Source: Escherichia coli
GTDB lineage: Bacteria > Pseudomonadota > Gammaproteobacteria > Enterobacterales > Enterobacteriaceae
Length of the DNA stretch: 64,000 nucleotides
NCBI RefSeq assembly: GCF_003018255.1
Contig: NZ_CP027440.1
Direction: 5' to 3' (one strand)
Shown here: piece after piece, positions 1 to 64,000 of the stretch
Layout: each line of letters starts with the position of its first letter
Position numbering within the stretch: position 1 is the first letter of the stretch
Notes under the pieces: generated by a model
What the model was told of the DNA's origin: nothing
Databases searched by the model: none
Seen by the model: the letters and a program-made list of their open reading frames with translations, nothing else
Made by a program: the position numbers and the translations under genes

Positions 1-159
1 AACGCTGCGTCGAGCAGCTGGCGAACTGGCATAAAGAGCTGGAGGAGTATAAGAACGCCTCCCGGATTGATATTAAACCGTCACGGGAATATGCCAGCAC
101 AATCATGAACGCTATCTGGACTGGCGAGCCGAGTGTGATTTACGGCAACGTCCGTAACG
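1..159 (+). pseudogene. melA: melA alpha-galactosidase (GH4), upstream part of reading frame, interrupted by prophage insertion at ~159/160
   Basis: Frame 3 reads ...NAIWTGEPSVIYGNVRN then V-stop inside prophage end; same frame resumes at 39000 as NDGLIDNLPQG...DWLPGWLHR*. Confidence 0.7.
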
Positions 160-176
160 TATAGCGCGGCGATTTT

Positions 177-242
177 TTTGATACCGATTTGCATTTCATT
201 TGATACCGCTGAAAAACGCCGATACGCAACTTATTTGATACT
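177..242. repeat. Right-end transposase-binding site cluster (three TTTGATAC(C) repeats)
   Basis: tttgataccg at 177-186, ttgataccg at 199-207, tttgatact at 234-242; reverse complements occur at the other prophage end. Confidence 0.6.
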
Positions 243-287
243 AAATCGGCGCTTTTCTTTTGAGTTTTAGAATGAGTTTTTAAGCGC

Positions 288-1025
288 TCATTCACTCTCT
301 TTCAAACCAGTTTTAACTGTTTGTGGTTTTGGGTAAGGCTGGACTTTGAATAGCTTTGTGTTGAGGCGTTTTCTGGCCCTCTTGTTCAGAAACCGGATGT
401 AACGAAACTGTCGGAACTTATGCACACTGGCTCTGTCGATATTAGCCCTCAGATGTTCACCTCGTTGTCCGCCTCGTTTAATGGCACTCCTGCAAATCTC
501 GTGATACCACTCGCCATCAAGTTCATAGAATGTTGATTCATGGCTGCCTACATAATCAAAATTGCTTGCCTGATACACGACACCAAGACAGCCACAACGC
601 TCATCTGCAAACGACTGAACCCACTGTACCTGCGGATAAAGCTGCCTGATTAGCTTGAGCGCGTAACTGATTGCCCTTGATTCGGAGTTTCTCGGCATAC
701 AGTCATGCATCCATAGCCGGTTAAGCTCCATATATTCTCGGTTCTGCGTACCCGTTACGACGCGTGCACCACTGTTTGGGTTAAGGGCGTAACCCCATTG
801 CATTACGCCAACAAGTTCCCGTTCTGAAAATATACCCAGATGAAGGTAGGAATTATTTACGAAACGGTGGCTGTAATGTTTATTGACGATAACCAGTCTG
901 GCCAGCCAGCAACTTATTGTCTCAACCCGCAACTCACGGGAGCCATAACCAACGATATTGTCGTTATAGCGAATAAGTTCAGGCGTGCTGATGATACGGG
1001 ATGTGACTTGCTTTCTGTTCCCCAC
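288..1025 (-). CDS. mom: Mom-like DNA modification protein
   Basis: 245-aa ORF at the Mu right-end position, overlapping the 3' end of com as in Mu; assigned by position and resemblance to Mu Mom from memory. Confidence 0.8.
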
Positions 1026-1179
1026 GACAGGATTTCCTTGTGTATGTGGGGTGCTCTGTGGCGCTCGGAGATGTGATTTGATTGAGGGTTTTACAGCGCG
1101 GACATTTTACTTCCAGATAACTGAAACTGGCCCGTGCCAGTAGCTTATTGCAGTGTCGGCACCGTATGTTTCGATACAT
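979..1179 (-). CDS. com: Com zinc-finger translational activator of mom
   Basis: [14 protein letters not shown]...CPRCK matches Mu Com C4 zinc finger; ATG at 1179 preceded by AGGAGG; track start at 1224 is a TTG extension. Confidence 0.8.
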
Positions 1180-1380
1180 GGCCGCATAACCTCCTGCTTT
1201 GTTGTTGATGCCTTTCTCATGCAATCGATCGACAAAAACGATCGATTCGATTTGTTTAATTGATACAACAAATAGATTTAAAAGTCATCAACAATGATTC
1301 AGGGCGGTGATTATTTACTTAAAGAAACGAAGAGTTAGGTGGTGAAAACGATCATAAAATGATCATTTTATTGACTTTTT
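1180..1380 (-). promoter_or_regulatory. com-mom upstream regulatory region with clustered Dam (GATC) sites
   Basis: GATC at 1227, 1240, 1350 and 1361; palindrome cGATCAtaaaaTGATCa at 1349-1365; Mu Pmom is known to be controlled by Dam methylation of upstream GATC sites. Confidence 0.5.
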
Positions 1381-1585
1381 ATACAGTGAAGGTAGGATCG
1401 CGCGTATATGTAGTATGTTTCAAATCAACAGGATACTACATAAAAGGGAAACCCAGCATAGCTGGAACTATGCTGGGTCAATCTGTAAAAACTTGCATCA
1501 ATGCTTTACTTCGAGCTCGTGGCGTATCCTATGATATTCCCCGGTCTCCTGTAAAGCAGAGATGCATAAAAAGGAGATCTTTATC

Positions 1586-1756
1586 ATGGATAAAGAGCCT
1601 GTTTGCCCTGCCTGTAAGACTCCCTTACAGCTCATCTATCGCCGTTCTCGATCTCAAAATGGCAAGACATACAAACCAAAAAATGCTTCCTGTTTCAGGA
1701 TGCTGATATGTCCTGCCTGTTCTCCCCGGAGGGAAAATACACAAAACGTGCATTAA
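1586..1756 (+). CDS. Small zinc-ribbon protein (CPxC...CPxC), hypothetical
   Basis: 56-aa ORF MDKEPVCPACKTPL...LICPACS with AAGGAG Shine-Dalgarno 8 nt upstream of ATG; opposite strand to the late operon. Confidence 0.5.
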   Translation: MDKEPVCPACKTPLQLIYRRSRSQNGKTYKPKNASCFRMLICPACSPRRENTQNVH

Positions 1757-1794
1757 CAAATTCACCCGGCAGGGAAACCTGCCGGTCGGTATTG

Positions 1795-2040
1795 TTACAT
1801 CATAGTACCGTCAGTTCCGGGTTGAACCGGCTCTGGTTGCTCTACGGGTTGAGGCTCATTTTCCGTGCTGTTTTCAGCCGGAGAACGACCAACCATTCGG
1901 GCCAGCACTTCATCAACATATGCGTCGATTTGTGCCTCAAAATCCTTGCGAACCTGCGCCTTCAGCACGCGGTTCACTTCTTCAGAATAAAGTGCCTGTT
2001 TGACAAGCTCTTCAGTAACCGTGCCTTTAATCTCTGGCAT
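1795..2040 (-). CDS. Hypothetical acidic protein (81 aa), cargo
   Basis: ORF MPEIKGTVTEELVKQ... with Pro/Glu-rich C-terminus; downstream of esterase and small membrane gene on the same strand. Confidence 0.45.
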   Translation of the reverse strand: MPEIKGTVTEELVKQALYSEEVNRVLKAQVRKDFEAQIDAYVDEVLARMVGRSPAENSTENEPQPVEQPEPVQPGTDGTMM

Positions 2041-2075
2041 GAATATTCTCCTTTCCTTTTCTGGTTCACAAAAAA

Positions 2076-2255
2076 TTAAATCTGACCGGAGTCTTTCGGC
2101 TGCGGCATTACAGCACCGCTTTTTATCTTTTCCTCGGCAGCTGCATCAATTTTATTTCGAAAATAATTGCGAATAATTTTATAACCACCGCTGACAAGCA
2201 ACAGACAACAAACCACCGTGCAGAAATACAGCAGGCAGACGTTTATATATGTCAT
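2076..2255 (-). CDS. Small membrane protein (59 aa), hypothetical
   Basis: Hand translation MTYINVCLLYFCTVVCCLLLVSGGYKIIRNYFRNK...; N-terminal hydrophobic helix, GAGG SD upstream; below the 60-aa cutoff of the ORF track. Confidence 0.45.
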   Translation of the reverse strand: MTYINVCLLYFCTVVCCLLLVSGGYKIIRNYFRNKIDAAAEEKIKSGAVMPQPKDSGQI

Positions 2256-2312
2256 ATAAGCCTCACTCTTATTAACTGATGTTACAGCCGGATAAATTCC
2301 CGGCCGTCACGA

Positions 2313-4361
2313 TTATGCCGCAGGGGTATTAACCTCAAGGACAACGCTCTCAAAAGACACGCCATAAGTTGCCCCTTTGGTGACATCTGTCAGTGTCAGC
2401 GTATCTTTGGCAGGGGAAAGTGCATCTTTCACCATCTGGAATGCCTGGCCCGGAGTGCCATCCAGCACAGGCGTTACCTGGGCACTTCCCGCCGTAAACT
2501 TCAGGACAAGTGTATGCCACTGGTTATTGTAGGCTCCAAATGATCCCAGTTTCGTATTCCCCCCTGTTTTATGGTGCATCAGATTTAACTGGCCGCCTGT
2601 TGTCTGGAGATAATACGCCATCAGGAACGGTGTGCCTGTACCACTCATGGTTACACCTTCCGGGACCGTATCGGTGTGGAGGTAAATACCCAGAGCAAAC
2701 TGGCCTTCTTTTACTTCACCTGACAGACGGAATTTACAGGTCAACTGACCACCATGCTTCAGAAGTTCACCGGCTGCATCAGTTCCATGGGTAAGCGTCC
2801 AGGTTTTTCCGCTTTGTTTGGATACGGTCAACGCTTTACCTTCGTCCGTCAGCTGGATTGTACCATCTGTAATTTTCCAGCCCTGAGCCGGGGCTTCTCC
2901 TGCTGATGCTTTAAGTGAAAGCAGCGTACGGAGTGACGGGGATGTCGGATGGGGGGACTCACTGCCTCCTGGCTGACTACCTGTCGGCGCTTCCGGTTTC
3001 CCACCCGGCGCGGGCTGAGGCAGGGCTTCACCATCAGGGGCCACACCGGCAATAAATGCAGAGGTCAGACCTGCATATTTAAGAATTGCTGATGCAAAAC
3101 GATCTGAGACCAGAAAACGGCGCGCCCAGGAGCTAAAATGGGTTGCCCTGGATGCTGTTGTCCAGTTGCCATCTCCCCGTGATTCCGCACCATAATACCC
3201 GGCAGAAGCGATATCCGGGTCGTGCTCCGGCAGGTTGGTCGCGGTTTTATTACCGAACTCATCGTGCATCAGTGGAACAAAGTGAATGTTCTCGGAAGCC
3301 CGGTTTTTATATCCGCTATAAATGGTTTCATATGCCGCCGGGTTCTTCTCTTTCCAGTCATAGGTTGTGTCACCACATAACCACGGCACACTGTCTGATG
3401 AACCACCAATACACTGACCGGAGAAAGCACCAAGATCCGCACGGAATTTTTTCACCATCGCAGTAAACTGGGCACCATGCTGGGCCGGGGTCGCTTTAAG
3501 GTCTCCTTCCCCCTGAATCCATACGACAGATAACAGCACATTCTTTGGATTCGCCTCAAGTGCCGCTTTAGTTCGACTGACAAGATCCTGATACAGTGGG
3601 GTATCCACTCCCCAGCGTAGTGACGCCTCGGCTGCACCACTTGCCGGATCGAATGAGCCAACTGCGCCGGTTGTAAAAGCAGAGCCGCCACGGGCACAGG
3701 GAACCAGTAAAATCCCGGCATCAGCAGGAATCACCGGTAATACTTTTTTCGCAATATGAAGTCCCTGCCCCACACAACCATACTGCCCTTTTTTCAGGTC
3801 TGCTTTTGGATGGTTCAGCAGACTCATATTCTGAACATCATGAAGGCAGTGATCTGCTGGAATGATTTCATTGTATTTGCAGGGAATACCTCCGGGGGTT
3901 TGTGTATTCCTGCGTGCCAGCTGCATAATACGTGGATCAGGACGATCATAAGAATCCGGAAGGGGCAACCCTTCACCATAAGATGAAGCATTGGACTGGC
4001 CGGCTATAACAATCACGTAATACCAGGAAGGGGAGCTGGAAGCAGTTTCATTTCCTGACGGACGGGTATGTGTTTCAGCATTATCCCAGTCTGACGGTTC
4101 AGCAGTACCGGCAACATCAGCACTTAACGGAATGACCGCACCAATACCCGCTCCGGTAATTTCCACACTCGGATCACCGGATACTGGCCTTACCCACAGG
4201 CAATCCCGTGTATTAAAACTGATGAGACAGTCAGCAAATGTCATTCCTCCTTTTGTTTCGGCCGGAGGAAAGGGAGCCTCAAGAAATGCCGCTGTACCAC
4301 CGGAAACTTTAACAGTAAAGTTTCCGGGCATTGATGATAGTTGAACCCATTTGGACGTCAT
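2313..4361 (-). CDS. SGNH/SASA-family esterase (sialate O-acetylesterase-like) with Pro-rich linker and C-terminal beta-sandwich lectin-like domain; NanS-p-like
   Basis: 682 aa; GQSN nucleophile motif (VIAGQSNASSYG), WIQGEGD block, PQPAPGGKPEAPTGSQPGG linker, Gly/Thr-rich C-terminal domain. Confidence 0.55.
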   Translation of the reverse strand: MTSKWVQLSSMPGNFTVKVSGGTAAFLEAPFPPAETKGGMTFADCLISFNTRDCLWVRPVSGDPSVEITGAGIGAVIPLSADVAGTAEPSDWDNAETHTRPSGNETASSSPSWYYVIVIAGQSNASSYGEGLPLPDSYDRPDPRIMQLARRNTQTPGGIPCKYNEIIPADHCLHDVQNMSLLNHPKADLKKGQYGCVGQGLHIAKKVLPVIPADAGILLVPCARGGSAFTTGAVGSFDPASGAAEASLRWGVDTPLYQDLVSRTKAALEANPKNVLLSVVWIQGEGDLKATPAQHGAQFTAMVKKFRADLGAFSGQCIGGSSDSVPWLCGDTTYDWKEKNPAAYETIYSGYKNRASENIHFVPLMHDEFGNKTATNLPEHDPDIASAGYYGAESRGDGNWTTASRATHFSSWARRFLVSDRFASAILKYAGLTSAFIAGVAPDGEALPQPAPGGKPEAPTGSQPGGSESPHPTSPSLRTLLSLKASAGEAPAQGWKITDGTIQLTDEGKALTVSKQSGKTWTLTHGTDAAGELLKHGGQLTCKFRLSGEVKEGQFALGIYLHTDTVPEGVTMSGTGTPFLMAYYLQTTGGQLNLMHHKTGGNTKLGSFGAYNNQWHTLVLKFTAGSAQVTPVLDGTPGQAFQMVKDALSPAKDTLTLTDVTKGATYGVSFESVVLEVNTPAA

Positions 4362-4460
4362 AATAATCAGCCTGTTCCTGAATAAACTGAATTATCATAT
4401 CCACAGACCGATAAACGCCATTTTGCGTTAATTCAGTAAAGGCCCAACAAAGAGAGCGTC

Positions 4461-5021
4461 TTATTTTTCCGAAACGCTCGCAGGATAATAACGATAAAGG
4501 GTTGAAAGACCGATATCAAAAATAAGTGCCACCTGTCTTCGACTGACACCCCCGGCCAGTAAACGCCCGACCTGCTCGTATTGTTCCTGCGTGAGACGGC
4601 GGGGTCTGCCGCCGGTTCGTCCCCTTTCACGGGCAGCTGCAAGACCAGCCCGTGTCCGTTCGACAATTAATTCACGCTCCATTTCTGCCAGCGCACCCAT
4701 TATGTGAAAAAAGAAACGCCCCATGGGGGTTGACGTATCAATGTTGTCAGTAAGACTACGAAAATTTATCCCCTGTTGCTGTAATTCATCTGTCAGCGCA
4801 ACAAGGTGGCGCATACTGCGCCCCAGCCTGTCCAGTTTCCAGACCATCAGTGTGTCACCGGGTTTTAGTTTCTTCAGTGCCCGCTTCAGTCCCGGCCGCT
4901 GTGTCGTTTTACCACTCATTTTGTCTTCAAAAATCTGCTCACATCCTGCACATTCCAGCGCATTTCTTTGTAAACCGGTGTTCTGGTCATTTGTTGATAC
5001 GCGTATATAGCCAATCAGCAT
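4461..5021 (-). CDS. gin: Gin/Hin/Pin-family serine DNA invertase
   Basis: MLIGYIRVSTNDQNTGLQRNAL...GRFFFHIMGALAEMEREL closely matches Mu Gin. Confidence 0.95.
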   Translation of the reverse strand: MLIGYIRVSTNDQNTGLQRNALECAGCEQIFEDKMSGKTTQRPGLKRALKKLKPGDTLMVWKLDRLGRSMRHLVALTDELQQQGINFRSLTDNIDTSTPMGRFFFHIMGALAEMERELIVERTRAGLAAARERGRTGGRPRRLTQEQYEQVGRLLAGGVSRRQVALIFDIGLSTLYRYYPASVSEK

Positions 5022-5075
5022 GTATTTACCTTCCTTAAAAAGAGGTGAAAATGCCTTTTAAAACAGATATACGGT

Positions 5076-5101
5076 ATCCCTGAAAACCTCGGTTTACGGG
5101 A
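5076..5101. other. gix-like recombination site (gin-proximal)
   Basis: tccctgaaaacc-tc-ggtttacgggaa resembles Mu gix (TTATCCAAAACCTCGGTTTACAGGAA); 28-bp perfect inverted match with 6437-6464. Confidence 0.7.
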
Positions 5102-5471
5102 AACGGTAAATAAGGCTGCTGATGCCCTGCCATCGGGTGGAACCGCCGTGGCAGCAAACAGACTCGCCACCCCAAGAAATATTAATGGCGTTCCTTTTGA
5201 CGGAACGCAGGATATCAACATCACGTCAGGAATGACGCAGTCAACCGCAGATGGCCGGTATGTACAGAATGTTCAGCTTGGAGCACAGAGCTATCATTCA
5301 CCCGGAGGCAATGAAATATCATGGAATTACAGCGCACCTTCCGGTTGTATGCTTTCCGGTATTAACGTGCAGGAAACCGGCTCCCGGTCTGCGGACAATA
5401 TCGGTGGGGTCTATTATCGCCCGGTTCAGATTTATATTAATAATGCCTGGAGAACGGTAAGTTCAGTGTAA
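5091..5471 (+). CDS. Alternative tail-fibre C-terminal segment (Sv'), promoterless, expressed only after inversion
   Basis: Plus-strand frame GLRETVNKAADALPSGGTAVAANRLATPRNINGVPFDGTQDINITSGMTQS... parallels the C-terminus of the tail fibre on the minus strand. Confidence 0.65.
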   Translation, partial: GLRETVNKAADALPSGGTAVAANRLATPRNINGVPFDGTQDINITSGMTQSTADGRYVQNVQLGAQSYHSPGGNEISWNYSAPSGCMLSGINVQETGSRSADNIGGVYYRPVQIYINNAWRTVSSV

Positions 5472-5505
5472 ACCACAGAAAAGGGTGCTGAATGCACCCT
5501 CTGAA

Positions 5506-6138
5506 TTATTCCGGTTTTTCCGGCCAGGGAATCGCCTGGTAATGCCCCTCACTGGCAATATCATTAAAGTGCATTTCTTTAAGCTGTCGGATATACGCCA
5601 TCCAGCGCGTCAGCTGTAATTTATTTTCATCGCTAATCATGTCCAGTTTTAATTCTGTTTTCCAGTCATCCACGGTTTCGTTGGCTTCCTGGAGCAGCGA
5701 TGAGCGACGCTTTTCAGCAACCGTCTTCCAGTTTACCGGCACCTTTGATATCAGGCCATCAGAAAACTGCCAGTTACCGTCAATATTCACACCTTCCGGC
5801 AGTTCGTCCACTTCAACAACAGTAAAACCTGCCGGATATAAAGCAGAGACATCTTCAGCAACAGAGCAGATAATACCCGTTACAGGCGAAATACAGAGTT
5901 TGTATTTCTTTGTGAAAAGCGGGATAGATTCATAAAAATCCCTTCCGTCCTCACTCTGGAAATACTGAACATCCTCACCATAGGGTTTGTGTTCCGGGTA
6001 ATATCGTTTTACGTTAATAAGCTCCATTATTTCACCTTGTTTTTGTTGAAAAGACAAAATCATCATATATTTATTCAGATAATCTGTTTTTTGAACTACT
6101 GCACTTTTATGCGCTGGAAGCTGTTTTCCACGAACCAT
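5506..6138 (-). CDS. Tail fibre assembly chaperone (U/Tfa-like)
   Basis: 210-aa ORF immediately downstream of the tail-fibre variable part, inside the invertible segment. Confidence 0.7.
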   Translation of the reverse strand: MVRGKQLPAHKSAVVQKTDYLNKYMMILSFQQKQGEIMELINVKRYYPEHKPYGEDVQYFQSEDGRDFYESIPLFTKKYKLCISPVTGIICSVAEDVSALYPAGFTVVEVDELPEGVNIDGNWQFSDGLISKVPVNWKTVAEKRRSSLLQEANETVDDWKTELKLDMISDENKLQLTRWMAYIRQLKEMHFNDIASEGHYQAIPWPEKPE

Positions 6139-6994
6139 CTATCAGAAACTGAACAGGTCGATAATATGCGGTTACCGTTGCATTACCATCACCAGCGACA
6201 TCAAGCCCTGTAAGTACGCATCCGTCAGGAACTTCAAAAATATTATATTGCATTCCAATCGTTGACCTTGAACCTCTTCGAATGCTTTGAACATAACGTG
6301 AGTCAGCCACAGACTGCGTCATCCCCGATGTAATATTTATATCCTGCGTTCCGTCAAATGGGACACCATTAATATTTCTTGGAGTGGCGAGTTTATTCGC
6401 TGCAACAGCCGTTCCGTTCGATGGCAGGGCATTCGCCGCCTTATTTACCGTTTCCCGTAAACCGACGTTATCGATAAAAGCGCCTTTATCCGGAATGTCT
6501 GCGCCGTTCTGCTCCCTGCGCAGGTAACGGTTATCACCTTCGCTTTTGCTGTAAACATCCAGATTATTACGGGCGGTTCCCGCATTCTCCAGGTCGGCAA
6601 GGTTCTGATCCTTCGCCAGAGCATTAACGTCACCGGGACCAAGACTGTTTTTTGTGGCAAGCGCCCCAAGACCAAGATAACCACGGGCAAGACGCTGGGC
6701 TTCCGCACCGGCATCAGCAATTTCTTTCAGGTTGTTTTTCCGGGAAAAGGCATTCGCAGCGATAATGGCTTTAATGGACAGCGTAAGCTGGTTTAACTGC
6801 GCCTTATCCGGCTGAATACTGGCTTCAGCCAGAATATTCAGCAGTTCGGCCTGGAGAATATTCAGCCAGTCCTGACCAATCCAGCTGATACCTTTTTGTC
6901 CGTCACCTTCGGTAAACCAGGTGGTGGTATTACTCTGCGCCGGTGCCAGCGCAGGCATATTCGCCACGCCGGAATTATTATCAACATGAAACAT
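6107..6994 (-). CDS. Tail fibre protein S (constant N-terminal part plus invertible C-terminal part)
   Basis: 295 aa; C-terminal ~115 aa lie within the invertible segment; crossover falls at IDNVGLRETVNK. Confidence 0.75.
   Translation of the reverse strand: MFHVDNNSGVANMPALAPAQSNTTTWFTEGDGQKGISWIGQDWLNILQAELLNILAEASIQPDKAQLNQLTLSIKAIIAANAFSRKNNLKEIADAGAEAQRLARGYLGLGALATKNSLGPGDVNALAKDQNLADLENAGTARNNLDVYSKSEGDNRYLRREQNGADIPDKGAFIDNVGLRETVNKAANALPSNGTAVAANKLATPRNINGVPFDGTQDINITSGMTQSVADSRYVQSIRRGSRSTIGMQYNIFEVPDGCVLTGLDVAGDGNATVTAYYRPVQFLIDGSWKTASSA
6451..6475. other. gix-like recombination site (inside tail fibre gene)
   Basis: ttcccgtaaacc-ga-cgttatcgata; inverted partner of 5076-5101. Confidence 0.7.
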
Positions 6995-7554
6995 TAAATA
7001 GTCTCCTCTTCATGGCTGTTTGCATACACGTAAATAAACGTCTGCCATGCAGGCTTATAACGGTTCAGAATACATTCCAGCGCACCGCCTTCATAAATAC
7101 GCAGCGGCGTGAGAATATCATCCAGCACATTCATATTCCGGTAGCCGGTTTCACTGTTAATCGTGACAATACTGACCCACTGTGAATCCGGTGATGGCTG
7201 AATATCTATTTCATAACCAAACTCTGCCGCAAACCGGATATAAAATTCACGGTTAAGAGAGGGTTTCATCCGGTATTTATTCCCGGCATAACGCTGACGC
7301 TCCTGAATGGTTGCGCCGGTCATATCACATTCCGGTAACCCCAGATAACGCTCCCAGTCTTCCAGCAGCAGACGGGATGAATCAGGAAAACGTTCTGCCA
7401 GCATCTGGTTACCGGTCCAGGAAACACGCTCCGTGGAATGACTGAGGCCCAGGCACAAAGCCGCAAGAACGGATGACGGCCGCTTATCCCATGCCAGCCC
7501 GTCAGGCAGCAACTGCAACAGGGCACGCTGATGCGGGGTCAGGGTTACAGCCAT
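6994..7554 (-). CDS. Tail/baseplate protein (Mu gp48-like)
   Basis: Position between baseplate J-like gene and tail fibre. Confidence 0.6.
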   Translation of the reverse strand: MAVTLTPHQRALLQLLPDGLAWDKRPSSVLAALCLGLSHSTERVSWTGNQMLAERFPDSSRLLLEDWERYLGLPECDMTGATIQERQRYAGNKYRMKPSLNREFYIRFAAEFGYEIDIQPSPDSQWVSIVTINSETGYRNMNVLDDILTPLRIYEGGALECILNRYKPAWQTFIYVYANSHEEETI

Positions 7555-8630
7555 GTGATTTCCCCCACGGTCAGCAACTCTGTATCTCCGGCCATCACGG
7601 ACTTCAGCGGGCTGCGAACTTCAAAATCCTCCAGTCCTTTCACCCCTGCAACAGCCCGCCAGAATGATGAAGGCAATACAAGTCCACCCGGCCGCGATTC
7701 GTTATAAAGCAGGTCCGTTAATGCCTGTTTTACGGCAGCCTGATTTTCCGGCGTTTTGGGTACAATCCTGATCTCAAACGCCACCGGCTTATTGGTCAGC
7801 TTAAACACGCTGATTGTCGGCCCAAGTGGCTGACCAACGGGCTGGCCCGTCGCCGGATCATCATGACTGCGGATATAATCCGCCACCCGCTTCACATCAC
7901 CTTCTCCGGGGAAAATGTCAGGGTTATTATCCTGAACAAAAGTCACACCAACACTACCCGCCTCAGGCCATTCAGGCTTACACCATGCCCGCGTCACGCC
8001 CGGTACTTCCCGTGCCCAGCGTTCAAAATCATACTGTGTTCCCCCTGATGGCGGGTTCTGTACCCGGAATACCAGCCTGGACAGCAACTCCGGCACCGTT
8101 TCCACATCCGCACCACCGGTGAGTCCCGTGCCGGTGACCGTGGCTGTCTGGTTGATGCCCGCCTGTGGCGTGATAAAGGACAGGCGGGTTCCGGTCGGGG
8201 TATTTCCAGCGCGCCCCGCACTTTCCGCCTCCACATTAACATTCAGTGTTCCGGCTTTTCCGGTCGCAGAGCCGGTGATGCGGTACACAACACCATCGCT
8301 TCGCTGAAGGAGTACGCCTTCCGTGATCCCTGCATCCGTGGTCAGCATCAGTTGTACCGGTCCGTCAGCGCGGGAAGCCGGTTTACGGATGACACCCCAG
8401 AATGCGCAGTGTTTCAGGAGTTCGGCTTCATCAGCTTCTGTCGGAATTATCTGCCGGGAGATCCAGGCCAGATGTTCATGCTCCTGTGCTGACAGACCCG
8501 CCAGTGCATACGCAATGGCATTCAGGGTGGTTTCATTCACGCCCGGCTGCGAACCGGGCAGGCGCTGGCTGATATCCTGTTGTGTCTGTGTGATCAGTTG
8601 CGCCAGTGGTAAGGGCTGATAAGGCATCAT
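7545..8630 (-). CDS. Baseplate J-like protein (Mu gp47-like)
   Basis: 361 aa, position and size. Confidence 0.7.
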   Translation of the reverse strand: MMPYQPLPLAQLITQTQQDISQRLPGSQPGVNETTLNAIAYALAGLSAQEHEHLAWISRQIIPTEADEAELLKHCAFWGVIRKPASRADGPVQLMLTTDAGITEGVLLQRSDGVVYRITGSATGKAGTLNVNVEAESAGRAGNTPTGTRLSFITPQAGINQTATVTGTGLTGGADVETVPELLSRLVFRVQNPPSGGTQYDFERWAREVPGVTRAWCKPEWPEAGSVGVTFVQDNNPDIFPGEGDVKRVADYIRSHDDPATGQPVGQPLGPTISVFKLTNKPVAFEIRIVPKTPENQAAVKQALTDLLYNESRPGGLVLPSSFWRAVAGVKGLEDFEVRSPLKSVMAGDTELLTVGEITWL

Positions 8631-9064
8631 TCCCCCTTCATATCAGCATAAAAAATCATCGGATGTCTGCTTCCGTCCGGCAGGGTGATTTTCACGGAAA
8701 GCGAAAGGCGAGCATGCCCCACACGCATGGCATGGCATACCACGGATGTGGCAGCACCGCTTTTATGCAGCCACGCCAGCGCTTCATCAGCATAGGCCTG
8801 TGCACGGCTGACCACGGAGGACAGCGTCTTTTCACGGCTTAACAGCCAGAGACGGGAGCCAACGGGGCGCTCCCGGAAACTGTCTCCCCACCATCCCCGA
8901 CGGTCACGGGTGCCGTCAGGGATTTCATCGGAATCCAGCGCCCGCCTGTCCGTAAACAGTGAAATAATGACCGCAGTCAGCAGGCTGTTATCCGTCAGAA
9001 GATCTGCGCCGTTCAGTTGCAGGGAACCGCAACCCTGATCCCAGACGACAGCAATATCAGCCAT
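8627..9064 (-). CDS. Baseplate protein (Mu gp46-like)
   Basis: Likely start MADIAVVWDQ at 9064 (track ORF 8627-9277 is an upstream extension overlapping the previous gene). Confidence 0.6.
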   Translation of the reverse strand: MADIAVVWDQGCGSLQLNGADLLTDNSLLTAVIISLFTDRRALDSDEIPDGTRDRRGWWGDSFRERPVGSRLWLLSREKTLSSVVSRAQAYADEALAWLHKSGAATSVVCHAMRVGHARLSLSVKITLPDGSRHPMIFYADMKGE

Positions 9065-9671
9065 TCTCTGGTCCTCCCGTTTTGCTGCCTTCACCGTTAT
9101 CGTGATGCACATGACCTGAATAGGTGATCCCGGCAATAACCGCTTCGGACATCGTGAACGTCCCCTGTGATCTTCCGGTGCCGTCAATGGACACATTGCC
9201 TTTGACATGCAGGTTCTTATCCACTGTGACATTACCGGTAAAGTGAGCCTCCGGTGTATCCACCTGAACACCTTCATCGGCGTAAATCTCCAGCGTCTTA
9301 CAGGTCACAATGATCCGGCCGTTCTTTGTCAGACGTATACGGTGCCCCTCATGGTGATACACGCCGGTATCTCCGGCGGTAAGTCCGGTCGGGCGACTGC
9401 GGCGGTCTTCCACCACAAGCACCACGGCCTGATCCCGTTGTCCGCCAGCACAGGCCAGAAAAACTTCCGCACCAGGCAGGGGGACGCTGATTTGCCCGTA
9501 CTGCTGGGGGCGTTCAACGTCATCAAAGGTTTCACCATCCATACCGGTGATTTGCACATTCTGGATTTTTAGCGTGTCCGTTGTGCCGGTCAGTACACCA
9601 CGCCCGAACAGCAGACGAACACCCCGCATTACGGGGGCCAGAAGGCGGCTGATGACTTCGTCATTCATCAT
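9057..9671 (-). CDS. Baseplate spike/assembly protein (Mu gp45-like, gpV-like)
   Basis: 204 aa, position. Confidence 0.65.
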   Translation of the reverse strand: MMNDEVISRLLAPVMRGVRLLFGRGVLTGTTDTLKIQNVQITGMDGETFDDVERPQQYGQISVPLPGAEVFLACAGGQRDQAVVLVVEDRRSRPTGLTAGDTGVYHHEGHRIRLTKNGRIIVTCKTLEIYADEGVQVDTPEAHFTGNVTVDKNLHVKGNVSIDGTGRSQGTFTMSEAVIAGITYSGHVHHDNGEGSKTGGPENG

Positions 9672-10785
9672 TGAATTTAATCCCCTGTTTTTTCATCTGT
9701 GCCCGCACGAAGGCGTCCACGTCACCCGCATTTCCGCTTCCGCTGTTTCCCGGCTCTGCCGGAACAATAAAGCCGTCACGGGGTGCCAGAATCAGACGGG
9801 TGGTTTCGCCGTGATTTGCATCCAGCGAAAACTCCACCTGACAGACAAGAAGATCACGCTCTTCCACTCCGGTGCGGGGAGCCGTGACAGCCGTCAGCAG
9901 GTTGATATCCCACAACTGGCCGTTCTCCCGAAACCAGTGCCGCACGGTGGCTGTCAGGCGCACAGAGCGGGCAACCGCCCGGCGCATTTCTCGGACAGCC
10001 CTCTGGCGTGCACCGTCTGCATCAACAGCATGATCCGCCAGCACAATTTTCGGTCTGTAACGGTGGATGGCACTGTCTGTCACCGTACCAACGGGTGCGG
10101 CCAGCGTTCCGGCTGTCAGTGCATCCCCGGCATGACCACCACCACGCCCGTGCCCCCGTACACGGTATTCACTGTGGCGCAGACGGTGATCCACGTTGTG
10201 ATCCAAATCCAGCAGATTTTCGCCCAGCGTCAGCGTGTCGCCACGCTGACTGCCGGCCTGAGTGAAAACCAGTTCACCGGCGGCATTACTGGTTACCAGG
10301 ACGCCTCTGTGTCTCGCGGCCCGTGTCAGCGCATCTGCCACGGTTTCTGAGTTTTCCAGTGTGAAGGTGGAAAAGGGCCGGGCTGCCGTTGCATCATTTA
10401 CCTGCCAGCGCACCGTGACCCCGAACGGAGCACACAAATCTGAAGCAATGTGCTCCAGCGTGCGGTTCCTCCACTGGCTGCCCGGATGAATGGCTGAACA
10501 GTCCACCAGGTCACCGGTTTTATCCCGTCCGCTGAGCGTGATCTGAAAACGCGTGGCGCTGATGCGCTGCCGGACCTGATCCAGCCAGCCAGTGATCACA
10601 GGCTGACCGTCAATGCGCAATTCCAGAGACTGACCGGCACGGACGGATGACGGAAGGCGTACACCGGGCATCATTACCCCCAGTTCAAAGGAGCCCGCCA
10701 GATGTTCAAGAGAGCGACGAACACTCACCGTCAGCCAGCCGGAAAAAATCTCACCGCCCAGATACAGTTCAACCCTGCTGCTCAC
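9661..10785 (-). CDS. Baseplate hub protein (Mu P/gp44-like)
   Basis: 374 aa, position after N-like gene. Confidence 0.7.
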   Translation of the reverse strand: MSSRVELYLGGEIFSGWLTVSVRRSLEHLAGSFELGVMMPGVRLPSSVRAGQSLELRIDGQPVITGWLDQVRQRISATRFQITLSGRDKTGDLVDCSAIHPGSQWRNRTLEHIASDLCAPFGVTVRWQVNDATAARPFSTFTLENSETVADALTRAARHRGVLVTSNAAGELVFTQAGSQRGDTLTLGENLLDLDHNVDHRLRHSEYRVRGHGRGGGHAGDALTAGTLAAPVGTVTDSAIHRYRPKIVLADHAVDADGARQRAVREMRRAVARSVRLTATVRHWFRENGQLWDINLLTAVTAPRTGVEERDLLVCQVEFSLDANHGETTRLILAPRDGFIVPAEPGNSGSGNAGDVDAFVRAQMKKQGIKFNDE

Positions 10786-12139
10786 TAATCACCTCCACTG
10801 AATGGCCTCCGGGAATGAACAGCGGATCAACAATACCGTTACGGCGCACAAAACGTTGCCAGCCGGTACTGTTCCCGGTGGCACGGTACAGGGTCACCAG
10901 TGCAGGCTCGGTGGTACGTACAGTCACTACTGTTGCACCGGGTAGCTGAACTCCCCGTGTATTCAGATCCTCTGTCAGTGCCAGTCTGGCATCACGAAGC
11001 GTCAGCGCCGTGGCGGTATACCCCTGCCCGGACAGTGTCATCACCTGCCGTTCGAGCGCTTCGCTTAAGTCACGGTTAATGCGCTGAAGATCAACTGAAC
11101 TTTCCAGCCAGACAGGCCAGGTACGGTGGGCTGCGTCACTGTCCGGCAGGGTTTCCTGACTGAGAACCTGATCCAGCAGTTTTCCCACGGTCTGTGCCTG
11201 GGCCACCACGGCAGCACTCTGCATTACCGCCCGTATCAGACGAATATTCTTTTGTGCTGCCGGTGTCAGACCGATGAGAGTCTGCGGATTATCCTGCTCA
11301 TCCAGCACGTAACGCAGGGAAGATAATGTCCTGTACAGTTGCGGCATTCCCTGAGAGACGGCGGATGTCGTCCGGCCGATACTGCCACCGGGCCGGGTAT
11401 TCAGGCCTCCTGAAGACAGTGACGGCAGCGATGGCAGGGTGATCAGGGCACTGAAAAGCCCCGCAAAAGATGAGGCCATGCGGGAAGGTGCTGTCAGTAA
11501 TGCCGTGGCATTCCCTTTCAGCGCCGTGAACGTGGCAGTAAAGGCACTGATATCCTGTACAATCCCCATGCCGGAAACGGCATTTTCCAGGGCGGACACC
11601 TTATCGCTGATGGTTTCGGTCATTGCCTGGACATCGTGCATTCCGTCAGAAATCACCGTCCAGCCCGCTTCCAGGGTTTCAAAAACCTTCCCGAGCGCGG
11701 TGGTACTCTTCTGCTCCAGAATGGCGGCCGTGTCCTGTGTGACAGCAGGTGCGGTATCATCACTTACCGGCGTGACATTAATGGTGAACTCAACCACGCC
11801 CTGTTCAGCAGCGTTATAACGACTTTCAAAGCTGTTTATCAGCACATTTAACGTGCCGTAATCCGGGTGAAGCAGCTCCCCGGCACCGGGAGCACGAAGG
11901 GCATCACGCAGACGATTTCGCTGTGTCTGAACATCATCCCCCATCACAAGTACACTGAACGTAAATTCAGCCAGTTTAGGTCCCAGATCGTCTGCACCAC
12001 CGGTTTCCCGTAACGGATATTCCCGACGGACAATGTTTCGCCCGCCACGTTCGCGCTGCTCACGCCAGACGAGGAACGGCACACCACGGAACGCACCACG
12101 ACCGTCACCAGAGGCCATAATTCCCTCCGTTCCAGACAT
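10769..12139 (-). CDS. DNA circularisation protein N-like (Mu gp43)
   Basis: 456 aa between tape measure and baseplate hub. Confidence 0.7.
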   Translation of the reverse strand: MSGTEGIMASGDGRGAFRGVPFLVWREQRERGGRNIVRREYPLRETGGADDLGPKLAEFTFSVLVMGDDVQTQRNRLRDALRAPGAGELLHPDYGTLNVLINSFESRYNAAEQGVVEFTINVTPVSDDTAPAVTQDTAAILEQKSTTALGKVFETLEAGWTVISDGMHDVQAMTETISDKVSALENAVSGMGIVQDISAFTATFTALKGNATALLTAPSRMASSFAGLFSALITLPSLPSLSSGGLNTRPGGSIGRTTSAVSQGMPQLYRTLSSLRYVLDEQDNPQTLIGLTPAAQKNIRLIRAVMQSAAVVAQAQTVGKLLDQVLSQETLPDSDAAHRTWPVWLESSVDLQRINRDLSEALERQVMTLSGQGYTATALTLRDARLALTEDLNTRGVQLPGATVVTVRTTEPALVTLYRATGNSTGWQRFVRRNGIVDPLFIPGGHSVEVISEQQG

Positions 12140-14180
12140 TCACATCCAGTCCGTGACCGGACGTGTCATCAATATCAATACTGCGAGCCTGCCACCCTTC
12201 CGGGGCAACCAGCTCCACACGGGCAGAGGCTTTTTGTACCGCCTGTCCACTGCTTTCATCATCACTGCCCCGTAATTTCTGCCAGGCTTCAGTCAGCCAT
12301 CCCCCCAGATAGTTACCGAGATAGCTGCCCACCGTAGAACCAATGGCAATCCCCACAGGTCCGGCTGCCGCCCCCAGCGCACCACCGGCAATACTGCCTG
12401 CAAGAGAGCCGACCGCTTCTCCCTTGTCTGTGGCACTGGCGCTGCCATCCAGCAGAACCGGGGCTGCCATCGCGCCAGCCCACAGGGCACCTCCACCCAG
12501 CCGGCCGGCCAGTCCACCGGCACTGCGGAAAAAGCCGGAGAAACGCCCCAGCCCCATGCGGCTACCGACAGACGAAAGTAACCCACCGGCGCGCCCCATC
12601 ATGCGCCCCCAGAACCCTGCCCCACCAGAAGAGGGAGACGGTGGCACTGGGGACGGTGGCAGGGGAGGCGTGACCGGTCTTCCGCGCCCCGGTCCGCGTT
12701 TCCTGCGGCCCCGCCCCTGACGTCCGCCTGAGGATGTATCGGTCGCGCCGGTGCCGGACAGTCCTCCTGTGGGCCAGTTTGTTACAAGTACTGGCTGAAC
12801 GGCTGCCGGATTTACCCCGGTAAGAAAGTTTATAAAACGTTGCCCTCGTCCCTGAGATGTGCCTGGTGGTGTTCCGGCCGGAGGAGAGCGCCGGAAAGGT
12901 GAAGTCAGGAAGGCCGCCGCTGATAATCCGTATCCCAGCAATGCAGCACCCGGACGTATAATCCCCGTTCCGACAGCCCGCGCCATTTTCAGGGCACGGG
13001 TGGCGAGATACATGTACAGCAGGTATTTCGCGGCAGTCTGTGCCCCCTGACCAATGCGATCCAGCGCATCACCATAGCCCGCATCCCGCAGAGCCTGAAG
13101 CGTGTCGCGTACCTTTCTGATCGCCTGATAAAACCCTGTCACTGCATCACGGGCATACTCAAAGCCCTGGTTCATGGCTGATGCCGTGCTTTCCGCCAGG
13201 GAATGGTAACTGCCATCAGATTTGGCACTGTCAACCCATGAAAGAAATCCCCTGAGATTACCCTTCAGTTTTTCAAATGGCCCACTGTCCATCACATCCC
13301 GGGCAAACTGGTCCCAGACGTCACCCATCATGGCCGTCAGGCCACTCCAGGAATTCATTGCGTCCTTTTGTGCTCCCCTGGCCTGTTCCGCCAGCGTCTG
13401 AAATAACAGGCGAATACTGTCCGGCCCAAGCAGCCCTTTTTCACCAAGTTTTCTGACCACTTTCTGGTCCACACCCAGACGATCAGCCAGCACGCGGTAG
13501 GCATTAATGCCGTAGGTGGCAAGAATATTTGCATCCGCCGCCTGAATACTGCCTCTTGCATACATCTGTTTCAGTTGCAGGGATGCCCCCTGTGCATCGG
13601 ACAGTGACCAGCCGCCCACGGCCCCCTGATCCTGAAGCATGGTGACAAAATTTCGGGCCTCCCTGTCACTCATACCAAAGCCCAGACTGGACGTATATTC
13701 CTGCATGACGCCAGCCAGCCCCCAGGTGGTTTCCTTCGCATTCTGTATTGCCCACCTGCGGACATCATCCGTTTTCGCCCGATCCCCTTTGTAAAGGGAG
13801 TTCAGGCGAATCATATAGGTTTCCATCTCCGCTGCCGGGCGAATAAATCCCCGGTTAAAGCCATATACAGCAGCACCACCGGCCAGCATTCCGTAAAGAT
13901 TGCTGATCCGCCCGATGGTGCCGGTAATACTGCCCTGAAGACGGTCAAAATCAGAAGTGACATGGCGGATACTGCCCCGCACCCCGGCCAGCGTGCGCTG
14001 CATCCTGCTTCCGAGTACATCTGTTTCCTGCCCGGCACGGCGGGCAGCATTTCCCAGGCCACCCAGCCCCGCCTGGCCGGAGCGTGAGAATGCCCCCAGC
14101 TCCTGTGACCACTGGCGGGATTTGGCTGAGATATTGCCGAGCAAATCAACTATCAGAGATGCTCTGAGATTTCGGGCCAT
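12105..14180 (-). CDS. Tail tape measure protein
   Basis: 691 aa with long Gly/Ala/Pro-rich low-complexity region; lies downstream of tail tube and chaperone. Confidence 0.8.
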   Translation of the reverse strand: MARNLRASLIVDLLGNISAKSRQWSQELGAFSRSGQAGLGGLGNAARRAGQETDVLGSRMQRTLAGVRGSIRHVTSDFDRLQGSITGTIGRISNLYGMLAGGAAVYGFNRGFIRPAAEMETYMIRLNSLYKGDRAKTDDVRRWAIQNAKETTWGLAGVMQEYTSSLGFGMSDREARNFVTMLQDQGAVGGWSLSDAQGASLQLKQMYARGSIQAADANILATYGINAYRVLADRLGVDQKVVRKLGEKGLLGPDSIRLLFQTLAEQARGAQKDAMNSWSGLTAMMGDVWDQFARDVMDSGPFEKLKGNLRGFLSWVDSAKSDGSYHSLAESTASAMNQGFEYARDAVTGFYQAIRKVRDTLQALRDAGYGDALDRIGQGAQTAAKYLLYMYLATRALKMARAVGTGIIRPGAALLGYGLSAAAFLTSPFRRSPPAGTPPGTSQGRGQRFINFLTGVNPAAVQPVLVTNWPTGGLSGTGATDTSSGGRQGRGRRKRGPGRGRPVTPPLPPSPVPPSPSSGGAGFWGRMMGRAGGLLSSVGSRMGLGRFSGFFRSAGGLAGRLGGGALWAGAMAAPVLLDGSASATDKGEAVGSLAGSIAGGALGAAAGPVGIAIGSTVGSYLGNYLGGWLTEAWQKLRGSDDESSGQAVQKASARVELVAPEGWQARSIDIDDTSGHGLDVNVWNGGNYGLW

Positions 14181-14306
14181 ACTTACTGCTTCGTTCTGAT
14201 GATTTTTTCTGTCTGTCGGCAGTGCCGGTAAAGTTGCGACAGGGGGAGGTTAAGCGCCCATTCCGGACCGCTTTTTGTCACCATCCCCAGGATAATTGCC
14301 GCTTCT

Positions 14307-14801
14307 TCAATCTGATCCCGACACTGCGCCTGATCGCCCCCGGTCAGCTGCCAGCTTTCCGGCAAGCGCGGTATCCAGCAGGCTGACCGCTGCCATCAGG
14401 CGGGAGAGATCGCGCTCGCTTAACTGTCCAATCTGACGGGGTGACAACGGACCTTCAATGTCTCCCACTGCGGCAATCTGACGGCGCAGCAGTGCAACAC
14501 CGCGTAACGACGGAGACGCTATCAGCATCGGGCCATTGTTTGTCTCCACCACGCGCTCGGCTTCTGCTTCTGCGTCAATACTGTCTTTCGCTGTCAGTTC
14601 CCGGAACGTGACACGATATTCACGGGTCTCACCAAACGGCAGACCATCAAGCAGATCCACATATCCCTTTGCCAGTTGCTCTGTCAGCCCGGCAGTGCGT
14701 GGATCAGCCCCCTCAAGTGCTTCCCGGATTGCCTCCATCACGGCTGCCTCGGAAACTGCCGTTTTTTTCTTACGTGTGGTCATTTTATTTTTCCTGATCA
14801 C
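14307..14801 (-). CDS. Tail assembly chaperone (possible frameshift extension into 14183-14365 frame)
   Basis: 164-aa ORF between tail tube and tape measure; overlapping +1-frame ORF runs to the tape measure start. Confidence 0.6.
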   Translation of the reverse strand: MIRKNKMTTRKKKTAVSEAAVMEAIREALEGADPRTAGLTEQLAKGYVDLLDGLPFGETREYRVTFRELTAKDSIDAEAEAERVVETNNGPMLIASPSLRGVALLRRQIAAVGDIEGPLSPRQIGQLSERDLSRLMAAVSLLDTALAGKLAADRGRSGAVSGSD

Positions 14802-15163
14802 TGAACACGGGTACTGGTGGCGCTGGCGAACTTCACGGAGATCTCCCCGCCACCGTCAAGCGAGGCCGGTTCACTGCTCCAGGCCTTCGTCATCATGTGG
14901 ACTTCGCCGGTATCCGCCACAAACTCGATAGTGACCGCAGTCCAGTTGTTGATTTCATCAGCGGCTGGTGAGCCTTCTCCGCCTGCCGGAAATTTGCAGT
15001 CCAGCGTCGCTTCACGTGGTTTCTGGCGGTAACCATAGACTTTCGCGCCTTTCACCACTTCACGTTCAAAACCTGACGGAGAAAATGTAGCCCCCTCAAG
15101 CGTCTCGTATTCCTGACCGTTCACACGGATAGTGGCCGTGCCCTGATACTGTTTTCCGCTCAT
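14798..15163 (-). CDS. Tail tube protein (Mu M-like)
   Basis: 121 aa immediately downstream of sheath. Confidence 0.75.
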   Translation of the reverse strand: MSGKQYQGTATIRVNGQEYETLEGATFSPSGFEREVVKGAKVYGYRQKPREATLDCKFPAGGEGSPAADEINNWTAVTIEFVADTGEVHMMTKAWSSEPASLDGGGEISVKFASATSTRVQ

Positions 15164-15171
15164 GCCTTACC

Positions 15172-16674
15172 TCACAAAATGAAACGGATCTGTGCTGCCA
15201 GGAAGCGGAACTGGTTAACCAGATCCGGCGTGCATAACACGTCAAGACGGTTTCGATCTGACGCATTACGCTCCACAAGCAGATTCTTTTTAAAGGTGTC
15301 CAGATTTTCGACCAGCCCGAGTTCCACCCACTCTTCACCCAGCGAAATTAACTGAAGCTTCATGATCTCCGGCGTCACGATATTCTGACCGGCACGAACG
15401 GGCGTCCCGTCATCAGCCAGTTTATGGCGCGGAAAACGTTGTGTGATAAAAGTACGCAGGGAATAACGCAGCCAGGAGAGGGTGTAGATGGTTTCCACAT
15501 CCAGATAGCTGGGATCACTTTCGCCGTACACGTTCTGGCGATACATGGTCACCTGACGTTCGATCTGAACCACATCACCGGCAGCCACACTGACCGTGGC
15601 AATCCCTCCCCACAGCAGACTGTTACGCTCTTCACGCGTCAGACGATCGGCCGGAGCCGGGGCCATGCGTGACGGAAGCGCCAGCGTCTGAAGCGGACGC
15701 GCAGGATCTGCTCCCAGAGAGGGTGCACAGGTGGCACAGACCGCCGCTGCCCAGAGGTAATCCGGTTCAGGGGCTTTGGGAATGGATGTGCAGGTCGCCA
15801 GAAAATCATTGCGTTTTGCCCCGAATGCCTGCACCTCACCAAACGTGCCGGTATGTGCCAGCCACAGCACGCCGTCAGACATTTTGGCCGGTCCCCAGCG
15901 TTTCAGAAGCTCATCACTGATGATTTTCAGGTTTGCATCATCCTTATAGGGCATGACGACATAGTTGTACTGGCGATCGCCCATCCCCGCCACGCTTCGG
16001 GTGATATCCGGGTTAGCCGCTTTTTGTTTCGGATAGGCTATAGCGACCTGTATTCCTTCCGGGGTTGCTTCCCCGTCGTGATAGTTCAGGCGCACATCAT
16101 GAACGGAGCATTCACCGGTAAAGCGGGCGGTGATCCCCAGAGACCCTTTCAGACCTGCGCCATTATCACCACTTCCTGCACCAGAGGAGGCCGTGAAGGG
16201 CGCGTCAGGATCGGCATTGATCAGCGCGGCCAGCTCGTCGGTCAGTTCTTTGCCTTTCTTACCTTTTGGTGCCGGGAGTGTATAACGCCGCCCCCCCACG
16301 CAGGCATAAACAATCCCGTCACGGGTGACCGTTCCGGTCAGATTCATGGCCGCAGCCGTTGCCTGTCCGGTGCCGTTCCCCTGAGCAATGGCATACAGTT
16401 CAGCATCAGGATTGATGGCGATAAATTCCGCCACCATCAGGGCAATCATGGAACCGCGCCCCCAGAGTTCTGTTGCCTGAGACGCACGGGTGATCCTGAC
16501 CGGAACATCCAGAACACCGGCACCGTCCACGGCATTCTCTTTCATTCTCGCCTGACCAAACAGCAGCACACACTGACGCTGTGCCGGAGTGCCGGTGACA
16601 GCCATGGAGTTATTAAACTCAACCTCAATCAGCGGTATACGGCGGTCATTACCGATCCCGTCAAAATTAATCAT
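15172..16674 (-). CDS. Contractile tail sheath protein (Mu L-like)
   Basis: 500 aa, position. Confidence 0.85.
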   Translation of the reverse strand: MINFDGIGNDRRIPLIEVEFNNSMAVTGTPAQRQCVLLFGQARMKENAVDGAGVLDVPVRITRASQATELWGRGSMIALMVAEFIAINPDAELYAIAQGNGTGQATAAAMNLTGTVTRDGIVYACVGGRRYTLPAPKGKKGKELTDELAALINADPDAPFTASSGAGSGDNGAGLKGSLGITARFTGECSVHDVRLNYHDGEATPEGIQVAIAYPKQKAANPDITRSVAGMGDRQYNYVVMPYKDDANLKIISDELLKRWGPAKMSDGVLWLAHTGTFGEVQAFGAKRNDFLATCTSIPKAPEPDYLWAAAVCATCAPSLGADPARPLQTLALPSRMAPAPADRLTREERNSLLWGGIATVSVAAGDVVQIERQVTMYRQNVYGESDPSYLDVETIYTLSWLRYSLRTFITQRFPRHKLADDGTPVRAGQNIVTPEIMKLQLISLGEEWVELGLVENLDTFKKNLLVERNASDRNRLDVLCTPDLVNQFRFLAAQIRFIL

Positions 16675-16916
16675 TGCGGTTTCTCCTTATCGGATGCCGG
16701 TTGGGCGACCGGTTTTTCTGTCGCAGTCGTTGCATCCGCAGATACAGCCGGAGCCTCTTCAGCGGCTTTTTCAGCCTGAATGACATCGCCGTCATCAAGA
16801 CGCCGACACCAGAACGGCGTAAAGGGCTTTTCCTCCCCCTCCTGTGCCAGCGGGCGCATTGTGTCGGGATCACGAATCAGGCGTCCCGGCGCGGGTTTGA
16901 TAAAGATGGTTTTCAT
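16671..16916 (-). CDS. Hypothetical protein (Mu gp38-like)
   Basis: 81-aa ORF coupled to sheath gene. Confidence 0.5.
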   Translation of the reverse strand: MKTIFIKPAPGRLIRDPDTMRPLAQEGEEKPFTPFWCRRLDDGDVIQAEKAAEEAPAVSADATTATEKPVAQPASDKEKPQ

Positions 16917-17477
16917 TTACAGTTCCTCCGGCGGTTCGACCGCCGTTGTCGTGTTCCCCGGCAAATCAATATGTGCCTCAAACGGCGGCGTACCGGGCGG
17001 CTCCACAAAGGTTTCGTAATGACGCAGGAAGTCGTCCAGCGAGCTGGTATCGGTCAGCGGTGCGATCATTTCCTCGCAGGAGAAATAAAGCGCATACATC
17101 ACCGCACCACTGTCCGCCTGGGTTTCGGTGTAACCGTTGACCGCCTTTTCAAAGTAAAGCGGTGAGGTTTTTTCTGTTCTGAAGCCGTTAAGCACGGCAA
17201 TCAGCCGGGCCACAATCTGATACAGTCCGGGACGGCTGGCCTCACGCCCGTTGAGCATGTCGCCGATGACGTAGAACACCCAGTGACTGACCAGGCGACC
17301 ACGGGTACGGCCTTCACCGGCACCCAGCCAGGCAACGTAGATCGCCGGGGCGTTAATCAGCATGGTGCGCAGTACGCTGTCGCTCCAGTCGCCGGGATGC
17401 GTGTCAACAGACACCAGTTCATTCCCGAAATACTCACGGATACGGGCGATGTATGCCTGTTCGGTTTCCGTAATCAT
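16917..17477 (-). CDS. Head-tail joining / tail completion protein (Mu gp37-like)
   Basis: 186 aa, position. Confidence 0.55.
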   Translation of the reverse strand: MITETEQAYIARIREYFGNELVSVDTHPGDWSDSVLRTMLINAPAIYVAWLGAGEGRTRGRLVSHWVFYVIGDMLNGREASRPGLYQIVARLIAVLNGFRTEKTSPLYFEKAVNGYTETQADSGAVMYALYFSCEEMIAPLTDTSSLDDFLRHYETFVEPPGTPPFEAHIDLPGNTTTAVEPPEEL

Positions 17478-17893
17478 ATGAAGCCCTTCTGGTTGCGCCC
17501 GAATACCGCTGCATCAGACTGAACCTGTGGTAAATCCCCGGATTCAGGGGCCGCACCGTTCGTATCCACACCGACCGGCACATTGCCGTTCATGACATCT
17601 TTCAGCCAGGCCAGCGCTTCACGGTAACGGTCACGCGCCTGATCGGAGGCTCGCTGATCGCACAGGTAATAAAAGGCAATCGCGCAACAGTGCTGAACAA
17701 GAACGGCCGGAATAACCTCCAGCGGCAACGTGTAACGGGCGGACAGATAGCTGTCGATAAGGGCTGACGCATCTGTCAGCGCCCGGTTCAGCTTGCGCGT
17801 GTCCGGCTCATCCGAACGGGGCACAGCCAGTAACGGCCTGAGCAAATCCTCGCGGTAACGCGCCCGCATATCGGTTTCAGTGGCGTAATTCAT
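17474..17893 (-). CDS. Head-tail connector protein (Mu gp36-like)
   Basis: 139 aa, position. Confidence 0.55.
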   Translation of the reverse strand: MNYATETDMRARYREDLLRPLLAVPRSDEPDTRKLNRALTDASALIDSYLSARYTLPLEVIPAVLVQHCCAIAFYYLCDQRASDQARDRYREALAWLKDVMNGNVPVGVDTNGAAPESGDLPQVQSDAAVFGRNQKGFI

Positions 17894-18243
17894 GCGCGGG
17901 CCTTTTTCGCCTGTTTCGCTTTGTTACCGGTCTTTTTCCGGGGAGTATCCTGTCCGGCTTCGGCTAAATCTGTACCGGCCACTGCATGAACCACACCCGC
18001 CACGCTCCCCGCATCATCAGCAGGCGTCTGTAGTATTCGCACAGTGAGGCATGGCTCCGCCTCCAGTCGGGCAAGCTGCTCCGGGGAGACCTCAACCTGC
18101 TGACGTCCACGCGTGAACAGGAACCCCGCACGACGAAACGCCGAACGACTGCAACGCACTTCTGCCAGCACTGTGACAGAATTGTCACCACTGACCTGAA
18201 GACCTGAATCATCTGTTGCTGCCACAGTGTGATGTTCATTCAT
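17890..18243 (-). CDS. Head completion protein (Mu gp35-like)
   Basis: 117 aa, position. Confidence 0.5.
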   Translation of the reverse strand: MNEHHTVAATDDSGLQVSGDNSVTVLAEVRCSRSAFRRAGFLFTRGRQQVEVSPEQLARLEAEPCLTVRILQTPADDAGSVAGVVHAVAGTDLAEAGQDTPRKKTGNKAKQAKKARA

Positions 18244-18286
18244 ATTTGCCCTCCGCAGGGGCCGGGCCGTAAGCCCGGCTCACCGT

Positions 18287-19234
18287 TTACAGATAATCCG
18301 CGACAACCAGCTCCAGCTTGCCCTTCATCTCGTTAGAGACGGTTGCGTTTCCGTCTGCGAACAGTTCACGCTCCAGCAGCTGCACCGCCTGTTTTTCCAG
18401 CGAGGTGGGGACAACAATATGGGTGGGTTTGATGCCGAGTTTGCGGCCACCGTCAGCGGTAAATTCGCGCATGGCTGACCAGCCGTGCCACAGTGCATCC
18501 AGCGTCAGCGGTGACTGCATCATGTAGGCCATCTGCCAGAAGCCGTAGCCCACATTGCGACGGGCGGATGCACCAAACACAAATTCGTTATCGGTGAATG
18601 CGCGACCTTCATCGACTTTGGTCTGGGCAACCAGTTCAGCCTTACGGCGATCCTGATAAATCAGCGGTTTGATTGCGCGTGAACAGTCGAGCAGATACCA
18701 GGCAGGACCGCTGTAATCCGCTTGTGCACCGACAGAGCCGGTTTTTGCCACAAACATATTGCTGACCATCTGCGCATCCCCGGAGCCATCCACTTTGGGG
18801 TAAACAGGATGTTCGGTATCAAAGAAGTTCTGGCCGTCATAGCAGGCCGCATTAATCCCGTCACGAAGAGCAGCAAAGACCAGTTCATCCGGTTGTGCCG
18901 CAGCAGCGCGCCCCATCTCCTGGAACAACGGGGAATAAATACCGAGGTTATCGTCTTCGAAGTCATCGCGGTTAATGGCGACGGTGCCTTCAAAGGTTTT
19001 GTTCACGATGGCATAGCCATAGGCCTTCATCTTCTCGATGACGCGGGAGCCGATCCACTCACGGAACTGCGGGAACTGCCCCAGCCAGCCGTAGGTGTTG
19101 GATTTCGACGTGGACGGTACGGTCATCGCAATTTTTTTGTACTGCGACGGGGCCATGGACATCCCGGCCTGAAAATCAGAACGGTAGCCCGTCATCAGGG
19201 CGGTGATCATCGCCGGTGTAATCGGGGTAGGCAT
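18287..19234 (-). CDS. Major capsid protein (Mu T-like)
   Basis: 315 aa downstream of protease/scaffold gene. Confidence 0.85.
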   Translation of the reverse strand: MPTPITPAMITALMTGYRSDFQAGMSMAPSQYKKIAMTVPSTSKSNTYGWLGQFPQFREWIGSRVIEKMKAYGYAIVNKTFEGTVAINRDDFEDDNLGIYSPLFQEMGRAAAAQPDELVFAALRDGINAACYDGQNFFDTEHPVYPKVDGSGDAQMVSNMFVAKTGSVGAQADYSGPAWYLLDCSRAIKPLIYQDRRKAELVAQTKVDEGRAFTDNEFVFGASARRNVGYGFWQMAYMMQSPLTLDALWHGWSAMREFTADGGRKLGIKPTHIVVPTSLEKQAVQLLERELFADGNATVSNEMKGKLELVVADYL

Positions 19235-20358
19235 TATTGCATTTCCTCTTTCATTTTCAGGAACTCGGCTTCGGTTTTACCCAGCAGTTTGGCGGCCGCG
19301 ATATCTTCAGCCGACAGCACAGCGGTGGCAGTCTTTTTATCCGGCACGGTCACGGTGTCGGTCTGAAGGCCGGTCAGGGCCGCAACCGGCTGGCGGGCGT
19401 CAAGCTGTGCAGAAAGTGCCGCAACGCCAATCTGCCCGCCCAGTTGTTCCAGATAGCCGCGTTCGCTTTTGAAGATGCGCCCTTCGGATTCAGCCTTGTC
19501 CAGCACCTGCTCCAGCGTGGTGCTGCCGTGCTGCGCCGACAGCGCAACGTATTCGGTACGCAGGGCGTTATACGTTTCAACGGGCACGTATTTCGTCAGA
19601 TCAATACTGCCGCCAGCCGGTGTGCCTTTTGCGGTTTCCAGCTCTGCCGACAGACTGGCGACCTGTGTTTTCAGGTTGTCGTGTGCATCCGCACGGGTTT
19701 TGATCCCGGTGAGGGCAGACAGCGCCGCCGTGCCCAGCTCCGGCGTAAATTCGTCACCGTCAGCCACGGTCAGACCGAGCGCCGTCAGCAACTGGCGTAA
19801 TTGCTCATTCATGGAGGTATCCTTTAAAGGAGGGTTTAAGGCGTTATAAAGGTCATCCGCCGACAGTGCGGCGACAGGATTCATGCCGGTCAGACCGGGG
19901 TCACCGGTAATAGCCAGCATCCGAAGTTCGACAGGTTCGCCGGTGCTCTCGTCATAGCCAATCACCGGTGAAAACCAGGGGAATTCGTTATTACGCAGAT
20001 GTTCAAGGGCCGGAGGGTTCCACTTCGGGCGCACCTCGAAACCTCGCTCTTCACTGAAGCGAAAATTCTCCGGTGAGGCCATCACAAAACCGGCAGCCGG
20101 TGCCGGATGTCCCTCAATCAGGGTCTGGTGGTTGTAGTCAATTTTCACCGGCTGATTGAGCGCCACAACACGGGAGACCATGCGCTCAACGGCTGCATGG
20201 TTGATCAGCCAGCCCTCGGCCGGTTTTTCCGGGCGACCGTCACGGGCCTTTACCCGACCGGCTGGCATGATCTGACACCAGTCACCGTCCCCGTCTGCGG
20301 ACAGGCTGATGGCATTCAGAATGGCATAAGCAAGTTTGGGCGTGTTTTTCGTCTTCAT
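19234..20358 (-). CDS. Head maturation protease / scaffold (Mu I-like)
   Basis: 374 aa, Ala/Leu-rich coiled-coil C-terminal half typical of scaffold. Confidence 0.8.
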   Translation of the reverse strand: MKTKNTPKLAYAILNAISLSADGDGDWCQIMPAGRVKARDGRPEKPAEGWLINHAAVERMVSRVVALNQPVKIDYNHQTLIEGHPAPAAGFVMASPENFRFSEERGFEVRPKWNPPALEHLRNNEFPWFSPVIGYDESTGEPVELRMLAITGDPGLTGMNPVAALSADDLYNALNPPLKDTSMNEQLRQLLTALGLTVADGDEFTPELGTAALSALTGIKTRADAHDNLKTQVASLSAELETAKGTPAGGSIDLTKYVPVETYNALRTEYVALSAQHGSTTLEQVLDKAESEGRIFKSERGYLEQLGGQIGVAALSAQLDARQPVAALTGLQTDTVTVPDKKTATAVLSAEDIAAAKLLGKTEAEFLKMKEEMQ

Positions 20359-20534
20359 TCCGGCAGCATAGGCCGGGAATTTTCAGGGCGGGTTTTGCGG
20401 GATTTCAGGAAGTGCTTCCAGGGGAAAAATACAAAGGCGCTTCACGCAGATTTTAAAGCCCGTTAAATACAGGTTAGAAAATCACGACACGCGCCTGAAG
20501 GGGGTAAGGTAATGCATTTGCATACCTTAAACAA
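20359..20534 (-). promoter_or_regulatory. Intergenic region upstream of I-like gene, candidate late promoter/terminator
   Basis: 176-bp gap in an otherwise packed operon; near-palindrome aaggtaatgcatttgcataccttaa at ~20497-20526. Confidence 0.3.
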
Positions 20535-21008
20535 TTAAGGCGTTTCTGTGGCCTTTTTAAAGCGTTTTCTGATTTCGTCCATGATCTCCTGCTCTGCCAC
20601 CTGATCAAAGCCCATATACGGACGTGCACCAATGGCCGCCGGTCCCGGCGGCATACCTGGCAGGCCACCCCACTGATGAATGGCCGCATAAGGCTCATTT
20701 GATCCAATCAGCGCCCAGGTGTCGCCATAATCCGTGGTCAGGCGTCGGGCCAGATCGCCGTTCAGCGTCAGGATTTTGCCGGGCATGTATCCCTTACGGG
20801 TACGCCACTTGCGGTAAGGATCTGACCAGTCATGCCAGCGTTCGCCGTCCGGCTCTTTTTCCTGTTCAAACGCCATTTCTGACGATGACAGAAGGCTGGA
20901 CGCCACACTGCGGGCCAGGTCTTTTCCGCCACCCACAAACTGAAGCCGGGCAAAGACCCGCTGGAGACGCGTAACGTCAACAACGACGGCGGCATCAATG
21001 GATGACAT
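20535..21008 (-). CDS. Virion morphogenesis protein (Mu G-like)
   Basis: 157 aa, position. Confidence 0.7.
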   Translation of the reverse strand: MSSIDAAVVVDVTRLQRVFARLQFVGGGKDLARSVASSLLSSSEMAFEQEKEPDGERWHDWSDPYRKWRTRKGYMPGKILTLNGDLARRLTTDYGDTWALIGSNEPYAAIHQWGGLPGMPPGPAAIGARPYMGFDQVAEQEIMDEIRKRFKKATETP

Positions 21009-21129
21009 ATTGCCTCCGTATAAAATATGAATATAAAATAAGCAGGCGGTCAGTGTACGCTTAACTGGTAAAGTCGGTGCCTGCCTCCGGGTGGATCATG
21101 TATGCGGGTTCGACCCCCGCCACTGACCG

Positions 21130-22461
21130 TTAATCAATATCTCCTTCCAGTACCTCAAGCATTCCGCCCCGGATATCCGATTTCAGCTTATCCATATTGA
21201 TAACCCGGTAAGCATTAACAATCACATCCAGTTTATCCGGCTGACGCTTCAGGCTGTACGGTGCATTAACGGCAATCTGCACACTGCCATCCTGATTTTC
21301 CACGATATACATCAGATTGTTGTGCCGTTTGTCCCACAGTACCGCTTTTGGCCTTGCCAGCATTGCCGGTAAGCGCCCGAAATCCTCCGGTGTCAGGGCG
21401 ATACCGTCATTCTGATGTTTCATGCTGTCCGCATGGAGCACATTTTTACCGCTCATCGCCAGCAGGCGGGCCGGTGGCGTTCCCGTCCGGCTTTCCACCG
21501 CCTGCGCAATGCTTTCGGTCATAAAGCCCAGCGTGCGGATATCGTTACCGCCTCGCCGGGTTTTCATGATGTTTTTTGCCCAGATGCGGAACGCCAGCTG
21601 CCGCTCCGGGCTGTTGTTCATCTCCTGAACCACCATTTCCCGTAACGCCGGGCTTTTCACCTCGATCAACTTGCGGAGCAGCGCCTGGTCTGTGCCGAAC
21701 GCCGCCGAACCGGGGTTATATGACCAGCCCACATCCGGTGTCATGGTTCTGGTGCCATCTGAATATGTGGTCACCGGCATTTCTCTGACTTCTCCGGTCT
21801 GCTTATCCACGCCAGCCTCAACATTGCGGGTGGAAAGATGATCCTGACCGGATGAAACGGATAACCCCATTGCATCCAGACGGGTCTGAGACAATGGCCG
21901 GACACGGCAGCGGCAGTTCCAGCCATTGGGTGGGTAGTGTGTATTCCAGAACGGATCGTCATAGCGGAATACCAGACCGTTAAGGGCGGAATGCGCCGGG
22001 CGGGTGCGGCTGTCCATCACCGCCACATACTGCCAGAACGGATGCGTGTCCGTGTTGTTCATCATCTGCGTGTAACGCCCGGCATTGTAAGCCACGCGGG
22101 TGTTCACGTTGTAAATCAGCGCCAGACGGCGGGGACAGCCCAGCTGCACTTCTTCTGCGTTACCGGCGCTGTCCACCACAATCTGCTTTCCCCACCATCC
22201 CAGCTTTTGCAGGCGGGGGGTCAGTGTGCGGATAAATGCTTTCTGTGAAATCCCCTCATCAATGGCCCGTTGCACTTCCGCCTGTAGTGTGGTCAGTACG
22301 TCCAGGCGTGCCACTTTTGCCGCCGTGAACGAACGGGCATGAACATCCGCGTCTGTTTCGAACCAGTTCCAGCTGATATGCGCCCCTTTGGCGCGGAAGT
22401 ATGCCACCGCCTCTTTTGAGGGAAGCGTGGCGGCATAACCTAAATCAATCCCCTGTGCCAT
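21130..22461 (-). CDS. Minor head protein (Mu F-like)
   Basis: 443 aa downstream of portal. Confidence 0.8.
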   Translation of the reverse strand: MAQGIDLGYAATLPSKEAVAYFRAKGAHISWNWFETDADVHARSFTAAKVARLDVLTTLQAEVQRAIDEGISQKAFIRTLTPRLQKLGWWGKQIVVDSAGNAEEVQLGCPRRLALIYNVNTRVAYNAGRYTQMMNNTDTHPFWQYVAVMDSRTRPAHSALNGLVFRYDDPFWNTHYPPNGWNCRCRVRPLSQTRLDAMGLSVSSGQDHLSTRNVEAGVDKQTGEVREMPVTTYSDGTRTMTPDVGWSYNPGSAAFGTDQALLRKLIEVKSPALREMVVQEMNNSPERQLAFRIWAKNIMKTRRGGNDIRTLGFMTESIAQAVESRTGTPPARLLAMSGKNVLHADSMKHQNDGIALTPEDFGRLPAMLARPKAVLWDKRHNNLMYIVENQDGSVQIAVNAPYSLKRQPDKLDVIVNAYRVINMDKLKSDIRGGMLEVLEGDID

Positions 22462-24043
22462 CCAGCATCCCCTTCATTTCCGCAGCAAACATGGCATCAC
22501 TGAGCAGCGTCATCAGGCGGGAATCATCCATTTCACGGTAAAGGGCAGGCAGGTCTGCCAGTGCCTCCGCCAGCCCCCGCGTTCTGATGGCATCAATGAC
22601 CGGCTCCAGTACCGGGTCGATGGCCTCCTGTAACCGGCGGGCAGGCACCGCATCCCCCATGTCGTCCAGTTCATCTCGGGGGCTGCTTTTCGCTTCCGGC
22701 AGTCTGGCAGCCAGCGCTGTCTGCTCTGTCTTCTCCTGTTTTTCCGGTGGCATCTCTTTGTCTGTCTGAGCAGGTTCATTGCCACTCTGACGGACACGGA
22801 AGATGGCTTCACCGGGGGCAGGCTGTGGAATACCGGTCTGCTCCCGTACCCAGGGATCAGGAATATCCATCCCCGTACTGAGCTGCATCACCGCACTGGT
22901 GATTTTGGTGATATCCCCCGGCTCTTTTGTCTGGAAACAGATACGCGGCAGGCGACGGATATCAATGGCGTGGGCGGTGTTCAGGGCATACAGCGGATAC
23001 ACCAGATCGCGGTTCAGCGTGGCGGCCAGCTGACGTAAATCAGAATCCCTGATTTCCCGGCGCACCTCGTTATGCACTTCACCCAGCGAACGTGCGCCCT
23101 TGTCTCCGGCTTCCGTGGTCAGCGTGCCGCCGAGGATAGCTTTGGAGATGGAACGCTCCCCCCACGAAATCATGGTTTCAAACGGATCGGCCTGACCGTT
23201 CGCTGCCGCCTGAAACTCCAGCGACATCCCGGCCGGGATGATCCCGCCTGTACGTCGCCCGATATCCATCACCGCCCGCATCAGGGCGCTTTTCTGCTCC
23301 GGTGTTGCCCCGGAGGGGTATTTACCGACCTTCATCGGCAGGCCGTACACCTCCAGAAATTCAGCCAGATCGCGCACGGAATAGTTTTTGAAAATGAACG
23401 GCCAGATAAGCGTTCTGACAAGCCCCGTCGCACCACCGTAGCCGGTGCGTGAACGTGACTGATGCACTATCCAGCCAAAGGGCTGAAACGCCACCCCGGC
23501 ATGGCTGCCGTCACGCAGCCGCAGTTCGCTCAAATCATCCGGGTTAAGGCAGAAATGCCCGCTGTCACGCCAGCGGATGGCGCGGATGATGTGCATTTTA
23601 CCGAGCATCCCGTGCTCAATCTCCATGCAGGAATAGCCTTTCAGGATGGCATCGGTGGCATCAAACAGCATGGCATCAAACCAGTCGGCGGAATGCAGAT
23701 ATTCGTCGAGCATTTCCGCGTCCTTTTTCTCATTCGCGCTGGCGTTCGGGGGCGGCTCAATACTCCAGGGCACGCCCTGAATGGCAAGACGTCGCTTGCC
23801 CAGCTCTGCAAAAAGGTGGGTATCCTTTTCTTCAATGTCAGCGGCCAGATCGGACTGGGCAATCAGATCGCCACGTTCAGCCCCGCGAAGGCACTGTGCC
23901 GCCCGGTTCGGGGTGATACCCGAGGCCGGATGTTCAATATAACGGCTGGCAATCTGCGGAATATCCAGCGCGGCGCTCTGCATCTCCGGGTCAAAGGAGA
24001 AAGGTTTTCCGTCAAGATCAATTATACGTCCCACTACCAGCAC
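22445..24043 (-). CDS. Portal protein (Mu H/gp29-like)
   Basis: 532 aa downstream of terminase large subunit. Confidence 0.85.
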   Translation of the reverse strand: MLVVGRIIDLDGKPFSFDPEMQSAALDIPQIASRYIEHPASGITPNRAAQCLRGAERGDLIAQSDLAADIEEKDTHLFAELGKRRLAIQGVPWSIEPPPNASANEKKDAEMLDEYLHSADWFDAMLFDATDAILKGYSCMEIEHGMLGKMHIIRAIRWRDSGHFCLNPDDLSELRLRDGSHAGVAFQPFGWIVHQSRSRTGYGGATGLVRTLIWPFIFKNYSVRDLAEFLEVYGLPMKVGKYPSGATPEQKSALMRAVMDIGRRTGGIIPAGMSLEFQAAANGQADPFETMISWGERSISKAILGGTLTTEAGDKGARSLGEVHNEVRREIRDSDLRQLAATLNRDLVYPLYALNTAHAIDIRRLPRICFQTKEPGDITKITSAVMQLSTGMDIPDPWVREQTGIPQPAPGEAIFRVRQSGNEPAQTDKEMPPEKQEKTEQTALAARLPEAKSSPRDELDDMGDAVPARRLQEAIDPVLEPVIDAIRTRGLAEALADLPALYREMDDSRLMTLLSDAMFAAEMKGMLDGTGD

Positions 24044-25698
24044 CCCCGATCAAATTCATGATATGCCTCATCGTCATCACGATAACCGCCCTCCATGGCC
24101 CGCGACCGCTCCGGCAGCGCCTGACAGGCTGATTCATCCAGGATGAAGCCCTCCATGTATGACGCCCGGTTTGCCATACAGAGCGCCACGGCAAAATCGC
24201 CATGGCGGCGGGCGTTCACAGCCGTTGCGTTCTGGTCCTTCGTACGCCCCTTGTCAATTTGCGGGATACCGTTCACCACCTTCACATGGCGCAAATCATC
24301 AAGCGTGGTCTGATGGCGGGCGACGAGGATATTCTGATCCTCAAACTCGGCCTTCAGTTTTGGCATCCACTCGCCGTACCACTTCGGCGATAACATCACG
24401 CAGTCGATGATGTCCGGGCCAAAGGCCAGCAGCGCGGCTTCGGCCAGATAGCCGCCGTTACCGGTGGCGTCGAACGCCGCACCGACCAGCGCCGGAACGC
24501 GGGTCAGGATGTACATCATCACCTGCTCCTGCTGGGCATACGGCAGGTTGCGCAGCTCCACGCGAAACACCTCGCGTTTTGCCAGGGATTCAGTGATTTC
24601 CAGCAGCACAAAGCAGGAGAGGTCACCGATGCGGGCAAAGTCTTCCCCGAAGCTGAAGCGGGAACGGGGATTTAACGCCTCTAAAAGCGGTTTTAAATGT
24701 TCTTCACACCAGGTTAAAACCTCCGATTCACGCAGCCATGCGGCACGGCTGATGAAGTCGTCCGGGGCTTCAAACGTCAGAATCGGGATGTCGCGGAGCA
24801 TCGCCATTTCAATAAGCGCGTGAGGAATATAGGCACCGCCGGATTTTTTCGGGATACAGCCGTATTCCTCGTCGGCATCCTCACGGGTCGGGGCGTTTTT
24901 GTAGAGATCATCACGCCACTTCTGCTCGCTTTCCGGTGACCATTCGCGGCCGGTGACATAACAGATACGACGGTACAGCCCGTCCGCAATGGCATCATCC
25001 AGGGTAATGCGGTGGACGCTGTAATCCTTGCGCCCCTCGCGGGCTTCCTGAATGTACTGATTAAACAGATTATCGACGCCGTTATGCGTGGAGATAATAC
25101 GCACGCGCGCGCCCCACATGGTGAGCGCCATTGCCGCCTTGAGAAGCTCATCCAGTGACTCGTGGAACGCGGCTTCATCAATCACCACATCCCCCTGAAG
25201 GCCGCGCAGGTTTGACGGACGGGAAGACAGTGCCTGAATTTTGAATCCACTGTTCGGAAAGCGGATCATGTAGGTCAGAATTTCTTCTTTTTTATCCCGA
25301 TCCCAGAAGGTCTGCTCATACACATCAGCATCTGCCAGCTGGTTAAAGGCACGGGAGAACAGTGCGCAGGCAGAAATATATTCCAGCGCCATCTCCTGCT
25401 TTGACCCCACATAAAACACATTGCGGCCACCACGCCGCTTAGGCTTTGCGGCGGTAATGACGTTACGCCCGGCTTCCGCCCAGGTAAGCCCGGTGCGGCG
25501 GGATTTTTCCGCGATGCAGACCTCGCTTTCATCCTCAAACCAGCGGGCCTGATAATCCAGAAATACCGGCATATCACCGGGCAAATCAAGGCTGTCCGGC
25601 ACATCCACGCCCAGCAGGGCTTTTTCACCGGCCAGATCAATTTTGCGGGTGGAGACGGTATTCGTCAGTAAGGGGGAGAGTTCTTCGGCGTTATTCAT
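24034..25698 (-). CDS. Terminase large subunit (Mu gp28-like)
   Basis: 554 aa, position. Confidence 0.85.
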   Translation of the reverse strand: MNNAEELSPLLTNTVSTRKIDLAGEKALLGVDVPDSLDLPGDMPVFLDYQARWFEDESEVCIAEKSRRTGLTWAEAGRNVITAAKPKRRGGRNVFYVGSKQEMALEYISACALFSRAFNQLADADVYEQTFWDRDKKEEILTYMIRFPNSGFKIQALSSRPSNLRGLQGDVVIDEAAFHESLDELLKAAMALTMWGARVRIISTHNGVDNLFNQYIQEAREGRKDYSVHRITLDDAIADGLYRRICYVTGREWSPESEQKWRDDLYKNAPTREDADEEYGCIPKKSGGAYIPHALIEMAMLRDIPILTFEAPDDFISRAAWLRESEVLTWCEEHLKPLLEALNPRSRFSFGEDFARIGDLSCFVLLEITESLAKREVFRVELRNLPYAQQEQVMMYILTRVPALVGAAFDATGNGGYLAEAALLAFGPDIIDCVMLSPKWYGEWMPKLKAEFEDQNILVARHQTTLDDLRHVKVVNGIPQIDKGRTKDQNATAVNARRHGDFAVALCMANRASYMEGFILDESACQALPERSRAMEGGYRDDDEAYHEFDRGCW

Positions 25699-26279
25699 CA
25701 GGCTTTACCCAACAGAATCCCCTTAATACGGGACTCAAGCTGTTCACTCATCCCGTCCACGCCGCGCAGCTCGTCGGTGACGGCGTTTGCCATCTCTTCA
25801 GCAAATGCAGCCCGGATTTCTTTTTCACGCTTAATGCTGCGCTCGGCGGCACTTTCCGCACGCTGTGCTGACAGGAGGATGTCCTTAATAAGACGCATAT
25901 CCACGTCGCTGTCACTGTTCAGGGATTCGGTCGCGGCACGCAGACGGCGGTACATCAGGGCGCGGGACATCTCCAGAATCAGCGCTGTGGTTTCACCGGT
26001 TGGCTTGTCTCCCAGTTCGGCCATCATGGCTTTTGTCTGCTCGCGTAAATCACGCAGGTTACGGGCAATCAGCTCATTACGGGAGGCTTCCCGGCTGATG
26101 GCCGCCGGTGAAAGCTGCTGCTCTTCCGGCAGGCCCGCCTCACGGATCAGACGGTTGATTTCCTCGCGTATCTGGACCTGCGTCAGACGTTTTTCACGCA
26201 GCATTTCCAGCAGTGGCTTACGGATGCTGTCGGGGAGCAAATCCACCTTGCGCACGCGTCCACGCGTCGGCTTGTCCAT
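25698..26279 (-). CDS. Terminase small subunit (Mu gp27-like)
   Basis: 193 aa, charged helical protein just upstream of large terminase. Confidence 0.7.
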   Translation of the reverse strand: MDKPTRGRVRKVDLLPDSIRKPLLEMLREKRLTQVQIREEINRLIREAGLPEEQQLSPAAISREASRNELIARNLRDLREQTKAMMAELGDKPTGETTALILEMSRALMYRRLRAATESLNSDSDVDMRLIKDILLSAQRAESAAERSIKREKEIRAAFAEEMANAVTDELRGVDGMSEQLESRIKGILLGKA

Positions 26280-26281
26280 CG

Positions 26282-26572
26282 TTACCCCCTTGCGCGTGGT
26301 TTCTTCACACCCGGAACGCTGGCGCGACCTTCCGCCACATCCTGACCCCGGCCGGTCAGTTCGGCGATGAAATAACCGTTAACGAGCGTGCGCTTACGCA
26401 CCAGTCCCTGCTCGGCAAGCCAGGCAATGTGGGTGTGAACGGTGTCGCGGGACACGCGGTGGCCGTAATCATCCAGACAGTCCTGGAGCACGGATTCACC
26501 CAGTTCACCGTTGTAATCTGCCAGCGACCGCAGAATGACCAGACGCTGATCTTCAGTAATGAAATCACTCAT
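26282..26572 (-). CDS. Hypothetical protein (Mu gp26-like)
   Basis: 96-aa ORF coupled to terminase genes. Confidence 0.5.
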   Translation of the reverse strand: MSDFITEDQRLVILRSLADYNGELGESVLQDCLDDYGHRVSRDTVHTHIAWLAEQGLVRKRTLVNGYFIAELTGRGQDVAEGRASVPGVKKPRARG

Positions 26573-26877
26573 TGCGTTTTTTTCCTTACAGCCTGCTCCA
26601 GCAGCAGTTCGTTCTGATAGGAGACAGAGCGGAGCGTGGCGTTCGTGGTTTTCAGTTCACCCCGCAGGGTCACGATTTCCACATTCAGACGGTTGACCTC
26701 GGCTTCTGTCGGCAGTGACGACAGGCGGGTTTCCACCTTCTCAACGCGGTCGGAGAGTTTTTCAAAGGCCTCGCGGGGGACAAACGTTTTGCGCATCAGC
26801 GCCATGAATATCCCGCCAGCGGTTGCCGTCGCCGAAAGGATCGGCACAACATAATCTTTAACGATGCTGACCCACAT
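26569..26877 (-). CDS. Membrane protein (Mu gp25-like)
   Basis: N-terminal TM helix followed by coiled coil. Confidence 0.5.
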   Translation of the reverse strand: MWVSIVKDYVVPILSATATAGGIFMALMRKTFVPREAFEKLSDRVEKVETRLSSLPTEAEVNRLNVEIVTLRGELKTTNATLRSVSYQNELLLEQAVRKKTQ

Positions 26878-27151
26878 GACGGGCCTCCATGATGTTCTGG
26901 CAGTTCACACAACGGATGGCATCCGGCACAGCAACAAGACGTGCGGCGGGGATCTCTCCGCCACAGTCCGCGCAGACACGTCTGCCCGGAGCATCCATTG
27001 CCCGGCGCTTACGTGTCAGCCGGTTACAAAGGGCGCGTTCTGATCCCCGCTCCATCACAGCCTGAGCACGATCTGAATCATCCATACCTTTTTCCTTACT
27101 TCGTCTTTCCTGCCGGAACAGCAGGCGTTCCGGCCATATCAGTAAATTCAT
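26858..27151 (-). CDS. TraR/DksA-family C4 zinc-finger protein
   Basis: CADCGGEI...RCVNCQ C4 motif. Confidence 0.65.
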   Translation of the reverse strand: MNLLIWPERLLFRQERRSKEKGMDDSDRAQAVMERGSERALCNRLTRKRRAMDAPGRRVCADCGGEIPAARLVAVPDAIRCVNCQNIMEARHVGQHR

Positions 27152-27467
27152 GTTGTCGCCGCGCCTCCAGACGACGAATACTGGCCTTGTCCACGTTGCA
27201 GTTCTTGATCACCGCCAGCAGTTGCAGGTTGTAAGTGACCGATGCCCCAAACGTGAACGGCTCCGGCGCAGGAGGGACCAGGCAGTCAGCCAGCCATTCA
27301 GCGGGGATCGGCACCGGCTTCACAGGCACGTATTTCACAGACGGCCCGGCGCACCCGATCAGCCACATCATCAGGAACAGGGGCAGAGGCCGCAGGCACT
27401 GCCGCCAGCGACCGGCGGACAACGCTCTGCTGCCCCTCGCTGTGCTGAATGTTCTGTTGTTTTTCAT
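27096..27467 (-). CDS. Putative o-spanin (Rz1-like lipoprotein) embedded in i-spanin frame; start uncertain
   Basis: Frame contains LFLMMWLIGCAGPSVKYVPVKPVPIP: lipobox LIGC followed by Pro-rich region. Confidence 0.4.
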   Translation of the reverse strand: MKNNRTFSTARGSRALSAGRWRQCLRPLPLFLMMWLIGCAGPSVKYVPVKPVPIPAEWLADCLVPPAPEPFTFGASVTYNLQLLAVIKNCNVDKASIRRLEARRQHEFTDMAGTPAVPAGKTK

Positions 27468-27819
27468 TCGTGGCCGCCTCACTGATTTGTGAAATGAGTT
27501 GCAGGGTGTGCTGCTGATTTGCCAGCACCTGACGCGCCTCATCCCGCTCACGCACAAGCACCTGATTATTGTCTTCAAGGCGCTGCGTCTTCTGGTGCAT
27601 TCCCCATATAGCGGCAACCAGTACAGCGATAATCCCCAGCGCCGCCATGCACGCCCCGGCAATCAGGGCCGGTAAGGCATTATTCACCGCAGCCACAGGA
27701 CACCCCGTAACAGCAGTACCGCACACAGCAGCGCTATCATGAGCGGTCGCCAGAAGCGGTTCAGACTTTCGGCAAGTCGTAGCGACATAACCATTCATCC
27801 GCCGAACGGCGGGCCTCAA
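27298..27819 (-). CDS. Putative i-spanin (Rz-like); true start probably downstream of track start
   Basis: TM segment LPALIAGACMAALGIIAVLVAAIWG followed by coiled coil; directly after endolysin. Confidence 0.55.
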   Translation of the reverse strand: MRPAVRRMNGYVATTCRKSEPLLATAHDSAAVCGTAVTGCPVAAVNNALPALIAGACMAALGIIAVLVAAIWGMHQKTQRLEDNNQVLVRERDEARQVLANQQHTLQLISQISEAATNEKQQNIQHSEGQQSVVRRSLAAVPAASAPVPDDVADRVRRAVCEIRACEAGADPR

Positions 27820-28261
27820 GGCCGGGGAGTTTCACCCCCTTTGAATAAATCCAGCGGATATACTGCTTACAGGACGCGGGCATCTGCCCGGCATTGATCA
27901 GGCGCAGAAGCGTGGAGTTGCGAAAGTTCGTTTCACCGGCCCAGAAGATCCACGAAGCCAGCGCCACCGTCTGACCACGGGTAAGCGGCACCTGAACACG
28001 CCGATCAATGGCCGCAAAGGCCCATTTCATGTCCTTTTCCAGTAGTTCCAGGCATTCTTCATCTGTCAGGGTCATACCCGGTTTCACATCCGGGCCGGTA
28101 TGGCCGTAACAGATGGTGGGTGTACCGGAGGGATCGATATACGTGGAGTTTTCTTTCCCTTCCCAGTAACCGGTGTAATGCGTGGCAATCGTGAACGTCC
28201 CGGCACCGGCCAGAACAAGGGCAATCAGCTTTTTACGCAGTGGTGCGGGGAGTTTTGGCAT
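27761..28261 (-). CDS. lys: Endolysin (lysozyme) with SAR-type N-terminal signal anchor
   Basis: 166 aa with N-terminal LIALVLAGAGTFTIA hydrophobic segment as in Mu SAR endolysin. Confidence 0.85.
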   Translation of the reverse strand: MPKLPAPLRKKLIALVLAGAGTFTIATHYTGYWEGKENSTYIDPSGTPTICYGHTGPDVKPGMTLTDEECLELLEKDMKWAFAAIDRRVQVPLTRGQTVALASWIFWAGETNFRNSTLLRLINAGQMPASCKQYIRWIYSKGVKLPGLEARRSADEWLCRYDLPKV

Positions 28262-28262
28262 T

Positions 28263-28300
28263 GTTACGCTGTCTCATGATGTTCTCTGAGTCAGCGTAAC
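28263..28300 (-). promoter_or_regulatory. Inverted repeat between mor/C-like gene and lys (candidate late promoter activator site or terminator)
   Basis: gttacgctg (28263-28271) ... cagcgtaac (28292-28300), 9-bp arms. Confidence 0.3.
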
Positions 28301-28332
28301 GGTGAAGGAGAGGCGGCAGGCTTTGCGGAATA

Positions 28333-28758
28333 TCAGAAAAGTGGCGGTTGCGTTCTTGCCAGATGCAGACGGCGCTGTTCGCGTATGACGGTATAAATCT
28401 GGGTTTCTGACATCCGGTAATGGCGGCGAAGGGATTCAATTTTCTCGCCCCGGTCCCAGCGCGAAAATATCTCATTGTTTCGCAGCTCGGCAAAGAGAGA
28501 TTCCCCGACCGGCAGGTAATAACCCCGTCCGCCCATATAGGCTGCCTGAGCCGCAGCCACCTTGCGTGCCAGTTTACCGGCCAGTACCGGCTCAATCCCC
28601 TGACGCTGAAGTTCTGCGCCGGTGACTTCAACCAGTTCTGACAGGGTCCGCGGCCAGTTCTTTTTGAGAACATCATCAGGGATGTCATCAAGGCGGTCGA
28701 TAAGGGCGTGCAGTTGCTCACTGTCACCACCAAACATGCTCATCTGAGTTTCTGCCAT
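28333..28758 (-). CDS. Mor/C-family transcriptional activator
   Basis: 141 aa with C-terminal HTH; resembles Mu Mor. Confidence 0.8.
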   Translation of the reverse strand: MAETQMSMFGGDSEQLHALIDRLDDIPDDVLKKNWPRTLSELVEVTGAELQRQGIEPVLAGKLARKVAAAQAAYMGGRGYYLPVGESLFAELRNNEIFSRWDRGEKIESLRRHYRMSETQIYTVIREQRRLHLARTQPPLF

Positions 28759-28827
28759 ATCAGCCTCCGGTTCTCGCGTTCCCGGTAAGTTTAAAATAAA
28801 AATCCCGCGTTGTGGCGGGATTTGGAG

Positions 28828-29337
28828 TTAACGGGGAAGTGATTTTTCATACTGCCTGCAAACGGCGTCATACCCCATCAGCGTGCGTTCGGGCATTCCC
28901 ATCGCGGCCAGCATTTTGCGGCGGTGCCATCGCTTGAGACGCTCCAGCACATCTGAGGCCAGGGCGGGGTGTTGCTCCAGCCACTGCCAGTTTGCCACAC
29001 CTTCGCCGCCGTTTTGCGCGGCCGTCTGCGATTTCACCCAGCGGTTAAGGGCGGTTTCCGCACCATCGGTGATAAAGCCCTGCCGGTGCATCACCTTCCA
29101 GATGGCGCGAATTTTGGCGGTCACCGTACCCGGTTTTAAGGCCCGGTTAACCGGGTTCTGACGCACTTTAAAACCGCGTTTTTTGAAAACATCCAGCACG
29201 CGGGATAACTCATCCGGTGACATATCCCGGCAGCTGGTTTTGCCGGTGGCTGCCAGCAGCGCGGATGTATAAGTCTCATCATCCAGGGCAAGCTCGCGCT
29301 TTGCCACATGAATGGCGGATATCAGTTTTCCTCTCAT
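28828..29337 (-). CDS. gemA: GemA-like protein (Mu gp16)
   Basis: 169 aa; position immediately upstream of mor-like gene. Confidence 0.7.
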   Translation of the reverse strand: MRGKLISAIHVAKRELALDDETYTSALLAATGKTSCRDMSPDELSRVLDVFKKRGFKVRQNPVNRALKPGTVTAKIRAIWKVMHRQGFITDGAETALNRWVKSQTAAQNGGEGVANWQWLEQHPALASDVLERLKRWHRRKMLAAMGMPERTLMGYDAVCRQYEKSLPR

Positions 29338-29630
29338 ACCGTATTTACCTTTTTACGGACATGGAAAGCCTTTTCTGCCTCATCCCACCGGGCATGGTGT
29401 GTTGGTGGAATAATCATTATGTGCCAGCCATCTCTGGTTGTTATCCGGCAGAAAAATTCACCGCTATATAACACAATGGCCTGCTGAATGAGCGCATCAG
29501 CCGCCCGTTCAACCGGATGTCTTTTATCAAAAAAGCAGATGATTTTTCGACATAACCACCGGGTAATAACAAATGCGCCGAAAAAGGATGTGATATATAA
29601 GCACCAGAACAACAGAGAACTATTGTCCAT
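29334..29630 (-). CDS. Hypothetical early protein with N-terminal TM helix
   Basis: ORF coupled in early operon. Confidence 0.5.
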   Translation of the reverse strand: MDNSSLLFWCLYITSFFGAFVITRWLCRKIICFFDKRHPVERAADALIQQAIVLYSGEFFCRITTRDGWHIMIIPPTHHARWDEAEKAFHVRKKVNTV

Positions 29631-29817
29631 TATCTTTCTCCTTATTCAGTCTTCTGCGACATTCGGCACAGTCATCAGGGCTTTCAAATGTATCCGGCTC
29701 GCGATTATGAGCCAGATATAACCACCGCCTACATATACTGATATTATCGCCAGTTTTAAAAAAATGATGCTTCTTAGCCATCAGAGGGCGCGCCCATCCA
29801 GCGGGTAGACTATTCAT
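29620..29817 (-). CDS. Hypothetical small early protein (Cys-containing)
   Basis: 65-aa ORF coupled in early operon. Confidence 0.45.
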   Translation of the reverse strand: MNSLPAGWARPLMAKKHHFFKTGDNISICRRWLYLAHNREPDTFESPDDCAECRRRLNKEKDNGQ

Positions 29818-30184
29818 TTGCTTTATCCTCCATACTGGACAAAATCATCTGTATTAATGTCGGGCGTGGAGATATACGCATTTCATTAAGCGTCTGAAGG
29901 GCAGCAACAGCTGCCTGTTTATCGGTGCCTTTGGCAATTTCCGCAAGAGAATGCACAATCCATAACGGACTTAACGCCACGACTGAATCCAGAATCATGT
30001 CATCCATAATAATTTCTGACACATCCCGCTTATCACATTCCTTATCCATAAAAGAAACGATTTTTTCCACATCTTCCGGTTTCATGCCTCCGGCGATAAG
30101 AAATTTGCGATACTCATAAGACGATCTTAATTCAATACTCATATTCATCTCCTGTAACTCTGACAAGGACGTGATTTTTCTCAT
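29810..30184 (-). CDS. Hypothetical early protein
   Basis: 124-aa ORF. Confidence 0.5.
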   Translation of the reverse strand: MRKITSLSELQEMNMSIELRSSYEYRKFLIAGGMKPEDVEKIVSFMDKECDKRDVSEIIMDDMILDSVVALSPLWIVHSLAEIAKGTDKQAAVAALQTLNEMRISPRPTLIQMILSSMEDKANE

Positions 30185-30366
30185 TTATGTTTTCCAGTAA
30201 TACGGATATATATGTCGATAAGAAGATTCATAATAAACAGGAAGAGCGACATCCTGATAAAGAACCAAATATCTGGCATCATGGACAGGTTTCCTGTAAT
30301 CGCAAATATAACCCCCCCCCCCAACACCGGAACGAAAATTGCGAAAAATACAAGTCTCTTTATCAT
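30181..30366 (-). CDS. Small two-TM membrane protein containing an 11-nt poly-G tract
   Basis: MIKRLVFFAIFVPVLGGGVIFAI...; C11 run on plus strand at 30312-30322. Confidence 0.5.
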   Translation of the reverse strand: MIKRLVFFAIFVPVLGGGVIFAITGNLSMMPDIWFFIRMSLFLFIMNLLIDIYIRITGKHK

Positions 30367-30914
30367 GGCGTTAACTCCCGTAATACAGCGTCCTCGGCAG
30401 TCCGGCGATGGTGATAAATAAAATTCACCGTACTCTCGGATAATTCAAATTTCTCGCCTATTTCCCGGAAGGTAAGACGTCGTGGTGATTCAGCATCCCG
30501 TAATTCACGAATAAGATGAACATCATCGTCAGGTATACGGGTGAAGGGCAGCAATTCTCCGTATTTTTTCATGCTTACGCCAATATATCGCGCCCGATTG
30601 TGGACAGAATCCCGGTCTCGCCCCAGATATTCTCCTATTTGCTTACCGGTCATCGTTCTGGCATTTTTTCGGATAAATTTATCTTCATCATGTTTAAATC
30701 TTGGACGTTTGCATTTGAGCAACTCCGGGTAAGTACCGCGTAATAAAACAATCCGGTTATGTACACCCCAGAAACTTCTTTTTACCCTGACAGCAATATC
30801 CTTAACCGGGGTGGATGGATAAAGCGCAATCAGCAGCGCATCTTCTTCAGGTGTCCACGCACGGACATGAGCAGGTGCCTGACCTTTTCGCCCCATGGGT
30901 TGTAAAATCATCAT
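30363..30914 (-). CDS. Hypothetical early protein with C-terminal HTH-like segment
   Basis: LTFREIGEKFELSESTVNFIYHHRR helix-turn-helix-like. Confidence 0.5.
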   Translation of the reverse strand: MMILQPMGRKGQAPAHVRAWTPEEDALLIALYPSTPVKDIAVRVKRSFWGVHNRIVLLRGTYPELLKCKRPRFKHDEDKFIRKNARTMTGKQIGEYLGRDRDSVHNRARYIGVSMKKYGELLPFTRIPDDDVHLIRELRDAESPRRLTFREIGEKFELSESTVNFIYHHRRTAEDAVLRELTP

Positions 30915-30917
30915 ACA

Positions 30918-31433
30918 TCACCCCCTGACTCGCTTTTCAGCAGCATAAAACTCATCAGACAGAATTTCGGTCATTTTCTGATTTGCGGGTTTTACGCCGC
31001 ACTCAAGGTAAATCACATCGTCAACGCAGAACCACTTCACAGGGCCAAACATGATTGCCGAGAAATCAATACCCAGCCAGAACAACAGTGCATCGGTTCT
31101 GGCATACGTGACGGGCGAATATTCACGCCACAGACTGTTAAGTTCGTCAGAGGCAACGCGCAGGGCTTTGGGAATACGTGATGTGCGCGGTGTGCAGCTC
31201 CAGCCATTCGACGCAGTCGGTTTTCGCCATAAGTCGCGATGAAAAGGATATTTGTCATCCATAAAGCGCAGCCCTTTAAAACAAAAGCCACTGATACCGG
31301 ATACAAATACCGACCGGCACGCAACATTCAGCACGGCCTCAAGGCGTTTTGCCTCATCCTTAACTTTCTGGCAGTCCTGCTGATATTTTTGCCACGCGGC
31401 CAGCGCGGAAGGGTTTGATGTTTTAAAGAACAT
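30918..31433 (-). CDS. Hypothetical early protein
   Basis: 171-aa ORF. Confidence 0.5.
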   Translation of the reverse strand: MFFKTSNPSALAAWQKYQQDCQKVKDEAKRLEAVLNVACRSVFVSGISGFCFKGLRFMDDKYPFHRDLWRKPTASNGWSCTPRTSRIPKALRVASDELNSLWREYSPVTYARTDALLFWLGIDFSAIMFGPVKWFCVDDVIYLECGVKPANQKMTEILSDEFYAAEKRVRG

Positions 31434-31966
31434 TACGCCACCTCCGCAGATATCCCGGCAGGCGCGGCCGTCCGGTCAACAATCAGGTAACGCAGAACGC
31501 GCGAGGTGATATTCCAGCCGCTTAAACCGCAGATAATGACACCCAGGCGTATGTCGATATACGCCATCACAAACTGGGGCACGCCTTCTTTCATGGCCTG
31601 CTCATCAACTTCAGCCACCACATAAACGGTTTCACAGGTCAGAACGCCCTGAGCAAATTCCCACGCCATTGACGGAATATCATGCCCCTCAATCCACGGC
31701 AGGGATTTTCTGAAGCTGCACCACTGAACATCATCAGCCGCACCTTCCTGGCTGCATTTGCGACGAACCGGCTGCACCGGGCGGGGACGCGGAATATCAT
31801 AAAAACCGTTACATTCCGTCAGCACCCCGGCATCGACCGCATCACGCAGAAAATAAACCATCGAGGATGGCGGCATATTCATTTTTTCAGCCAGAATGCC
31901 GCAGGTCAGACGCCCGTAAATACTCAGCCAGTTTTTAACCCCTTCAAGCACTTTTGCATCAATCAT
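31433..31966 (-). CDS. Hypothetical early protein (possible N-terminal winged-helix)
   Basis: 177-aa ORF. Confidence 0.5.
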   Translation of the reverse strand: MIDAKVLEGVKNWLSIYGRLTCGILAEKMNMPPSSMVYFLRDAVDAGVLTECNGFYDIPRPRPVQPVRRKCSQEGAADDVQWCSFRKSLPWIEGHDIPSMAWEFAQGVLTCETVYVVAEVDEQAMKEGVPQFVMAYIDIRLGVIICGLSGWNITSRVLRYLIVDRTAAPAGISAEVA

Positions 31967-31969
31967 GAA

Positions 31970-32512
31970 TTATTCCTCCGTCAGCGCCACATATTCAGAA
32001 TGTTTAATCTCCTGGCATTCTTCAGGAATACCCCCTTTTATTTCCCTGCCATAAGCGCCTACTTTAAACACCACGCACAGGGCATCACGGGAGAGCGACG
32101 GGGTCCACCAGGAGTCCATGTTAAACATGGAGGGGATTCTCATTACCCCCAGCTTTTCACAGAGCCAGACAAGGAAATCAGGACGCTTTCTTAACTCGCG
32201 TTCAGCGGCTTCAATCATTGCGGCAATCGCCGGTCCTTCAGGGCATGACTCATCAGGTCTGGCAATAAAGCACGGTCCGTCCCCGATAAAAGCCACATCA
32301 TCGCGCTTACGCCAGCCCGCAGGCAGAGCACCAGAAAAATAAAACTCACTGATTACGTCCATGGCAAACGGCTTTAAGCGCAATCCGGCAGCGCCTGTAT
32401 TTTTCAGTAATGCCCGAAGAATACTGTTGCGTAGCGGTAAAACAGTCTGTTGATATTTGGTGAAATATTTATTTGTCTGCACACGGTCTAATTTGAAATA
32501 AAAATATGCCAT
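31970..32512 (-). CDS. Hypothetical early protein
   Basis: 180-aa ORF. Confidence 0.5.
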   Translation of the reverse strand: MAYFYFKLDRVQTNKYFTKYQQTVLPLRNSILRALLKNTGAAGLRLKPFAMDVISEFYFSGALPAGWRKRDDVAFIGDGPCFIARPDESCPEGPAIAAMIEAAERELRKRPDFLVWLCEKLGVMRIPSMFNMDSWWTPSLSRDALCVVFKVGAYGREIKGGIPEECQEIKHSEYVALTEE

Positions 32513-32609
32513 ATATCCTGTTCCTTATTTTCAGTTTACAGGCGCAGGCAGTCCCCTGACGCGAGCGCCATACTTAAAACGATGTGATATTTAAAGATTT
32601 AATGCGGTG

Positions 32610-33140
32610 TTATTTATTCAGTCCGGCGTCCTGTTCAAAAGGCTCGACATAAAAACTTTCAGCGCCTTTATTCACCTTAATACCGGCAATGCCTTTCACT
32701 GCATCCGGCTCCGCCAGGACCGCTTCCTTGTTCACTTCCTCTTTCGTGCGGATGAATCGCTCAAGCCCCATACGGCGCAGCATTTCAATCACACCTTCCA
32801 CATCACGGCTGACGCTGCATGATGGATTTCCCAGCCGCCATGATACTGTTCCGGTGGTCAGATTGGCTGTTTTGGTTTTGCCGCCGTTCGTCAGCTCATC
32901 GCGGTTGGTTTTGCACCAGTCCTGAATCCCCTTAAAAAGCACTTTGATTTCTTTTTTAAGGTTTTCAATCTGCGGCGTATAACGGGCGGTGATTTCTGCC
33001 ACTTCATCATTCATCGCCGTTTCCAGCCGCAGCGCCTCTCGCTGAATATCGCCCAGGGTACGGATATCGCGGCTGACTTCTTCGCGGGTCTGCGGTGCAG
33101 CCTCGGCTGCGGCCTTTAATTTTGTAACACGTTTAGCCAT
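32610..33140 (-). CDS. gam: Gam host-nuclease inhibitor (DNA-end binding)
   Basis: 176 aa, MAKRVTKLKAAAEAAPQTREEVSRDIRTLGDIQRE... matches Mu Gam. Confidence 0.85.
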   Translation of the reverse strand: MAKRVTKLKAAAEAAPQTREEVSRDIRTLGDIQREALRLETAMNDEVAEITARYTPQIENLKKEIKVLFKGIQDWCKTNRDELTNGGKTKTANLTTGTVSWRLGNPSCSVSRDVEGVIEMLRRMGLERFIRTKEEVNKEAVLAEPDAVKGIAGIKVNKGAESFYVEPFEQDAGLNK

Positions 33141-33151
33141 TTTGTTTTTCC

Positions 33152-33445
33152 TTATTGCAGTGTGCCTGATGCTTTATGCACGCGGTGGCGTTTAATGATG
33201 GCATCCGCCCCAAAAGCCTGTACAGATGCCTGAAATTCCGCTGAGAGAAACTGAATAATTTCAGGACTGTGATACTGGAGAATACTTGCATAAACGTCAC
33301 AGAGTGACGTCGGCCTGTTATTCGTATCACGTTCTGTTTTTACATCCACACCAATCTTTTCATGCACTTCAACACAGTCATTGCCTGCCGGTTTTTCGTC
33401 ATGCGAAACATGCTTAAATTCAAAAATAACGCGTACTTTGCTCAT
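33152..33445 (-). CDS. Small hypothetical protein, paralogue A (start MSKVRVIFEFK)
   Basis: N-terminus nearly identical to adjacent gene. Confidence 0.5.
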   Translation of the reverse strand: MSKVRVIFEFKHVSHDEKPAGNDCVEVHEKIGVDVKTERDTNNRPTSLCDVYASILQYHSPEIIQFLSAEFQASVQAFGADAIIKRHRVHKASGTLQ

Positions 33446-33449
33446 GGAA

Positions 33450-33722
33450 TTACCCCTGCTGATTAAATTCATTACCTTTAATAACCCCGGAACGCATGCT
33501 CATATCTTTCATGAGCGCACTGGCTTTCATTGCCACAAGTTCAGCAAAGTCTCTGCTTTCCGCGAGCATAACCACCCCAAAAATCATGGCGGGTCCATCA
33601 CCTTTCTGCTTTATCCCGGTTGAACGTATGTCCAGACTTACCCCCATGCGCACTGTTCCATCAGCGTTTTTATGGATAACGTGCTCCTTGTATTCGAAAA
33701 TAATGCGTACGACTTTACTCAT
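33450..33722 (-). CDS. Small hypothetical protein, paralogue B (start MSKVVRIIFEYK)
   Basis: Tandem diverged duplicate of 33152-33445. Confidence 0.5.
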   Translation of the reverse strand: MSKVVRIIFEYKEHVIHKNADGTVRMGVSLDIRSTGIKQKGDGPAMIFGVVMLAESRDFAELVAMKASALMKDMSMRSGVIKGNEFNQQG

Positions 33723-34000
33723 CCTCTGGTCCTCGTTCTGTTTGGATAACTGACCCGGCGTCTGACCTCACGGCAGAACCGAATCATGGCATTAAAGGCT
33801 TCTTCCTCCGTCACCGCTTCCGGTATCCCCGGAACCAGTAACTGCTCCTGTTCATCACGTCCATGACGCGCCATAACCTCAATCACATGCCGTACCGTGG
33901 CAGGCTTTCCGGCAACTATCGGCAATGCACCTTCCGGCAGGACGTAACCAAACTCAATAAGACCACTCGACCACGCCCATGCAATGAGATTTTTTTTCAC
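33719..34000 (-). CDS. Hypothetical early protein
   Basis: 93-aa ORF. Confidence 0.45.
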   Translation of the reverse strand: MKKNLIAWAWSSGLIEFGYVLPEGALPIVAGKPATVRHVIEVMARHGRDEQEQLLVPGIPEAVTEEEAFNAMIRFCREVRRRVSYPNRTRTRG

Positions 34001-34001
34001 C

Positions 34002-34268
34002 TCACACCTCCCAGTAAACCGTGCAGCCGCTGATGCGGGTGGCCTTCACACGGCGGCGCAGGCCGTTGGTCTGTATGGTGATTTCAATTTCACCGGTTCC
34101 CTGCACGTTGCCTACCGGCGGCGTGGTTTTCAGTGCAAAACGTTGCGGATAGCGCTTACTGCGTTCCAGTACCGCACCGGCAAGTTCGGTCAGACGGCGC
34201 GCGCTGTTCAGGGAGTCGAATAAATTCATTTTGTTACCGCAGGATTGCATATTCATATAACACCTCAT
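34002..34268 (-). CDS. Hypothetical early protein
   Basis: 88-aa ORF. Confidence 0.4.
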   Translation of the reverse strand: MRCYMNMQSCGNKMNLFDSLNSARRLTELAGAVLERSKRYPQRFALKTTPPVGNVQGTGEIEITIQTNGLRRRVKATRISGCTVYWEV

Positions 34269-34496
34269 TTAGCTGACTTGTTTCGCACCAACAGAACGGC
34301 ATATTCCGCTGTAAACGTCTGTCGCACCTTCGCGATCAAGTCCGGCAGATATCACCATTCGTGTGCGGTCATTAAATTCAAAAAGAAAATCGCCACATTC
34401 TTTATTTTCGGCCAGTGAAATCACCTTCACGTTATCGAAATTAACCAGGTAAAAGCGTCCGTAAATATCAGGAATATTAAATACCGCCATAATCAC
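34269..34496 (-). CDS. Hypothetical early protein at kil position (directly after B)
   Basis: 75-aa ORF; position only. Confidence 0.4.
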   Translation of the reverse strand: MIMAVFNIPDIYGRFYLVNFDNVKVISLAENKECGDFLFEFNDRTRMVISAGLDREGATDVYSGICRSVGAKQVS

Positions 34497-35425
34497 ACCT
34501 GTGAGAGTAATTCAGGGTTGGTATAAACCTCTTTAAAGGCCGCATTAATATGTTTTTCTGTCAGCGCCGCGCCTTCACCGCTGGCGGTGAGCCACGCCTG
34601 GTTAAGCGTATGTGTCAGAACGCGTAACGCTCCCGGCTTTTCAGCGATAGCCTGCATGACGGCCAGCTCGGCCTCACCACTGATCCCCCACGCCCTGGCA
34701 ATGGCCAGCACATCCGCCTTTTTGGCCTTGCGAAGTTGTTTTGTACGGGCAAGACGGCTGAACAGGCGCGATAAATCATCAAAGGCGCGGCGTCCACCTT
34801 TAAACAATCCGCGCGGGTTACCAATAAGCACCATCCCGATCCCCGTGGCGTCCTGAATTGCCCGGAGTTGCTCCAGACCGTCAATACCAAGATGATCCGC
34901 CTCATCCACAATCACCAGTCCACGCGTTCCCATCAGGCGACGGCGGATGGCGCGGGATAATGCCCCTTTGTTCGCGCGGGTGTAATCAATCCCCAGCGCA
35001 TCGGCCAGCTCCAGCAGACACTCCGTGACGCTGGAGTGCGCGGGTGACAGGGTGATCATCCAGGTGTTTGGTTGCTCCTGGCAGTAATTACGGGCAGTGG
35101 CCGTTTTACCCACACCCGGTACGCCCACAATAACGTTAATACAGCCCATCAGACGAACCGCCTGAAACAGTGCGCGCAGCTCCTGGACTGTCTGCGTTTC
35201 CACAAACTGCGGCGGTTCCGGCAGTGCGCTTTGTTTATTCCAGTTCTCATACCAGGAACGCAGGGAAGCAGCCACAGCAGCGTTATCGCCTTTATATTTT
35301 CCCTTACGGAAAGCCGATAATGTGCCGTCGGAAATTCCCGCCTCTCTGGCGATGGCATACTGCGTCAGTACGCCGCCATCAATAAGTTCATCAATGGTCT
35401 TGATTACATCGTTAATATCAGTCAT
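34493..35425 (-). CDS. Transposition ATPase B (MuB-like, AAA+)
   Basis: Walker A GVPGVGKT, N-terminal HTH-like region; directly downstream of transposase. Confidence 0.9.
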   Translation of the reverse strand: MTDINDVIKTIDELIDGGVLTQYAIAREAGISDGTLSAFRKGKYKGDNAAVAASLRSWYENWNKQSALPEPPQFVETQTVQELRALFQAVRLMGCINVIVGVPGVGKTATARNYCQEQPNTWMITLSPAHSSVTECLLELADALGIDYTRANKGALSRAIRRRLMGTRGLVIVDEADHLGIDGLEQLRAIQDATGIGMVLIGNPRGLFKGGRRAFDDLSRLFSRLARTKQLRKAKKADVLAIARAWGISGEAELAVMQAIAEKPGALRVLTHTLNQAWLTASGEGAALTEKHINAAFKEVYTNPELLSQV

Positions 35426-35496
35426 ATTATTAACCTCTCATTTGATACCTTGTTTAATCAAATAACCTGAGTCGCCGCTCGGGTTATTTTTTTATT

Positions 35497-37587
35497 TCAG
35501 GCCAGCGGGTCATTTTCTTTTAATTTCGCTTCCAGCAACTGCAATCCCCGCTGGAAATTACGCTCGTATTCTTCATCAGGTTCATCGTCAGCGACCGGTT
35601 GCTGAACGGTCACCGTATTACCCACAGGGCGGTATATGTTTTCCAGCCAGGGCTCCTGCGGCTTGTGCTCCAGCACGTTGACAACCTCATCCTCGGCATC
35701 ACGGATTTTTTCCTCTGCGCGTTTACGCATGCCTTTAAGGCGTTGCTGCTGTTTGTAGTATTCCGCGCTAACCGGGAAGGCTTCGCGTTTATTACCGTCC
35801 CATACCGCCTCGCAAATCACGCTGCCATCCAGGCGACGTACGGTAATTCGTTCGGCATCATGAATGTCATAGCTGATAAGCACCTTACGACCATGCTCGT
35901 CACGCAGCTCGGGCGCGTAGTAAATATTATTCAGCCAGCGTATTTCACAGCGTCTTACAGGGCGTTCCACCATCGGCCGGAACATATCCCGCAGCTCAAC
36001 ATCGGACAGCCATTCAATTTCCGTGTCCTCTTCCGCCAGGCGTTTTTTTCTGAACTCCGCCGGGCTGTAATGCTTGCCGTTCGGCTTCACCGGTAATTCA
36101 TCGTGCGGCCGGTTGTTGTACCACTCAACACCGTCACGAATGGCATCAATCAGTTCAGACCAGGACGGTAAATCACGCATCGCTGACTGCTGCCGGGCGT
36201 TCAGCCGTTTGCCCTGTTGCAGGGCAGTAAATGCCGAGCGTAAATCGCGGTTGGTTTTGCGTAACGTCTCGCGATCTGCACCTTTCCCGAAATAGGTGCG
36301 GTATTTACGGGCTATGCGCATCGGTAATGTGCGGTTAAGCCGTTCGATAATGCCTCGTCCCTGCGGATTACCGGCAATCCCGGTCGGGTGATTAATCCCC
36401 AGTCGCGGCAGTATCCCCACAACCTCCTTATCCAGGATGTCGGCGGTTTCCCCGGAGCCGTTATCCGAGTAATACAGAAACGGTTTGCCGTGATGGCGAA
36501 TGCCGTGCTGTATGGCACCGGCTACGGCGAAAACATTTTCAGCCAGGTCAAGGCTCCAGCCCACCACAAAGCGCGTGCCACCGTCGATAACAAAGGTCAC
36601 TTCCGGTGCAAATGGCCGACCGTGAACCGGGTGTGCGCATTTCAGCTTCATGCCGTGACCGTCACCAATCCAGACATAATTCACCGGCATTCTGGACCAG
36701 TCGCGGCGCGTGAATCCCTCAAGCTGGCGGTATTCACTGCCGGTCACCCGGCCTTTTTGTTTCACCACTTCCGGCAGTTTCTTCATTGCGCGGCGAATGG
36801 TGTCATAAGACGGCATGATATCGAGCATATAAGGCTCATCAGCGTGCCGGTGCTGCCATTCAGCGACAAAATCCTCGTAAGCCTCGGTCATTGGTCGGCC
36901 GTTTGACTGGCGATACTGCGCCAGAAATTCGGGCAGCCAGTTAATATCTTCAGCTTTTATTTCCTGGCGCTTACCCGGTGCCAGTAAAAGCAGGCGTTCA
37001 GCGGCGTTCTGCGCCTTGTTAAAGGCCGCAATCCAGCGTTTCAGCGTTATTTCACTCAACGCACGGCTGTTTCCCTTTTTGGCGTTCGCCGTCTCAACCA
37101 TTGCCACAATGCGCTCGTCCAGTTGCGAACGTGCCAGGTTGTCAACGATAAACCGGATAGCTTTCGCACAGCTGAAACCGGGTTGTTGCGCGACTTTCAT
37201 CACTTCGCTGACGATCGCAATTCGTGCATCAGCCACCTGGCGCTGGTTTTCAGTCAGGGCATTAAGGCGTTCAACCATCAGTTGTGGTGATCCGCGATAT
37301 GCCTCCACCGCATCAACCACGGCAGGCGAGCGTCTGGCCTTTGTCACCACCGGAGCCGGTGATTCATCAGCTTTTTGCGTCATCAGTTGAAGGGCATAAC
37401 GTTCACGCAATACTTGTTGCGCGCCAGAAGGCAAACAATCGATATTAAATTCGATTGCTTTTGTCCCCTTACGTTTGCGTAACATGGCTGCATTTCCCGC
37501 AGCTGCTTTTGTGAGTCGATGGCGAATGTTATGTTCCATCATTGGTAAATCAGGAAGACCAACACATTCTTTTGCTGTTACCCACAT
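35497..37587 (-). CDS. DDE transposase A (MuA-like)
   Basis: 696 aa, N-terminal MWVTAKECVGLPDLP resembles MuA. Confidence 0.9.
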   Translation of the reverse strand: MWVTAKECVGLPDLPMMEHNIRHRLTKAAAGNAAMLRKRKGTKAIEFNIDCLPSGAQQVLRERYALQLMTQKADESPAPVVTKARRSPAVVDAVEAYRGSPQLMVERLNALTENQRQVADARIAIVSEVMKVAQQPGFSCAKAIRFIVDNLARSQLDERIVAMVETANAKKGNSRALSEITLKRWIAAFNKAQNAAERLLLLAPGKRQEIKAEDINWLPEFLAQYRQSNGRPMTEAYEDFVAEWQHRHADEPYMLDIMPSYDTIRRAMKKLPEVVKQKGRVTGSEYRQLEGFTRRDWSRMPVNYVWIGDGHGMKLKCAHPVHGRPFAPEVTFVIDGGTRFVVGWSLDLAENVFAVAGAIQHGIRHHGKPFLYYSDNGSGETADILDKEVVGILPRLGINHPTGIAGNPQGRGIIERLNRTLPMRIARKYRTYFGKGADRETLRKTNRDLRSAFTALQQGKRLNARQQSAMRDLPSWSELIDAIRDGVEWYNNRPHDELPVKPNGKHYSPAEFRKKRLAEEDTEIEWLSDVELRDMFRPMVERPVRRCEIRWLNNIYYAPELRDEHGRKVLISYDIHDAERITVRRLDGSVICEAVWDGNKREAFPVSAEYYKQQQRLKGMRKRAEEKIRDAEDEVVNVLEHKPQEPWLENIYRPVGNTVTVQQPVADDEPDEEYERNFQRGLQLLEAKLKENDPLA

Positions 37588-37597
37588 ACATCCCCCA

Positions 37598-37864
37598 TCA
37601 AGCCACTTCTCTGGCGTCCACCTGGTATCTGCTGGGCCAGATTACAGCAGGTTCAACCCCTATTTTTTCGGCGATGGCGGCTTCGTATTTACGGCACTGG
37701 CGGTAAAACACATTGCGCATTGATCCGCTTTTTAATCCTAACTCCCTTTCCAGTTCAGGGAGGTCTGTGCCTTTGTTTTCAAGGGCTGCATATACCGCTT
37801 TAGCAGACCAGTCACACCCCTCTCGAACAAACAAATTATTCGATGCTTGTCTGGATACCCTCAT
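37598..37864 (-). CDS. ner: Ner-like DNA-binding regulator
   Basis: C-terminal EPAVIWPSRYQ matches Mu Ner. Confidence 0.8.
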   Translation of the reverse strand: MRVSRQASNNLFVREGCDWSAKAVYAALENKGTDLPELERELGLKSGSMRNVFYRQCRKYEAAIAEKIGVEPAVIWPSRYQVDAREVA

Positions 37865-38020
37865 TGTGTGATCCTCTCATGTTTACCTGAACCGATAATC
37901 AAAACCGGTTATCGATTTAGGTAAATCATAATCGCAAAATAATTCGATATCAACGGTTTTTTGCGAGCATATCGAAATTAAATGCGATGTCGATAATTTC
38001 TTTGTTTTATAGGGGGTTAT
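37865..38020. promoter_or_regulatory. Divergent early/repressor promoter-operator region
   Basis: 156-bp gap between divergent ner and repressor genes with repeated TCGATA/TTATCG motifs. Confidence 0.55.
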
Positions 38021-38632
38021 ATGGATAAGGCAGAAAAAACCGTATCCAGTGCGGAACGGTTTATTGATATGGAAGGAATAAACCGATTTTCAGAACGCTT
38101 AGCTATGGCTATGGGAAACATGACAAACGTCGAACTGGCGACCCTTTGTGGACTATCTGAAGCCACAGTAAGAAATTACAGGAAGGGGAAAAACTTCCCT
38201 CCTTTGGATAAACTGGCCTTAATAGCTAAAGCCTGTAATTGTTCACTCGAATGGTTGGCCACAGGCAAGAACGAAGATGAATGCGGAAAAATCGAAAACA
38301 ATTGCGATTCAGGTTCGGGTATTGATCAGGCGCTTAGCTCTCTAAGCCCCCAAGAGAAGCAATTAATCCTTACATTCATCAGGCGAGAAGGTACTAATAA
38401 CCTTGTCAGGCTGGCAGCAATGAATACATCTACAATCAGCCAGGATGCGGTAGAAAGCATCATTGATGCCTTGCCATTACGTCCCGTACTAAAAAATGCA
38501 ATAAAGATAGGAATGGCGGGAAGTGAAGAAACAGACAAAGAGATTTTGCGCGTTATTGAGAAGTACAACTCGAGCAATAACGCCACCCAGGAATCAGGGG
38601 CAGTGACAGTAAAGAAAAATGTTGTTGGTTAA
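38021..38632 (+). CDS. Prophage repressor (c-like, HTH)
   Basis: 203 aa with HTH (VELATLCGLSEATVRNYRKGK), divergent from ner/A/B. Confidence 0.75.
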   Translation: MDKAEKTVSSAERFIDMEGINRFSERLAMAMGNMTNVELATLCGLSEATVRNYRKGKNFPPLDKLALIAKACNCSLEWLATGKNEDECGKIENNCDSGSGIDQALSSLSPQEKQLILTFIRREGTNNLVRLAAMNTSTISQDAVESIIDALPLRPVLKNAIKIGMAGSEETDKEILRVIEKYNSSNNATQESGAVTVKKNVVG

Positions 38633-38778
38633 GCGCCATCGCTATCATGAGGTGGTGCTGTAAATACATATAGAGATCATATGACTCATCCCAAGATAAT
38701 CACGCTATTGAATAGTAATTCATGATGATTATCATACTGATTATAGTTAGATCGATTATGTGAGCATTTTGGCAGTTT

Positions 38779-38812
38779 GAAGATGTTTTGAAGATGTTTT
38801 GAAGAAGATTTT
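38779..38812. repeat. Tandem repeat (gaagatgtttt x2 plus partial third) near left end
   Basis: Direct sequence repetition at 38779-38812. Confidence 0.6.
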
Positions 38813-38828
38813 AAGGGTAAATTAGCAG

Positions 38829-38983
38829 TATCAAATGTGTCGCCGTTTTTTGATCTTTTGACTATTTGTTGAGCAGTCGGTATCAAAAAGAGTTTTCCGT
38901 CCGAAGTATACATCACCTGTTTTATTTCAGCATCTTACAGGTGATTTCACCTCCTTTCACTAAAACCCTTGTCGGTATCAAAT
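38829..38983. repeat. Left-end transposase-binding site cluster (three GTATCAAA repeats)
   Basis: gtatcaaa at 38829, ggtatcaaaaa at 38879, ggtatcaaa at 38974; inverted copies of the right-end sites. Confidence 0.6.
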
Positions 38984-38999
38984 GATTCACCTGGTTACA

Positions 39000-39311
39000 A
39001 ACGATGGATTGATTGATAACCTGCCACAAGGATGTTGCGTGGAAGTAGCCTGTCTGGTTGATGCTAATGGCATTCAGCCGACCAAAGTCGGTACGTTACC
39101 TTCGCATCTGGCCGCCCTGATGCAAACCAACATCAACGTACAGACGCTGCTGACCGAAGCCATTCTTACGGAAAATCGCGACCGTGTTTACCACGCTGCG
39201 ATGATGGACCCGCATACTGCCGCCGTGCTGGGCATTGATGAAATATATGCTCTTGTTGACGACCTGATTGCCGCCCACGGCGACTGGCTGCCAGGCTGGT
39301 TGCACCGTTAA
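39000..39311 (+). pseudogene. melA: melA alpha-galactosidase, 3' fragment downstream of prophage
   Basis: NDGLIDNLPQGCCVEV...DWLPGWLHR* continues the frame broken at 159. Confidence 0.7.
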
Positions 39312-39958
39312 GGGGTAATCGCTTCCGGCGCTCTGGTGATTAAGCCAAAGCGCCGTAGCTGGCGGCAATGAAAGCGAGCGAGGAATATCACCGTCGTTAA
39401 TGCGCCAAGCAGCGCGCAGAACATATCGGATTGCGTGTCCCACTGGTCGCCCTGGGTGCCGAGAAAATCATCCGCTCCCTGACCCATTGCCAGCGCCGCC
39501 CACCACTCGATTAATTCATACATCGCGCTTATCGCCAGCGCCACGCAGCAGACCAGAAACGCCACCATCTTATGTCCGTGAACGTACATCCCGCGCACAA
39601 GGATCTCTCGTGCCACCAGTGCAGGCACCAGCCCCTGGAAAAAATGTCCCAGTTTGTCATACGGATTACGGCTCAACCCCAGCCATTCCTGCACCTCAAA
39701 ACCAACGGGGACTTTCGCGTAGGTGTATTGTCCGCCGACCATCAGGATGATGGCGTGAAAGAAAATGAGCGTATAGAGCAGCGGCGTTAACGGATAACGT
39801 TTAGCGGTGGCAAGCAGTAGCGGCACGACAATAATCACCGGTGTCACTTCCATCAGCCAGGTGAGTTTGTCATTGGCCGAAATGCCGGTATAAATCAGGA
39901 TTAACGTTAGCGCCAGTGCGCCGGTGTTAAGAATTAACGGCTTGAGTGTGCGGGTCAT
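39308..39958 (-). CDS. yjdF: Inner membrane protein YjdF
   Basis: Multi-TM 216-aa ORF at the expected position upstream of fumB. Confidence 0.75.
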   Translation of the reverse strand: MTRTLKPLILNTGALALTLILIYTGISANDKLTWLMEVTPVIIVVPLLLATAKRYPLTPLLYTLIFFHAIILMVGGQYTYAKVPVGFEVQEWLGLSRNPYDKLGHFFQGLVPALVAREILVRGMYVHGHKMVAFLVCCVALAISAMYELIEWWAALAMGQGADDFLGTQGDQWDTQSDMFCALLGALTTVIFLARFHCRQLRRFGLITRAPEAITP

Positions 39959-40080
39959 GGTGAGTTCGCAAGTCAGGGAAAATACTGACTATTGACCAGT
40001 AAGCGTGAAATTACAATCGCAAAAGAGGTGGCCCAGGGGGATCACCTGGCAGCATGCTGCCAGGCGCTGGGCCGAAGAGG

Positions 40081-41727
40081 TTACTTAGTGCAGTTCGCGC
40101 ACTGTTTGTTGACGATTTGCTGGAAGAAGTCGTTACCTTTGTCATCGACCAGGATAAACGCCGGGAAATCTTCTACTTCGATTTTCCAGATAGCTTCCAT
40201 ACCCAGCTCCGGATAAGCGACGCATTCCAGATGCTTGATGCTCTGCTGCGCCAGTACCGCCGCCGGACCGCCGATACTACCGAGGTAGAAGCCGCCATGT
40301 TTATGACACGCGTCGGTAACCTGCTGACTGCGGTTACCTTTCGCCAGCATGATCATGCTGCCGCCGTGGGATTGCAGCAGATCCACGTAGGAGTCCATAC
40401 GACCTGCGGTGGTTGGGCCAAGTGAACCTGATGGATAACCGGCAGGGGTTTTCGCCGGACCCGCGTAGTAGATCGGGTGATCTTTGATGTACTGCGGCAG
40501 TTCTTTACCGGCGTCAATCAGCTCTTTCAGCTTGGCGTGTGCAATATCTCGGCCCACGATAATGGTGCCGGTGAGCGACAAACGAGTGGAAACCGGATAT
40601 TGCGAAAGCTGGGCGAGGATCTCTTTCATCGGGCGGTTAAGGTCGACCTTCACCGCTTCGCCTTCACCGGCCTGGCGCAGTTCTTGTGGAATGTACTGGC
40701 CTGGATTGCGTTCCAGCTTTTCGATCCAGATACCTTCGCGGTTGATTTTCGCTTTAATGTTACGGTCAGCGGAGCAGGAGACGCCCATGCCTACCGGGCA
40801 GGATGCACCGTGACGCGGCAGACGGATAACGCGAATATCGTGCGCGAAGTATTTACCACCAAACTGCGCGCCAAGACCGAGTTTCTGGGCCTCTTCCAGC
40901 AGTTCCTGTTCCAGCTGGACATCGCGGAACGCCTGACCATGTTCGTTCCCTTCCGTCGGCAGTTCATCGTAATAGTGGGCGCTTGCTAACTTGACGGTTT
41001 TCAGGTTGGTTTCCGCAGACGTACCGCCAATCACAAACGCGATATGGTACGGCGGGCAAGCTGCCGTACCGAGGGTACGCATTTTCTCGACGAGGAAGTT
41101 TTTCAGTTTGCCGGGCGTCAGCAGGGCTTTGGTTTCCTGGTAGAGATACGTTTTGTTGGCAGAGCCGCCGCCTTTCGCAACGCAAAGGAATTTGTACTCA
41201 TCGCCATCTACCGCGTACAGGTCGATTTGCGCAGGCAGGTTCGTGCCGGTGTTGACCTCTTTATACATGTCCAGCGGCGCGTTCTGTGAATAGCGCAGGT
41301 TATCTTCGATATAGGTGTTATAGACACCTTTCGACAGTGCTTCTTCATCACCGCCACCGGTCCACACGCGCTGGCCTTTTTTACCGACGATGATCGCGGT
41401 GCCGGTATCCTGGCAGGTCGGCAGCACGCCTTTGGCGGCGATTTCGGAGTTTCTTAAGAATTGCAGCGCCACGTACTTGTCGTTTTCGCTGGCTTCTGGA
41501 TCGTGAAGAATAGCCGCAACCTGTTTCTGGTGTGCTGGGCGGAGCATGAAAGAAGCGTCGTGAAAGGCTTGCTGCGCCAGCAGGGTCAGGGCTTCTGGTT
41601 CCACTTTCAGGATGGTTTCGCCGTCGAAGTCGGCAACGCTAACGTAATCGGAAGTGAGTAGATAGTATTCGGTATTGTCTTTCCCCATCGGGAAAGGTGC
41701 CTGGTAGATAAAGGGTTTGTTTGACAT
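40081..41727 (-). CDS. fumB: Fumarate hydratase class I, anaerobic
   Basis: 548 aa, [24 protein letters not shown]... Confidence 0.9.
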
Positions 41728-41804
41728 AGCTTCCAGCCTGTAACTCTGTATTTGTTATTCGAAAATGGCGTGCCGCGTAGTCACGGGCGGCACGCAAAGT
41801 GCAT

Positions 41805-43145
41805 TTATAAGAACCCGTACATCGCGGCGAAGATCCAGCCGAAGACGCACGATACGCTCACACCAATCAACCCCGGCAGAATAAAGCTGTGGTTGATGAC
41901 GAAGCGACCGATGTGGGTGGTGCCGGAACGGTCAAACTGAATCGCTGCCAGATCGCTCGGATAAGTCGGCAGGATGTAATAACCGTAGCAAGCCGGTGCT
42001 GAAGCCACGATGTATGCCGGATCAACGCCGATCGCCAGCGCGACCGGAACAATCGCCGCCAGCGCCGCAGCCTGAGAGTTTACAAACTTGGAAACCAGCA
42101 GCAGAACAATGGCATAGGCCCACGGATACTCTTTCACCATTTCGCCCAGTACGCCCTGAATTTCAGACATATGCGCACCGAACATGGTTTCAGCCATCCA
42201 TGCGATACCGTACACCGCCACGATGGCGATCATACCGGAACGGAAGACTTCGTTTTTTGAGATAGACGCGGGATTGGTTTTGGTCAGGATAATAATCAGC
42301 GCCCCGGTCAGCAGCATAAACATCTGAATAACCAGTACCATCGACAGCGGTTTGCCACCGAAGGATGGACGCAGGTCCGAATCAGCACCAAGAAGTGCGA
42401 CTACAGCGATTGCCCCGAGGAAGATCCACATTGCAAGCCAGTTGCTTTTCGGCAGTTTTTTATCGAGCAGCGTCGCGGTATCACCGTAAACATACTCACG
42501 GTTTTCCGGTATGGAGATGAATTTCTGGAACTCTTCGTCTTTATCCAGATCTTTACCGCGGAACCAGCTGAAGATACCGATCGCCAGGATACCGATTAAC
42601 GTCGATGGAATGGTGATTGCCAGCAGGTCGAGGAACTCAAGATGGCGACCATCAAAGGTGACATTACCCAGCATCGCAACCAGAGACACGACTGCAACCG
42701 ACACCGGACTGGCGATAATCCCCATCTGTGCACCGATAGAACTTGCCGCCATCGGGCGTTCCGGACGGATGTTGTTCTTAATGGCGACGTCGTAGATGAT
42801 CGGCAGAATGGTGTAAACCACATGACCCGTACCGCAAAGAATGGTCAGCGTACAGGTCACAAACGGCGCGACAATTGAGACATATTTCGGGTTGCGGCGC
42901 AGCAGCTTCTCGGCAATTTGCAGCATGACATCAAGACCGCCCGAAGCTTGCAAGGTCGCCGATGCTGCCACCACCGCAATGATAACCAGCATGACATCAA
43001 CCGGTGGTTTACCTGGCTGAAGGTGGAAGACGAAGACCAGAATGACCAGACCGATACCGCCTAATAAACCCAGCGCGATACCACCCTTTCTGGCACCATA
43101 AAACAGACATATCAGTATTATGATAAGTTGGATAGTAAATAACAT
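41805..43145 (-). CDS. dcuB: Anaerobic C4-dicarboxylate transporter DcuB
   Basis: 446-aa polytopic membrane protein, paralogue of DcuA in this window. Confidence 0.9.
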
Positions 43146-43715
43146 GTGTGAACCCTCGCGATAATCCTATTTAAATTTTTGCTGAATAGATCACAGTCAC
43201 GTTCTGTTTTGTATGAACTGTTTTCAGAGCCTGACTAAATATCCGTTTGGTCGTTACCGGCTTGAGCAAATACCTCACAGTGAATATTGGCTGATTAAAG
43301 CAGCGGCAAATTTATGCACTGTGATAAGCGGCTTTTTCAGAGAGAAAAACTCTCTGGCGATGGGTTTATAGTTTGTACTGCGCAGATGTTAATGTTTTGT
43401 TTGCTGTTATCTTATTGATATTTATCGGTCTATTTTTTGTTCTCAGGGCAGATATCATTAGGTTTATAGATTAATCTGATCTACCCATTTGTGGGTAAAA
43501 ATACACATAATACGGGTGACATAATAGTTAATTAACTTTTGTTAGCGTTTTGAAATTAAAAACACCGTTCACCTGAAGAGATATTAATTTTTAGCGATGA
43601 TGGAGGGATAATTATATTTGATCTGGCACAAGTTTTACTGATGAAGGATGTAACTTGTGCCAGGGGTATTTTGCATTACAGTAATAATTATTACTTACAG
43701 ATAACCAGCGATCCG

Positions 43716-44435
43716 TTATTGGCAATATTGTTTCAGTAGTGAGTAGTGTTCTGCCTGAATACGGTAACGGTAAACCGGACGCCCCGTGACGCCATAATGG
43801 ATACTGGTGAACAAGATGTGGCAGTTGACCAGCCAGATGAGGTATTTACGGCAGGAAACACGCGAAATGTTAACCTCGTTAGCCAGCTCGTCGGTTGAAA
43901 ACTCATAGTCCTGATGCGCGTCAATCCACTGACACAGCGTGCGTAACGTCTGCGGCGTTAAGCCTTTTGGCAAGCGACGAGGATCCTGCTCGTTGGAGCT
44001 GCTGCCGTGGATTAGCTGATCAAGCTCGGCCTGGTCATAATACTGATGTTTTTCCAGCGCCATTTTCTTTTGCCGCCAGCCGGTGAGCGCCTCTTCAAAG
44101 CGGGAAGCCTGGAAGGGTTTGATCAGGTAATCCACGACACCGTAATGCAGCGAATCTTTAATGGTTGCCGCATCGGCTGCGGAGGAGATGACAATCACAT
44201 CACTTTTGCAACGCGCGTTATGCAGGACAGGCAGTAAATCGAGCCCGTTCTCTTTTTGCATATAGATATCGAGCAATATCAGGTCGATAGGCGTATCGCT
44301 ATTGAAGATAATCTCTTTGGCTTTCTCCAGCGTCGAAGCCGTTCCACAGCATTGAAAGCCCGGGATTTGTGCCACGTATCGGCGATTCAGCTCCGCGACC
44401 ATTGCGTCGTCATCGATAATTAATACATTGATCAT
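43716..44435 (-). CDS. dcuR: Response regulator DcuR
   Basis: 239 aa, receiver domain plus HTH, overlaps dcuS stop. Confidence 0.9.
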   Translation of the reverse strand: MINVLIIDDDAMVAELNRRYVAQIPGFQCCGTASTLEKAKEIIFNSDTPIDLILLDIYMQKENGLDLLPVLHNARCKSDVIVISSAADAATIKDSLHYGVVDYLIKPFQASRFEEALTGWRQKKMALEKHQYYDQAELDQLIHGSSSNEQDPRRLPKGLTPQTLRTLCQWIDAHQDYEFSTDELANEVNISRVSCRKYLIWLVNCHILFTSIHYGVTGRPVYRYRIQAEHYSLLKQYCQ

Positions 44436-46063
44436 CTGTTCGACCTCTCCCCGTCCCAGGGTATCTGGACAAAAAATTGTGTGAAAATCCCGGGTTCCGA
44501 TTCCACGGCGATGCTGCCGCCGAGATTTTCTACCTGTTGTTTGACAAGTGCTAAACCGACGCCTCGCTCGCTTCCTTTTGTCGAGACACCTTTGTCAAAA
44601 ATGTGATCGATTTTGTCGGGTGCGATCCCCGGTCCATCATCGTTAACTTCGCAGTGCAGCCAGCCGTGACGGTAGTGCAATGTTACGCTAATTTCGCCAC
44701 CGGGTTCCGGTCCTAATGCCTCCAGCGCGTTTTCTATCAGATTTCCCAACGTGGTAATCAGCGTCGCGACCTGATCCTCACTACCGCTGTCTGGCAGCTG
44801 GCTTTCACTGTTTAAAATCAGCGTATGGCCTAAATCGGTCGCGCGGTTAATCTTGCTGATTAAAAAACCAGCGATAACCGGAGATTTGATCTTACCCAGC
44901 AGAGAGCCAATCTCTTCCTGATAGTTATTGGCTGTTTTGAGAATGTAATCTTCCAACTGCTTATAACTCTTCAGATGCAATAATCCGAGAATCACATGCA
45001 ATTTATTCATAAATTCGTGGGATCGTTCACGAAGTGCGTCAGCATAGTTGACCAGACCGTCGAGTCGCTGCATCAGTTTACGTACTTCAGTTTTGTCCCT
45101 GAAGGTTGAAATGGCACCGATGATAACGCCATTACTGCGCACCGGAACGGTGTTGATCAGTAATAGTCGGTCCTTAATCGTAATCTCTTCGTCGCGGCGT
45201 GGAGTACCGTCGCGTAACACTTCCGAGACATCTACCACCTGTGACCACGAGTGGCTTAGCGTCGACAGTTTCTCATCGTCCTGCGACTTACGGTAATTCA
45301 GCAATTCTTGTGCGGCATCGTTGATCAGCGTGACTTCACCGCGATCGTCCACGGCAACGACGCCTTCTTTGATAGACTGCAACATGGCCTGGCGTTGCTC
45401 AAACAGCGTGGAGATTTCGTAGGGTTCCAGGCCGAAAAGGATTTTTTTCAGTACTTTAACCAGAATGCAGGTGCCGATCAGCCCGACCAGCATGCCAAAT
45501 AATACCGACCAGATGATGCTCCAGCGACTGTCATTGATCTGTTGGGTCACGCGACTTAACTCAAGGCCGATCGCCACCACGCCAATTTGTTTATGATTTT
45601 CATCGTAGATGGGGGTAAATACGCGTAAAGCCTGCGCCAGAAAACCGCGATTGATAGCGACATTTTCTTCGCCATTCAGCGCTTTAAGGATGTCATCACC
45701 TTTAAATGGCTGACCAATACGCTGGGCTTCAGGATGCGAGTAGCGAAGACTTTGCATATCGGTAACGACAATAAACAGCAGATCGTTGCGTTTGCGCACG
45801 GCTTCCGCGATGGCCTGGATTCCACTCTCCTGTGGTTTTTTCTGCAAGCCCTGACGGATTTCCGGCGAGTCGGCGAGGGTACGCGCTACTGCCAGTGCCT
45901 TGTTAGCTAGCCCGTCTCGCGTCATATCACTGATTTGCGAGAAGTAAATCAGATGCACCACCAATAGCACCGAGAACAGTACCGCGCTGACCATTAAGAT
46001 CACTGTGGTACTCAATTTCATCGGACGTTTGCGTAACATGCGGTAGGGCAATGAATGTCTCAT
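44432..46063 (-). CDS. dcuS: Sensor histidine kinase DcuS
   Basis: 543 aa, TM plus periplasmic domain plus kinase. Confidence 0.9.
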   Translation of the reverse strand: MRHSLPYRMLRKRPMKLSTTVILMVSAVLFSVLLVVHLIYFSQISDMTRDGLANKALAVARTLADSPEIRQGLQKKPQESGIQAIAEAVRKRNDLLFIVVTDMQSLRYSHPEAQRIGQPFKGDDILKALNGEENVAINRGFLAQALRVFTPIYDENHKQIGVVAIGLELSRVTQQINDSRWSIIWSVLFGMLVGLIGTCILVKVLKKILFGLEPYEISTLFEQRQAMLQSIKEGVVAVDDRGEVTLINDAAQELLNYRKSQDDEKLSTLSHSWSQVVDVSEVLRDGTPRRDEEITIKDRLLLINTVPVRSNGVIIGAISTFRDKTEVRKLMQRLDGLVNYADALRERSHEFMNKLHVILGLLHLKSYKQLEDYILKTANNYQEEIGSLLGKIKSPVIAGFLISKINRATDLGHTLILNSESQLPDSGSEDQVATLITTLGNLIENALEALGPEPGGEISVTLHYRHGWLHCEVNDDGPGIAPDKIDHIFDKGVSTKGSERGVGLALVKQQVENLGGSIAVESEPGIFTQFFVQIPWDGERSNR

Positions 46064-46242
46064 CAGCTTCCTTGTGTGACAAATTTCTTAAGCATTATCT
46101 CTGATGAGGCGGGTAATTCAAAGGGAGTAAGAATGATTGGCATATAGGGGAAGAGACTCTGGCAACGGAAACTGCCAGTGCTGTATGAAGATTCCAGGGC
46201 TATGCTTATAGTGAAAACCATACTGATGAGAGAGGGAAGGTC

Positions 46243-46473
46243 ATGGATCAGGCGCTACTGGACAGGGGTTATCGCTGTTATACCGGCGAAAAGATCGATG
46301 TCTATTTCAACACTGCGATATGTCAGCATTCTGGCAATTGCGTACGTGGCAACGGCAAGTTATTTAATCTCAAACGAAAGCCGTGGATCATGCCGGATGA
46401 AGTCGACGTCGCCACTGTGGTTAAAGTGATTGATACGTGCCCGAGCGGCGCGCTGAAATACCGTCATAAATAA
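46243..46473 (+). CDS. yjdI: Uncharacterised protein YjdI
   Basis: 76-aa Cys-rich ORF. Confidence 0.8.
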
Positions 46474-46484
46474 GCGAGGGTAAA

Positions 46485-46757
46485 ATGGAAATACGCGAAG
46501 GCCACAATAAATTTTACATTAATGACGAACAGGGCAAGCAAATCGCTGAAATTGTCTTTGTGCCGACCGGAGAGAATTTAGCGATTATCGAACATACCGA
46601 TGTCGATGAAAGCCTGAAAGGGCAAGGGATTGGTAAACAGCTGGTTGCGAAAGTCGTGGAAAAAATGCGTCGGGAAAAACGAAAAATTATCCCACTATGC
46701 CCATTTGCGAAACACGAATTTGATAAAACGCGGGAGTATGATGATATTCGCAGTTGA
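46485..46757 (+). CDS. yjdJ: GNAT-family acetyltransferase YjdJ
   Basis: 90 aa. Confidence 0.8.
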
Positions 46758-46983
46758 TGGGAGAGTACAGAGTCACGATATTTTTCATGCTCTCCGCGGT
46801 GTGATGCAGGAGAGCATCTGAAGGGTAGGGGGATGCACAAAGAATGGGCAGAGAGCGCGTTTTTTTGTCCCAAGTCATCCCCTTTACTGAGCAAAAAAAA
46901 GAATATCTCCTATATGAGAATCATCAATCGGGGTTAATAAGTTTTGCGTCCCCAGAGCGTTTAATATTGATAGGAGTCATATT

Positions 46984-47280
46984 ATGGAAGGTAAAAACAA
47001 GTTCAATACTTATGTTGTTTCTTTTGATTATCCATCATCTTATTCCTCAGTGTTCTTAAGGTTAAGATCATTGATGTATGATATGAGTTTCTCCTCTATC
47101 GTGGCTGATGAATATGGGATACCACGACAACTGAATGAAAACTCCTTCGCAATAACGACATCGTTAGCCGCAAGTGAAATCGAAGATTTAATCAGGCTTA
47201 AATGCTTAGACTTACCGGATATTGACTTTGACCTCAACATTATGACAGTTGATGACTATTTCCGTCAGTTTTACAAGTAG
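46984..47280 (+). CDS. ghoS: Type V antitoxin GhoS (endoribonuclease)
   Basis: 98 aa MEGKNKFNTYVVSFDYPSSY... Confidence 0.85.
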   Translation: MEGKNKFNTYVVSFDYPSSYSSVFLRLRSLMYDMSFSSIVADEYGIPRQLNENSFAITTSLAASEIEDLIRLKCLDLPDIDFDLNIMTVDDYFRQFYK

Positions 47281-47307
47281 CCAGGAAGGATAAGAAGAAC
47301 ATAAAAA

Positions 47308-47481
47308 ATGGCACTATTCTCTAAAATATTAATTTTTTATGTGATTGGTGTGAACATATCCTTTGTCATTATCTGGTTTATCTCACATGAGAAAACACAT
47401 ATTCGTTTACTTAGTGCATTTCTGGTCGGAATAACCTGGCCAATGAGTCTGCCTGTGGCATTACTTTTTTCTCTCTTTTAG
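47308..47481 (+). CDS. ghoT: Small membrane toxin GhoT
   Basis: Hand-translated 57-aa ORF MALFSKILIFYVIGVNISFVIIWFISHEKTHIRLLSAFLVGITWPMSLPVALLFSLF. Confidence 0.8.
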   Translation: MALFSKILIFYVIGVNISFVIIWFISHEKTHIRLLSAFLVGITWPMSLPVALLFSLF

Positions 47482-47550
47482 GAGCTGTAGTTGAGTGGAC
47501 CCGCTGGTTATCTTGAAACGAAGCGTCTCTCCTCAAAACTGGATTTGCGG

Positions 47551-47588
47551 AATGACGAACGAAGCAGTCGCCTGACTGCTTCGTTCAT
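47551..47588. terminator. Stem-loop between convergent ghoT and lysU (candidate bidirectional terminator)
   Basis: aatgacgaacgaagcagtc / gactgcttcgttcatt inverted repeat. Confidence 0.4.
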
Positions 47589-47599
47589 TAAAGTGAAAT

Positions 47600-49117
47600 T
47601 TATTTCAGTGGGCGCATCGCCGGGAAGAGAATAACGTCGCGAATAGTATGACTGTTTGTAAACAGCATAATCATTCGGTCGATACCAATACCCAGACCAG
47701 CGGTTGGCGGCAGACCATATTCCAGCGCAGTTACGTAATCTTCGTCATAGAACATGGCTTCGTCGTCACCTGCAGCTTTAGCGTTAACCTGTTCCTGGAA
47801 ACGTTCAGCCTGATCTTCTGCGTCGTTTAATTCGCTAAAACCATTACCAATTTCACGACCACCGATGAAGAATTCAAAACGGTCGGTGATTTCCGGGTTA
47901 ACATCATTACGGCGCGCCAGCGGTGACACTTCTGCCGGATATTCCGTGATAAAGGTTGGCTGAATCAGATGTGCTTCTGCCACTTCATCAAAGATCTCCG
48001 TGACAATGCGTCCCAACCCCCAGCTTTTCTCTACCGTAATTCCGATAGATTCAGCTAATGCTTTAGCAGCATCAAAATTATCCAGATCCGCCATATCGGT
48101 TTCTGGACGATATTTTTTGATTGCTTCGCGCATGGTGAGTTTTTCAAACGGTTTGCCGAAATCAAACACATGCTCGCCATAAGTGACTTTAGTGGTACCC
48201 AGTACCTCTTGTGCCAGAGTGCGGAACAGTGATTCCGTCAGTTCAATCAAATCGTGGTAATCCGCATACGCCATGTAGAGTTCCATCATCGTGAACTCAG
48301 GATTATGACGAACAGAAATACCTTCATTACGGAAGTTACGGTTGATTTCGAATACCCGTTCAAAACCACCTACAACCAGACGTTTCAGATATAGCTCCGG
48401 CGCGATACGCAGGTACATATCTAAATCCAGAGCGTTATGATGGGTAATAAACGGGCGAGCAGATGCTCCACCTGGAATTACCTGCATCATCGGGGTTTCT
48501 ACTTCCATAAAGCCGCGAGCGACCATGAACTGACGGATAGCGGCCAGAATTTTTGAACGGACAACAAACGTTTGACGGGATTTATCGTTAGCGATGAGGT
48601 CCAGATAACGTTGACGATAACGGACTTCCTGATCCTGCAGACCATGGAATTTATCTGGTAAAGGACGTAGTGCTTTAGTCAGCAGGCGCAGCTCAGTACA
48701 GTGAATGGAAAGCTCACCCGTTTGCGTCTTAAACAGCGTACCGCGGGCACCGATAATGTCACCCAGATCCCATTTTTTAAACTGATCGTTATAAACACCT
48801 TCTGGCAGGCTATCTCTTGCAACGTACAGTTGAATACGGCCACCGACATCCTGCAACGTTACAAAGGAGGCTTTCCCCATAATACGACGGGTCATCATTC
48901 GGCCAGCAACCGAGACTTCAATGTTTAAGGATTCCAGTTCCTGGTTATCCTTCGCATCAAACTCTTCGTGCAACTGGTCAGAGGTATGGTCGCGGCGAAA
49001 ATCATTGGGAAACGCCACACCTTGCTGACGTAGTGCCGCCAGTTTTTCGCGGCGATTTCTCAGTTCATCGTTAAAATCAATAGCCTCATTGGCTCCCCGT
49101 GTTTCTCGTTCAGACAT
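47600..49117 (-). CDS. lysU: Lysine--tRNA ligase, heat-inducible
   Basis: Class II aaRS; true start [15 protein letters not shown] at 49117. Confidence 0.9.
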
Positions 49118-49353
49118 TTTGGTTCCTCTAAATCCAGCTTTCAATTTAGCGTAGATAAAGAGACAGATCGGTACACTGTATTATCTGCCTCGACTATTAA
49201 TAACTCAGTTTATCTTATCGAAACTAACGCTTACCTCAAGTTGATATCACTAATAAATAACCATAAAAATGGTTTAAATGACTTATTAATCTCGATTTGC
49301 TAGTGTGATAAACTGAAAGTTAATTTATTCATAACCAATTGTTTTTACGACAG

Positions 49354-50811
49354 TTAATCGTTGCTCTCCTGTATCATATTCGTCGGCGTGCTAAACAGAA
49401 AACGGGTAGCAAAGGCCAATACCACGATGATCGCGACACAAGCCAACGTCCACTCTCCCATCTGAGAAAAGAATCGCTGGTAAGCGGCAATTGCCATACC
49501 GCTAATTTGCGACTCTGTCGTCTGCTGTGCCACGACGCCTGCCAGCCAGTTGGCGACCGCGCCTGTTGCCAGCATATAAATACCGGTTAATACGCCAGAC
49601 ATTTTCAGACGCGTGATTTGCGCAATCGCCACCGGGTCAATAAAGAGTTCAGCAAAGCCCATTAGCGCCAGCCCGGATATCATCACGCCCATTGACGCTT
49701 GACCGCCAGCCGCTGCATGTCGGGCATCAAATGCCAGCAACATAAAGCCACAAGCCATCAGCAGTAGGCCAAAGGCAAACTTCAGCCAGACGCGCAATGC
49801 TGAATTGCCGCGGCTTTCTGGCGACGCCAGCCAGGCCAGAACAACCCCAGCGAGCATCACCGCAATAGCATTCACCGACTGGAATAGTGCTGTAGGTACT
49901 TCAATATTGAATGCCTGACGATTCACAAAGCGATCGATAAACAAGCTGATGGTACTGCCGCCCTGTTGTGCCAGTACCCAGAACAACGTCCCGACAAACA
50001 TCAACAATACAATTTGCCAAAGAGCACGGCGGTGTTCGGGGAATTTGATCATCATGCGGGCAATGATTTGTGCTGCAATGAGGCAAACGATCGCCAGCAA
50101 ATATCCGGACCAGTCGTTCTCCAGCAGCAGGGTAAAAAATACTGGGGCTAAACAGAGCATCACCACTAACCAGCTCCATACTGGTAAGGCAAATTTGACG
50201 CTAGTGAGCGCTTTTTTATCCATACTACGCGTGGACTGGAAATGACGATGACCACTTAAGAAAATCAACAAACCGATAAACATGCCGCCTCCCGCAAGGG
50301 CAAAGCCAACATGCCATCCATACCACTGAGCAGCCAGGCCGCAGGCGATGGGCGCGGCGATAGAACCGATATTGCCCGCAGCATATAGCAGCGAAAAACC
50401 GCCATCACGTCGATGATCGTTCTCGTCGTAGAGCTCGCCAAGCAAACAGCTGATGTTTGATTTGAATAAACCGTAGCCACAAATAATGATTGCCAGCGCC
50501 AGATACAGGCTAAAGGTTGAATTTGTATCAATGCCCAGCACCACATGGCCAAGGGTCATTAACAGCGCGCCGGCAATCACTGCAGTGCGGTTGCCGAGCA
50601 GGCGGTCGGCAAGCCAGCCGCCGAGAATAGGGGTAACGTAAACCAGAGAAGCATATGCGCTGAACAGGCTGATGGCATGGTTATCATCAAAACCAAGCTG
50701 ATGGGTGAGATAGAGAATGAGTAAGGCACGCATGCCGTAAAAACTGAAGTACTCCCAGATTTGGATCGCCACGATATAGTATATCGCGCGCGGCTGTGAG
50801 GGTGTTTTCAT
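49354..50811 (-). CDS. dtpC: Dipeptide/tripeptide permease DtpC (YjdL)
   Basis: 485-aa POT-family transporter. Confidence 0.9.
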
Positions 50812-50824
50812 GTGTTCTCCTTAT

Positions 50825-50858
50825 GAGCAAAAAAGGGAAGTGGCAAGCCACTTCCCTT
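50825..50858 (-). terminator. Rho-independent terminator after cadA
   Basis: aagggaagtggc-ttg-ccacttccctt hairpin followed by T-run on minus strand. Confidence 0.6.
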
Positions 50859-50869
50859 GTACGAGCTAA

Positions 50870-53017
50870 TTATTTTTTGCTTTCTTCTTTCAATACCTTA
50901 ACGGTATAGCGGCCATCAGCCTGACGGTATGCACCGTGAATATCGGTTTCAAAGCCCGGATAGTGAGCGCCGATTTCACACAGCATCTGCAGGAACTCCA
51001 GAACCGGACGGCTTTCTTCGGTGATCATTTCACCCGGCATTACCAGAGGAACTCCCGGCGGATACGGAAGGATCATATTGGCGTTAATACGACCTACCAT
51101 TTCGTCGAGGTAAACTTCTTCGGTCATACCGTGCAGCTCTTTCTGGAACGCCGCATACGGAGTCATAACCATTGTCGGCAGAACTTCAAATGCGCGATAC
51201 ATCAGATCCGGCAGATTGTGGTGAACAATCAGTTTGTGGATATTCTGAGCCAGTTCCTGAATACGCATATCTTCATAGAATTCAGGATCTTCACGATATA
51301 GAGACGGCAGCATGTTTTTCACACGCAGGTTCAGGTCGAACGCACGTTTGAAGTCAGTCAGAGCACGCAGCAGGCTCAATGCTTTGGTCTTATCAATACC
51401 GATGCTGAACAGGAACAGCAGGTTATACGGGCCGGTTTTCTCAACAACGATGCCATGTTCGTCGAGGTATTTCGCCACGATGCTGGCCGGAATACCAAAG
51501 TCGCTCATGGTGCCGTCTTTTTCCATCCCCGGGGTCAGCAGGGTGACTTTGATCGGGTCAAGATACATGTGCTCATTGTCGATGTTCTTGAAGCCGTGCC
51601 AGGAGCTGTCAGAACGCAGCGGCCAGCATTCAGTGGTATCGATATGATCCGGCTGCCATACATCAAAGAACCAGCCATCAGATTCCGTTCTCAGACGTTT
51701 GATCTCTTTACGGAACTTGATCGCACGTTCAATGGAACCGTTGATCAGACGCTTACCAGCATTACCTTTCATCATCGCCGCAGCGGTTTCAGTGGACGCC
51801 ACGATACCGTAGTGCGGAGAGGTGGTGGTGTGCATCATGTAGGCTTCGTTAAAGGTTTCTTCGTTTACGTCACCTTTAACGTGGATCATGGAAGCCTGAG
51901 AGAACGCCGCCAGCAGTTTGTGAGTGGACTGGGTTTCGTAAATCACTTTCCCTTCTACACGGCCACCGCTCATACCGCATTTACCTTCGTAAATCGGCGA
52001 GAAGTTGGTGTAAGGCACCCACGCGGAGTCAAAGTGGATGGATTTCACATCCAGCGTTTTCTTGATGAAGTCGGTGTTGTACAGCAGACCATCATAGGTA
52101 GAGTTGGTAATTACGGCATGTACCGGCCAGGTTGCGTTTGGTGTTTCTTTAACGCGCTTAGCAATGGTTGCGTGCTGGAATTCACTCTGTGGGATACCAC
52201 CAAGAATACCGTAAGCGTTACGGGTCGGGCGGAAATAGATTGGGGTAACATCGCTCATCATCATTAGGTGGGTTAGCGATTTGTGGCAGTTACGGTCAAT
52301 CAGAATGGTGCTGCCTGCCGGAGCAGAGTACATACCGACAATTTTGTTCGCAGTGGAAGTACCGTTGGTCACCATGTAGCTGCGGTCTGCGTTAAAGACG
52401 CGAGCGATATACTGTTCCGCTTCTTTGTGTGGACCGCTGTGATCCAGCAGAGAACCCAATTCAGATACTGAAATGGAAATATCAGATTTCATGGTGTTCG
52501 GACCAAAGAAATCATAGAACAGGCTACCTACCGGGCTTTTCTGGAATGCAGTACCGCCCATGTGACCAGGAGTACAGAAAGTATATTTACCTTCACGAAC
52601 ATATTTAAACAGTGCTTTGGTCAGCGGAGGCAGAATAGTGTTGATATATTCGTCAGTGGTCTGCTTGATCTTGTTAGCAATATCATCAGCAGCACCCAGC
52701 GCATATTCAAAGAAGCTAATCTGTAAACGCAGATCGTTCAGGCTTACATCGAGTGTGGAATACGTATTAGCGAACGCGTACAACGGCAGGTTCTCGTTCA
52801 TTTTGCTAATTTCTTCGCACAGCTCGAGATTATATTTATCCCAGTCAAAAATAACACCGCACAGACGCGCATTGTTTTCGATCAGTTTTAATAAGTCGTC
52901 ACGGTCATTCGGGTAAACAATCTGGAAGTTCAGACGTTCAAGCGCGCGATGAAGTTCACGGATGGGTTCTTCTTTAAAATAAACACCCATGTGATTCAAT
53001 ATTGCAATAACGTTCAT
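50870..53017 (-). CDS. cadA: Inducible lysine decarboxylase CadA
   Basis: Start MNVIAILNHMGVYFKEEPIRELH at 53017; 715 aa. Confidence 0.95.
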   Translation of the reverse strand: MNVIAILNHMGVYFKEEPIRELHRALERLNFQIVYPNDRDDLLKLIENNARLCGVIFDWDKYNLELCEEISKMNENLPLYAFANTYSTLDVSLNDLRLQISFFEYALGAADDIANKIKQTTDEYINTILPPLTKALFKYVREGKYTFCTPGHMGGTAFQKSPVGSLFYDFFGPNTMKSDISISVSELGSLLDHSGPHKEAEQYIARVFNADRSYMVTNGTSTANKIVGMYSAPAGSTILIDRNCHKSLTHLMMMSDVTPIYFRPTRNAYGILGGIPQSEFQHATIAKRVKETPNATWPVHAVITNSTYDGLLYNTDFIKKTLDVKSIHFDSAWVPYTNFSPIYEGKCGMSGGRVEGKVIYETQSTHKLLAAFSQASMIHVKGDVNEETFNEAYMMHTTTSPHYGIVASTETAAAMMKGNAGKRLINGSIERAIKFRKEIKRLRTESDGWFFDVWQPDHIDTTECWPLRSDSSWHGFKNIDNEHMYLDPIKVTLLTPGMEKDGTMSDFGIPASIVAKYLDEHGIVVEKTGPYNLLFLFSIGIDKTKALSLLRALTDFKRAFDLNLRVKNMLPSLYREDPEFYEDMRIQELAQNIHKLIVHHNLPDLMYRAFEVLPTMVMTPYAAFQKELHGMTEEVYLDEMVGRINANMILPYPPGVPLVMPGEMITEESRPVLEFLQMLCEIGAHYPGFETDIHGAYRQADGRYTVKVLKEESKK

Positions 53018-53096
53018 AGTCATATCTCCAGGTAAAAAAGGCCCCTCCCAACACATGGGACAAAATGAAAGGAGGAGCCTCGGAAAATACTTTTAA

Positions 53097-54431
53097 TTAA
53101 TGTGCGTTAGATGCTGTGTGGTTATCCATTGAGTGGCTCTGGCGCTCGTGCATTTTGCGAGCGTAGAACATCAGGATAATCAGGCTGACGATGAAGGTAC
53201 CAGCCAGCTCGAAGGAGCTTGCGCCCATCAGAGCGATGAAGCAGAACACGCAACCCAGTACAGAGCAGATCAGGCTGACAAAGTTGCGGATGTTAACGCC
53301 TTCAAAACGAATCAGGTCAACGCAAGAGTAGAAGTACGGCAGCATAGTCAGCAGTACTGCGATACCGGTCAGTTCACCGAACAGGTCAGATGCTTTACCA
53401 CCGGCAGAGTTCATCAGAGTGATGAGGATCATCAGGGCAGTCATTTTCACTGCAGCCAGCAGCAGACCTTTTTTCGGAATACCGTTGCTGTCGACTTCAC
53501 CATAAACTTTCGGGAAGTTACCGTCGTTAGCGGCACGCACACCTGCCTGGCCGACCAGCATCATCCAGGAGCCCAGAGAAGTCAGGCACGCAAAAGCGGT
53601 GAATGCAGAAACCATCGGCGCAGCCCAGTTACCCAGGATAGTAGAAGCACTGATTGCAAACGGAGCACCGGAGCCTGCCATTACAGAAGACGGATACATA
53701 CCGGAAAGAACCTGAGTCGCAGCAATGTAAACAATACCTGCTAAACCAGTCCCCAGCATGGTTGCCAGTGGAACAGTACGTTTCGGGTTTTTAACCATAC
53801 CAGTACTTACAGCTGCGGATTCCACACCCACGAAGGCCCACAGGCAGAGCAGAATACTTTTAATGATTGCATGACCATCAGTAGTACCTGCGGTATTCCA
53901 GTTAGCTGCATAAGTTGCAGCATCAAACCAATGCCAGCCAACAATAGCAGTCATAACCACAGGAATAAGAACCAGTACCAGGCCAATAGTGGTTAAACGG
54001 CTTACCCAGGTACCGCCGAGCATATTTACAAAGGTAAATACCCAGACGATAGCAATACAGGCGATACCCGCCGGAGCAGGATCATTTAATACTGGGAAGA
54101 AGGTGGAAAGATAAGATACAGCGGTAATACCAATTGCCAGGTTACCAATCCAGTTAGCATGGTAATAAAGAACACCTGTCTGAAAACCAAATGCAGGAGA
54201 AATTTCTCCGGCATACGCAATTGGGCCACCTTGTTGCGGGTTTTTTGTTGCCAGTCGGGCATATACATATGCCAGCGACATTGCACCAATAATAGAGATA
54301 ATCCAACCCCAGATAGCAATACCACCGATACTTGCTAGGTTCGCAGGTAATAATGCAATACCGCTCCCCATCATATTACCGGCAACAACACCGGTACAGG
54401 CAAATAGCCCGATCTTCTTGGCAGAACTCAT
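53097..54431 (-). CDS. cadB: Lysine/cadaverine antiporter CadB
   Basis: 444-aa APC-family transporter. Confidence 0.95.
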   Translation of the reverse strand: MSSAKKIGLFACTGVVAGNMMGSGIALLPANLASIGGIAIWGWIISIIGAMSLAYVYARLATKNPQQGGPIAYAGEISPAFGFQTGVLYYHANWIGNLAIGITAVSYLSTFFPVLNDPAPAGIACIAIVWVFTFVNMLGGTWVSRLTTIGLVLVLIPVVMTAIVGWHWFDAATYAANWNTAGTTDGHAIIKSILLCLWAFVGVESAAVSTGMVKNPKRTVPLATMLGTGLAGIVYIAATQVLSGMYPSSVMAGSGAPFAISASTILGNWAAPMVSAFTAFACLTSLGSWMMLVGQAGVRAANDGNFPKVYGEVDSNGIPKKGLLLAAVKMTALMILITLMNSAGGKASDLFGELTGIAVLLTMLPYFYSCVDLIRFEGVNIRNFVSLICSVLGCVFCFIALMGASSFELAGTFIVSLIILMFYARKMHERQSHSMDNHTASNAH

Positions 54432-54796
54432 GCTCTTCTCCTAATTTCATTTTTGAATTTGGAGTCCGGGTCATGATGTATAACTATTTCCTGACCAGAC
54501 CAAACTGGCGCTAAGATTACTCACGAAAAAAGGATTAATCCTAAAGATTAGGTGAAATAACACAAAAGTTTCTGTAAGTGAGAACTTGAGGTTTTTTATT
54601 AACACATCAGGATCGCAAGTTGATATCATGAAAAGATAAACATTCAATGTTTACAATGTGTTATGTGACATTTTCTGGTTAAATTTATGTAATAAAAATT
54701 ATGCGACAAATAAATTGCCGCAACATATTATACCAACAGGAACATACAAAAACTCAACAACAAATATTCCCGAGCATGAATCAACCCGGGAGTTAC
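54432..54796 (-). promoter_or_regulatory. Pcad promoter / CadC-binding region
   Basis: AT-rich 365-bp region between cadC and cadBA. Confidence 0.6.
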
Positions 54797-56335
54797 TTAT
54801 TCTGAAGCGAGAAATTTGTCGAGATAAGGTACAACATAAGGAACAGAAGTCTGGAATATACCATTTTCAATCCAGTAAAGGGTGTTTGCCCCTGGGCGTA
54901 AATTAAAGGCGGTGAGATATGCATCAGCTGCTTCCCGGTTCATCCCCTTCATTTCATAAACCTTGCCAAGCAACACATAATTTAGCCAGGACATTTCAAG
55001 ATCAATGCCAGTATTTATCGCCTGATAAGACTCATCTGTTTTACCTTTTACCAGGGCACTGACCGCTTTTATTTGATATATAATGGACAGGTTGTTCAAT
55101 TCCGGCAGTGTAACAATGTTATCTATTTCTGTGTTAAGTGCTGCTAATTGTTTTTCGTCTAAAGGATGTTGAGAATGGCGCACGATATCAACTAATGCTT
55201 TTTCTGCTCTCGCGTAGGTAAATTCTGGGGATGATTGAACAATCTCACCTAATAATTCACTGGCACGATCCAATGATTTATCATCACCATGCAGTAAATA
55301 ATCATGTGCCTGATAAAAATTAGTTAATAACGCACCACGATGCGGCAAAATTTGCTGGAGCATCTCCTGCATTCGTTGTGGCCACGGTTGGTTTAACGCT
55401 TTTGATAAACTCTCCAGTAAATCATTTTGAATCGCCAGCTGATTACCGTTAGTGATGACATAACGTTTATCCAGCATGGTTGAACCATCTGCATTGTCTA
55501 CCAATTTTACCGACATAAAGCATTGTTGAGCACGGTATTGGCGCTGATTAACAAACGCAATAGATAATGTTTTACCGGAACTGCTCGGTTCATCAATGTT
55601 GTAGTTGATTTTGTCATGCACCATAAAGGTGGAGAAGGTGTTAAGTGATGTCGCCACCAAATCACCCACGCCTATCGCGTAAGAGAGCTGATACGGGGAA
55701 CTCCAGCTGTTACAACTTTTATTTACCATATTAATGTCAATATCGCGTGGATTGAGCAAAATACGCGATTTGCTCATCGGAAGACGTGTATCAAGACTTG
55801 AAAACGCTACCAGTGCTACACAGATACCTAACGACAACAGGAAAAAAAACCATACCCAAAAGGTAGTGAATCGTTTGCTTTTAACTGGGGATTGTTCAGG
55901 TGGCGTTGCGGTGTTTTGAATGTTAAGACTGTGGGAGGGAGAATCTGTGGCAGGAACCGCCTCTGGTATAGGGGGAGGCGAAGATAGCATTATTTCCTCT
56001 CCCTCTTCTTCGCTGTACCAGATAACCGGCACCATTAATTTATAGCCGCGCTTTGGTACAGTAGCGATATAGACAGGACTATCTTCATCATTATCTTTTA
56101 ATGACTTACGTAGTTCTGAGATACTCTGCGTCACAACGTGATTGGTGACAATACTTCTCTTCCAGACATTATCGATAAGTTCATCCCTGCTAAGTACTTC
56201 GCCACTGTGTTGAGCAAAGAAAACCAGAAGGTCGATTAATCTCGGCTCAAGGGTAAGTTGACGCCCATTGCGGCTAATTTGGTTTATGGACGGAGTAACA
56301 AGCCATTCGCCAACGCGAACTACAGGTTGTTGCAT
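54797..56335 (-). CDS. cadC: ToxR-like membrane transcriptional activator CadC
   Basis: 512 aa, N-terminal winged-helix, single TM. Confidence 0.95.
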   Translation of the reverse strand: MQQPVVRVGEWLVTPSINQISRNGRQLTLEPRLIDLLVFFAQHSGEVLSRDELIDNVWKRSIVTNHVVTQSISELRKSLKDNDEDSPVYIATVPKRGYKLMVPVIWYSEEEGEEIMLSSPPPIPEAVPATDSPSHSLNIQNTATPPEQSPVKSKRFTTFWVWFFFLLSLGICVALVAFSSLDTRLPMSKSRILLNPRDIDINMVNKSCNSWSSPYQLSYAIGVGDLVATSLNTFSTFMVHDKINYNIDEPSSSGKTLSIAFVNQRQYRAQQCFMSVKLVDNADGSTMLDKRYVITNGNQLAIQNDLLESLSKALNQPWPQRMQEMLQQILPHRGALLTNFYQAHDYLLHGDDKSLDRASELLGEIVQSSPEFTYARAEKALVDIVRHSQHPLDEKQLAALNTEIDNIVTLPELNNLSIIYQIKAVSALVKGKTDESYQAINTGIDLEMSWLNYVLLGKVYEMKGMNREAADAYLTAFNLRPGANTLYWIENGIFQTSVPYVVPYLDKFLASE

Positions 56336-56911
56336 AATAGAAACTCATTCGAAAAGGGAATGGTGCAATGATAATTGGCATAACCTATTTTTACCATCTA
56401 TAGATGGGTTTATTTACATATTATTGGTGAATGCAAGACGTTATTTTTACCAGACATAAACTTCTTGATTACATAGTGTTGAGAAAGGATTTTACTGAGA
56501 ACCAGAAGTAATATTCCTTACCATCAAAATTCATCATCTTTGCCAAAGAAAAATGTTCAGAAAATAATCCATGGAAAATTGTCCGGAGCGCTTACTATTT
56601 TAATGGATTGTTAGTCTTTGCATGAGCAAACGGACTGATACATTTCTCTTTGTTCTCATTCAGAAAATCTCATCAGTTGGCGTTCTGCCCGATGTTGTGC
56701 TTTATGGGTGCGTTACGCTCCTGATGACGTCATTTGACGTTCAACAGCATCACGGGGCCGCACGACATTTCACGTCAGTCAGCGCTATAGCTCAGAAACA
56801 AATTTTCCCGAATTGGAATATGCCCGCAAATTGCTGGGGATGTGGGGAGAATCTGGTTGAGTTCGGTAGAATTGATTTGGCGGCAGGACGCTTAAATCGT
56901 GGCGTCCTGAA

Positions 56912-56945
56912 ACGAAAAACGGACCTCCGTGGAGGTCCGTTTATA
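56912..56945 (-). terminator. Rho-independent terminator downstream of pheU
   Basis: aaacggacctcc-acgg-aggtccgttt hairpin followed by T-rich run on minus strand. Confidence 0.7.
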
Positions 56946-56951
56946 TGAATT

Positions 56952-57027
56952 TGGTGCCCGGACTCGGAATCGAACCAAGGACACGGGGATTTTCAATCCC
57001 CTGCTCTACCGACTGAGCTATCCGGGC
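56952..57027 (-). tRNA. pheU: tRNA-Phe (GAA)
   Basis: Reverse complement is GCCCGGATAGCTCAGTCGGTAGAGCAGGGGATTGAAAATCCCCGTGTCCTTGGTTCGATTCCGAGTCCGGGCACCA. Confidence 0.97.
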
Positions 57028-57133
57028 AACGGGGCGCATTAAACCGTAATCTGCACATCTCGTCAACCTAATTTCAGTAAAAGCGATTCAACTGCTTAAG
57101 ATTGCGGCAAATCGCTTCTTTTCTGTGTTTCTG

Positions 57134-57733
57134 TCAGGTCAAAGCACCACCCTGGCGGCAGCGGGCGAAGCGCAGGATATCTTCCGCCAGCCGATGTGCG
57201 GTGTCGACATCCGCCTGGCTACGATTCACCAGCATTCGGCTTAAACAGCCTTCCAGCACCAGTTCCATCTGCTTTGCTACCATCGCCGGATCGTCAACTT
57301 CCAGTGTGGTTAACAGTTCGTGGGTGAAATCGTAGGCCGCGCTTTTTTGCTGATCGGCCAGTTGATGAATAGGGTGGCCAGGATCGGGATAAAACGTACA
57401 GGCAGCGATAAATAGACAGCCCGGATAGCGGTTGTTTTTAACGCACTCCGATAACGCCTGATAACGTGCCAGCAGCTTTTGTTCGGCGGTTTGCGTTTCG
57501 TCCAGCATCAGCTGACGACGCCAGGCATCTATCTGTTGGCTAAGATAACGCAGCGCATCGTAGAGGATTGCCTCTTTGTCTGGCCAGAAGCGGCGTAGCT
57601 CGTCCAGTGGGTAATCCACACGTTCAGCAACCATCTCAAGCGTGGTGTTGGCAATCCCTTGTAATTCTAATAATTTCAGGGCTTCTCCCAGTACATCTTC
57701 ACGTTGCACGCTATTTTCCTCCGTCTTTCCCAC
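57134..57733 (-). CDS. yjdC: TetR-family regulator YjdC (true start possibly GTG at 57709)
   Basis: N-terminal HTH. Confidence 0.85.
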
Positions 57734-57745
57734 TGCAAGTGTCGT

Positions 57746-59443
57746 TCACGGTTGGCGATCGCGCAAATGTGCGCTGAAGGTTTCAGCATCCATAAAGCCC
57801 GTGACGCGTGCTTGTGGATGCTCCTGGCCTTGTCCGTCAAAAAAGAGAATTGTCGGTAGGCCAAGGACATTAAGATGCTTTAACAGCGCCACATCTTGTG
57901 CGTCGTTGGCAGTTACGTTAGCCTGAAGTAAGACCGTGTCTGCTAACGCTTTTTGCACCTGCGGGTCGCTGAAGGTGTATTTCTCAAACTCTTTACAGGC
58001 GACGCACCAGTCGGCATAGAGATCTAACATCACTGGTTTGCCTTTGGCTTCAACGAGCGCCTGATTTAACTCATCTACCGTTTTGATTTGTGTAAAGTTG
58101 AGATGCGTCTGAGTTTGCGCGGTATGTGTTGCACCAAATGCCCAATCCTGAAGTGGGCGCACGCTAACCAATGCCGCTGCCAGCAGGATTATTTGCACCA
58201 CGCGCATCCAGCCGCGTTTGGCCTGTAGGCTGGTGATAAAGGCCCAGCCAAAGAATGCGACACCAAGCGCCGACCACAAGCGTAATCCCCATATATCGCC
58301 AATCACTCGCTCCAGCAGGAAGACCGGCAGTGCGAGGATCACAAAACCAAACGCGGTTTTGACTTGTTCCATCCACGGGCCGCTTTTCGGCAGCAGGCGG
58401 TTACCAAAGACGGTTATTAGCATCAGCGGCAGGCCCATGCCCAACGCATAGAGATAAAGCGTGCCGCCCCCCAGCCACATGTTCCCGCTTTGGGCGATAT
58501 ACAACAGAATCGCGCTAAGCGGTGCGGTGGTGCATGGTGAACAGATCAGTCCGGCAATCGCTCCCATAACAAACACACCGCCAGGTGAGCCGCCCTGTTG
58601 GCGATTGCTCATCAGCGTGAGGCGCGTTTGCAGCGAAGAGGGGAGTTGCAGGGTAAACAAACCAAACATTGACATCGCCAGCAAGGTAAAGACGATGGCG
58701 AGGCCAATGAGCACGTATGGGTGCTGTAGCGCCGCCTGGAACTGTAACCCTGCGGCGGCAACTACCAGACCCAGCGCCGTGTAAGTCAGTGCCATCCCCT
58801 GCACATAAATAAAGGTCAGCAACAATGCTCTGGCAGTGGAGAGCCGCTGTTTACCACCCAGCACGATACCAGAAATCAGTGGGTACATTGGCAGCACGCA
58901 TGGCGTAAAGGCGATACCAATACCGATCAACAACGCCCAGAGCGCGGAAAAGGGCAATTGCGCGGTGGGCTGCTCTTGCTGCGGAACAGACACAGGCTGT
59001 GACGCTGCGTTGTTGGCGACCACTTCGCTTAACGGAACGGTTTTGGTTTCTGGCGGATAACAGAAACCGGCATCAGCACAGCCCTGGTAGGTGACAGTTA
59101 ACGTCGCTCCCGCACTCGCCTGGTTGATGGTTACGGGAAGCGTCAGCCGATCGCGGTAAATCTCGCTTTTGCCGTAAAACTCATCTTCATGCCAGACGCC
59201 TTGTGGCAGCTGCACGTTGGCAATTTTCGCGTGTTCCGGCGTAATGCGGATCTGTTTACGGTAGAGGTAATAACCGTCTTTGATCTGCCAGGTCAGATTC
59301 AGGTCATGTTGGTTTTGCTGAAAATCAAAAGCAAAGGCTTGATCCGCGGGGACAAATTGTGAACGTCCCGGCGCGTCGAATAATCCGGCAAAAACGGAAG
59401 TGCTGCAAAGTAGCAGGATCAGCGTAAAGATGCGTTGAGCCAT
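57746..59443 (-). CDS. dsbD: Thiol:disulfide interchange protein DsbD
   Basis: Start [19 protein letters not shown] at 59443; TM core plus thioredoxin-like C-terminus. Confidence 0.9.
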
Positions 59444-59757
59444 GAGAGGTAATCTGTGTCTCCGTGTGTAACAGGTAAAACCAGAAGTTCCGGGGTTTGA
59501 TATGGATGATGAGACTTCAGGCATTCCAGCAGTGCCTGCTGGTGAGATACGGTAGTTTTTAAAATCATCTGCACTTCGTATTCTTGCTCCAGCTTACCTT
59601 CCCAGTAATAGAGAGAAGTAGCGCCGGGGATCAAGGTCGCGCAGGCCGCCAGTTTTTCCGCCAGCACTTTGGCGGCTAAATCCTGGGCTGTCGCTTCATC
59701 CGGTGCGGTACATAGCACCACGACAGACGCGGTATTCGAACTTTTTTCATCAAGCAT
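59419..59757 (-). CDS. cutA: Divalent-cation tolerance protein CutA
   Basis: [21 protein letters not shown]... Confidence 0.9.
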
Positions 59758-59872
59758 AAACACCTCGCAAGAACAGATGGAACCGCAAGAGAGAGGTCAC
59801 TATACAACGGACGGGGGAAGGATGTTAGTCGGCGGGAAAGAAAGCGGGGCGTGAACGCCCCGCGATTGATCA

Positions 59873-61174
59873 TTACAGCATGAAGCTACCCAGCACGAAG
59901 CCGAAGCAAACGGCCAGGGCAACACCCAGAGTACCCGGGATGAAGAACGGATGGTTGAAGACGAATTTACCGATACGGGTAGTACCCGTGTCATCCATCT
60001 GTACCGCAGCAACCAGCGTCGGGTAGGTCGGCAGAATGAACAGACCAGACACCGCAGCGAAAGAAGCAACAGCGGTCAGCGGAGAAACGTTCAGTGCCAG
60101 AGCCATCGGCATCAGTGCTTTTGCGGTTGCAGCCTGAGAGTACAGCAGAGCAGAAGCAAAGAAGAAGATGACGGCCAGCAGCCACGGATGACCCTGAATC
60201 ACTTCACCAGCGGTATCTTTGATCCAGTCGATGTTGTTGGAAACGAAAGTATCGCCCAGCCACGCAACACCCAGGATACAAATACAGGCGCTCATACCTG
60301 CTTTGAAGGTGCTGGAGTTGAGGATGTTGTCGGTATCGACTTTACAGATAACGGTGGTCAGAGTTGCAACGCTGAGCATGATGATCAGGATTGCGTTGGT
60401 GGTGTTCATCAGCGGTTTTTCAACCAGACCCATGCTTGGGCTGTTGATGATTGCATAGATAACAACGCCAACTACGCCCAGCAGGAACAGCCAGACGGAC
60501 GTTTTTGCACCGGATTTGATTTCAATCTGCTTTTCACCGCGCAGTTCAACCAGGCCTTCTTCCAGACGCTTGCGATAAATCGGATCGTCAGAGAGTTTGG
60601 AGTTGAACAGCATAGTGACCAGGAAGGACATCACCAGAACCGCCAGCAGGGTGGACGGGATGACCACGGAGAGCAGATGGAGGTAGCTGATGCCATGACC
60701 TTCCATTACGGAAGACATGTAAACCACTGCCGCTGAGATTGGCGATGCGGTGATCGCAATCTGCGCGGATACCACTGCAGTAGACAGCGGACGGCAAGGT
60801 TTAACGCCTTGTTCCTTCGCAACTTCAGCGATAACTGGCAGTGTCGCCAGAGAGATGTTGCCAGTACCAGCAAAGATTGTCAGGAAATAGGTCACGATCG
60901 GTGCGAGGATCGTGATGTATTTCGGGTTACGGCGCAGCAGCTTTTCTGTCTGATGAACCAGATAGTCCAGACCGCCAGCAACCTGCATGGCAGAAATAGC
61001 GGCGATAACCGCCATGATAATGGAAATGACATCGAACGGGATGTTACCGGGTTTAACGCCAATAGCGGCAAGAACCAGCACCCCCAATCCGCCTGCAAAA
61101 CCAATACCTATTCCCCCCAATCTGGCGCCCAAGAAGATCGCCAGCAAAACTATGATGAGTTCTACAACTAGCAT
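59873..61174 (-). CDS. dcuA: Anaerobic C4-dicarboxylate transporter DcuA
   Basis: 433 aa. Confidence 0.95.
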   Translation of the reverse strand: MLVVELIIVLLAIFLGARLGGIGIGFAGGLGVLVLAAIGVKPGNIPFDVISIIMAVIAAISAMQVAGGLDYLVHQTEKLLRRNPKYITILAPIVTYFLTIFAGTGNISLATLPVIAEVAKEQGVKPCRPLSTAVVSAQIAITASPISAAVVYMSSVMEGHGISYLHLLSVVIPSTLLAVLVMSFLVTMLFNSKLSDDPIYRKRLEEGLVELRGEKQIEIKSGAKTSVWLFLLGVVGVVIYAIINSPSMGLVEKPLMNTTNAILIIMLSVATLTTVICKVDTDNILNSSTFKAGMSACICILGVAWLGDTFVSNNIDWIKDTAGEVIQGHPWLLAVIFFFASALLYSQAATAKALMPMALALNVSPLTAVASFAAVSGLFILPTYPTLVAAVQMDDTGTTRIGKFVFNHPFFIPGTLGVALAVCFGFVLGSFML

Positions 61175-61239
61175 ATTAGCCTTCCTTGTTTTTTTAACAA
61201 GTTGATATTAGATTGTTATTTTTAAGTTACTGCTCACAA

Positions 61240-61276
61240 GAAAAAAGGCACGTCATCTGACGTGCCTTTTTTATTT
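61240..61276 (-). terminator. Rho-independent terminator after aspA
   Basis: aaggcacgtca-tc-tgacgtgcctt hairpin flanked by A/T runs. Confidence 0.65.
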
Positions 61277-61292
61277 GTACTACCCTGTACGA

Positions 61293-62729
61293 TTACTGTT
61301 CGCTTTCATCAGTATAGCGTTTTGCTTTGTAAGCCGGGTGCATCAGATTCTGTACGGAGAAAATATCGTCAAGTTCCGCTTCAGTCAACAGACCGCGTTC
61401 CAGAACGACTTCACGTACACTCTTACCGGTTTCGGCACAGATTTTACCCACGATGTCACCGTTGTGGTGACCGATGAACGGGTTCAGGTAAGTAACGATA
61501 CCGATAGAGTTGTAAACGTAACCTTCGCACACTTCTTTGTTAGCAGTGATGCCGTTAATGCATTTTTCCAGCAGGTTGTAGCAAGCGTTGGTCAGAATGT
61601 GAACGGATTCGAACATGGCCTGGCCAATGACCGGCTCCATAACGTTCAACTGCAGCTGACCTGCTTCTGCTGCCATGGTAACAGTGGTGTCGTTACCGAT
61701 GACTTTGAAGCATACCTGGTTAACCACTTCCGGAACAACCGGGTTTACTTTAGCTGGCATGATGGAAGAGCCCGCCTGCAGTTCCGGCAGGTTGATCTCG
61801 TTCAGGCCGGCACGTGGGCCTGAAGAGAGCAAGCGCAGGTCGTTACAGATTTTGGACATCTTCACAGCCAGGCGTTTCAGCGCGCCGTGAACCATAACAT
61901 AAGCGCCGCAGTCAGAGGTCGCTTCGATCAGGTCTTCAGCCGGTACGCATGGGAAGCCAGTGACTTCAGCCAGTTTTTTCACTGCCAGCGGAGAGTACTC
62001 TTTCGGCGTGTTCAGACCAGTACCGATTGCTGTTGCGCCAAGGTTAACTTCCAGCAGCAGTTCAGCGGTACGTTGGATGTTTTTCACTTCTTCTTTCAGC
62101 AGGATGCTGAAAGCGCGGAATTCCTGACCGAGGGTCATCGGTACTGCGTCCTGCAGCTGGGTACGACCCATTTTCAGGATGTCCTGGAATTCGACAGCTT
62201 TACGTTCAAAGCCTTCACGCAGTTGGTTAATCGCATCTACCAGCTTAATCAGGGAAGAGTAAACTGCGATACGGAAACCGGTCGGGTAGGCGTCGTTAGT
62301 GGACTGACATTTGTTAACATGGTCGTTCGGGTTCAGGTACTGATATTCACCTTTCTGGTGACCCATCAGTTCCAGACCGATATTGGCCAGCACTTCGTTG
62401 GTGTTCATGTTTACGGAAGTACCTGCGCCGCCCTGGTAGACGTCTACCGGGAACTGATCCATGCATTTTCCGTTGTTCAGGACTTCATCACATGCGGCAA
62501 TGATGGCATTCGCTACACTTTTAGGAATGGTTTGCAGCTCTTTGTTTGCCATAGCTGCGGCTTTTTTAACCATTACCATACCGCGAACAAATTCAGGAAT
62601 ATCACTGATTTTGTTGTTGCTGATATAGAAGTTTTCAATCGCTCTCAGAGTGTGAACACCATAGTAGGCATCAGCTGGAACTTCCCTGGTACCCAACAGA
62701 TCTTCTTCGATACGAATGTTGTTTGACAT
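61293..62729 (-). CDS. aspA: Aspartate ammonia-lyase
   Basis: Start [24 protein letters not shown] at 62729; fumarase/aspartase family. Confidence 0.95.
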
Positions 62730-63065
62730 GTGAACCTTCTTTTTCAAGCTGCCAATGATTTGCTTTAAACACACAGAATATATGTGGTTTCGAATGTTTT
62801 TCGACCGACGATTATCCCCTGCATCGACCGAATACCCGAGATCATATGCTGCTTGAGGATTTCTACCGTAATCTGGATCACTTTAAGTGTCGGTTTTTAC
62901 CCCTTAATTATTAATTTGTGAAATAGATCACCGCTTTGGGATTACTACCAAAAATAGTTGCGCAAACATCTTGAAATTTTGCTAATGACCACAATATAAG
63001 CTGAACGCGATTCGCAACCCATTCAGGTAGCCGGGTTTAACCGGCTGCTATTACAGGAGAAACCT

Positions 63066-63542
63066 TTGCGCTGGTTACCTTTTATTGCCATTTTCCTTTA
63101 TGTCTATATTGAGATTTCAATCTTTATTCAGGTTGCCCATGTATTGGGGGTATTGCTGACTCTCGTGCTGGTTATATTCACGTCAGTTATCGGTATGTCA
63201 CTGGTACGTAACCAGGGCTTTAAGAATTTCGTGCTGATGCAGCAAAAAATGGCGGCGGGTGAAAACCCAGCGGCGGAGATGATTAAAAGTGTTTCGCTGA
63301 TCATTGCCGGTTTGCTGCTTTTATTACCGGGCTTTTTCACCGACTTCCTCGGTCTTCTGCTTTTGTTGCCGCCGGTGCAAAAGCATCTGACAGTGAAGTT
63401 GATGCCGCATTTGCGCTTTTCTCGCATGCCAGGCGGCGGTTTTAGCGCCGGGACCGGTGGCGGTAATACTTTTGATGGTGAGTACCAGCGAAAGGATGAT
63501 GACCGCGACCGCCTTGATCATAAAGACGATCGCCAGGATTAA
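63066..63542 (+). CDS. fxsA: Inner membrane protein FxsA
   Basis: 158 aa MRWLPFIAIFLYVYIEISIFIQV... Confidence 0.9.
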   Translation: MRWLPFIAIFLYVYIEISIFIQVAHVLGVLLTLVLVIFTSVIGMSLVRNQGFKNFVLMQQKMAAGENPAAEMIKSVSLIIAGLLLLLPGFFTDFLGLLLLLPPVQKHLTVKLMPHLRFSRMPGGGFSAGTGGGNTFDGEYQRKDDDRDRLDHKDDRQD

Positions 63543-63557
63543 TGTCGAAACGCCGGA

Positions 63558-64000
63558 TTATGTGGTTATGCCATTTTCCGGCGTTTTTCGTTTTGGCAGA
63601 AACAGCCATAACCCCGCCAGCATGATCAGCGCATAGAGACTTTTCCAGCCGACCATTGTCAGTAACAGAACGCATAACAGCCCGCCAACCACCGCCAGTA
63701 GTCGATAACGTCCTTGCAATAATTTACAGCCTGCCAGCATGCATAACAGATAAATCATAATAAAGATGCCATTGGCATAAATAATAAGAGCGTCCAGATT
63801 GATCTCTAAAGCATGAATCACCAAAGTGCTCACCACGCAGCAGCCGAGCACCGCATTGAGGGCATTATTCGGGATATGGCGAGAAGAGAGGCGTGACAGG
63901 TAGTGGTCAGGATTATGTTGCGCCTGCGACCAGACCAGGCGGGCGAAGCTCTGTATATAAATGTTGAGACTGGCAAAGCAGGCCAGATAGCCAATCACGC
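63558..64000 (-). CDS. yjeH: Amino acid exporter YjeH, C-terminal part (5' end beyond window)
   Basis: ORF open to window edge, multi-TM. Confidence 0.8.
   Translation of the reverse strand, partial: VIGYLACFASLNIYIQSFARLVWSQAQHNPDHYLSRLSSRHIPNNALNAVLGCCVVSTLVIHALEINLDALIIYANGIFIMIYLLCMLAGCKLLQGRYRLLAVVGGLLCVLLLTMVGWKSLYALIMLAGLWLFLPKRKTPENGITT

Follow-up and report, generated by a model that had tools for sequence, protein, structure and literature searches.

The window, that is, the whole 64,000-nucleotide stretch of Escherichia coli DNA analyzed here, contained a complete Mu-like prophage (~34–38995) inserted in betT and identical to a prophage of E. coli O157:H7 strain Show KS 470-1. Its phage genes were located nearly all on the minus strand. 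Between the gene of the gpF-like minor head protein (59% identical to gp30 of phage Mu) and the gpG-like gene, a gap of 121 nt was found, which held a tRNA-like element on the opposite strand; the gpF stop codon lay 1 nt from this element, and the two genes were convergent. In the gpF product, the Pfam MuF_C match covered residues 347–429, and two short motifs, LHADSMKH (21415–21438, residues 342–349) and VNAY (21208–21219, residues 415–418), were identified. The features of the region were as follows:

20535–21008, minus strand: gpG-like virion morphogenesis gene (Pfam Phage_tail_S, E = 1e-33), the left boundary of the exchangeable cassette
21000–21400, no strand assigned: exchangeable cassette of ~400 nt (RNA promoter, tRNA-like gene and last ~90 gpF codons), delimited by the identity profile
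21010–21039, plus strand: predicted sigma-70-like promoter (−35 TTGCCT at 21010–21015, 18-nt spacer, −10 TAAAAT at 21034–21039)
21048–21128, plus strand: non-decoding tRNA-like RNA gene of 81 nt (Rfam tRNA, 31.0 bits; PGAP "tRNA-OTHER"; family model R1, 87.3 bits)
21048–21055, plus strand: 5′ strand of the 8-bp terminal (acceptor-like) helix, GGTCAGTG, pairing with 21121–21128 and including G(−1):C73
21059–21074, plus strand: D arm, GCUU / AACUGGUA / AAGU (Rfam D-arm alignment, high posterior probability)
21076–21099, plus strand: central irregular hairpin in place of the anticodon arm (folding; UCCG tetraloop at 21086–21089)
21104–21120, plus strand: T arm, GCGGG / UUCGACC / CCCGC (exact sequence; Rfam alignment)
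21121–21128, plus strand: 3′ strand of the terminal helix, CACTGACC
21130–22461, minus strand: gene of the gpF-like minor head protein, 443 aa (Pfam Phage_Mu_F, E = 7e-29, residues 58–187)
21133–21438, minus strand: MuF_C domain of gpF, a predicted BECR-fold RNase

Homologues of mom and com were found at the right end of the prophage (window 164–1055), and a hypothetical plus-strand ORF (1170–1634) opposes the late genes and may be a further accessory gene.

Structure of the tRNA-like RNA

The Rfam tRNA model RF00005 matched positions 21049–21128 of the plus strand with 31.0 bits (E = 9.4e-5; gathering cut-off 29 bits) over its full length (1–71), and the Rfam search of the element yielded no match other than tRNA. 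Consequently, the covariance-model check that had been proposed for this site returned a match above the Rfam threshold, and what had originally been described as an acceptor/T-arm fragment is a full tRNA-like gene. RF00005 aligned the acceptor stem, the D arm and the T arm and skipped 24 nt at the anticodon-arm region. The NCBI pipeline PGAP annotated "tRNA-OTHER" at exactly this spot in the identical E. coli genome, as well as for the element in many other E. coli genomes, and ARAGORN made no call at the element when run on the window.

The pairing of GGTCAGTG with CACTGACC and the T arm GCGGG-TTCGACC-CCCGC, both named in the original prediction, were exact. A convincing D arm, which that prediction had denied, was aligned by Rfam at 21059–21074 and was invariant across the family described below. 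The D loop contained the conserved GG, and the conserved loop residues of tRNA (G18 G19; T54 Psi55 C56 R57 A58) were all present in AACUGGUA and UUCGACC. One extra base was located between the terminal helix and the D arm (UAC).

The central part of the element was different. A canonical anticodon arm (5-bp stem, 7-nt loop, U33, readable anticodon) was absent, in agreement with the earlier reading, and the 29 nt that separate the D arm from the T arm (21075–21103) folded instead as a single irregular hairpin with a UCCG tetraloop. Folding, which had also been suggested as a check, recovered this hairpin and its loop, but the minimum free energy by itself was not significant (z = −1.5), a result that held for either strand. 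The element likewise did not have a 7-bp acceptor stem with an unpaired discriminator and a 3′ CCA: its terminal helix was followed by GUU, and CCA was not encoded, although it could be added post-transcriptionally. The G−1:C73 pair of the window copy resembled the identity element of tRNA-His; however, this pair is not kept as G:C in the family. Lacking a 5-bp stem that carries a 7-nt anticodon loop, the element is not a decoding tRNA but a non-decoding tRNA-shaped RNA, so both "not a functional tRNA" and "a structured RNA element" had been the right designations.

A function on the strand of the late mRNA was rejected, as only the plus strand gave the Rfam match and carried the motifs of the T and D loops. 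The promoter-like site at 21010–21039 was the only one in the interval 20800–21400 (0.5 expected) and placed the predicted transcript start 1–2 nt before the terminal helix. No terminator-like site overlapped 21048–21128 on either strand or was detected downstream of the element, and an intrinsic terminator or attenuator was excluded because the hairpin is not followed by a T-run. The original suggestion of a transcription-attenuating hairpin was thus abandoned: the plus strand has neither a T-run nor a terminator-like site, and the tRNA motifs are on the strand opposite to the late operon and are preceded by their own promoter-like site.

Covariation, distribution and orphan copies

Pattern scans and BLAST yielded 27 distinct relatives of the element, and a covariance model built from these found further members; a pattern restricted to the T arm mostly drew genuine tRNAs of large phages, which were excluded. 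The family model recovered the same 81 nt of the window with 87.3 bits, compared with only 31.6 bits for the ordinary tRNA-Phe(GAA) gene located at 56952–57027 (minus strand) in the host DNA flanking the prophage.

Covariation was evaluated for 26 distinct sequences with 500 shuffles and slid-partner controls. Overall, 94% of the cells were paired, 63 cells carried double changes, and none of the 500 shuffles reached the observed covariation. In the 8-bp terminal helix, 97.1% of the cells were paired (39–59% in the slid controls), and changes on both sides were found in seven of its eight pairs, including the −1:73 pair (GC 14, AU 4, UA 4, GU 2 and UG 1). The GGUA of the D loop and the inner pairs of the D stem were invariant, the UUCRA of the T loop was invariant or nearly so, and one pair of the T stem alternated between CG and UA. 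The central segment formed one hairpin in every member, mostly with a loop of 3–6 nt (UCCG, UUCG, CUUG, GCAA, GGCA and others), often of the stable UNCG, GNRA or CUUG classes. A 5-bp stem with a 7-nt loop was found in none of the 26 sequences and in none of the divergent members, and the latter folded unaided into the same cloverleaf. ARAGORN made no calls at the element in the four family loci scanned first and four calls in 26 further gpF loci, all of them atypical.

In about half of the E. coli copies (82 records, 98.9% identity), position 57 of the T loop (window 21112) was changed from G to A (TTCAACC), with loss of the PGAP tRNA annotation and retention of a purine. A purine is required at position 57 of tRNA. 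Considering the conservation, the covariation and the promoter, the element is very probably a real RNA gene maintained by selection.

Leaving aside the orphans (see below) and a single copy on a phage contig of 111 kb, all copies of the RNA were located antisense between the gpF and gpG homologues. The carriers were E. coli-type prophages (gpF 72–100% identical), Alishewanella (~50%) and the Pasteurella phage Pmp9 (45%). A promoter-like −10/−35 pair recurred across the lineages, with the −10 end 7–14 nt before the helix, and its hexamers varied (TATACT, TATAAT, TAAATT, TTGAAC, TTGACT, TTGACA); thus, TTGACT-17-TAAATT was predicted in Pmp9 and TTGAAC-17-TATAAT in another lineage. A blastn comparison with phages Mu, D108 and SfMu revealed nothing similar to the element; in Mu, F and G overlap, and the paper describing SfMu reports no tRNA genes. 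The plasmid search gave only two matches, both in E. coli records with the same head-morphogenesis gene. Among the species-representative genomes, in which the family was sparse, the strict pattern matched only twice, both times in Alishewanella. An additional ORF of 301 aa was observed in an Alishewanella Mu-like prophage between gpG and the protease gene (L039 4137–5042, equal to L046 5725–6630), at the junction at which anti-CRISPR genes are found in Pseudomonas Mu-like phages.

Copies without an adjacent gpF gene were found in three settings. In E. coli STEC17-183, an 8.4-kb island inserted in mdtP (L043 16646–24640; NZ_CP075652.1 2238645–2246638) ended with three tandem tRNA-like genes belonging to three different variants, one of which was 86% identical to that of the window and was annotated as "tRNA-Tyr". 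The island has the appearance of a Mu-like phage satellite and codes for an integrase, ash, Icd-like proteins, a RepA helicase, SSB, PerC and a Mor-family activator. A role of the element as an integration site was ruled out, since the island is inserted in mdtP and its integrase lies at the opposite end. A related copy of the island was present in a second genome, JNEC-KY179. The second setting (L052 2289–5796; also L051 and L059) combined a Mor-family gene, a major capsid gene of the Mu gpT family, DUF2971 and one orphan copy. Two Mu-like prophages are present in the L052 genome as well; L053/L131 has both the RNA and the gpF motif considered below, and L129 has neither. The third was a free-standing family member in Alishewanella aestuarii B11 (L045 1159–1230), separated by ~65 nt from a long type I-F CRISPR array, whose nearest repeat is the degenerate terminal one at the trailer end; the array extended from 1299 onward with a 60-nt period and at least 37 repeats. 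A genuine tRNA-Gly(CCC) gene (359–432) and a small addiction-module-like ORF (781–1056) were also observed in L045.

Tandem copies were found only in the STEC17-183 island and in locus L117, where three tRNA-like genes follow gpF (3851–4156, minus strand). The first of these was called tRNA-Lys(UUU) by ARAGORN, but it had C at position 33 instead of the universal U. This Lys-UUU-like loop may hint at the tRNA targeted by the putative RNase domain of gpF.

Association with the MuF_C domain

[quoted passage not shown] The function assigned to the C-terminal domain of gpF in PMC5512222 is a computational prediction, and Iyer et al. judged the MuF_C of Mu itself to be inactive and predicted its orthologues to be RNases. 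Foldseek and sequence searches against the PDB did not support the fold of MuF_C.

The relation between the RNA and this domain was analyzed in 80 gpF loci from IMG/VR, which were collected with only the N-terminal 300 residues as the query and in which two features were scored, the RNA and, where MuF_C begins, the motif L-x-H-[AST]-[DN]-S-x-[KR]-H. The RNA was present in 52 of the 54 loci keeping L-x-H-A-D-S-x-K-H (49 pattern-matching loci and three with variant motifs that keep the histidine) and absent from all 25 loci without the motif, including that of phage Mu; in these 25 loci, F and G mostly abut or overlap. The reverse combination, the RNA without the motif, was represented by no valid case, as in the sole apparent one (L132) gpF was frameshifted. 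The naive Fisher test gave p = 1.4e-18, a value that overstates the evidence because the loci share ancestry.

The motif without the RNA was found in two loci only, L100 and L102. In the F–G gap of both, another conserved structured element (GACCGCUGGAAAUUAGACGGCGAGCCAG...GGUGAUGGUGGACAGCCGGCCACC; L100 3829–3950 and L102 3829–3935, minus strand of the loci) was observed. It was not matched by any Rfam model and may have replaced the RNA at this position without being homologous to it.

Phages without the RNA were interleaved among RNA-bearing relatives, and at least five apparently independent co-losses of the RNA and the motif were counted by eye rather than on a tree. The gpF identities in four pairs of an RNA-free phage and its closest RNA-bearing relative were as follows:

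Shewanella phage MuM16-1 and L131: N-terminus 99%, C-terminus 46%
L079 and L076: N-terminus 92%, C-terminus 39%
L107 and L110: N-terminus 93%, C-terminus 83%
Mu and L083: N-terminus 83%, C-terminus 50%

In L107, the histidine was replaced by aspartate and Lys-His by Thr-Ser, the RNA was gone, and F and G overlapped. The motif is ~290 nt away from the RNA gene and the coding sequence between them is retained; therefore, the losses occurred in pairs rather than through single deletions. A second conserved motif, I-N-A-Y, was also lost in Mu and MuM16-1. Residues of catalytic type (His, Ser, Lys-His and Asn-x-Tyr) were conserved exactly where the RNA was present. This pattern of co-loss makes it likely that the RNA is functionally coupled to MuF_C.

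Further evidence was provided by the exchange of the region among sister E. coli prophages, which were 54–80% identical over ~21000–21400 and 94–100% identical in the flanks. The divergent block began at the G start codon, included the RNA gene and ended near residue 354 of gpF; residues 1–345 were 95–100% identical and residues 345–443 were 65–70% identical. Among the 24 E. coli-type loci, the gpG-like gene was 98–100% identical in 23, and these comprised every locus with a differing cassette. The RNA variant and the MuF_C variant always switched together in the E. coli prophages, and for close pairs the RNA distance correlated with that of MuF_C (rho 0.87), in comparison with 0.23 for the gpF N-terminus and 0.15 for G. 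Over all pairs, the correlations were uninformative, being about 0.5 for MuF_C, the gpF N-terminus and G alike. The RNA gene and MuF_C are adjacent, and their transfer in one cassette is expected from linkage alone; for this reason, the cassette exchange was ranked below the co-loss pattern as evidence. A second, independent mosaic patch with near-identical flanks was observed in the middle of gpF (window 21700–22000; 38–86% identical in L014, L024 and L026) and was unrelated to the RNA variant.

Possible role of the RNA

The best explanation of these results, which we put forward tentatively and rate somewhat short of an even chance, is that the element encodes a non-decoding tRNA mimic that neutralizes the adjacent MuF_C RNase. 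The RNA would be transcribed from its own sigma-70-type promoter, convergently with the late operon of the phage. It keeps the parts of the tRNA L-shape, namely, the acceptor/T minihelix and the elbow formed by the D loop and the T loop, and the place of the anticodon loop is taken by an extended helix with a tetraloop. The 3′ end is locked in the 8-bp helix and has neither a free discriminator nor an encoded CCA. Both sites at which tRNA-cutting BECR toxins act, the anticodon loop and a free 3′ end, are closed in this form. The MuF_C domain, as a predicted RNase packaged in the virion and ejected with the DNA, may be bound by this RNA as by an uncleavable pseudo-substrate and, we infer, be kept harmless in this way. 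Such an RNA "immunity" or antitoxin would protect the virion-producing cell as well as lysogens exposed to related phages.

A specifically inhibitory action of the RNA on MuF_C is quite possible, if not quite an even prospect, and is favored because the body of a tRNA is kept with both sites of tRNase attack closed, because no protein immunity gene lies in the F–G gap (it contains no ORF longer than 32 aa), and because the orphan arrays resemble sets of orphan immunity genes. It is a more venturesome proposal, to which we give a somewhat lower probability, that this is the first RNA "immunity" to a virion-delivered toxin domain, in which the mimic and the RNase evolve as an exchangeable pair and orphan mimic genes, gathered by satellites and chromosomes, disarm incoming Mu-like phages. 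No precedent for an RNA immunity to a BECR toxin was found, and no paper linking MuF or PBECR to a tRNA-like RNA was found in a literature search in which subscription journals were poorly covered.

It is rather unlikely, though it accounts equally for the co-occurrence, the co-loss and the cassette data, that the RNA is a partner of gpF other than an inhibitor, that is, a cofactor, a chaperone or a cargo (in folding, procapsid entry, or packaging and ejection together with gpF) or the natural substrate that the enzyme processes. An RNA-binding role has been suggested for MuF_C (PMC5512222), and the capsid-related satellite elements carry copies of their own, both of which are consistent with such a partner. 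However, the orphans far from gpF, with three variants in tandem, better fit protection against several toxins, and the conserved residues of catalytic type point to an enzyme that is active and has to be controlled, not to a passive binder.

Regulation in cis is improbable. The transcript, or transcription itself, would proceed into the 3′ end of gpF and damp leaky expression of the late genes in lysogens, with the tRNA shape serving only to stabilize the RNA or to offer a processing site for RNase P. This would agree with the convergent layout, the conserved predicted promoter and the absence of a terminator, from which read-through antisense to the MuF_C coding region would follow. An antisense regulator, however, needs no T loop, no GG in the D loop and no compensatory changes in the helix; the satellite and chromosomal copies have no gpF to oppose, and the disappearance of the RNA together with the histidine motif would be left unexplained.

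We consider it equally improbable that the RNA is an independent accessory gene ("moron") acting as a decoy against a tRNA-targeting defense of the host or of a rival, with the F–G junction being merely tolerant of insertion. Its own predicted promoter and its opposite orientation are typical of morons, and one of the three L117 copies has the Lys-UUU-like loop. In Mu-like phages of Pseudomonas, anti-CRISPR genes are found at neighboring head-gene junctions, and resistance to anticodon nucleases is a known role of phage tRNAs. Nevertheless, a free-riding gene would not be expected to track a motif 290 nt away through several independent losses, and most copies do not have an anticodon-like loop that could serve as a decoy for an anticodon nuclease.

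A decaying tRNA gene or integration scar without a present function, corresponding to the "tRNA remnant" of the original prediction, is scarcely credible: the aberrant anticodon arm, the unencoded CCA, the negative ARAGORN result and the loss of the PGAP annotation in the G-to-A copies might suggest decay, but seven of the eight terminal-helix pairs have changed in a compensatory manner, position and strand are kept where gpF is only ~45–50% identical (down to ~45%), the promoter-like site is conserved, the G-to-A change keeps the purine at position 57, and the copy-bearing island is integrated in mdtP and not at the element.

A non-decoding tRNA mimic that neutralizes MuF_C may be compared with several known systems. 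The element resembles canonical and phage tRNAs (RF00005) in its cloverleaf, its UUCGA T loop, the GG of its D loop and its above-threshold score, and differs from canonical tRNAs in a helix of at least 8 bp with position 73 paired and in having neither a 5-bp/7-nt anticodon arm nor an encoded CCA. The organization of the cassette is similar to that of polymorphic toxins (PMC5576092, PMC3482391; MuF-fused toxins; colicin D and its immunity protein), in which a conserved delivery module carries a variable C-terminal domain of RNase fold, the adjacent gene is exchanged together with the domain, and orphan arrays occur elsewhere. In the present case, however, the putative immunity partner of the candidate toxin domain is an RNA on the opposite strand and not a protein.

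The proposed neutralization of a protein endoribonuclease by an RNA, for which co-occurrence is the evidence here, is analogous to type III toxin–antitoxin systems (ToxIN, CptIN, TenpIN). In ToxIN, the RNA directly neutralizes the protein endoribonuclease. Type III antitoxins consist of short tandem repeats upstream of the toxin gene, form one operon with it and are cut by the toxin, whereas the element is a single tRNA-shaped gene of 81 nt, convergent with the gene of a virion protein that contains the protein domain. It also has a parallel in the phage tRNAs directed against host anticodon nucleases, as a phage-borne tRNA-related gene in a conflict over tRNA cleavage; however, such rescue tRNAs are functional decoders with altered anticodon loops, whereas here the RNA is a non-decoder and the suspected nuclease is the phage's own. 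The use of a tRNA-like fold for purposes other than decoding is shared with mascRNA, the tRNA-like domain of YrlA and the 3′ structures of plant viruses, and irregular allo-tRNA-like genes have been described near toxin–antitoxin loci (PMC5389517). None of these RNAs is related to the element in sequence or context, and none is associated with the BECR domain of a phage head protein.

Proteins of the MuF/gp30 type are present in very many tailed phages, and a partner RNA makes the prediction of their RNase activity concretely testable. If the RNA is inhibitory, a tRNA-shaped class would be added to the RNA antitoxins, and phages could be regarded as capable of carrying RNA immunity to the weapons they themselves inject. 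If the immunity reading is true, many Mu-like phages would inject an active tRNase with their DNA, and the tRNA-like arrays of satellites could be read as collections of orphan immunity genes. The recurrent "tRNA-OTHER" annotation in prophages of Shiga-toxin-producing E. coli would be explained by this RNA family, whose covariance model could be used for genome annotation.

Follow-up and report, generated by a model that had tools for sequence, protein, structure and literature searches.

A gene within the lysis cassette of a Mu-like Escherichia coli prophage probably encodes an RNA polymerase (RNAP)-binding regulator of the TraR family, a 75-aa protein that would reprogramme host RNAP late in the lytic cycle independently of ppGpp. 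The gene lies on the minus strand of the window, the whole stretch of 64,000 nucleotides that was analysed, and its features and neighbours are collected in Table 1. An earlier reading of the same DNA, made from the sequence only, had proposed a 97-aa zinc-finger protein of the TraR/DksA type, a kind that binds in the secondary channel of RNAP and may reprogramme transcription in the host. The length has to be revised, while secondary-channel binding and transcriptional reprogramming are the best-supported functional prediction for the 75-aa protein.

Table 1. Coordinates of the TraR-family gene, its sequence features and the surrounding genes in the window
Feature	Position	Strand	Basis
TraR-family gene, 75 aa (MDDSDRAQ...GQHR)	26858..27085	(-)	Stop TAA 26860-26858; PGAP CDS WP_000342749.1; TIGR02419
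DxxDxA 'acidic tip', codons D2-D3-S4-D5-R6-A7	27065..27082	(-)	Homologue columns; motif role from PMC9239242
C4 zinc ribbon C38, C41, C59, C62, with R49 and L50	26900..26974	(-)	PF01258 residues 36-66; column statistics
Shine-Dalgarno AAGGA	27097-27093	(-)	7 nt 5' of ATG 27085; sequence reading
22-codon upstream extension of the ORF	27086..27151	(-)	Overlaps o-spanin 3' end in another frame; no profile coverage
Mor/C-family transcription activator	28333..28758	(-)	PF08765 E 3e-32
Phage lysozyme (endolysin), first gene of the lysis/late block	27761..28261	(-)	PF00959 E 8e-37
i-spanin (Rz-like)	27298..27726	(-)	phrog_214 'Rz-like spanin' E 6e-32; PGAP 'endopeptidase'
o-spanin (Rz1/LysC-like lipoprotein), immediately upstream	27096..27338	(-)	PF23793 LysC E 5e-16; PGAP lysC
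DUF2730 gene, Mu gp25 releasin homologue	26569..26877	(-)	PF10805 E 7e-20
gp26-like gene	26282-26572	(-)	
gp27 small terminase	25698-26279	(-)	PF11985 Phage_Mu_Gp27 E 2e-33
Large terminase	24034-25698	(-)	
Portal	22445-24043	(-)	

The window holds a 97-codon ORF from ATG to TAA on the minus strand (26858..27151, from the ORF list and the sequence), and the sequence-only reading took this full length, with its boundary at 27151, as the gene. That call is contradicted by the starts of the profile matches, the PGAP annotation, the Shine-Dalgarno sequence, the homologues and a deletion in the Sp18 prophage of E. coli O157:H7 Sakai, and the real gene is almost certainly the 75-aa form listed in Table 1. 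The choice of start matters because the acidic motif must stand at a free N-terminus; in TraR, this motif lies at the free N-terminal end of the helix that reaches toward the RNAP active site (PMC9239242). In the 97-aa ORF, every profile match has its start at residue 23-24, and the full length of the TIGR02419 model (positions 1-64) is covered by residues 2-67 of the 75-aa form. PGAP makes the same 75-aa call, WP_000342749.1, in genomes 100% identical to the window. The ATG at 27085 follows its Shine-Dalgarno sequence directly after the stop codon of the o-spanin gene lysC (27098-27096), with a gap of 10 nt from stop to ATG, and the ATG at 27151 lies inside the o-spanin gene with a GGAGG 12 nt upstream.

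An exhaustive HMMER search of 1.84 billion representatives returned 820 matches at E <= 1e-3, most of them 67-80 aa long, and their residue 1-3 aligns to residue 1-2 of the 75-aa form. The homologues lack the 22-residue extension; of 143 small ones, 106 have DxxDxA beginning at residue 2 or 3. A 1-nt deletion shortens the A-run 27093-27089 in Sakai Sp18 and shifts the upstream ATG to another frame; ahead of MDDSD only three codons stay open there, none of them a start codon, and the 75-aa frame is unbroken. This run, between the o-spanin stop and the TraR start, has five A in the window and four in the Sakai copy. Among sampled copies, nine at 98.2-98.8% identity (Sakai included) measure 600 rather than 601 bases, which fits the same deletion, read directly in Sakai alone. 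A codon-level comparison of the frames in the overlap 27099-27151 had only 1-2 substitutions to work with, and the choice of frame there is settled by the Sakai indel.

A genuine 97-aa product from ATG 27151, with the acidic motif internal and an action unlike that of TraR, is therefore extremely improbable in view of the Sakai frame, in which the extension falls out and the 75 codons are kept. The 97 codons are open in the window and in several copies at 81-99% identity, some gene callers give 97 aa, and the GGAGG ahead of ATG 27151 is real; the high conservation of the 22 residues among E. coli copies is nevertheless accounted for by their overlap with the coding end of the o-spanin gene. 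The spacing of the Shine-Dalgarno sequence is better at ATG 27085, PGAP gives 75 aa, and the family profiles agree with the homologues in placing DxxDxA at the very N-terminus. The extension is probably not translated as part of the TraR-like protein, though an occasional start at ATG 27151, behind its GGAGG, is conceivable.

Family assignment of the 75-aa form rests on several profile collections, all of which uphold the TraR/DksA-type C4 zinc finger proposed for the ORF, with matches far beyond chance. Pfam PF01258 (zf-dskA_traR) is matched by residues 36-66 at 45.9 bits (E 5e-12) against a cutoff of 24.9, and by the 97-aa ORF at 45.4 bits (E 7.7e-12, cutoff 24.9). NCBIfam TIGR02419 (C4_traR_proteo, "phage/conjugal plasmid TraR family") is matched at 77.8 bits against its curated cutoff of 59.7 by the 75-aa form and at 76.8 bits (E 1.4e-21, cutoff 59.7) by the ORF, and PHROG 54, 'DksA-like zinc-finger protein', is matched at E 1e-19. 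The more specific models stay below threshold: the F-plasmid TraR equivalog NF010268 reaches 24.8 bits against a cutoff of 108, and the DksA models TIGR02420 and NF008045 reach 25.5 bits against 115.5 and 23.2 against 289, respectively. By these scores, the 75-aa protein is classed as a TraR family member that is neither the F TraR orthologue nor DksA. A TraR-profile scan of the window's six-frame ORFs found no second TraR homologue.

Both features whose absence had been named as telling against the zinc-finger claim, the C4 set and the acidic tip, are present. The N-terminus MDDSDRA carries DxxDxA, a motif defined by D3, D6 and A8 in TraR and by D71, D74 and A76 in DksA (PMC9239242). Among aligned homologues, D2 and D5 each occur in 124 of 133 and A7 in 113 of 133. 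The four zinc-binding residues form a CxxC-x17-CxxC array (C60, C63, C81 and C84 in 97-aa numbering), in which C38, C41, C59 and C62 align with TraR C37, C40, C58 and C61 at the same x17 spacing; C38, C41 and C59 are invariant, and C62 is found in 131 of the 133 homologues. R49 corresponds to TraR R48, which contacts the β' rim helices, and is invariant (133/133). At the next position, where TraR R49 contacts β'Si3 and contributes to activation (PMC9239242), the protein has Leu (L50) in place of Arg. Leu is also the residue in most relatives (84/133, with Arg in 26/133), and DksA, as read from the DksA alignment, has Leu there too. The activation function may be altered by L50; family membership should be unaffected, since not all members have Arg at this position. 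In the C-terminal helix, E67 is shared by 120 of 133 homologues.

An AlphaFold model built from 132 sequences (pLDDT 76) places a helix at residues 3-29, a zinc knuckle and a second helix at 60-73, a predicted three-element fold of about 70-80 aa. In a Foldseek search of the PDB, the top matches of the model are RNAP-bound TraR (6n57_M and 5w1s_M; 73 columns, TM about 0.5), followed by DksA; such a moderate TM is no surprise when an extended protein is modelled on its own. The closest PDB sequences give the same order, with TraR 5w1s/6n57 at E 2e-5 and DksA next. Copies at 90-94% DNA identity carry 10-13 nonsynonymous and 11-14 synonymous codon changes, none of them at the motif D/A, Cys or Arg49 positions, a rough indication that the TraR-like gene may be under purifying selection. 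In a natural E. coli allele of 71 aa (P0011), a C-terminal frameshift takes away both the fourth zinc-binding Cys and the C-terminal helix, and this allele is presumably inactivated.

The proposed mechanism is modelled on homology with F-plasmid TraR and lambda Orf73, to which our analysis adds the gene structure, family, motifs, predicted fold and synteny. The N-terminal helix would enter the RNAP secondary channel, bringing the DDSDRA motif near the active site; the zinc-ribbon domain, with its invariant Arg49, would dock on the β' rim helices, and the C-terminal helix would touch the β lobe (Si1). Open-complex kinetics would be altered without ppGpp, with inhibition of rRNA and ribosomal-protein promoters and an advantage to some others, and host resources would thereby be redirected to the phage. 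We infer RNAP binding, target promoters, timing and phage benefit for the 75-aa protein. Like TraR itself, all five of the phage or prophage homologues tested bind RNAP, inhibit promoters of rRNA and r-protein genes and can complement a dksA deletion (PMC9239242). [quoted passage not shown] Mutation of DxxDxA to NxxNxA in VP882 TraR abolished growth arrest (preprint 10.64898/2026.07.27.740977).

The gene had been placed between packaging and lysis genes. In transcriptional order, lysis genes do lie upstream and packaging genes downstream, but the gene lies within the lysis cassette, flanked by the spanin genes and the releasin-like DUF2730 gene, rather than simply separating two modules. Mu gp25, the prototype of DUF2730, is a 'releasin' that frees the SAR endolysin gp22, and the Mu spanins are gp23 and gp23.1 (PMC9239132); with a releasin-type DUF2730 gene on one side and spanin genes on the other, the TraR-like gene is embedded in the cassette. 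The last 20 nt of the TraR gene overlap the DUF2730 gene, whose ATG (26877) has its own GGAGG 6 nt upstream. Packaging genes follow (24034..26572), identified by a phrog_436 match and by synteny with Mu gp24-gp28.

A terminator scan from the Mor-like gene to the terminase genes predicted no convincing terminator. A strong terminator-like hairpin with a T-run (AAATCCCGC...GCGGGATTT TTATTTT) lies at 28823-28800 (-), between the gp16/GemA-like and Mor-like genes, and probably marks the end of the early transcript. Another hairpin, at 26965-26942 (-) inside the TraR gene, was considered as a terminator and rejected: its 8-bp, GC-rich stem with a poor T-tract falls on the codons of CGGEIPAA and was put down to chance. 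Rfam and ARAGORN gave nothing relevant close to the TraR-like gene. The Mor/C-family product is the presumed activator of the downstream late operon, and the gap-free packing, the lack of a strong terminator and this upstream activator together point to late co-expression. Judged by gene order, transcription of the TraR-like gene most likely occurs late in the lytic cycle, together with that of the lysis and head genes.

This late setting bears on what the protein would be selected for. Of the five tested homologues, X. bovienii Gp34 among them, four can be assigned a context: lambda Orf73, P2 Orf82, VHML Orf8 and VP882 Orf61 lie in early or regulatory regions (early, replication, lysis-lysogeny; PMC9239242). 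A P2-like phage likewise has its Orf82-type TraR homologue in an early operon beside replication gene A. With four tested homologues in such regions, timing and targets may differ for a late-operon TraR-like gene. The protein might bind RNAP as TraR does and yet be selected for a role in the phage programme, tuning Mor/C-dependent late promoters or, like DksA, relieving transcription-replication conflicts during replicative transposition. Its place in the late/lysis operon, directly downstream of the Mor/C-family activator and in a context unlike that of the four early-region homologues, fits this idea, as does the activation of F-element promoters by F TraR (PMC9239242). Leu at the TraR R49 position would, if anything, weaken activation, and we consider such a phage-directed role unlikely.

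Pairing with the DUF2730 gene recurs in relatives. A TraR-like gene that abuts or overlaps a DUF2730 gene directly downstream is found in Vibrio phage martha 12B12 and Shewanella phage MuM16-2, and the same pair occurs in 5 of 8 sampled metagenomic representatives (P0017, P0018, P0020, P0022 and P0100), the remaining three having other contexts or contigs too short to tell; the sample comprised these eight representatives and annotated phage records. The overlapping or abutting arrangement suggests translational coupling.

The corresponding slot in Mu, between the spanin genes and gp25 (DUF2730), is occupied by gp24, a 64-aa 'hypothetical protein' (phrog_3260; NC_000929 11524-11718). Gp24 has the same CxxC-x17-CxxC spacing, and hhalign against the TraR alignment gives 81.6% probability and E 1e-5 over the ribbon only; Pfam gave no TraR match. 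It reads ExxNxA where TraR-type proteins have DxxDxA, carries Val at the position of the invariant Arg and ends without the C-terminal helix; it looks like a degenerate TraR relative that may have lost its RNAP-contact determinants. With these three elements missing, an RNAP-directed activity must be dispensable in at least one well-studied relative, and this state leaves some room for a second, ribbon-mediated function. Neither the Mu lysis paper (PMC9239132) nor a 2026 paper on Mu late transcription mentions gp24, TraR or DksA.

The retained pair, with its 20-nt overlap in the window and its recurrence in martha, MuM16-2 and the five metagenomic representatives, is an argument for a lysis-module component that partners the DUF2730 releasin, for instance in the timing of endolysin release, with the ribbon as a protein-protein interaction domain and RNAP not the relevant target. 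Mu gp24, which keeps the ribbon and not the RNAP-contact motifs, points the same way, and so does a complex of VP882 TraR with a partner protein that is independent of DxxDxA (preprint 10.64898/2026.07.27.740977). Such a role would leave unexplained the strong conservation of DxxDxA and the invariant Arg in the Mu-like clade. Work on Mu lysis, in which the process was reconstituted and gp22, gp23, gp23.1 and gp25 were defined, makes no mention of gene 24 (PMC9239132). Its 'gp22-gp25' constructs presumably span gene 24, so that its role was not separated there. We hold this lysis-only role to be very improbable. A broader conjecture, to which we give little credence, is that the conserved and translationally coupled pair of Mu-like phages uses the zinc protein to link host RNAP shut-off to holin-less lysis timing, or for a lysis-related role independent of RNAP, with Mu gp24 as a stripped-down, ribbon-only version. 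An RNAP-binding regulator of the TraR type is the reading we retain for the 75-aa protein.

The host element is a Mu-like (Sp18-type) prophage spanning about 160-38999 of the window. Its Sakai relative is annotated 'prophage Sp18, Mu-like phage', and the gene there is named 'RNA polymerase-binding transcription factor'. A 2.3-kb region is present in 230 of 5,426 complete E. coli genomes (about 4%), O157:H7 included, with up to 4 prophage copies per genome. Here the insertion lies beside fumB-dcuB-dcuR-dcuS-yjdF (flank 39000-46500); strain Z869 has it within yfcC, as would fit insertion by transposition. A tail-fibre/tail-fibre-assembly segment (~5243-6311) is inverted relative to strain Z869 in an otherwise collinear prophage and adjoins a 'recombinase family protein' gene (~4464-5024); it looks like a host-range switch of the invertible Mu G-segment/Gin type. 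At the right end of the prophage, an unrelated small C4 zinc protein (Com-like, ...CPRCK; 979-1179, minus strand) overlaps the start of a 245-aa ORF (288-1025, minus strand), a layout that recalls Mu com-mom; PGAP lists the ORF as a hypothetical protein. The matching genome carries a RefSeq 'tRNA-OTHER' at ~21049-21128 (+), between head-morphogenesis and virion-morphogenesis genes, where ARAGORN and Rfam found no tRNA in the window.

The TraR-like gene is already known: the identical protein stands in RefSeq as 'TraR/DksA family transcriptional regulator' (WP_000342749.1), and TIGR02419 is defined for exactly such phage and plasmid proteins. Studies of F TraR and several phage homologues have established how the family works, and the significance of the present analysis goes little beyond correct annotation. 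The corrected start yields a 75-aa protein with its acidic motif at the free N-terminus, as the mechanism requires. Mildly new are the late context of the Mu-like clade, with its coupling to a releasin-type gene, and the apparent degeneration of Mu gp24, and this clade is a convenient case for what a late-expressed TraR does for a transposable phage.

Several characterized or annotated systems resemble the 75-aa protein to different degrees. E. coli DksA (151 aa) shares the zinc-ribbon fold, an identical D-x-x-D-R-A tip and binding in the RNAP secondary channel; the 75-aa protein has half its length and a single N-terminal helix in place of the two-helix coiled coil. Full activity of DksA needs ppGpp, whereas TraR-type proteins do not (PMC9239242). 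The Mu-like transposable Burkholderia phage KS10 encodes gp7, a 74-aa dksA/traR C4 protein, between its endolysin and terminase genes (PMC2628397). Its host belongs to another clade, and a 102-aa ORF precedes gp7 rather than following it. In 2008, its authors proposed repression of head genes (PMC2628397), a mode of action at variance with what is now known of TraR-type proteins; a DNA-binding zinc-finger repressor of this kind was considered for the 75-aa protein and rejected, as TraR/DksA proteins act on RNAP without binding DNA (PMC9239242).

The small TraR-family proteins lambda Orf73, P2 Orf82, VHML Orf8 and VP882 Orf61 have DxxDxA, the C4 set and the conserved Arg in common with the 75-aa protein, and a P2-like Orf82 homologue is about 38% identical to it by tblastn. 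Their genes are early or regulatory, whereas the gene described here belongs to a late lysis/head operon and overlaps a releasin-like gene; the tested TraR homologues all come from outside the Mu-like phages (PMC9239242). The closest counterpart of known structure is the F-plasmid TraR of E. coli (73 aa; PDB 5W1S and 6N57), the top PDB match in both sequence and fold and alike in size and in its three parts: an N-terminal helix that carries DxxDxA at its very start, a zinc domain with CxxC-x17-CxxC and the rim-helix Arg, and a helix at the C-terminus. The two proteins are about 30% identical and differ in the Leu that replaces TraR R49, and F TraR is encoded in a conjugative transfer operon, the 75-aa protein on a transposable phage.

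Follow-up and report, generated by a model that had tools for sequence, protein, structure and literature searches.

In Escherichia coli, a Mu-like prophage of the Sp18 type carries in its late lysis cassette a spanin pair of the overlapped architecture, as in Mu, P2 and SfV. The o-spanin gene (27467..27096) starts within the i-spanin gene in the +1 frame and extends 202 nt past its stop codon, which places the pair in the overlapped class, defined by an o-spanin gene that starts inside the i-spanin gene and runs beyond its end; in the embedded class the o-spanin gene lies wholly within the i-spanin frame (Kongari et al. 2018, PMC6139136). The two genes very probably constitute an outer-membrane-disruption module, i.e. 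a two-component spanin encoded by two overlapped genes of the lysis cassette. The analysis was carried out on a stretch of E. coli DNA of 64,000 nucleotides (the window), for which an earlier sequence-only reading had proposed a spanin pair downstream of a SAR endolysin gene and had called it embedded, of the Rz/Rz1 type. Family matches, homology to gp23 and gp23.1 of Mu and purifying selection in both frames bear out the pair, whereas the embedded arrangement is wrong, the o-spanin gene continuing well past the end of the i-spanin gene.

Location of the spanin genes in a Mu-like prophage

A Mu-like prophage of 38.8 kb occupies positions 159 to 38999 of the window and shares 99.99% identity with a prophage of E. 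coli strain War; in this comparison the identity was confined to 159-38999 and the flanks differed. Of 5,426 complete E. coli genomes, 230 contain the lysis region at no less than 90% identity, many of these being O157:H7 strains or STEC of other types, and two Stx-phage records carry it as an 'inserted Bacteriophage Mu-like phage'. When the i-spanin was compared with the phage collection by tblastn, the matches were limited to these two Stx-phage records with their copy of the inserted Mu-like element. The Mu-like prophage Sp18 of O157 Sakai has been predicted to be intact (PMC2669165).

The genes on the minus strand are arranged in the order of the Mu late lysis region: Mor/C, lys, the spanins, TraR/DksA, DUF2730, gp26-like, gp27 and terminase. 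A gene for a Mor/C-family transcription activator (28333..28758, minus strand; annotated by PGAP) lies directly 5′ of lys, at the position of the Mu late activator C. The lys gene (27761..28261, minus strand) encodes a GH24 muramidase of 166 amino acids with a match to PF00959 (8.4e-37). Its product is 39% identical to Mu gp22 and aligns over its full length, including the N-terminal SAR domain, with R of phage 21 (PDB 3HDE/3HDF; 2e-24); the spacing of the catalytic residues E34/D43/T49, as assigned from the sequence, equals that in phage 21 R. The protein begins with MPKLPAPLRKKLIALVLAGAGTFTIATHY, and in its N-terminal domain RKK is followed by LIALVLAGAGTFTIAT, for which the Kyte-Doolittle value is only 1.39, the basic residues directly ahead of the SAR domain being retained. 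The weakly hydrophobic N-terminal domain and the homology to proven SAR endolysins point to a SAR endolysin.

On the other side of the spanin genes lies a gene for a TraR/DksA-type C4 zinc-finger protein (26858..27085, minus strand; TIGR02419, 1.4e-21; PF01258; PGAP start 27085), which occupies the place of Mu gene 24. It is followed by a DUF2730 gene (26569..26877, minus strand; PF10805, 7e-20), whose product has an N-terminal transmembrane (TM) segment and a helical cytoplasmic domain and is 34% identical (E = 5e-18) to Mu gp25, the protein with the releasin function (PMC9239132). The spanin genes are thus situated in a lysis cassette, between the SAR endolysin gene and a DUF2730 releasin homologue. 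A search for terminator-like sites gave none between the cassette genes; the single minus-strand match (26965-26942) lies inside the TraR coding sequence.

[quoted passage not shown]

The i-spanin gene (27298..27696, minus strand) begins with GTG, ends with the stop codon 27300-27298 and encodes 132 amino acids; the mechanically called ORF of this frame spans 27298..27819. Its product matches PHROG 214 'Rz-like spanin' (1.6e-32). The N-terminal segment IAGACMAALGIIAVLVAAI (residues 9-27 of the 129-aa form) is strongly hydrophobic, with a Kyte-Doolittle value of 2.64, and the TM helix covers approximately residues 7-32 (27678..27601). An AlphaFold2 model, built with a 31-sequence homologue alignment (pLDDT 91.8), comprises a helix of residues 4-98 that includes the TM and periplasmic parts, a hinge centred on a near-invariant Pro, and a second helix of residues 109-128. 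The hydropathy, the model and the PHROG 214 match agree on an N-terminal TM segment joined to a helical periplasmic domain, as in i-spanins, and sustain the earlier description of an i-spanin-like ORF with a TM segment. The modelled periplasmic helix may form a coiled coil. The Pfam scan of the i-spanin returned no family above threshold and a sub-threshold Tetraspanin match was taken as noise, while precomputed matches list PF10828/DUF2570; the NCBIfam scan gave no match for either spanin. Since the periplasmic Cys residues of the i-spanin show no conservation in diverged relatives, a lambda-like intermolecular disulfide is not assured on the i-spanin side.

The o-spanin gene (27096..27467, minus strand) begins with ATG, encodes a 123-aa precursor and stands in the +1 frame relative to the i-spanin gene (27696 - 27467 = 229 = 3 x 76 + 1); the mechanically called ORF of the lipoprotein frame spans 27096..27662. 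The precursor matches Pfam PF23793 LysC with 59.9 bits (curated cut-off 27; E = 2.4e-16) at profile positions 1-67 of 69, and PHROG 3001 with 8e-42. At such scores chance is excluded as a source of the family matches. The lipoprotein signal was assessed by rules demanding an n-region, an h-region, a lipobox [LVI][ASTVI][GAS]C and no Asp at +2, and the o-spanin conforms to this pattern for an outer-membrane lipoprotein. The signal peptide is predicted to comprise residues 1-38, with an n-region of charge +7, the h-region PLPLFLMMW and the lipobox LIGC (27362..27351, minus strand); the hydrophobic run ...LFLMMWLIGC ends at the Cys39 predicted to be lipidated (codon 27353..27351). The frame reads MKNNRTFSTARGSRALSAGRWRQCLRPLPLFLMMWLIGC followed by AGPSVKYVPVKPVPIPAEW, and cleavage is predicted before Cys39, leaving a mature protein of 85 amino acids with Ala at +2 and with 10 Pro among its first 32 residues. 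The Pro-rich composition, the lipobox and the LysC match corroborate the Pro-rich lipoprotein segment with lipobox LIGC that the earlier reading had noticed in another frame. The segment read in two frames is 170 nt long (27298..27467, minus strand) and encodes the C-terminus of the i-spanin together with the signal peptide and the first 17 mature residues of the o-spanin.

Selection in the two frames and choice of start codons

Diverged relatives were collected from E. coli genomes (L005-L009), from IMG/VR (L010-L067), and from contigs with i-spanins only 47-50% identical (L034-L038) together with Citrobacter braakii (L072); pN/pS values were derived from Nei-Gojobori counts over haplotypes. 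In the part coding only for the i-spanin the pN/pS was 0.25 in the i-frame and about 1.5 in the off-frames; in the part coding only for the o-spanin it was 0.20 in the o-frame and about 1.4-1.5 in the off-frames. Within the overlap, the codons of the o-spanin signal peptide gave 0.47 for the i-frame and 1.37 for the o-frame, and the first mature o-spanin codons gave 1.01 and 0.53, respectively. Both spanin frames are therefore coding, and the constraint inside the overlap is partitioned between them, in agreement with the published finding that it is the C-terminus of the i-spanin that varies where spanin genes overlap (PMC6139136).

The start codons of both spanins were largely settled by the diverged relatives. 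All 27 haplotypes keep an ATG 38 codons before the lipobox Cys and a lipobox of the form L[ITS][GA]C (LIGC, LTGC, LSGC or LTAC), and an (A/G)AGG motif 9 nt 5′ of the o-spanin ATG is likewise conserved in every haplotype. The i-spanin residues overlapping this ATG vary (N/D/H and E/A), so it is the ATG itself that is being preserved. In SfV and in the Klebsiella phage Mulock, the curated starts of the o-spanins align with ATG 27467 and also place the Cys at position 39. These comparisons favour 27467..27096 as the best o-spanin model, with 123 amino acids and a putatively lipidated Cys39. The PROSITE rule for lipoproteins expects the Cys within the first 35 residues, a limit beyond which Cys39 lies. 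The unusual length of the signal peptide counts against the model and recurs in SfV, Mulock and all the relatives. TTG 27422, which would place the Cys at position 24 and fits the PROSITE length better, is disfavoured since L034 and L035 lack a start codon at its position, while ATG 27467 is present throughout. ATG 27371/27368 (MMWLIGC) was rejected as neither an n-region nor an h-region would be left. By the rules used, ATG 27467 and TTG 27422 both give a charged n-region, a hydrophobic core and a lipobox, so a lipoprotein signal is predicted with either choice of start. Public databases hold o-spanin versions of 72, 80, 91, 108, 123 and 148 amino acids.

For the i-spanin, the ATG start codons of L034, L035 and L072 align exactly with GTG 27696 and share with it a preceding Shine-Dalgarno-like motif, GGGG(TG). 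In 27 of the 30 homologues the protein starts just a few residues ahead of the TM segment and is 107-135 amino acids long. GTG 27687 is replaced by GTA in L009, where this start codon is lost, and the start chosen by PGAP varies by strain between 27726, 27696 and 27648. The comparison points to 27696..27298 (132 amino acids) as the best i-spanin model, against which counts the only modest Shine-Dalgarno motif of GTG 27696. The sequence-only reading had regarded both starts as unclear because of the overlap with lys; this is true of the i-spanin frame in so far as its mechanical ORF does overlap lys, but the lipoprotein frame never reaches lys.

Alternative readings of the two frames

It is true that the i-spanin ORF encloses the lipobox and the Pro-rich beginning of the mature lipoprotein, as it would in an embedded Rz/Rz1-type pair with the lipoprotein gene wholly inside the i-spanin gene. 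The reading frames already refute this arrangement: the lipoprotein frame has no stop codon until 27098-27096, and the lipoprotein ORF is not contained in the i-spanin ORF as had been stated. Furthermore, the part past the i-spanin gene holds the conserved LysC core (FGASVxYNLQLL...NCNVDKA) and is under the strongest constraint, and the homologues in Mu, SfV and Mulock are overlapped likewise, which leaves the embedded reading with a vanishing probability. It is also highly improbable that the lipoprotein ORF in the +1 frame is open by chance, with only the i-spanin, or only the signal-less LysC of 80 amino acids called by PGAP, being real. Long alternative-frame ORFs are numerous in this GC-rich region, and the high o-frame pN/pS in the signal-peptide part could be read in the same way, but relaxed sequence constraint is normal in signal peptides. 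On identical DNA, LysC as called by PGAP begins at GTG 27338, beyond the lipobox Cys, and has no signal peptide; the Pfam LysC profile nevertheless starts at the lipobox itself (residue 34 of the 123-aa form), and every haplotype retains the ATG with its Shine-Dalgarno motif, the lipobox and the spacing of 38 residues, despite the varying i-spanin residues. Moreover, the lipoprotein signal is needed for the outer-membrane location of o-spanins, and a spanin subunit devoid of it would be unable to reach that membrane (PMC6139136).

A longer i-spanin, starting at GTG 27726 (PGAP, 142 aa) or at ATG 27798 (166 aa), would imply that the 36-codon ORF described below is not a gene. The frame is indeed open back to 27819, the 142-aa and 166-aa forms are the commonest from public gene callers, and ATG 27798 is the sole ATG 5′ of the TM segment. 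The evolutionary data speak for the shorter form: 5′ of 27687 the i-spanin frame evolves neutrally, with a pN/pS of 1.57 against 0.40-0.42 for the frame of the small ORF; the family members are of the length and start position given above; and an ATG stands in L034, L035 and L072 exactly at the place of GTG 27696. In addition, when the 166-aa form is used, PHROG 214 matches only from residue 54 onwards, which corresponds to profile position 16. A longer i-spanin is accordingly considered unlikely, and the overlapped pair with starts at 27696 and 27467 is retained.

Small ORF between lys and the i-spanin gene

A 36-codon ORF (27684..27794, minus strand; start ATG 27794 or ATG 27788) encodes a predicted single-TM peptide and overlaps the 3′ end of lys by 34 nt and the start of the i-spanin gene by 13 nt. 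The peptide reads MVMSLRLAESLNRFWRPLMIALLCAVLLLRGVLWLR. RefSeq/PGAP does not call the ORF on this DNA, and it has no Pfam, NCBIfam or PHROG match. The exact peptide was absent from about 15 billion public proteins and the peptide string was not found in a literature search; a variant has been called only sporadically ('Uncharacterised protein [Shigella sonnei]'). A pattern-limited scan of genome contigs, by which the true distribution is not measured, found the ORF in Citrobacter braakii only. It is absent from Mu and from L038, in which the i-spanin ATG directly overlaps the stop codon of lys.

The ORF is open in all 23 intact haplotypes, including Citrobacter braakii and the relatives with 47-50% identical i-spanins, and the consensus …WRP[LV]M[IV]x[LV]LCxVLLxRGVLWL is kept where the adjacent TM segment of the i-spanin is unalignable. 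Codons are exchanged synonymously across relatives, e.g. CTG to TTA. Over the 21 codons free of lys the pN/pS is 0.42, compared with 0.88 and 2.38 in the other frames, and pairwise Fisher tests gave p = 0.002 and 0.013 for the synonymous excess. For the Leu of lys whose codon contributes the internal ATG, 22 of the 23 haplotypes use TTA or CTA. Judging from this pattern of substitutions, the ORF is probably a real small membrane-protein gene. That its product is an undescribed fourth membrane component of a holin-less Mu-type lysis cassette is a more tentative proposal, which we consider rather unlikely as it stands; it might then serve as a minimal trigger of the depolarising or pinholin-like kind, as a timer resembling an antiholin, or as a factor that assists or antagonises either the DUF2730 releasin or the SAR endolysin.

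Two other interpretations of the ORF were rejected. One was a programmed -1 frameshift joining Lys to the TM segment: in one IMG/VR contig (L015/L060) an extra A in the GAAAG run fuses Lys to the TM segment of the ORF, but a slippery heptamer is lacking and the diverged relatives have CCGCAGTCT at this site, so that the extra A was put down to mutation or to an error of sequencing. The other, that the ORF is a remnant of a former i-spanin N-terminus, does not fit the purifying selection or the lack of similarity to i-spanin N-termini.

Comparison with known spanin systems

Among the closest known systems is that of phage Mu, in which 23 and 23.1 have been identified as the i- and o-spanin; an amber allele of gene 23.1, which lambda Rz/Rz1 complement, produces the spherical cells typical of a spanin defect (Chamblee et al. 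2022, mBio, PMC9239132). By BLASTP the o-spanin is 42% identical to Mu gp23.1 over 67 amino acids (E = 2e-14), with the core PPxPxPxTxGAS...L...CNxDKAS, and the i-spanin is 27% identical to gp23 over 118 amino acids (E = 2e-7). The two systems share C/Mor, the SAR endolysin, the i-spanin, the overlapped o-spanin in the +1 frame, the small zinc-finger gene and the DUF2730 releasin. Sequence divergence between them is, however, great; the signal peptide of the Mu o-spanin is short and conventional (Cys29, LTGC), in contrast to the 38 residues found here, and in Mu the gp23 ATG overlaps the lys stop region, with no small TM ORF between lys and gp23.

By its match along the whole LysC profile, lipobox included, the o-spanin falls into the family of P2 LysB/LysC; P2 is the prototype of the overlapped architecture (PMC6139136). 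The Rz1 of SfV and the o-spanin of Mulock are 37-38% identical to it across the full precursor, with coincident starts, a long positively charged n-region and the Cys at position 39 in all three. The layout in SfV is also overlapped, by 182 nt as compared with 170 nt here. The i-spanins of these two lambdoid phages are only 21-27% identical to that of the prophage, and a holin gene lies upstream there, while here the Mu pattern is followed, with a DUF2730 releasin and with no holin identified.

[quoted passage not shown] Rz1 is encoded entirely within Rz, whereas the o-spanin gene here runs past the i-spanin gene, and the mature lambda o-spanin has 40 amino acids (PMC6139136) as against 85 here.

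Proposed function

The i-spanin would be a type II inner-membrane protein with an N-terminal TM anchor and a periplasmic helix-hinge-helix. The o-spanin would be made with a long Sec/Lsp-type signal peptide, lipidated on Cys39 of LIGC and sorted to the outer membrane by the Lol pathway, since Ala and not Asp occupies position +2. Their C-terminal periplasmic parts are expected to bind each other, giving a complex that reaches across the periplasm. The homology to Mu gp23/gp23.1 supports, by analogy, a periplasm-spanning complex in which both subunits are needed for outer-membrane disruption. By the same analogy with Mu, the endolysin would be exported in an inactive, membrane-tethered form and freed by the DUF2730 releasin; after degradation of the peptidoglycan by the SAR endolysin, the spanin complex would complete lysis by fusing or disrupting the inner and the outer membrane.

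The spanin module itself is ordinary and already known, belonging to a characterised family annotated in RefSeq ("endopeptidase" and "Rz1-like lysis system protein LysC") with faulty starts. The standard LysC annotation in hundreds of E. coli genomes starts past the lipidated Cys, and the deposited proteins therefore lack the defining signal. Such start errors are a systematic class documented by Kongari et al. 2018 (PMC6139136). The corrected coordinates are 27696..27298 for the i-spanin and 27467..27096 for the o-spanin. The only item that may be new here is the small TM ORF, which can be tested as a candidate additional regulator of a lysis system whose Mu version needs no holin.

Small reading frame between the endolysin and i-spanin genes

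A small open reading frame of 36 codons, predicted to encode a peptide with a single transmembrane (TM) segment, lies between the SAR endolysin gene lys and the i-spanin gene (27684-27794, minus strand). It is under purifying selection in its own frame and is carried by Mu-like prophages of E. coli, Shigella and Citrobacter; it is absent from Mu itself. The small frame is conserved and has no functional annotation. In a single IMG/VR contig (L015/L060, IMGVR_UViG_2526164665_000023) the GAAAG run near the end of lys, corresponding to approximately 27768 in the window, contains an additional A, so that the endolysin frame reads on into the TM-encoding portion of the small ORF. No slippery site is present, and the additional A is probably a mutation or a sequencing error.

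Prophage context

The Mu-like prophage extends over approximately 159-38999, as judged from identity to E. coli strain War. In War the same element sits within a lambdoid prophage, where it splits the portal gene, and in two Stx-phage records it is likewise located within a lambdoid prophage. The flanks in the window are unlike those in War and in the two Stx-phage records, and sequence resembling a sensor kinase gene is found near 45000-45560. A terminator-like hairpin with a T-run after it (AAATCCCGCCACAACGCGGGATTT TTATTTT; 28800-28823, minus strand) precedes the lysis cassette and has a gp16-family gene on one side and a Mor/C-family activator gene on the other. A 'tRNA-OTHER' annotated by PGAP (21049-21128, plus strand) is flanked by head-morphogenesis and virion-morphogenesis genes of the prophage.

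Spanin starts and cysteines

Two points concern the RefSeq/PGAP starts of the spanin genes (27096-27338 and 27298-27726, minus strand). For the o-spanin gene ('LysC') PGAP places the start, in DNA identical to the window, at GTG 27338, downstream of the predicted lipidated Cys, so that the annotated product lacks the signal peptide; the i-spanin start varies by strain between 27726, 27696 and 27648. The i-spanin C-terminus (AVCEIRACEAG, within 27301-27360) contains two Cys residues, which are not conserved among the relatives compared (L008, L009, L034 and L035): Gly replaces one of them in some E. coli variants and neither is present in the 47-50% identical relatives. The periplasmic Cys pair of the o-spanin, C62 and C90, is retained; on these sequence comparisons, disulfide-linked dimerisation, if any, would therefore be confined to the o-spanin side.

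Follow-up and report, generated by a model that had tools for sequence, protein, structure and literature searches.

The Mor and C activators of bacteriophage Mu belong to a family of small proteins with an excess of acidic residues in the N-terminal half and of basic residues in the C-terminal half (PMC2582627). Members of the family work with the host sigma-70 RNA polymerase at promoters without a −35 hexamer. In Mu C, the conserved residues of the linker are 70G, 71G, 75Y, 77P and 79G (PMC2582627). The two activators bind at similar positions on their promoters, about −30 to −56 overall (PMC2582627, PMC4287176), with C protecting −30 to −55 (PMC2582627) and Mor protecting −56 to −36 (PMC2582627, PMC4287176). 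A 10-bp match between the Mu promoters Plys and PI has been documented (PMC4461284). Mu-like phages with a single member of the family have also been described, and the published annotations of KS10 and Fc02 list a single mor gene (PMC2628397, PMC9936078).

The locus considered here lies in a 64,000-nucleotide stretch of an Escherichia coli genome (contig NZ_CP027440.1), referred to as the window. The minus strand of the window carries a Mu-like prophage of 38.7 kb that extends from mom/com (~300–1300) to the repressor (~38600). Its genes are syntenic with those of Mu from B through mom, but the Mu genes without a counterpart include mor and the middle-operon genes gp18–20. The prophage is ~99.9% identical to Sp18 of E. 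coli O157 Sakai (“prophage Sp18, Mu-like phage”), and 230 of 5426 complete E. coli genomes, most of them O157:H7, have prophages that match the region around the activator gene at ~99.9% identity. In Sakai Sp18 the activator gene already carries the annotation “positive regulator of late transcription protein.” Prophages of the Sp18 type reach 4 copies per E. coli genome and are also found inside Stx-converting phages, which suggests that the element transposes. Their lytic switch is of some practical interest, since Shiga-toxin-producing E. coli often carry them and Stx prophages serve as insertion targets.

The Mor/C-family activator and its copy number

Three adjacent genes define the region in which the activator is found:
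28333–28758, minus strand: Mor/C-family activator gene, 141 aa, C-type by sequence and position
28828–29337, minus strand: gemA homologue (Pfam GemA, E = 3.2e-30; 44% identity to Mu gp16), the last gene before a terminator-like hairpin
27761–28261, minus strand: endolysin gene lys (Pfam Phage_lysozyme, E = 8.4e-37; 39% identity to Mu gp22), the gene that immediately follows the activator

The activator falls within the size range of about 100–150 aa that was used for family membership. It matches Pfam Mor (PF08765) across profile positions 2–107 of 107 (E = 2.8e-32; 111 bits against a cutoff of 24.9) and PHROG 532, “late transcriptional activator” (E = 3e-45). Residues 1–70 include 12 acidic and 8 basic side chains, and residues 71–141 include 8 acidic and 12 basic ones. 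The linker MGGRGYYLPVG carries the GG..Y.P.G pattern of the family; in an alignment of 129 sequences G76 and Y81 never vary, while G77 and P83 are nearly invariant.

Within the family, the protein is, on sequence and position, the counterpart of Mu C rather than of Mor, with a predicted function in late transcription. A full-length comparison with Mu C gives 39% identity (105 bits; 141 versus 140 aa), but only 27% of positions are identical in Mor (52 bits), and C genes are its best phage matches. It shares with Mu C the Pfam family, the position before lys, the GG..Y.P.G linker and a C-terminal helix-turn-helix (HTH). The gene lies directly upstream of lys, at a distance of 71 nt, and 69 nt from gemA, which it does not overlap. 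The mor gene of Mu, by comparison, overlaps gemA and lies upstream of the hairpin at Pm, whereas here the sole activator gene is downstream of the hairpin. The absence of mor and gp18–20, together with the C-like length and position, indicates that the protein retained is the late-type activator. Mu C differs in having a Mor-dependent middle promoter upstream and a terminator before lys, and this prophage has neither. Middle-promoter expression dependent on Mor is a trait of Mu C that is missing here, as no Mor-type gene was found in the prophage.

The first-pass annotation of this DNA had described a single Mor/C homologue between gemA and lys, and three kinds of search confirmed this by returning no second one. 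With phmmer, using the activator, Mu Mor and Mu C as queries against all six-frame ORFs of the window, the next-best match had an E value of at least 0.1. A profile HMM built from 129 diverse members scored the activator at E = 2.8e-49 and the next sequence in the window at E = 3.7. Among 20 small prophage ORFs compared with the same profile by hhalign, the activator had a probability of 100% and the others at most 3.8%. As a positive control, phmmer and the family HMM both recover Mor as well as C in phage Mu.

It had also been suggested that a second activator might be concealed among the early proteins, for example in the HTH-containing product of 30363–30914. This part of the proposal fails. 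In the hhalign comparison 30363–30914 reached a probability of only 3.8%, and the AlphaFold model of its product (pLDDT 84.7) shows 3-helix repeats, three in number, and no beta-strand linker. A Foldseek search of the model against the PDB gave no significant match, and Mor was absent from the top 50. The protein is a member of PHROG 323 (“transcriptional regulator, D5-like”), its homologues are Myb/SANT-like, and one relative is gp9 of Mu, which Mu encodes in addition to Mor. It was rejected as a Mor/C homologue on its PHROG family, its homologues, the model and the Foldseek result; it could be an unrelated regulator of another kind.

The first-pass annotation had set the one activator here against the two of Mu; in the wider survey, one activator is not unusual. 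A tblastn search with Mor against 50,697 phage records matched 99 places in 85 records, and two Mor/C places occur in only 14 of the 85, all of them Muvirus (Mu, D108, SfMu and other members). Five complete genomes searched with the family HMM (Klebsiella Kp4866-3, E. coli PhiKM, Vibrio martha 12B12, BcepMu and Shewanella MuM16-1) yielded a single copy apiece, and relatives with an activator 43–57% identical to this one also carry one copy each within the 10 kb searched on either side. In Klebsiella phage Kp4866-3 the copy that has been kept is of the Mor type, and there is no C. BcepMu (gp1), KS10 (gp27), PhiKM, MuM16-1, martha 12B12 and Pseudomonas Fc02 all have their one Mor/C gene after gemA, as here (PMC2628397, PMC9936078). 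In most of these phages, unlike the Sp18 type, this gene overlaps gemA and closes the early operon; Vibrio martha resembles the Sp18 type in having a hairpin with a T-run between the two genes.

Outside the genus Muvirus, Mu-like phages thus have one Mor/C activator as a rule, and the Mor-to-C cascade of Mu is an exception among transposable phages that is confined to that genus. A single activator is ordinary; the protein is of a familiar kind, the prophage is a known one, and nothing found or predicted here would upset the current view. Of the original interpretation, the idea of one activator acting in a circuit without a separate Mor step survives as the simplest reading of the single homologue, and the two accompanying proposals, an inverted repeat as its binding site and the HTH ORF as a homologue, do not.

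The prophage is a mosaic when 28305–28760 is compared with lineages L004 and L005. Between the lineages gemA is ~95% identical and lys 93–100% identical, while the activator gene, measured in 30-nt windows, has 67–87% identity and its 5′ leader no more than 60%. On the downstream side, the exchange boundary is located just upstream of the inverted repeat at the lys start.

Predicted late promoters and a shared 24-bp box

A candidate binding site for the activator is offered by a 24-bp box that occurs upstream of both lys and the I-like gene:
28315–28338, minus strand: box upstream of lys, TTCTGATATTCCGCAAAGCCTGCC, overlapping the activator stop codon; candidate activator site at about −52 to −29
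28293–28298, minus strand: −10-like hexamer TACGCT of predicted Plys, exactly 16 nt after the box
20387–20410, minus strand: other copy of the box, TCCTGAAATCCCGCAAAACCCGCC, in front of the I-like gene and conserved in lineage L015
20365–20370, minus strand: −10-like hexamer TATGCT of predicted PI, 16 nt after the box and 6 nt before the I start codon (20358)
19234–20358, minus strand: I-like head protease/scaffold gene, 48% identical to Mu I, the first gene of a predicted second late operon

The two boxes are identical at 19 of 24 positions and are the only two strong copies in the window; no convincing copy is found upstream of the P-like or com genes. The ungapped similarity between the lys and I upstream regions was matched by 2 of 2000 shuffles. 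The lys box is also kept in relatives in which the region of the activator gene is only ~73–87% identical. If TACGCT and TATGCT are taken as the −10 hexamers, the box lies at about −52 to −29 and falls in the zone that C and Mor protect in Mu. The stretch TACGCTGAC–TCAGAGAA near predicted Plys aligns with the −10 and start region of Mu Plys, TAGACTGCCATCAGAGAA. Like the Mu C targets Plys and PI, the predicted targets have a −10 hexamer, no −35 and an upstream box with an ATCCCGC-like core. The 24-bp box is a better candidate for the activator site than the inverted repeat.

Three other lineages each have their own box common to the lys and I upstream regions; L020, among the lineages with such a shared box, differs in that the first gene after the activator is not lys. 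The boxes of these three lineages contain an AAWCCC core 19–20 nt before a −10-like hexamer, and Mu Plys has AATCCC 21 nt before TAGACT. The ATYCCGC core of the box in the window is 6–8 bp farther from the −10 than is AATCCC in Mu, L016 and L017, and AAARCC is the only element at the position equivalent to that AATCCC.

The I promoter has a further predicted property. The start codon of I lies exactly 6 nt after the hexamer in four lineages (the window, L016, L017 and L020), and the N-terminus of the I-like protein aligns with that of Mu I. The hexamer–N6–ATG arrangement predicts a leaderless I mRNA. A leaderless mRNA for this gene would be unusual, and this counts against the explanation preferred below.

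Several other sequence features were noted. The window contains 13 occurrences of the 9-mer AWATYCCGC where 3.3 are expected, and none of 100 shuffles reaches 13. All 13 copies (14115–35992) are inside the prophage, on both strands and mostly in coding sequence. The intergenic region between G and I (20359–20534, 176 bp) is 95% conserved in a relative with an activator gene ~73–87% identical, and it opens with a hairpin (TAAGGTATGCAAATGCATTACCTTA). The equivalent interval in Mu holds the strong gyrase site. The region upstream of com (1285–1480) is unlike Mu Pmom, and only ~40 nt separate its GATC cluster from the com start codon. Two divergent ORFs, 1359–1706 and 1708–2079 (plus strand), have an 18-nt palindrome at their start (1345–1380).

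The inverted repeat at the lys start

The other candidate regulatory element upstream of lys is an inverted repeat:
28263–28300, no strand assigned: inverted repeat with arms of 14 nt each (28263–28276 and 28287–28300), 13 of 14 positions complementary, 10 nt between

The repeat had been noted earlier with 9-bp arms; it is real and larger than described. It is the only repeat of its quality in the 38.7-kb prophage, and shuffled prophage sequence yields 0.23 such repeats per 38.7 kb, or ~4e-4 when scaled to the 71-nt intergenic region. Its arm sequence has no other occurrence in the prophage, the I upstream region included. On the coding strand, the 5′ arm (28287–28300) contains the −10 hexamer and covers about −14 to −1 of predicted Plys, and the 3′ arm (28263–28276) ends 2 nt before the lys AUG, with the whole repeat extending from about −14 to +24. 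A scan of the window found no terminator-like site between the activator gene and lys, while Mu has a predicted terminator between C and lys (10383–10406).

The two possible lys transcripts differ in their predicted folds. RNA that reads through from upstream would fold the repeat at −21.6 kcal/mol (z = −3.56; none of 200 shuffles as stable), whereas RNA from the predicted lys +1 reaches only −2.9 kcal/mol and is unstructured. By analogy, the repeat most likely acts as an RNA hairpin like that of T4 gene e, which would silence lys on read-through transcripts. In T4, the early read-through transcripts of gene e sequester the ribosome-binding site, and late promoters located in the 5′ strand of the hairpin give translatable RNA; genes soc, 49 and I-TevI show the same type of translational control as is predicted here (PMC3014915). 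As predicted, lys of this prophage would share with gene e a hairpin over the ribosome-binding region on upstream transcripts and a promoter in the 5′ strand. The phages are unrelated, and the T4 late promoter is of the gp55 type whereas the one here is predicted to be an activator-dependent sigma-70 promoter.

Repeats of unrelated sequence occur at the same position in L017 (z = −3.2) and L020 (z = −4.3), although the fold outcome for L020 varies with the exact start site. In L016, the −10 hexamer TATCCT pairs with the Shine–Dalgarno (SD) sequence AAGGAG in a weak structure (z = −1.65). Related phages appear to have counterparts of the predicted, transcript-dependent block on endolysin translation, with sequences of their own. 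The perfect conservation of the repeat among close E. coli relatives was rejected as evidence for selection; it is uninformative because the repeat lies inside the lys block, which is 93–100% identical. Rfam has no known RNA family for the repeat or for the hairpin next to gemA.

Two readings of the repeat as a DNA element have to be set against the RNA hairpin. The first-pass annotation had taken it for the site at which the Mor/C protein binds and activates lys. As a strong, statistically rare dyad adjoining lys, the repeat would suit Mor and C, which both bind dyad-symmetric elements (PMC2582627, PMC4390567), yet its position speaks against this: relative to the one plausible −10 it runs from about −14 to +24, right up to the start codon of lys, and Mor/C sites lie between −30 and −56, centred near −43.5. 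It also spans 38 bp as compared with the 16-bp Mor element. Its arms have no match in the I upstream region or elsewhere in the prophage, which makes it a poor candidate for a site common to late promoters, and a better candidate exists in the 24-bp box. The unrelated sequences of the repeats at the same position in other lineages fit an RNA structure better than a conserved protein site, and a role as activator site is quite improbable. Alternatively, the repeat could be a DNA operator for a repressor or host factor, or a cruciform, that occludes the −10 and start of lys. The overlap with the predicted −10 and +1 is the usual position of an operator. However, no candidate binding protein is known, the other late promoter has no second copy, and the corresponding structures of L017, L020 and L016 have other sequences, yet all of them pair the −10 region with the region where translation starts; this reading is unlikely.

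The gemA–activator junction and the proposed circuit

How the activator gene is itself expressed depends on the short interval that separates it from gemA:
28790–28823, minus strand: intrinsic-terminator-like hairpin, AAATCCCGC-CACAAC-GCGGGATTT followed by a T-rich run, from a terminator scan, an inverted-repeat scan and RNA folding
28788–28816, minus strand: candidate activator-gene promoter, GCCACA (28811–28816), a 17-nt spacer and TAAACT (28788–28793)

The hairpin has a 9-bp stem with 5 G–C pairs and a 6-nt loop and is followed by TTATTTTAAA, and a strong SD also follows it before the activator gene. The −35 position of the candidate promoter is inside the hairpin. The hairpin is conserved in relatives and is duplicated on both sides of inserts in L003, L017, L061 and L062. 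Six lineages that differ in their activator alleles have TATAAT, TATACT, TATATT or TAAACT after the T-run, and the AATCCC of the hairpin 5′ arm lies 20–23 nt before this hexamer, mostly 21 as in Mu Plys. The varying spacing of 20–23 nt is loose for an activator-dependent promoter. Conservation of the hairpin arms loses weight as a sign of a specific protein site, given that 106 of 120 viral contigs carrying this generic type of hairpin have no Mor/C gene.

The sequence gives a weak suggestion of a promoter embedded in a terminator, possibly of the late-promoter class, which would mean autoregulation. Mu Pm also encloses a predicted terminator, and it resembles the junction here in having a terminator-like hairpin with a T-run just before the −10 at the boundary of the early and next operons. 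An exact match to the geometry of Mu Pm and its terminator fails, the hairpin centre being at about −30 here and not at about −38. Elsewhere among the relatives, the lone activator gene either overlaps gemA or lies tightly within the early operon, so that co-transcription with the early genes is a frequent arrangement. The most economical explanation for how the activator might be expressed here is leak-through of the terminator.

Two further accounts concern the circuit as a whole. A two-step cascade might have been kept if an early product outside the Mor/C family, the 30363–30914 protein or GemA, activates the promoter of the activator gene. This would fit with a terminator-like hairpin that divides gemA from the activator gene and is followed in six lineages by a good −10 with a poor −35, and 30363–30914 does encode a predicted DNA-binding early protein in a PHROG annotated “transcriptional regulator.” On the other side, Mu has a homologue of this protein in gp9 and yet needs Mor (PMC2582627), no candidate site for the 30363–30914 protein was found, and several relatives have the activator in the early operon or overlapping gemA, where a promoter of its own is unneeded. 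A kept cascade of this kind seems improbable. That the prophage is a regulatory cripple which lost mor, with an arrangement that has no function, is very improbable. Sakai Sp18 is not induced by mitomycin C, but neither is Mu, and Sp18 is judged intact by prediction (PMC2669165). The same arrangement is moreover present in 230 E. coli genomes at up to 4 copies, in Stx phages, in divergent lineages and in isolated phages.

The explanation favored here, and held to be somewhat probable, is that the sole Mor/C activator of the Sp18-type prophage is the counterpart of C, acts at the predicted box promoters, is expressed by leak-through and is coupled to an RNA hairpin at lys. The activator would switch on sigma-70 late promoters that have a −10 but no −35 hexamer, and would bind the ~24-bp box at roughly −52 to −29. 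Two target promoters are recognizable, Plys (28315–28338, TACGCT) and PI (20387–20410, TATGCT), and transcription from PI would start at the A of the I start codon. The first activator molecules would probably come from early transcripts leaking through the hairpin downstream of gemA, after which the hairpin-embedded promoter GCCACA–N17–TAAACT may add transcripts and may be self-activated. Middle and late steps would in this way collapse into one activator. With no terminator after the activator gene, its transcripts would run on into lys, and on these the repeat hairpin would cover the lys ribosome-binding region. Transcripts started at Plys would lack the 5′ arm and would be translatable for lys.

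A more elaborate version, in which a self-priming activator replaces the Mor-to-C cascade and is combined with a terminator–promoter module, a lysis block like that of gene e and a leaderless head-operon mRNA, is possible but doubtful. If it is true, premature lysis would be blocked by a hairpin that carries the lys promoter in its 5′ strand, as compared with the terminator of Mu. The modestly interesting by-products of the analysis, all of them predicted, are a C-type operator box at two promoters, a translation block on the endolysin and a leaderless mRNA for the head operon.

The gemA–activator junction (28759–28827) is also an insertion hot spot, at which related prophages carry cargo genes. 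The inserts include two small ORFs in L003 (2057–2845), a 140-aa signal-peptide protein in L017 (9376–10000) and, in L018 (8312–9887), an antisense cassette of three genes that includes one for a TIR-domain protein; L016 has an insert as well. Within the window, a 682-aa cargo gene absent from Mu (2313–4361, minus strand) lies between gin and com and encodes SASA (sialate O-acetylesterase-like) and DUF6645 domains. Between the F-like and G-like genes, on the opposite strand, 21049–21128 (plus strand) matches the Rfam tRNA family at 31 bits against a gathering score of 29; RefSeq lists it as “tRNA-OTHER,” and ARAGORN finds no tRNA there.

A gene for a TraR/DksA-type zinc-finger protein (26858–27151, minus strand) follows the lysis genes and is found at the same position in most related prophages and in Vibrio martha. 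Mu gp24, at the equivalent position, has no Pfam match. Proteins of the TraR/DksA type can act on RNA polymerase, and the product of 26858–27151 could be an additional late regulator.

Follow-up and report, generated by a model that had tools for sequence, protein, structure and literature searches.

Among the closest described relatives of the locus considered here is the transposable phage Mu (NC_000929), in which the region running from gene B to gemA/mor holds gp9 to gp15, none of whose products has a characterised function, and is classed as semi-essential. Between gam and gemA, Mu carries four plus-strand genes, gp11 to gp14, and the minus-strand gene gp15. Early transcription of Mu begins at the promoter Pe (PMC2582627). 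Functions amplifying Mu replication ('arm') lie between genes B and C, and it is for the region as a whole that dispensability for plaque formation together with stimulation of lytic growth has been documented (PMC10052514). The Shigella phage SfMu has the order gam, SfMu_11, gp11, gp12 with SfMu_14 located before gemA, and it retains Mu gp13, gp14 and gp15 as well as separate mor and C genes. In Mu-like phages of Pseudomonas, the conserved backbone has set insertion points, most of them in the left arm, that are occupied by small phage-specific ORFs of unknown function, and some of these accessory cassettes turned out to be anti-CRISPRs (PMC4378225). For Escherichia coli, Sp18 has been described as a Mu-like prophage of O157 Sakai and was predicted to be intact (PMC2669165).

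The window, i.e. the whole stretch of 64,000 nucleotides of E. coli DNA that was analysed, contains at 29334-32512 a block of small to mid-sized genes whose DNA is 100% identical to that of E. coli strain War. Of 5426 complete E. coli genomes, 232 have the same interval; O157:H7 and further Shiga-toxin-producing (STEC) strains make up many of these, and on the basis of this identity and occurrence the block was assigned to an Sp18-type Mu-like prophage. Its surroundings follow the typical Mu order (ner, A, B, a kil-like gene, gam ... gemA, Mor/C, lysozyme), with the block coming after transposase A, B and gam and before gemA and Mor, all of them on one strand. The interval 29334-32512 is probably the promoter-distal accessory ('semi-essential') section of the early operon in an Sp18-type Mu-like transposable prophage of E. 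coli, and the setting given in a preliminary description of this DNA, the semi-essential early region of a Mu-type phage, is borne out by gene order and by the flanking gam and gemA. The features framing the block are the following.

ner, 37598-37864, with a divergent repressor gene at 38021-38632
Pe-like sigma-70 promoter TTGATA-17-TATGAT, 37925-37953, minus strand, upstream of ner, with 10 of 12 consensus matches
gam, 32610-33140, minus strand, upstream neighbour of the block, encoding a Ku-like DNA-end-binding inhibitor of host nucleases (PHROG_491, E 3.5e-70)
Conserved element in the gam-o1 spacer, 32541-32580, minus strand, A/T-rich sequence leading into a hairpin GGCGC...GCGCC whose loop CGTCAGGGGACUG is nearly invariant
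gemA, 28828-29337, minus strand, downstream neighbour of the block, a member of the gp16 family (RefSeq 'gp16 family protein')
Intrinsic-terminator-like hairpin, 28800-28823, minus strand, 9 bp followed by UUUUUAUU, directly 3' of the gemA stop codon

The products of gam and gemA share 57% and 44% identity with Mu Gam and Mu GemA, respectively. By analogy with Mu Pe (PMC2582627), the Pe-like promoter is presumed to be the start of the early transcript that contains the block. At the other end, the hairpin after gemA (-13.5 kcal/mol, z -4.8, with 0 of 200 shuffles folding equally well) presumably marks the end of the early operon. Inside the block no convincing promoter or terminator was detected in scans for consensus matches, which gave counts no higher than shuffled controls. 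From the Pe-like promoter, the lack of strong internal signals and the terminator after gemA, we infer by such consensus scans that the block is the distal portion of a Pe operon of about 9 kb, which runs from ner to the terminator past gemA and has gemA as its last gene. In the preliminary description the block had been termed an operon of eight genes; the ORFs do lie head to tail on one strand, but the unit would not be self-contained. Within it, eight minus-strand ORFs follow each other.

o1, 31970-32512, minus strand, 180 aa, divergent DUF5420-related protein (PHROG_2260, E 1e-74)
o2, 31433-31966, minus strand, 177 aa, orthologue of Mu gp11
o3, 30918-31433, minus strand, 171 aa, orthologue of Mu gp12 (Pfam PF26885)
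o4, 30363-30914, minus strand, 183 aa, basic (pI 9.9), predicted DNA-binding protein with three Myb/SANT-like helix-turn-helix repeats
o5, 30181-30366, minus strand, 61 aa, strongly hydrophobic with two predicted transmembrane spans, a variable cassette
o6, 29810-30142, minus strand, 110 aa, acidic (pI 4.8), with an upstream alternative start at 30184 giving 124 aa
o7, 29620-29817, minus strand, 65 aa, small and basic (PHROG_2358, E 3e-33)
o8, 29334-29630, minus strand, 98 aa, predicted N-terminal transmembrane anchor and a basic domain of about 65 aa (PHROG_17269, E 2e-32)

All eight are real protein genes, as the preliminary description had it. Seven match a PHROG at E <= 2e-32 and o5 does so weakly (E 9e-4), RefSeq annotates the identical set of eight CDS, and against diverged copies each ORF shows a dN/dS between 0.06 and 0.33, the range also found for gam and gemA. 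That o5, o7 and o8 might nevertheless be chance ORFs or decaying remnants of a defective prophage is extremely improbable. These ORFs are short, the weak PHROG match is the only one obtained for o5 among PHROGs, NCBIfam, PADLOC, Pfam and PDB sequences, and o8 is confined, within the phage collection, to a single lineage; yet the three have dN/dS values of 0.11-0.19 at dS of up to 2.0, each possesses a Shine-Dalgarno sequence and a RefSeq call, homologues of o7 with a conserved H/C/C/C pattern occur in 287 phage records, and a diverged prophage still has o8 at 51% identity. A status as non-genes is thereby largely refuted.

The genes are closely packed. Spacing is +3 nt at o1/o2, -1 at o2/o3, +3 at o3/o4, -4 at o4/o5, +38 at o5/o6 (-4 if the long o6 start is used), -8 at o6/o7, -11 at o7/o8 and -4 at o8/gemA. 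Start and stop codons had been described as overlapping, which holds for four internal junctions; two others leave 3 nt between the genes and one is a true gap. Shine-Dalgarno-like sequences precede seven of the eight start codons, with o6 counted by its short start, and the spacing makes translational coupling across the block plausible.

Homology searches gave no functional assignment for any of o1 to o8. PHROG categories are unknown function for seven ORFs and transcription regulation for o4, with no anti-defence annotation among the eight, and searches against PADLOC, NCBIfam and PDB sequences returned no significant matches. The top PADLOC result was o4 against a homing-endonuclease model (E 0.008), the PADLOC models covering defence systems and not anti-defence proteins. 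Characterised function is thus available for none of the eight, so the genes can still be called uncharacterised. The statement that none is recognisable has to be withdrawn: o2 is Mu gp11, o3 is Mu gp12, o4 contains the whole of Mu gp9, and o1 and o6 have homologues in SfMu. A comparison with the gene content of Mu, which the preliminary description had proposed, yielded these counterparts of gp11, gp12 and gp9 and left o1 and o5 to o8 as the genes absent from Mu.

Comparison among relatives further reveals that the block is a two-part mosaic, with a conserved left half (o1-o4) and a low-GC right half (o5-o8) that is swapped among related prophages. GC content is 0.38-0.44 for o5 to o8 vs 0.52-0.57 for A, B, gam, gp11 and gemA. 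In six E. coli prophage variants compared, the differences fall between o4 and o8, where cassettes x1 to x3 of other prophages occupy the site of the 38-nt gap before o6. Among 31 related loci in IMG/VR, 11 distinct gene orders were found, with gp11 present in 28. The overall explanation we favour, and regard as moderately probable, is a Pe-driven accessory early block whose left half boosts lytic development and whose right half holds host-specific accessories. Upon induction or infection, host RNA polymerase would transcribe the entire block from Pe as a single message, along which ribosomes would move from gene to gene. The proteins of the left half may act on DNA or nucleoprotein complexes and thereby boost lytic development, which would make o1 to o4 candidates for the factors behind the genetically defined 'arm'-type boost of Mu replication, or for agents of transcriptional takeover, while o5 to o8 might provide host-specific accessory functions that act at the envelope or counter interference by the host.

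Within the left half, o3 shares 54% identity with Mu gp12 (E 4e-67) and is placed in PF26885 via its relatives, as all 46 of 46 o3 homologues carry this family and the Pfam copy scanned was without the PF26885 model. The first gene, o1, is 40% identical to SfMu_11 and has no counterpart in Mu or in strain STEC1587. Searched alone against Pfam it gave no match, DUF5420 (PF17457) included, even at E <= 10; a profile search for its relatives retrieved 26 representatives at E <= 1e-3, and 17 of the 26 aligned family members match DUF5420 at E <= 1e-3. Both PF26885 and DUF5420 families comprise proteins of about 170-200 aa, they share a collinear weak profile match and a common C-terminal motif EI..SE[FY].A, which in o1 relatives reads EIKxSE[FY][IV]ALTEE. 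In hhalign, the o1 and gp12 families align over 159 columns with P 0.005 and a weak probability of 7%, a score reached by 0 of 200 column shuffles, and the gp12 model matches a DUF5420 protein in AFDB50 (one Foldseek hit, E 2.6e-3). On this weak profile match and single structural hit, o1 is probably a remote paralogue of gp12. No solved structure is related to the gp12 fold, and both families are without solved structure or assigned function. DUF5420-type proteins are present also in early regions showing no Mu-type genes, which argues against a transposition-specific role.

The remaining two left-half proteins contain predicted helix-turn-helix segments. Protein o2 is 67% identical to Mu gp11 across 177 aa. 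In it, a winged helix-turn-helix at the N-terminus is joined through a Pro/Arg linker to a Gp11_C domain (PF25754, E 1.2e-39), the structure model of o2 being of low confidence (pLDDT 61.5). Protein o4 matches PHROG_323 'transcriptional regulator, D5-like' (E 6e-59) and bears the RefSeq names 'DNA-binding protein' or 'SANT/Myb-like'. Its residues 66-168 are 30% identical to Mu gp9, and repeats 2 and 3 align to the gp9 repeats with z 7.6 and 5.8; judged by sequence, o4 comprises the entire Mu gp9 (as repeats 2 and 3) plus one additional Myb-like repeat. Phage D6 and phages of Vibrio, Klebsiella and Mycobacterium also have repeats of this kind. Overall, the prophage resembles Mu in operon position, strand logic, the neighbours gam and gemA, the gp11 and gp12 orthologues, a gp9 equivalent and the same hairpin element after gam. 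It differs in having eight genes between gam and gemA, in placing the gp9-like gene after gp12 instead of before gam, in lacking gp13, gp14 and gp15, in whose place o1, o5, o6, o7 and o8 stand, and in a terminator after gemA that is followed by a single Mor/C-type gene nearer to C.

The element between gam and o1 is kept in Mu, SfMu, Salmonella prophages and 84 IMG/VR contigs. Its stem covaries: pair 22-43 is CG in 12 cases and UA in 10 with zero mismatches, and pair 23-42 is GC in 7 and AU in 6. The minimum free energy of -15.5 kcal/mol corresponds to a z of -0.7 in the window, i.e. the stability is not unusual, a U-run is missing, and Rfam covariance models returned nothing at E <= 1 across 28000-38200. 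According to the favoured explanation of an accessory early block, the hairpin would mark the start of the block and probably tune its expression relative to the upstream essential genes, either through RNA processing or stability or as a protein-binding site. A palindromic DNA site or a boundary of recombination would be compatible with the covariation as well. The hairpin, a conserved and dyad-symmetric cis element next to the block, can also be read as the possible target of o2 (gp11) and o4 (gp9-like), which would then be phage developmental regulators acting in the early-to-late switch or in lysis-lysogeny timing, with the remaining genes as accessories. The winged helix of o2, the three Myb-like repeats of o4 and the almost universal presence of gp11 fit such a role, and as only one Mor/C-family activator exists, located after the terminator, extra regulation is conceivable. 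This reading is quite improbable, however: the region is classed as semi-essential, 17 of 88 occurrences of the element are followed by small genes that are unrelated, and the Mu cascade from Pe via Mor to C has been described without gp9 or gp11 (PMC2582627).

The right half contains the two membrane proteins of the preliminary description, recognisable by hydropathy as o5 with two hydrophobic spans (Kyte-Doolittle maximum of 2.63 in a 19-residue window) and o8 with one N-terminal span (1.82, residues 4-24). The o5 gene (GC 0.376, dN/dS 0.17) occurs in 6 of 31 related loci and is missing from several E. coli variants. For o6, the PHROG_1988 alignment (E 5e-44) begins at residue 15 of the long form, and the short start, which RefSeq uses, has an AGGAG Shine-Dalgarno that the long one lacks; its product is 34-38% identical to SfMu_14 and to proteins of the Yersinia Mu-like phages vB_YpM. 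The 65-aa Cys-containing protein noted earlier is o7. An alignment of E. coli, Pseudomonas PB1 and swi2 homologues (such as PB1 ORF85 and gp76 of E. coli phage swi2) shows G7, W8, P11, H18, C29, W32, C50 and C53 as invariant, and owing to H18, C29, C50 and C53 o7 is probably a zinc finger, although Pfam and PDB gave no match to it. Pseudomonas phages, Pbunavirus members such as PB1, account for 268 of its 287 records. Within the phage collection searched, o8 is restricted to the present prophage lineage, and it occurs in six of six E. coli prophage variants at 51-99% identity, each time adjoining gemA upstream. Homologues of o5, o7 and o8 were not found in SfMu, nor was o4 in the stretch examined downstream of SfMu_06.

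The replacement of cassettes between o4 and o8 in otherwise near-identical prophages, at a site resembling the accessory-ORF site of Pseudomonas Mu-like phages, raises another reading, according to which the block, or at least o5 to o8, is a counter-defence or superinfection-exclusion island whose cassettes are exchanged with host changes and whose small early products disable host immunity or shut the envelope to competing phages. Low GC content, small early-expressed genes, two membrane proteins and the sharing of o7 with unrelated lytic Pseudomonas phages, as is typical for horizontally traded accessory genes, are consistent with it. Precedents are the anti-CRISPR accessory cassettes in Pseudomonas Mu-like phages (PMC4378225) and the neighbours gam and gemA, which interact with the Gabija host defence in Pseudomonas (PMC12407980). 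Still, those phages belong to another genus and host, and their known anti-CRISPR site is in the late region, not in the early operon. PADLOC similarity is absent for all eight proteins, selection is purifying rather than diversifying, and o8 is fixed beside gemA. Moreover, the genes are under the repressed Pe and no internal promoter was found, so that a lysogen would not be protected unless such a promoter exists. We therefore consider this reading rather unlikely, and the backing for the anti-defence and host-takeover functions ascribed to the region in the preliminary description, namely low GC and cassette swapping of the right half, is circumstantial.

As accessory early genes of a known Mu-like prophage of pathogenic E. 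coli, the block is ordinary in kind, yet it is a reservoir of uncharacterised functions. It is unlikely that the low-GC cassettes include new anti-defence or superinfection-exclusion proteins, or that the hairpin, gp11 and the gp12/DUF5420 proteins form an undescribed regulatory or replication-boosting module. If such a module existed, it would give a molecular identity to the 'arm' function, unmapped since 1982. The swappable low-GC cassettes meant here are o5 to o8 in this prophage and x1 to x3 as well as Mu gp13/gp14 in relatives, with o7 as an example candidate.

The preliminary description had placed eight consecutive open reading frames on one strand at 29334-32512, between gam and gemA, and this arrangement is confirmed. 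Each of the eight ORFs matches a PHROG family (seven at E ≤ 2e-32), RefSeq annotates the same eight CDS in the interval, and comparison with diverged copies in further E. coli prophages gives dN/dS values of 0.06-0.33 for each gene, with gam and gemA in the same range. Hence, o1 to o8, numbered from the gam side to the gemA side, are real genes.

Genes of the block and its flanks, with the distance to the next gene (negative values are overlaps)
32610-33140: gam, PHROG_491 (E 3.5e-70), 57% identity to Mu Gam
32541-32580, minus strand: conserved element of ~40 nt in the 97-nt gam-o1 spacer
31970-32512, minus strand: o1, 180 aa; +3 nt to o2
31433-31966, minus strand: o2, orthologue of Mu gp11, 177 aa; -1 nt to o3
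30918-31433, minus strand: o3, orthologue of Mu gp12, 171 aa; +3 nt to o4
30363-30914, minus strand: o4, 183 aa; -4 nt to o5
30181-30366, minus strand: o5, 61 aa; +38 nt to o6, or -4 nt with the long o6 start
29810-30142, minus strand: o6, 110 aa (longest ORF start at 30184); -8 nt to o7
29620-29817, minus strand: o7, 65 aa; -11 nt to o8
29334-29630, minus strand: o8, 98 aa; -4 nt to gemA
28828-29337: gemA, 44% identity to Mu GemA

The genes around the block are ordered as in a Mu-type transposable phage, from a repressor, ner, transposase A, B and small early genes to gam, and from gemA to a Mor/C-type activator, lysozyme and Mu-like genes for head and tail. The block DNA is 100% identical to that of E. 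coli strain War; of 5426 complete E. coli genomes, 232 contain it, and O157:H7 and other Shiga-toxin producers are numerous among these, while in the phage collection it is present only as 'region of the inserted Bacteriophage Mu-like phage' within two Stx phages. In O157 Sakai, this prophage type is named Sp18 and predicted to be intact (PMC2669165). The prophage type is a known one, and the block is its semi-essential early region, of the Mu kind and with a content of no assigned function. In this respect the earlier interpretation was borne out, but its second part, a self-contained operon, was not: according to a promoter and terminator scan, the block probably forms the distal end of a ~9-kb early operon instead.

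Putative transcription signals of the early operon
37993-37966, minus strand: second promoter-like site, 9/12 consensus matches, adjoining the best site
37953-37925, minus strand: best coding-strand promoter-like site, upstream of ner, 10/12 consensus matches
28823-28800, minus strand: terminator-like hairpin with U-run directly after the gemA stop, -13.5 kcal/mol, z -4.8

The assignment of o1-o8 to the distal part of this operon follows from the promoter-like site before ner together with the terminator-like hairpin after gemA. On the minus strand, the scan gave two further consensus matches in all, a 9/12 promoter-like site within o8 and a short 6-bp hairpin within o2, and it detected no promoter between gam and o1. 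The early transcript of Mu begins at the early promoter Pe (PMC2582627). Shine-Dalgarno-like sequences are located at seven of the eight start codons of the block; for o6, the short start, which is also the RefSeq start, is preceded by AGGAG, whereas the long start is without a Shine-Dalgarno sequence. We infer that transcription of the whole block would start at Pe and that its genes would be translationally coupled. The strong terminator-like hairpin (28800-28823, z -4.8) lies between gemA and the sole Mor/C-family gene (28333-28758, minus strand), which resembles Mu C (39% identity, E 5e-25) more than Mu Mor (26%). Mu itself has a mor gene that overlaps gemA, followed by a separate C gene, whereas the Sp18-type prophage has one Mor/C gene past the hairpin. 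With this lone, C-closer gene positioned behind a terminator-like hairpin, the regulatory cascade of the prophage may be shortened or differently wired compared with Mu.

Direct annotation of the block proteins yields little: Gp11_C is the only match in a Pfam scan of o1-o8, none of the eight has a match in NCBIfam or a significant one in PADLOC, PDB sequence searches with o1-o4 and o6-o8 gave nothing meaningful, and nothing relevant was found in the literature on Mu gp11/gp12, DUF5420 and the corresponding Pfam and PHROG families. More can be said on the basis of remote homology. Protein o4 belongs to PHROG_323 ('transcriptional regulator, D5-like', E 6e-59) and comprises three Myb/SANT-like repeats; repeats 2 and 3 (z 7.6 and 5.8) correspond to Mu gp9 in its full length, with repeat 1 as an additional copy. 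Similar repeat pairs are also present in phages of Vibrio, Klebsiella and Mycobacterium, as well as in phage D6. For the predicted structure of gp11, a winged helix is the sole interpretable part of the fold comparison, and the fold search gave nothing for its C-terminal domain. Close relatives of o1 are few, although 26 representative proteins are retrieved by a profile search; DUF5420 is matched by 17 of the 26 aligned family members, and all members aligned share the C-terminal motif EIKxSE[FY][IV]ALTEE. Neither simple BLAST (E 0.5) nor a shallow profile comparison supports paralogy of o1 and o3, and only a deeper profile gave support, in which the o1 and gp12 families are collinear over 159 columns (hhalign P 0.005; 0 of 200 column shuffles reach the score). 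As the gp12 model additionally matches a DUF5420 protein in AFDB50 (E 2.6e-3), o1 and o3 are regarded as probable remote paralogues. The AFDB50 neighbours of the gp12 model include none with a functional description. DUF5420 relatives are also found in neighbourhoods without Mu-type genes, including a phage early region beside an S24-peptidase (CI-like) repressor, and thus the fold is not tied to transposition.

Among the smaller proteins, the two membrane proteins and the Cys-containing 65-aa protein noticed earlier correspond to o5 and o8 and to o7, respectively. While o5 (61 aa) is very hydrophobic with two predicted transmembrane spans, o8 combines a single N-terminal predicted span with a basic soluble domain. 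The acidic protein o6 (pI 4.8) is homologous to SfMu_14 of the Shigella Mu-like phage SfMu and to proteins of Yersinia Mu-like phages. Homologues of o7 are found in 287 phage records, 268 of them from Pseudomonas phages (Pbunavirus members, e.g. PB1), and the invariance of H18, C29, C50 and C53 in their alignment suggests a small zinc finger.

When the window is compared with five other E. coli prophage variants, gam, o2, o3, o4, o8 and gemA are present in all six and o1 is absent from one, whereas the stretch between o4 and o8 is variable: o5-o6-o7 in the window, elsewhere the alternative cassettes x1 (75 aa, acidic), x2 (103-110 aa) and x3 (116-122 aa, coiled-coil-like), either in the 38-nt o5/o6 gap or replacing o5-o7.

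Cassettes x1-x3 in the o5/o6 gap of related E. coli prophages
L004: 2059-2959
L005: 2059-2735
L003: 6828-7725

Mu gp13 and gp14 are alternatives in the same slot, and x2 also occurs outside E. coli prophages, at 87% identity in a Mu-like prophage of Salmonella and at 86% in the Mu-like element of metagenome contig L018. The GC content is 0.38-0.44 in o5-o8 versus 0.52-0.57 in A, B, gam, gp11 and gemA. Across 31 IMG/VR loci with both gam and gemA, 11 distinct gene orders were counted, with the exact order of the window in six; gp11 (o2) occurs in 28 of these loci, gp12 (o3) and o4 in 16 each, o1 in 13, o6 in 12, x2 in 10, o7 and o8 in 7 each and o5 in 6. The same logic with other members is seen elsewhere: in a Salmonella prophage, DUF3164 precedes an o1-like gene, DUF5420, gp11 and a Myb protein, and a Mu-like element from a metagenome contig carries DUF5420, gp11 and a Myb protein after gam. 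Such an arrangement of core and cassettes is comparable to the 'regions of genomic plasticity' of Pseudomonas Mu-like phages (PMC4378225).

The conserved element upstream of o1 consists of an A/T-rich stretch followed by a hairpin GGCGC...GCGCC with the nearly invariant loop CGTCAGGGGACUG (consensus CGTCAGGGGAYUG). It also lies 3' of gam in Mu, SfMu and another Mu-like prophage, and 3' of DUF3164 in the Salmonella prophage, in each case directly ahead of the next gene.

Copies of the element elsewhere
L002 (Mu): about 6352-6401
L011: 6930-6975

The element pattern was found in 84 IMG/VR contigs; a gam-like gene precedes it in 68 of 91 cases, and the gene downstream is of the o1/DUF5420 type in 47 of 88, gp11 in 24 and another gene in 17. 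Stem pair 22-43 covaries without a mismatch between CG (12 sequences) and UA (10), and pair 23-42 covaries as well (GC in 7, AU in 6, unpaired in 9). The stability of the fold is not exceptional (z -0.7 in the window, -2.2 in Mu), Rfam gave no match, and an intrinsic terminator was rejected because of the missing U-run. The element may be a signal for RNA processing or stability, a site bound by a protein, or a conserved boundary of recombination; all three readings fit.

The Mu semi-essential region was recognised by genetics forty years ago, and most of its ORFs are still without a function. Nothing about the present block is surprising in kind; the findings are incremental: a link between gp12 and DUF5420, the recognition of o4 as a gp9 with an extra repeat, the sorting into core and cassettes, and the conserved hairpin upstream of the block. 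Relatives of this Sp18-type variant, which occurs in over 200 complete E. coli genomes with many Shiga-toxin-producing strains among them, sort the interval into a small conserved core (gp11, the gp12/DUF5420 fold, the gp9-like Myb protein and the cis element) and exchangeable cassettes. The conserved left half, with two DNA-binding-type and two gp12-fold proteins, would act on DNA or nucleoprotein complexes and support lytic development, and the swappable right half would provide host-specific accessories; a counter-defence role of the cassettes, as suggested in the preliminary description, is the less likely reading. With the early promoter over the block repressed, these genes could act only in lytic growth. 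Replication-amplifying functions ('arm') between B and C are documented for Mu (PMC10052514), and no assignment to an ORF was found in the sources consulted. The map of core and cassettes thus affords a short ranked gene list for replication-boosting, host-takeover and counter-defence functions of transposable phages.

Several further features of the prophage were recorded. Five additional small early genes between B and gam (33152-34496, minus strand) are variable among related prophages; they include a Kil-like gene (34002-34268, minus strand; 33% identity to Mu Kil, E 1.6e-4) and, first after B, a gene with faint Mor similarity (34269-34496, minus strand; E 0.002). A RefSeq 'tRNA-OTHER' at 21049-21128 (plus strand), between virion and head morphogenesis genes, was rejected as a tRNA, since ARAGORN predicts none in 20500-21600. 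RefSeq fragments of one phage portal gene flank the Mu-like prophage at 1-158 and 38991-39218, and lambdoid (Qin-like) prophage genes begin at ~39 kb; hence, the Mu-like phage entered another prophage by transposition into its portal gene, and the Stx phages LC727881 and LC727895 likewise carry a Mu-like insertion in the portal gene. Where Mu has com/mom, at the right end, a Com-family regulator gene adjoins a 245-aa hypothetical gene (288-1179, minus strand). Finally, a recombinase gene adjoins tail-fibre and tail-fibre-assembly genes (4461-6027, minus strand), a stretch resembling an invertible host-range segment such as has been reported for Sp18.
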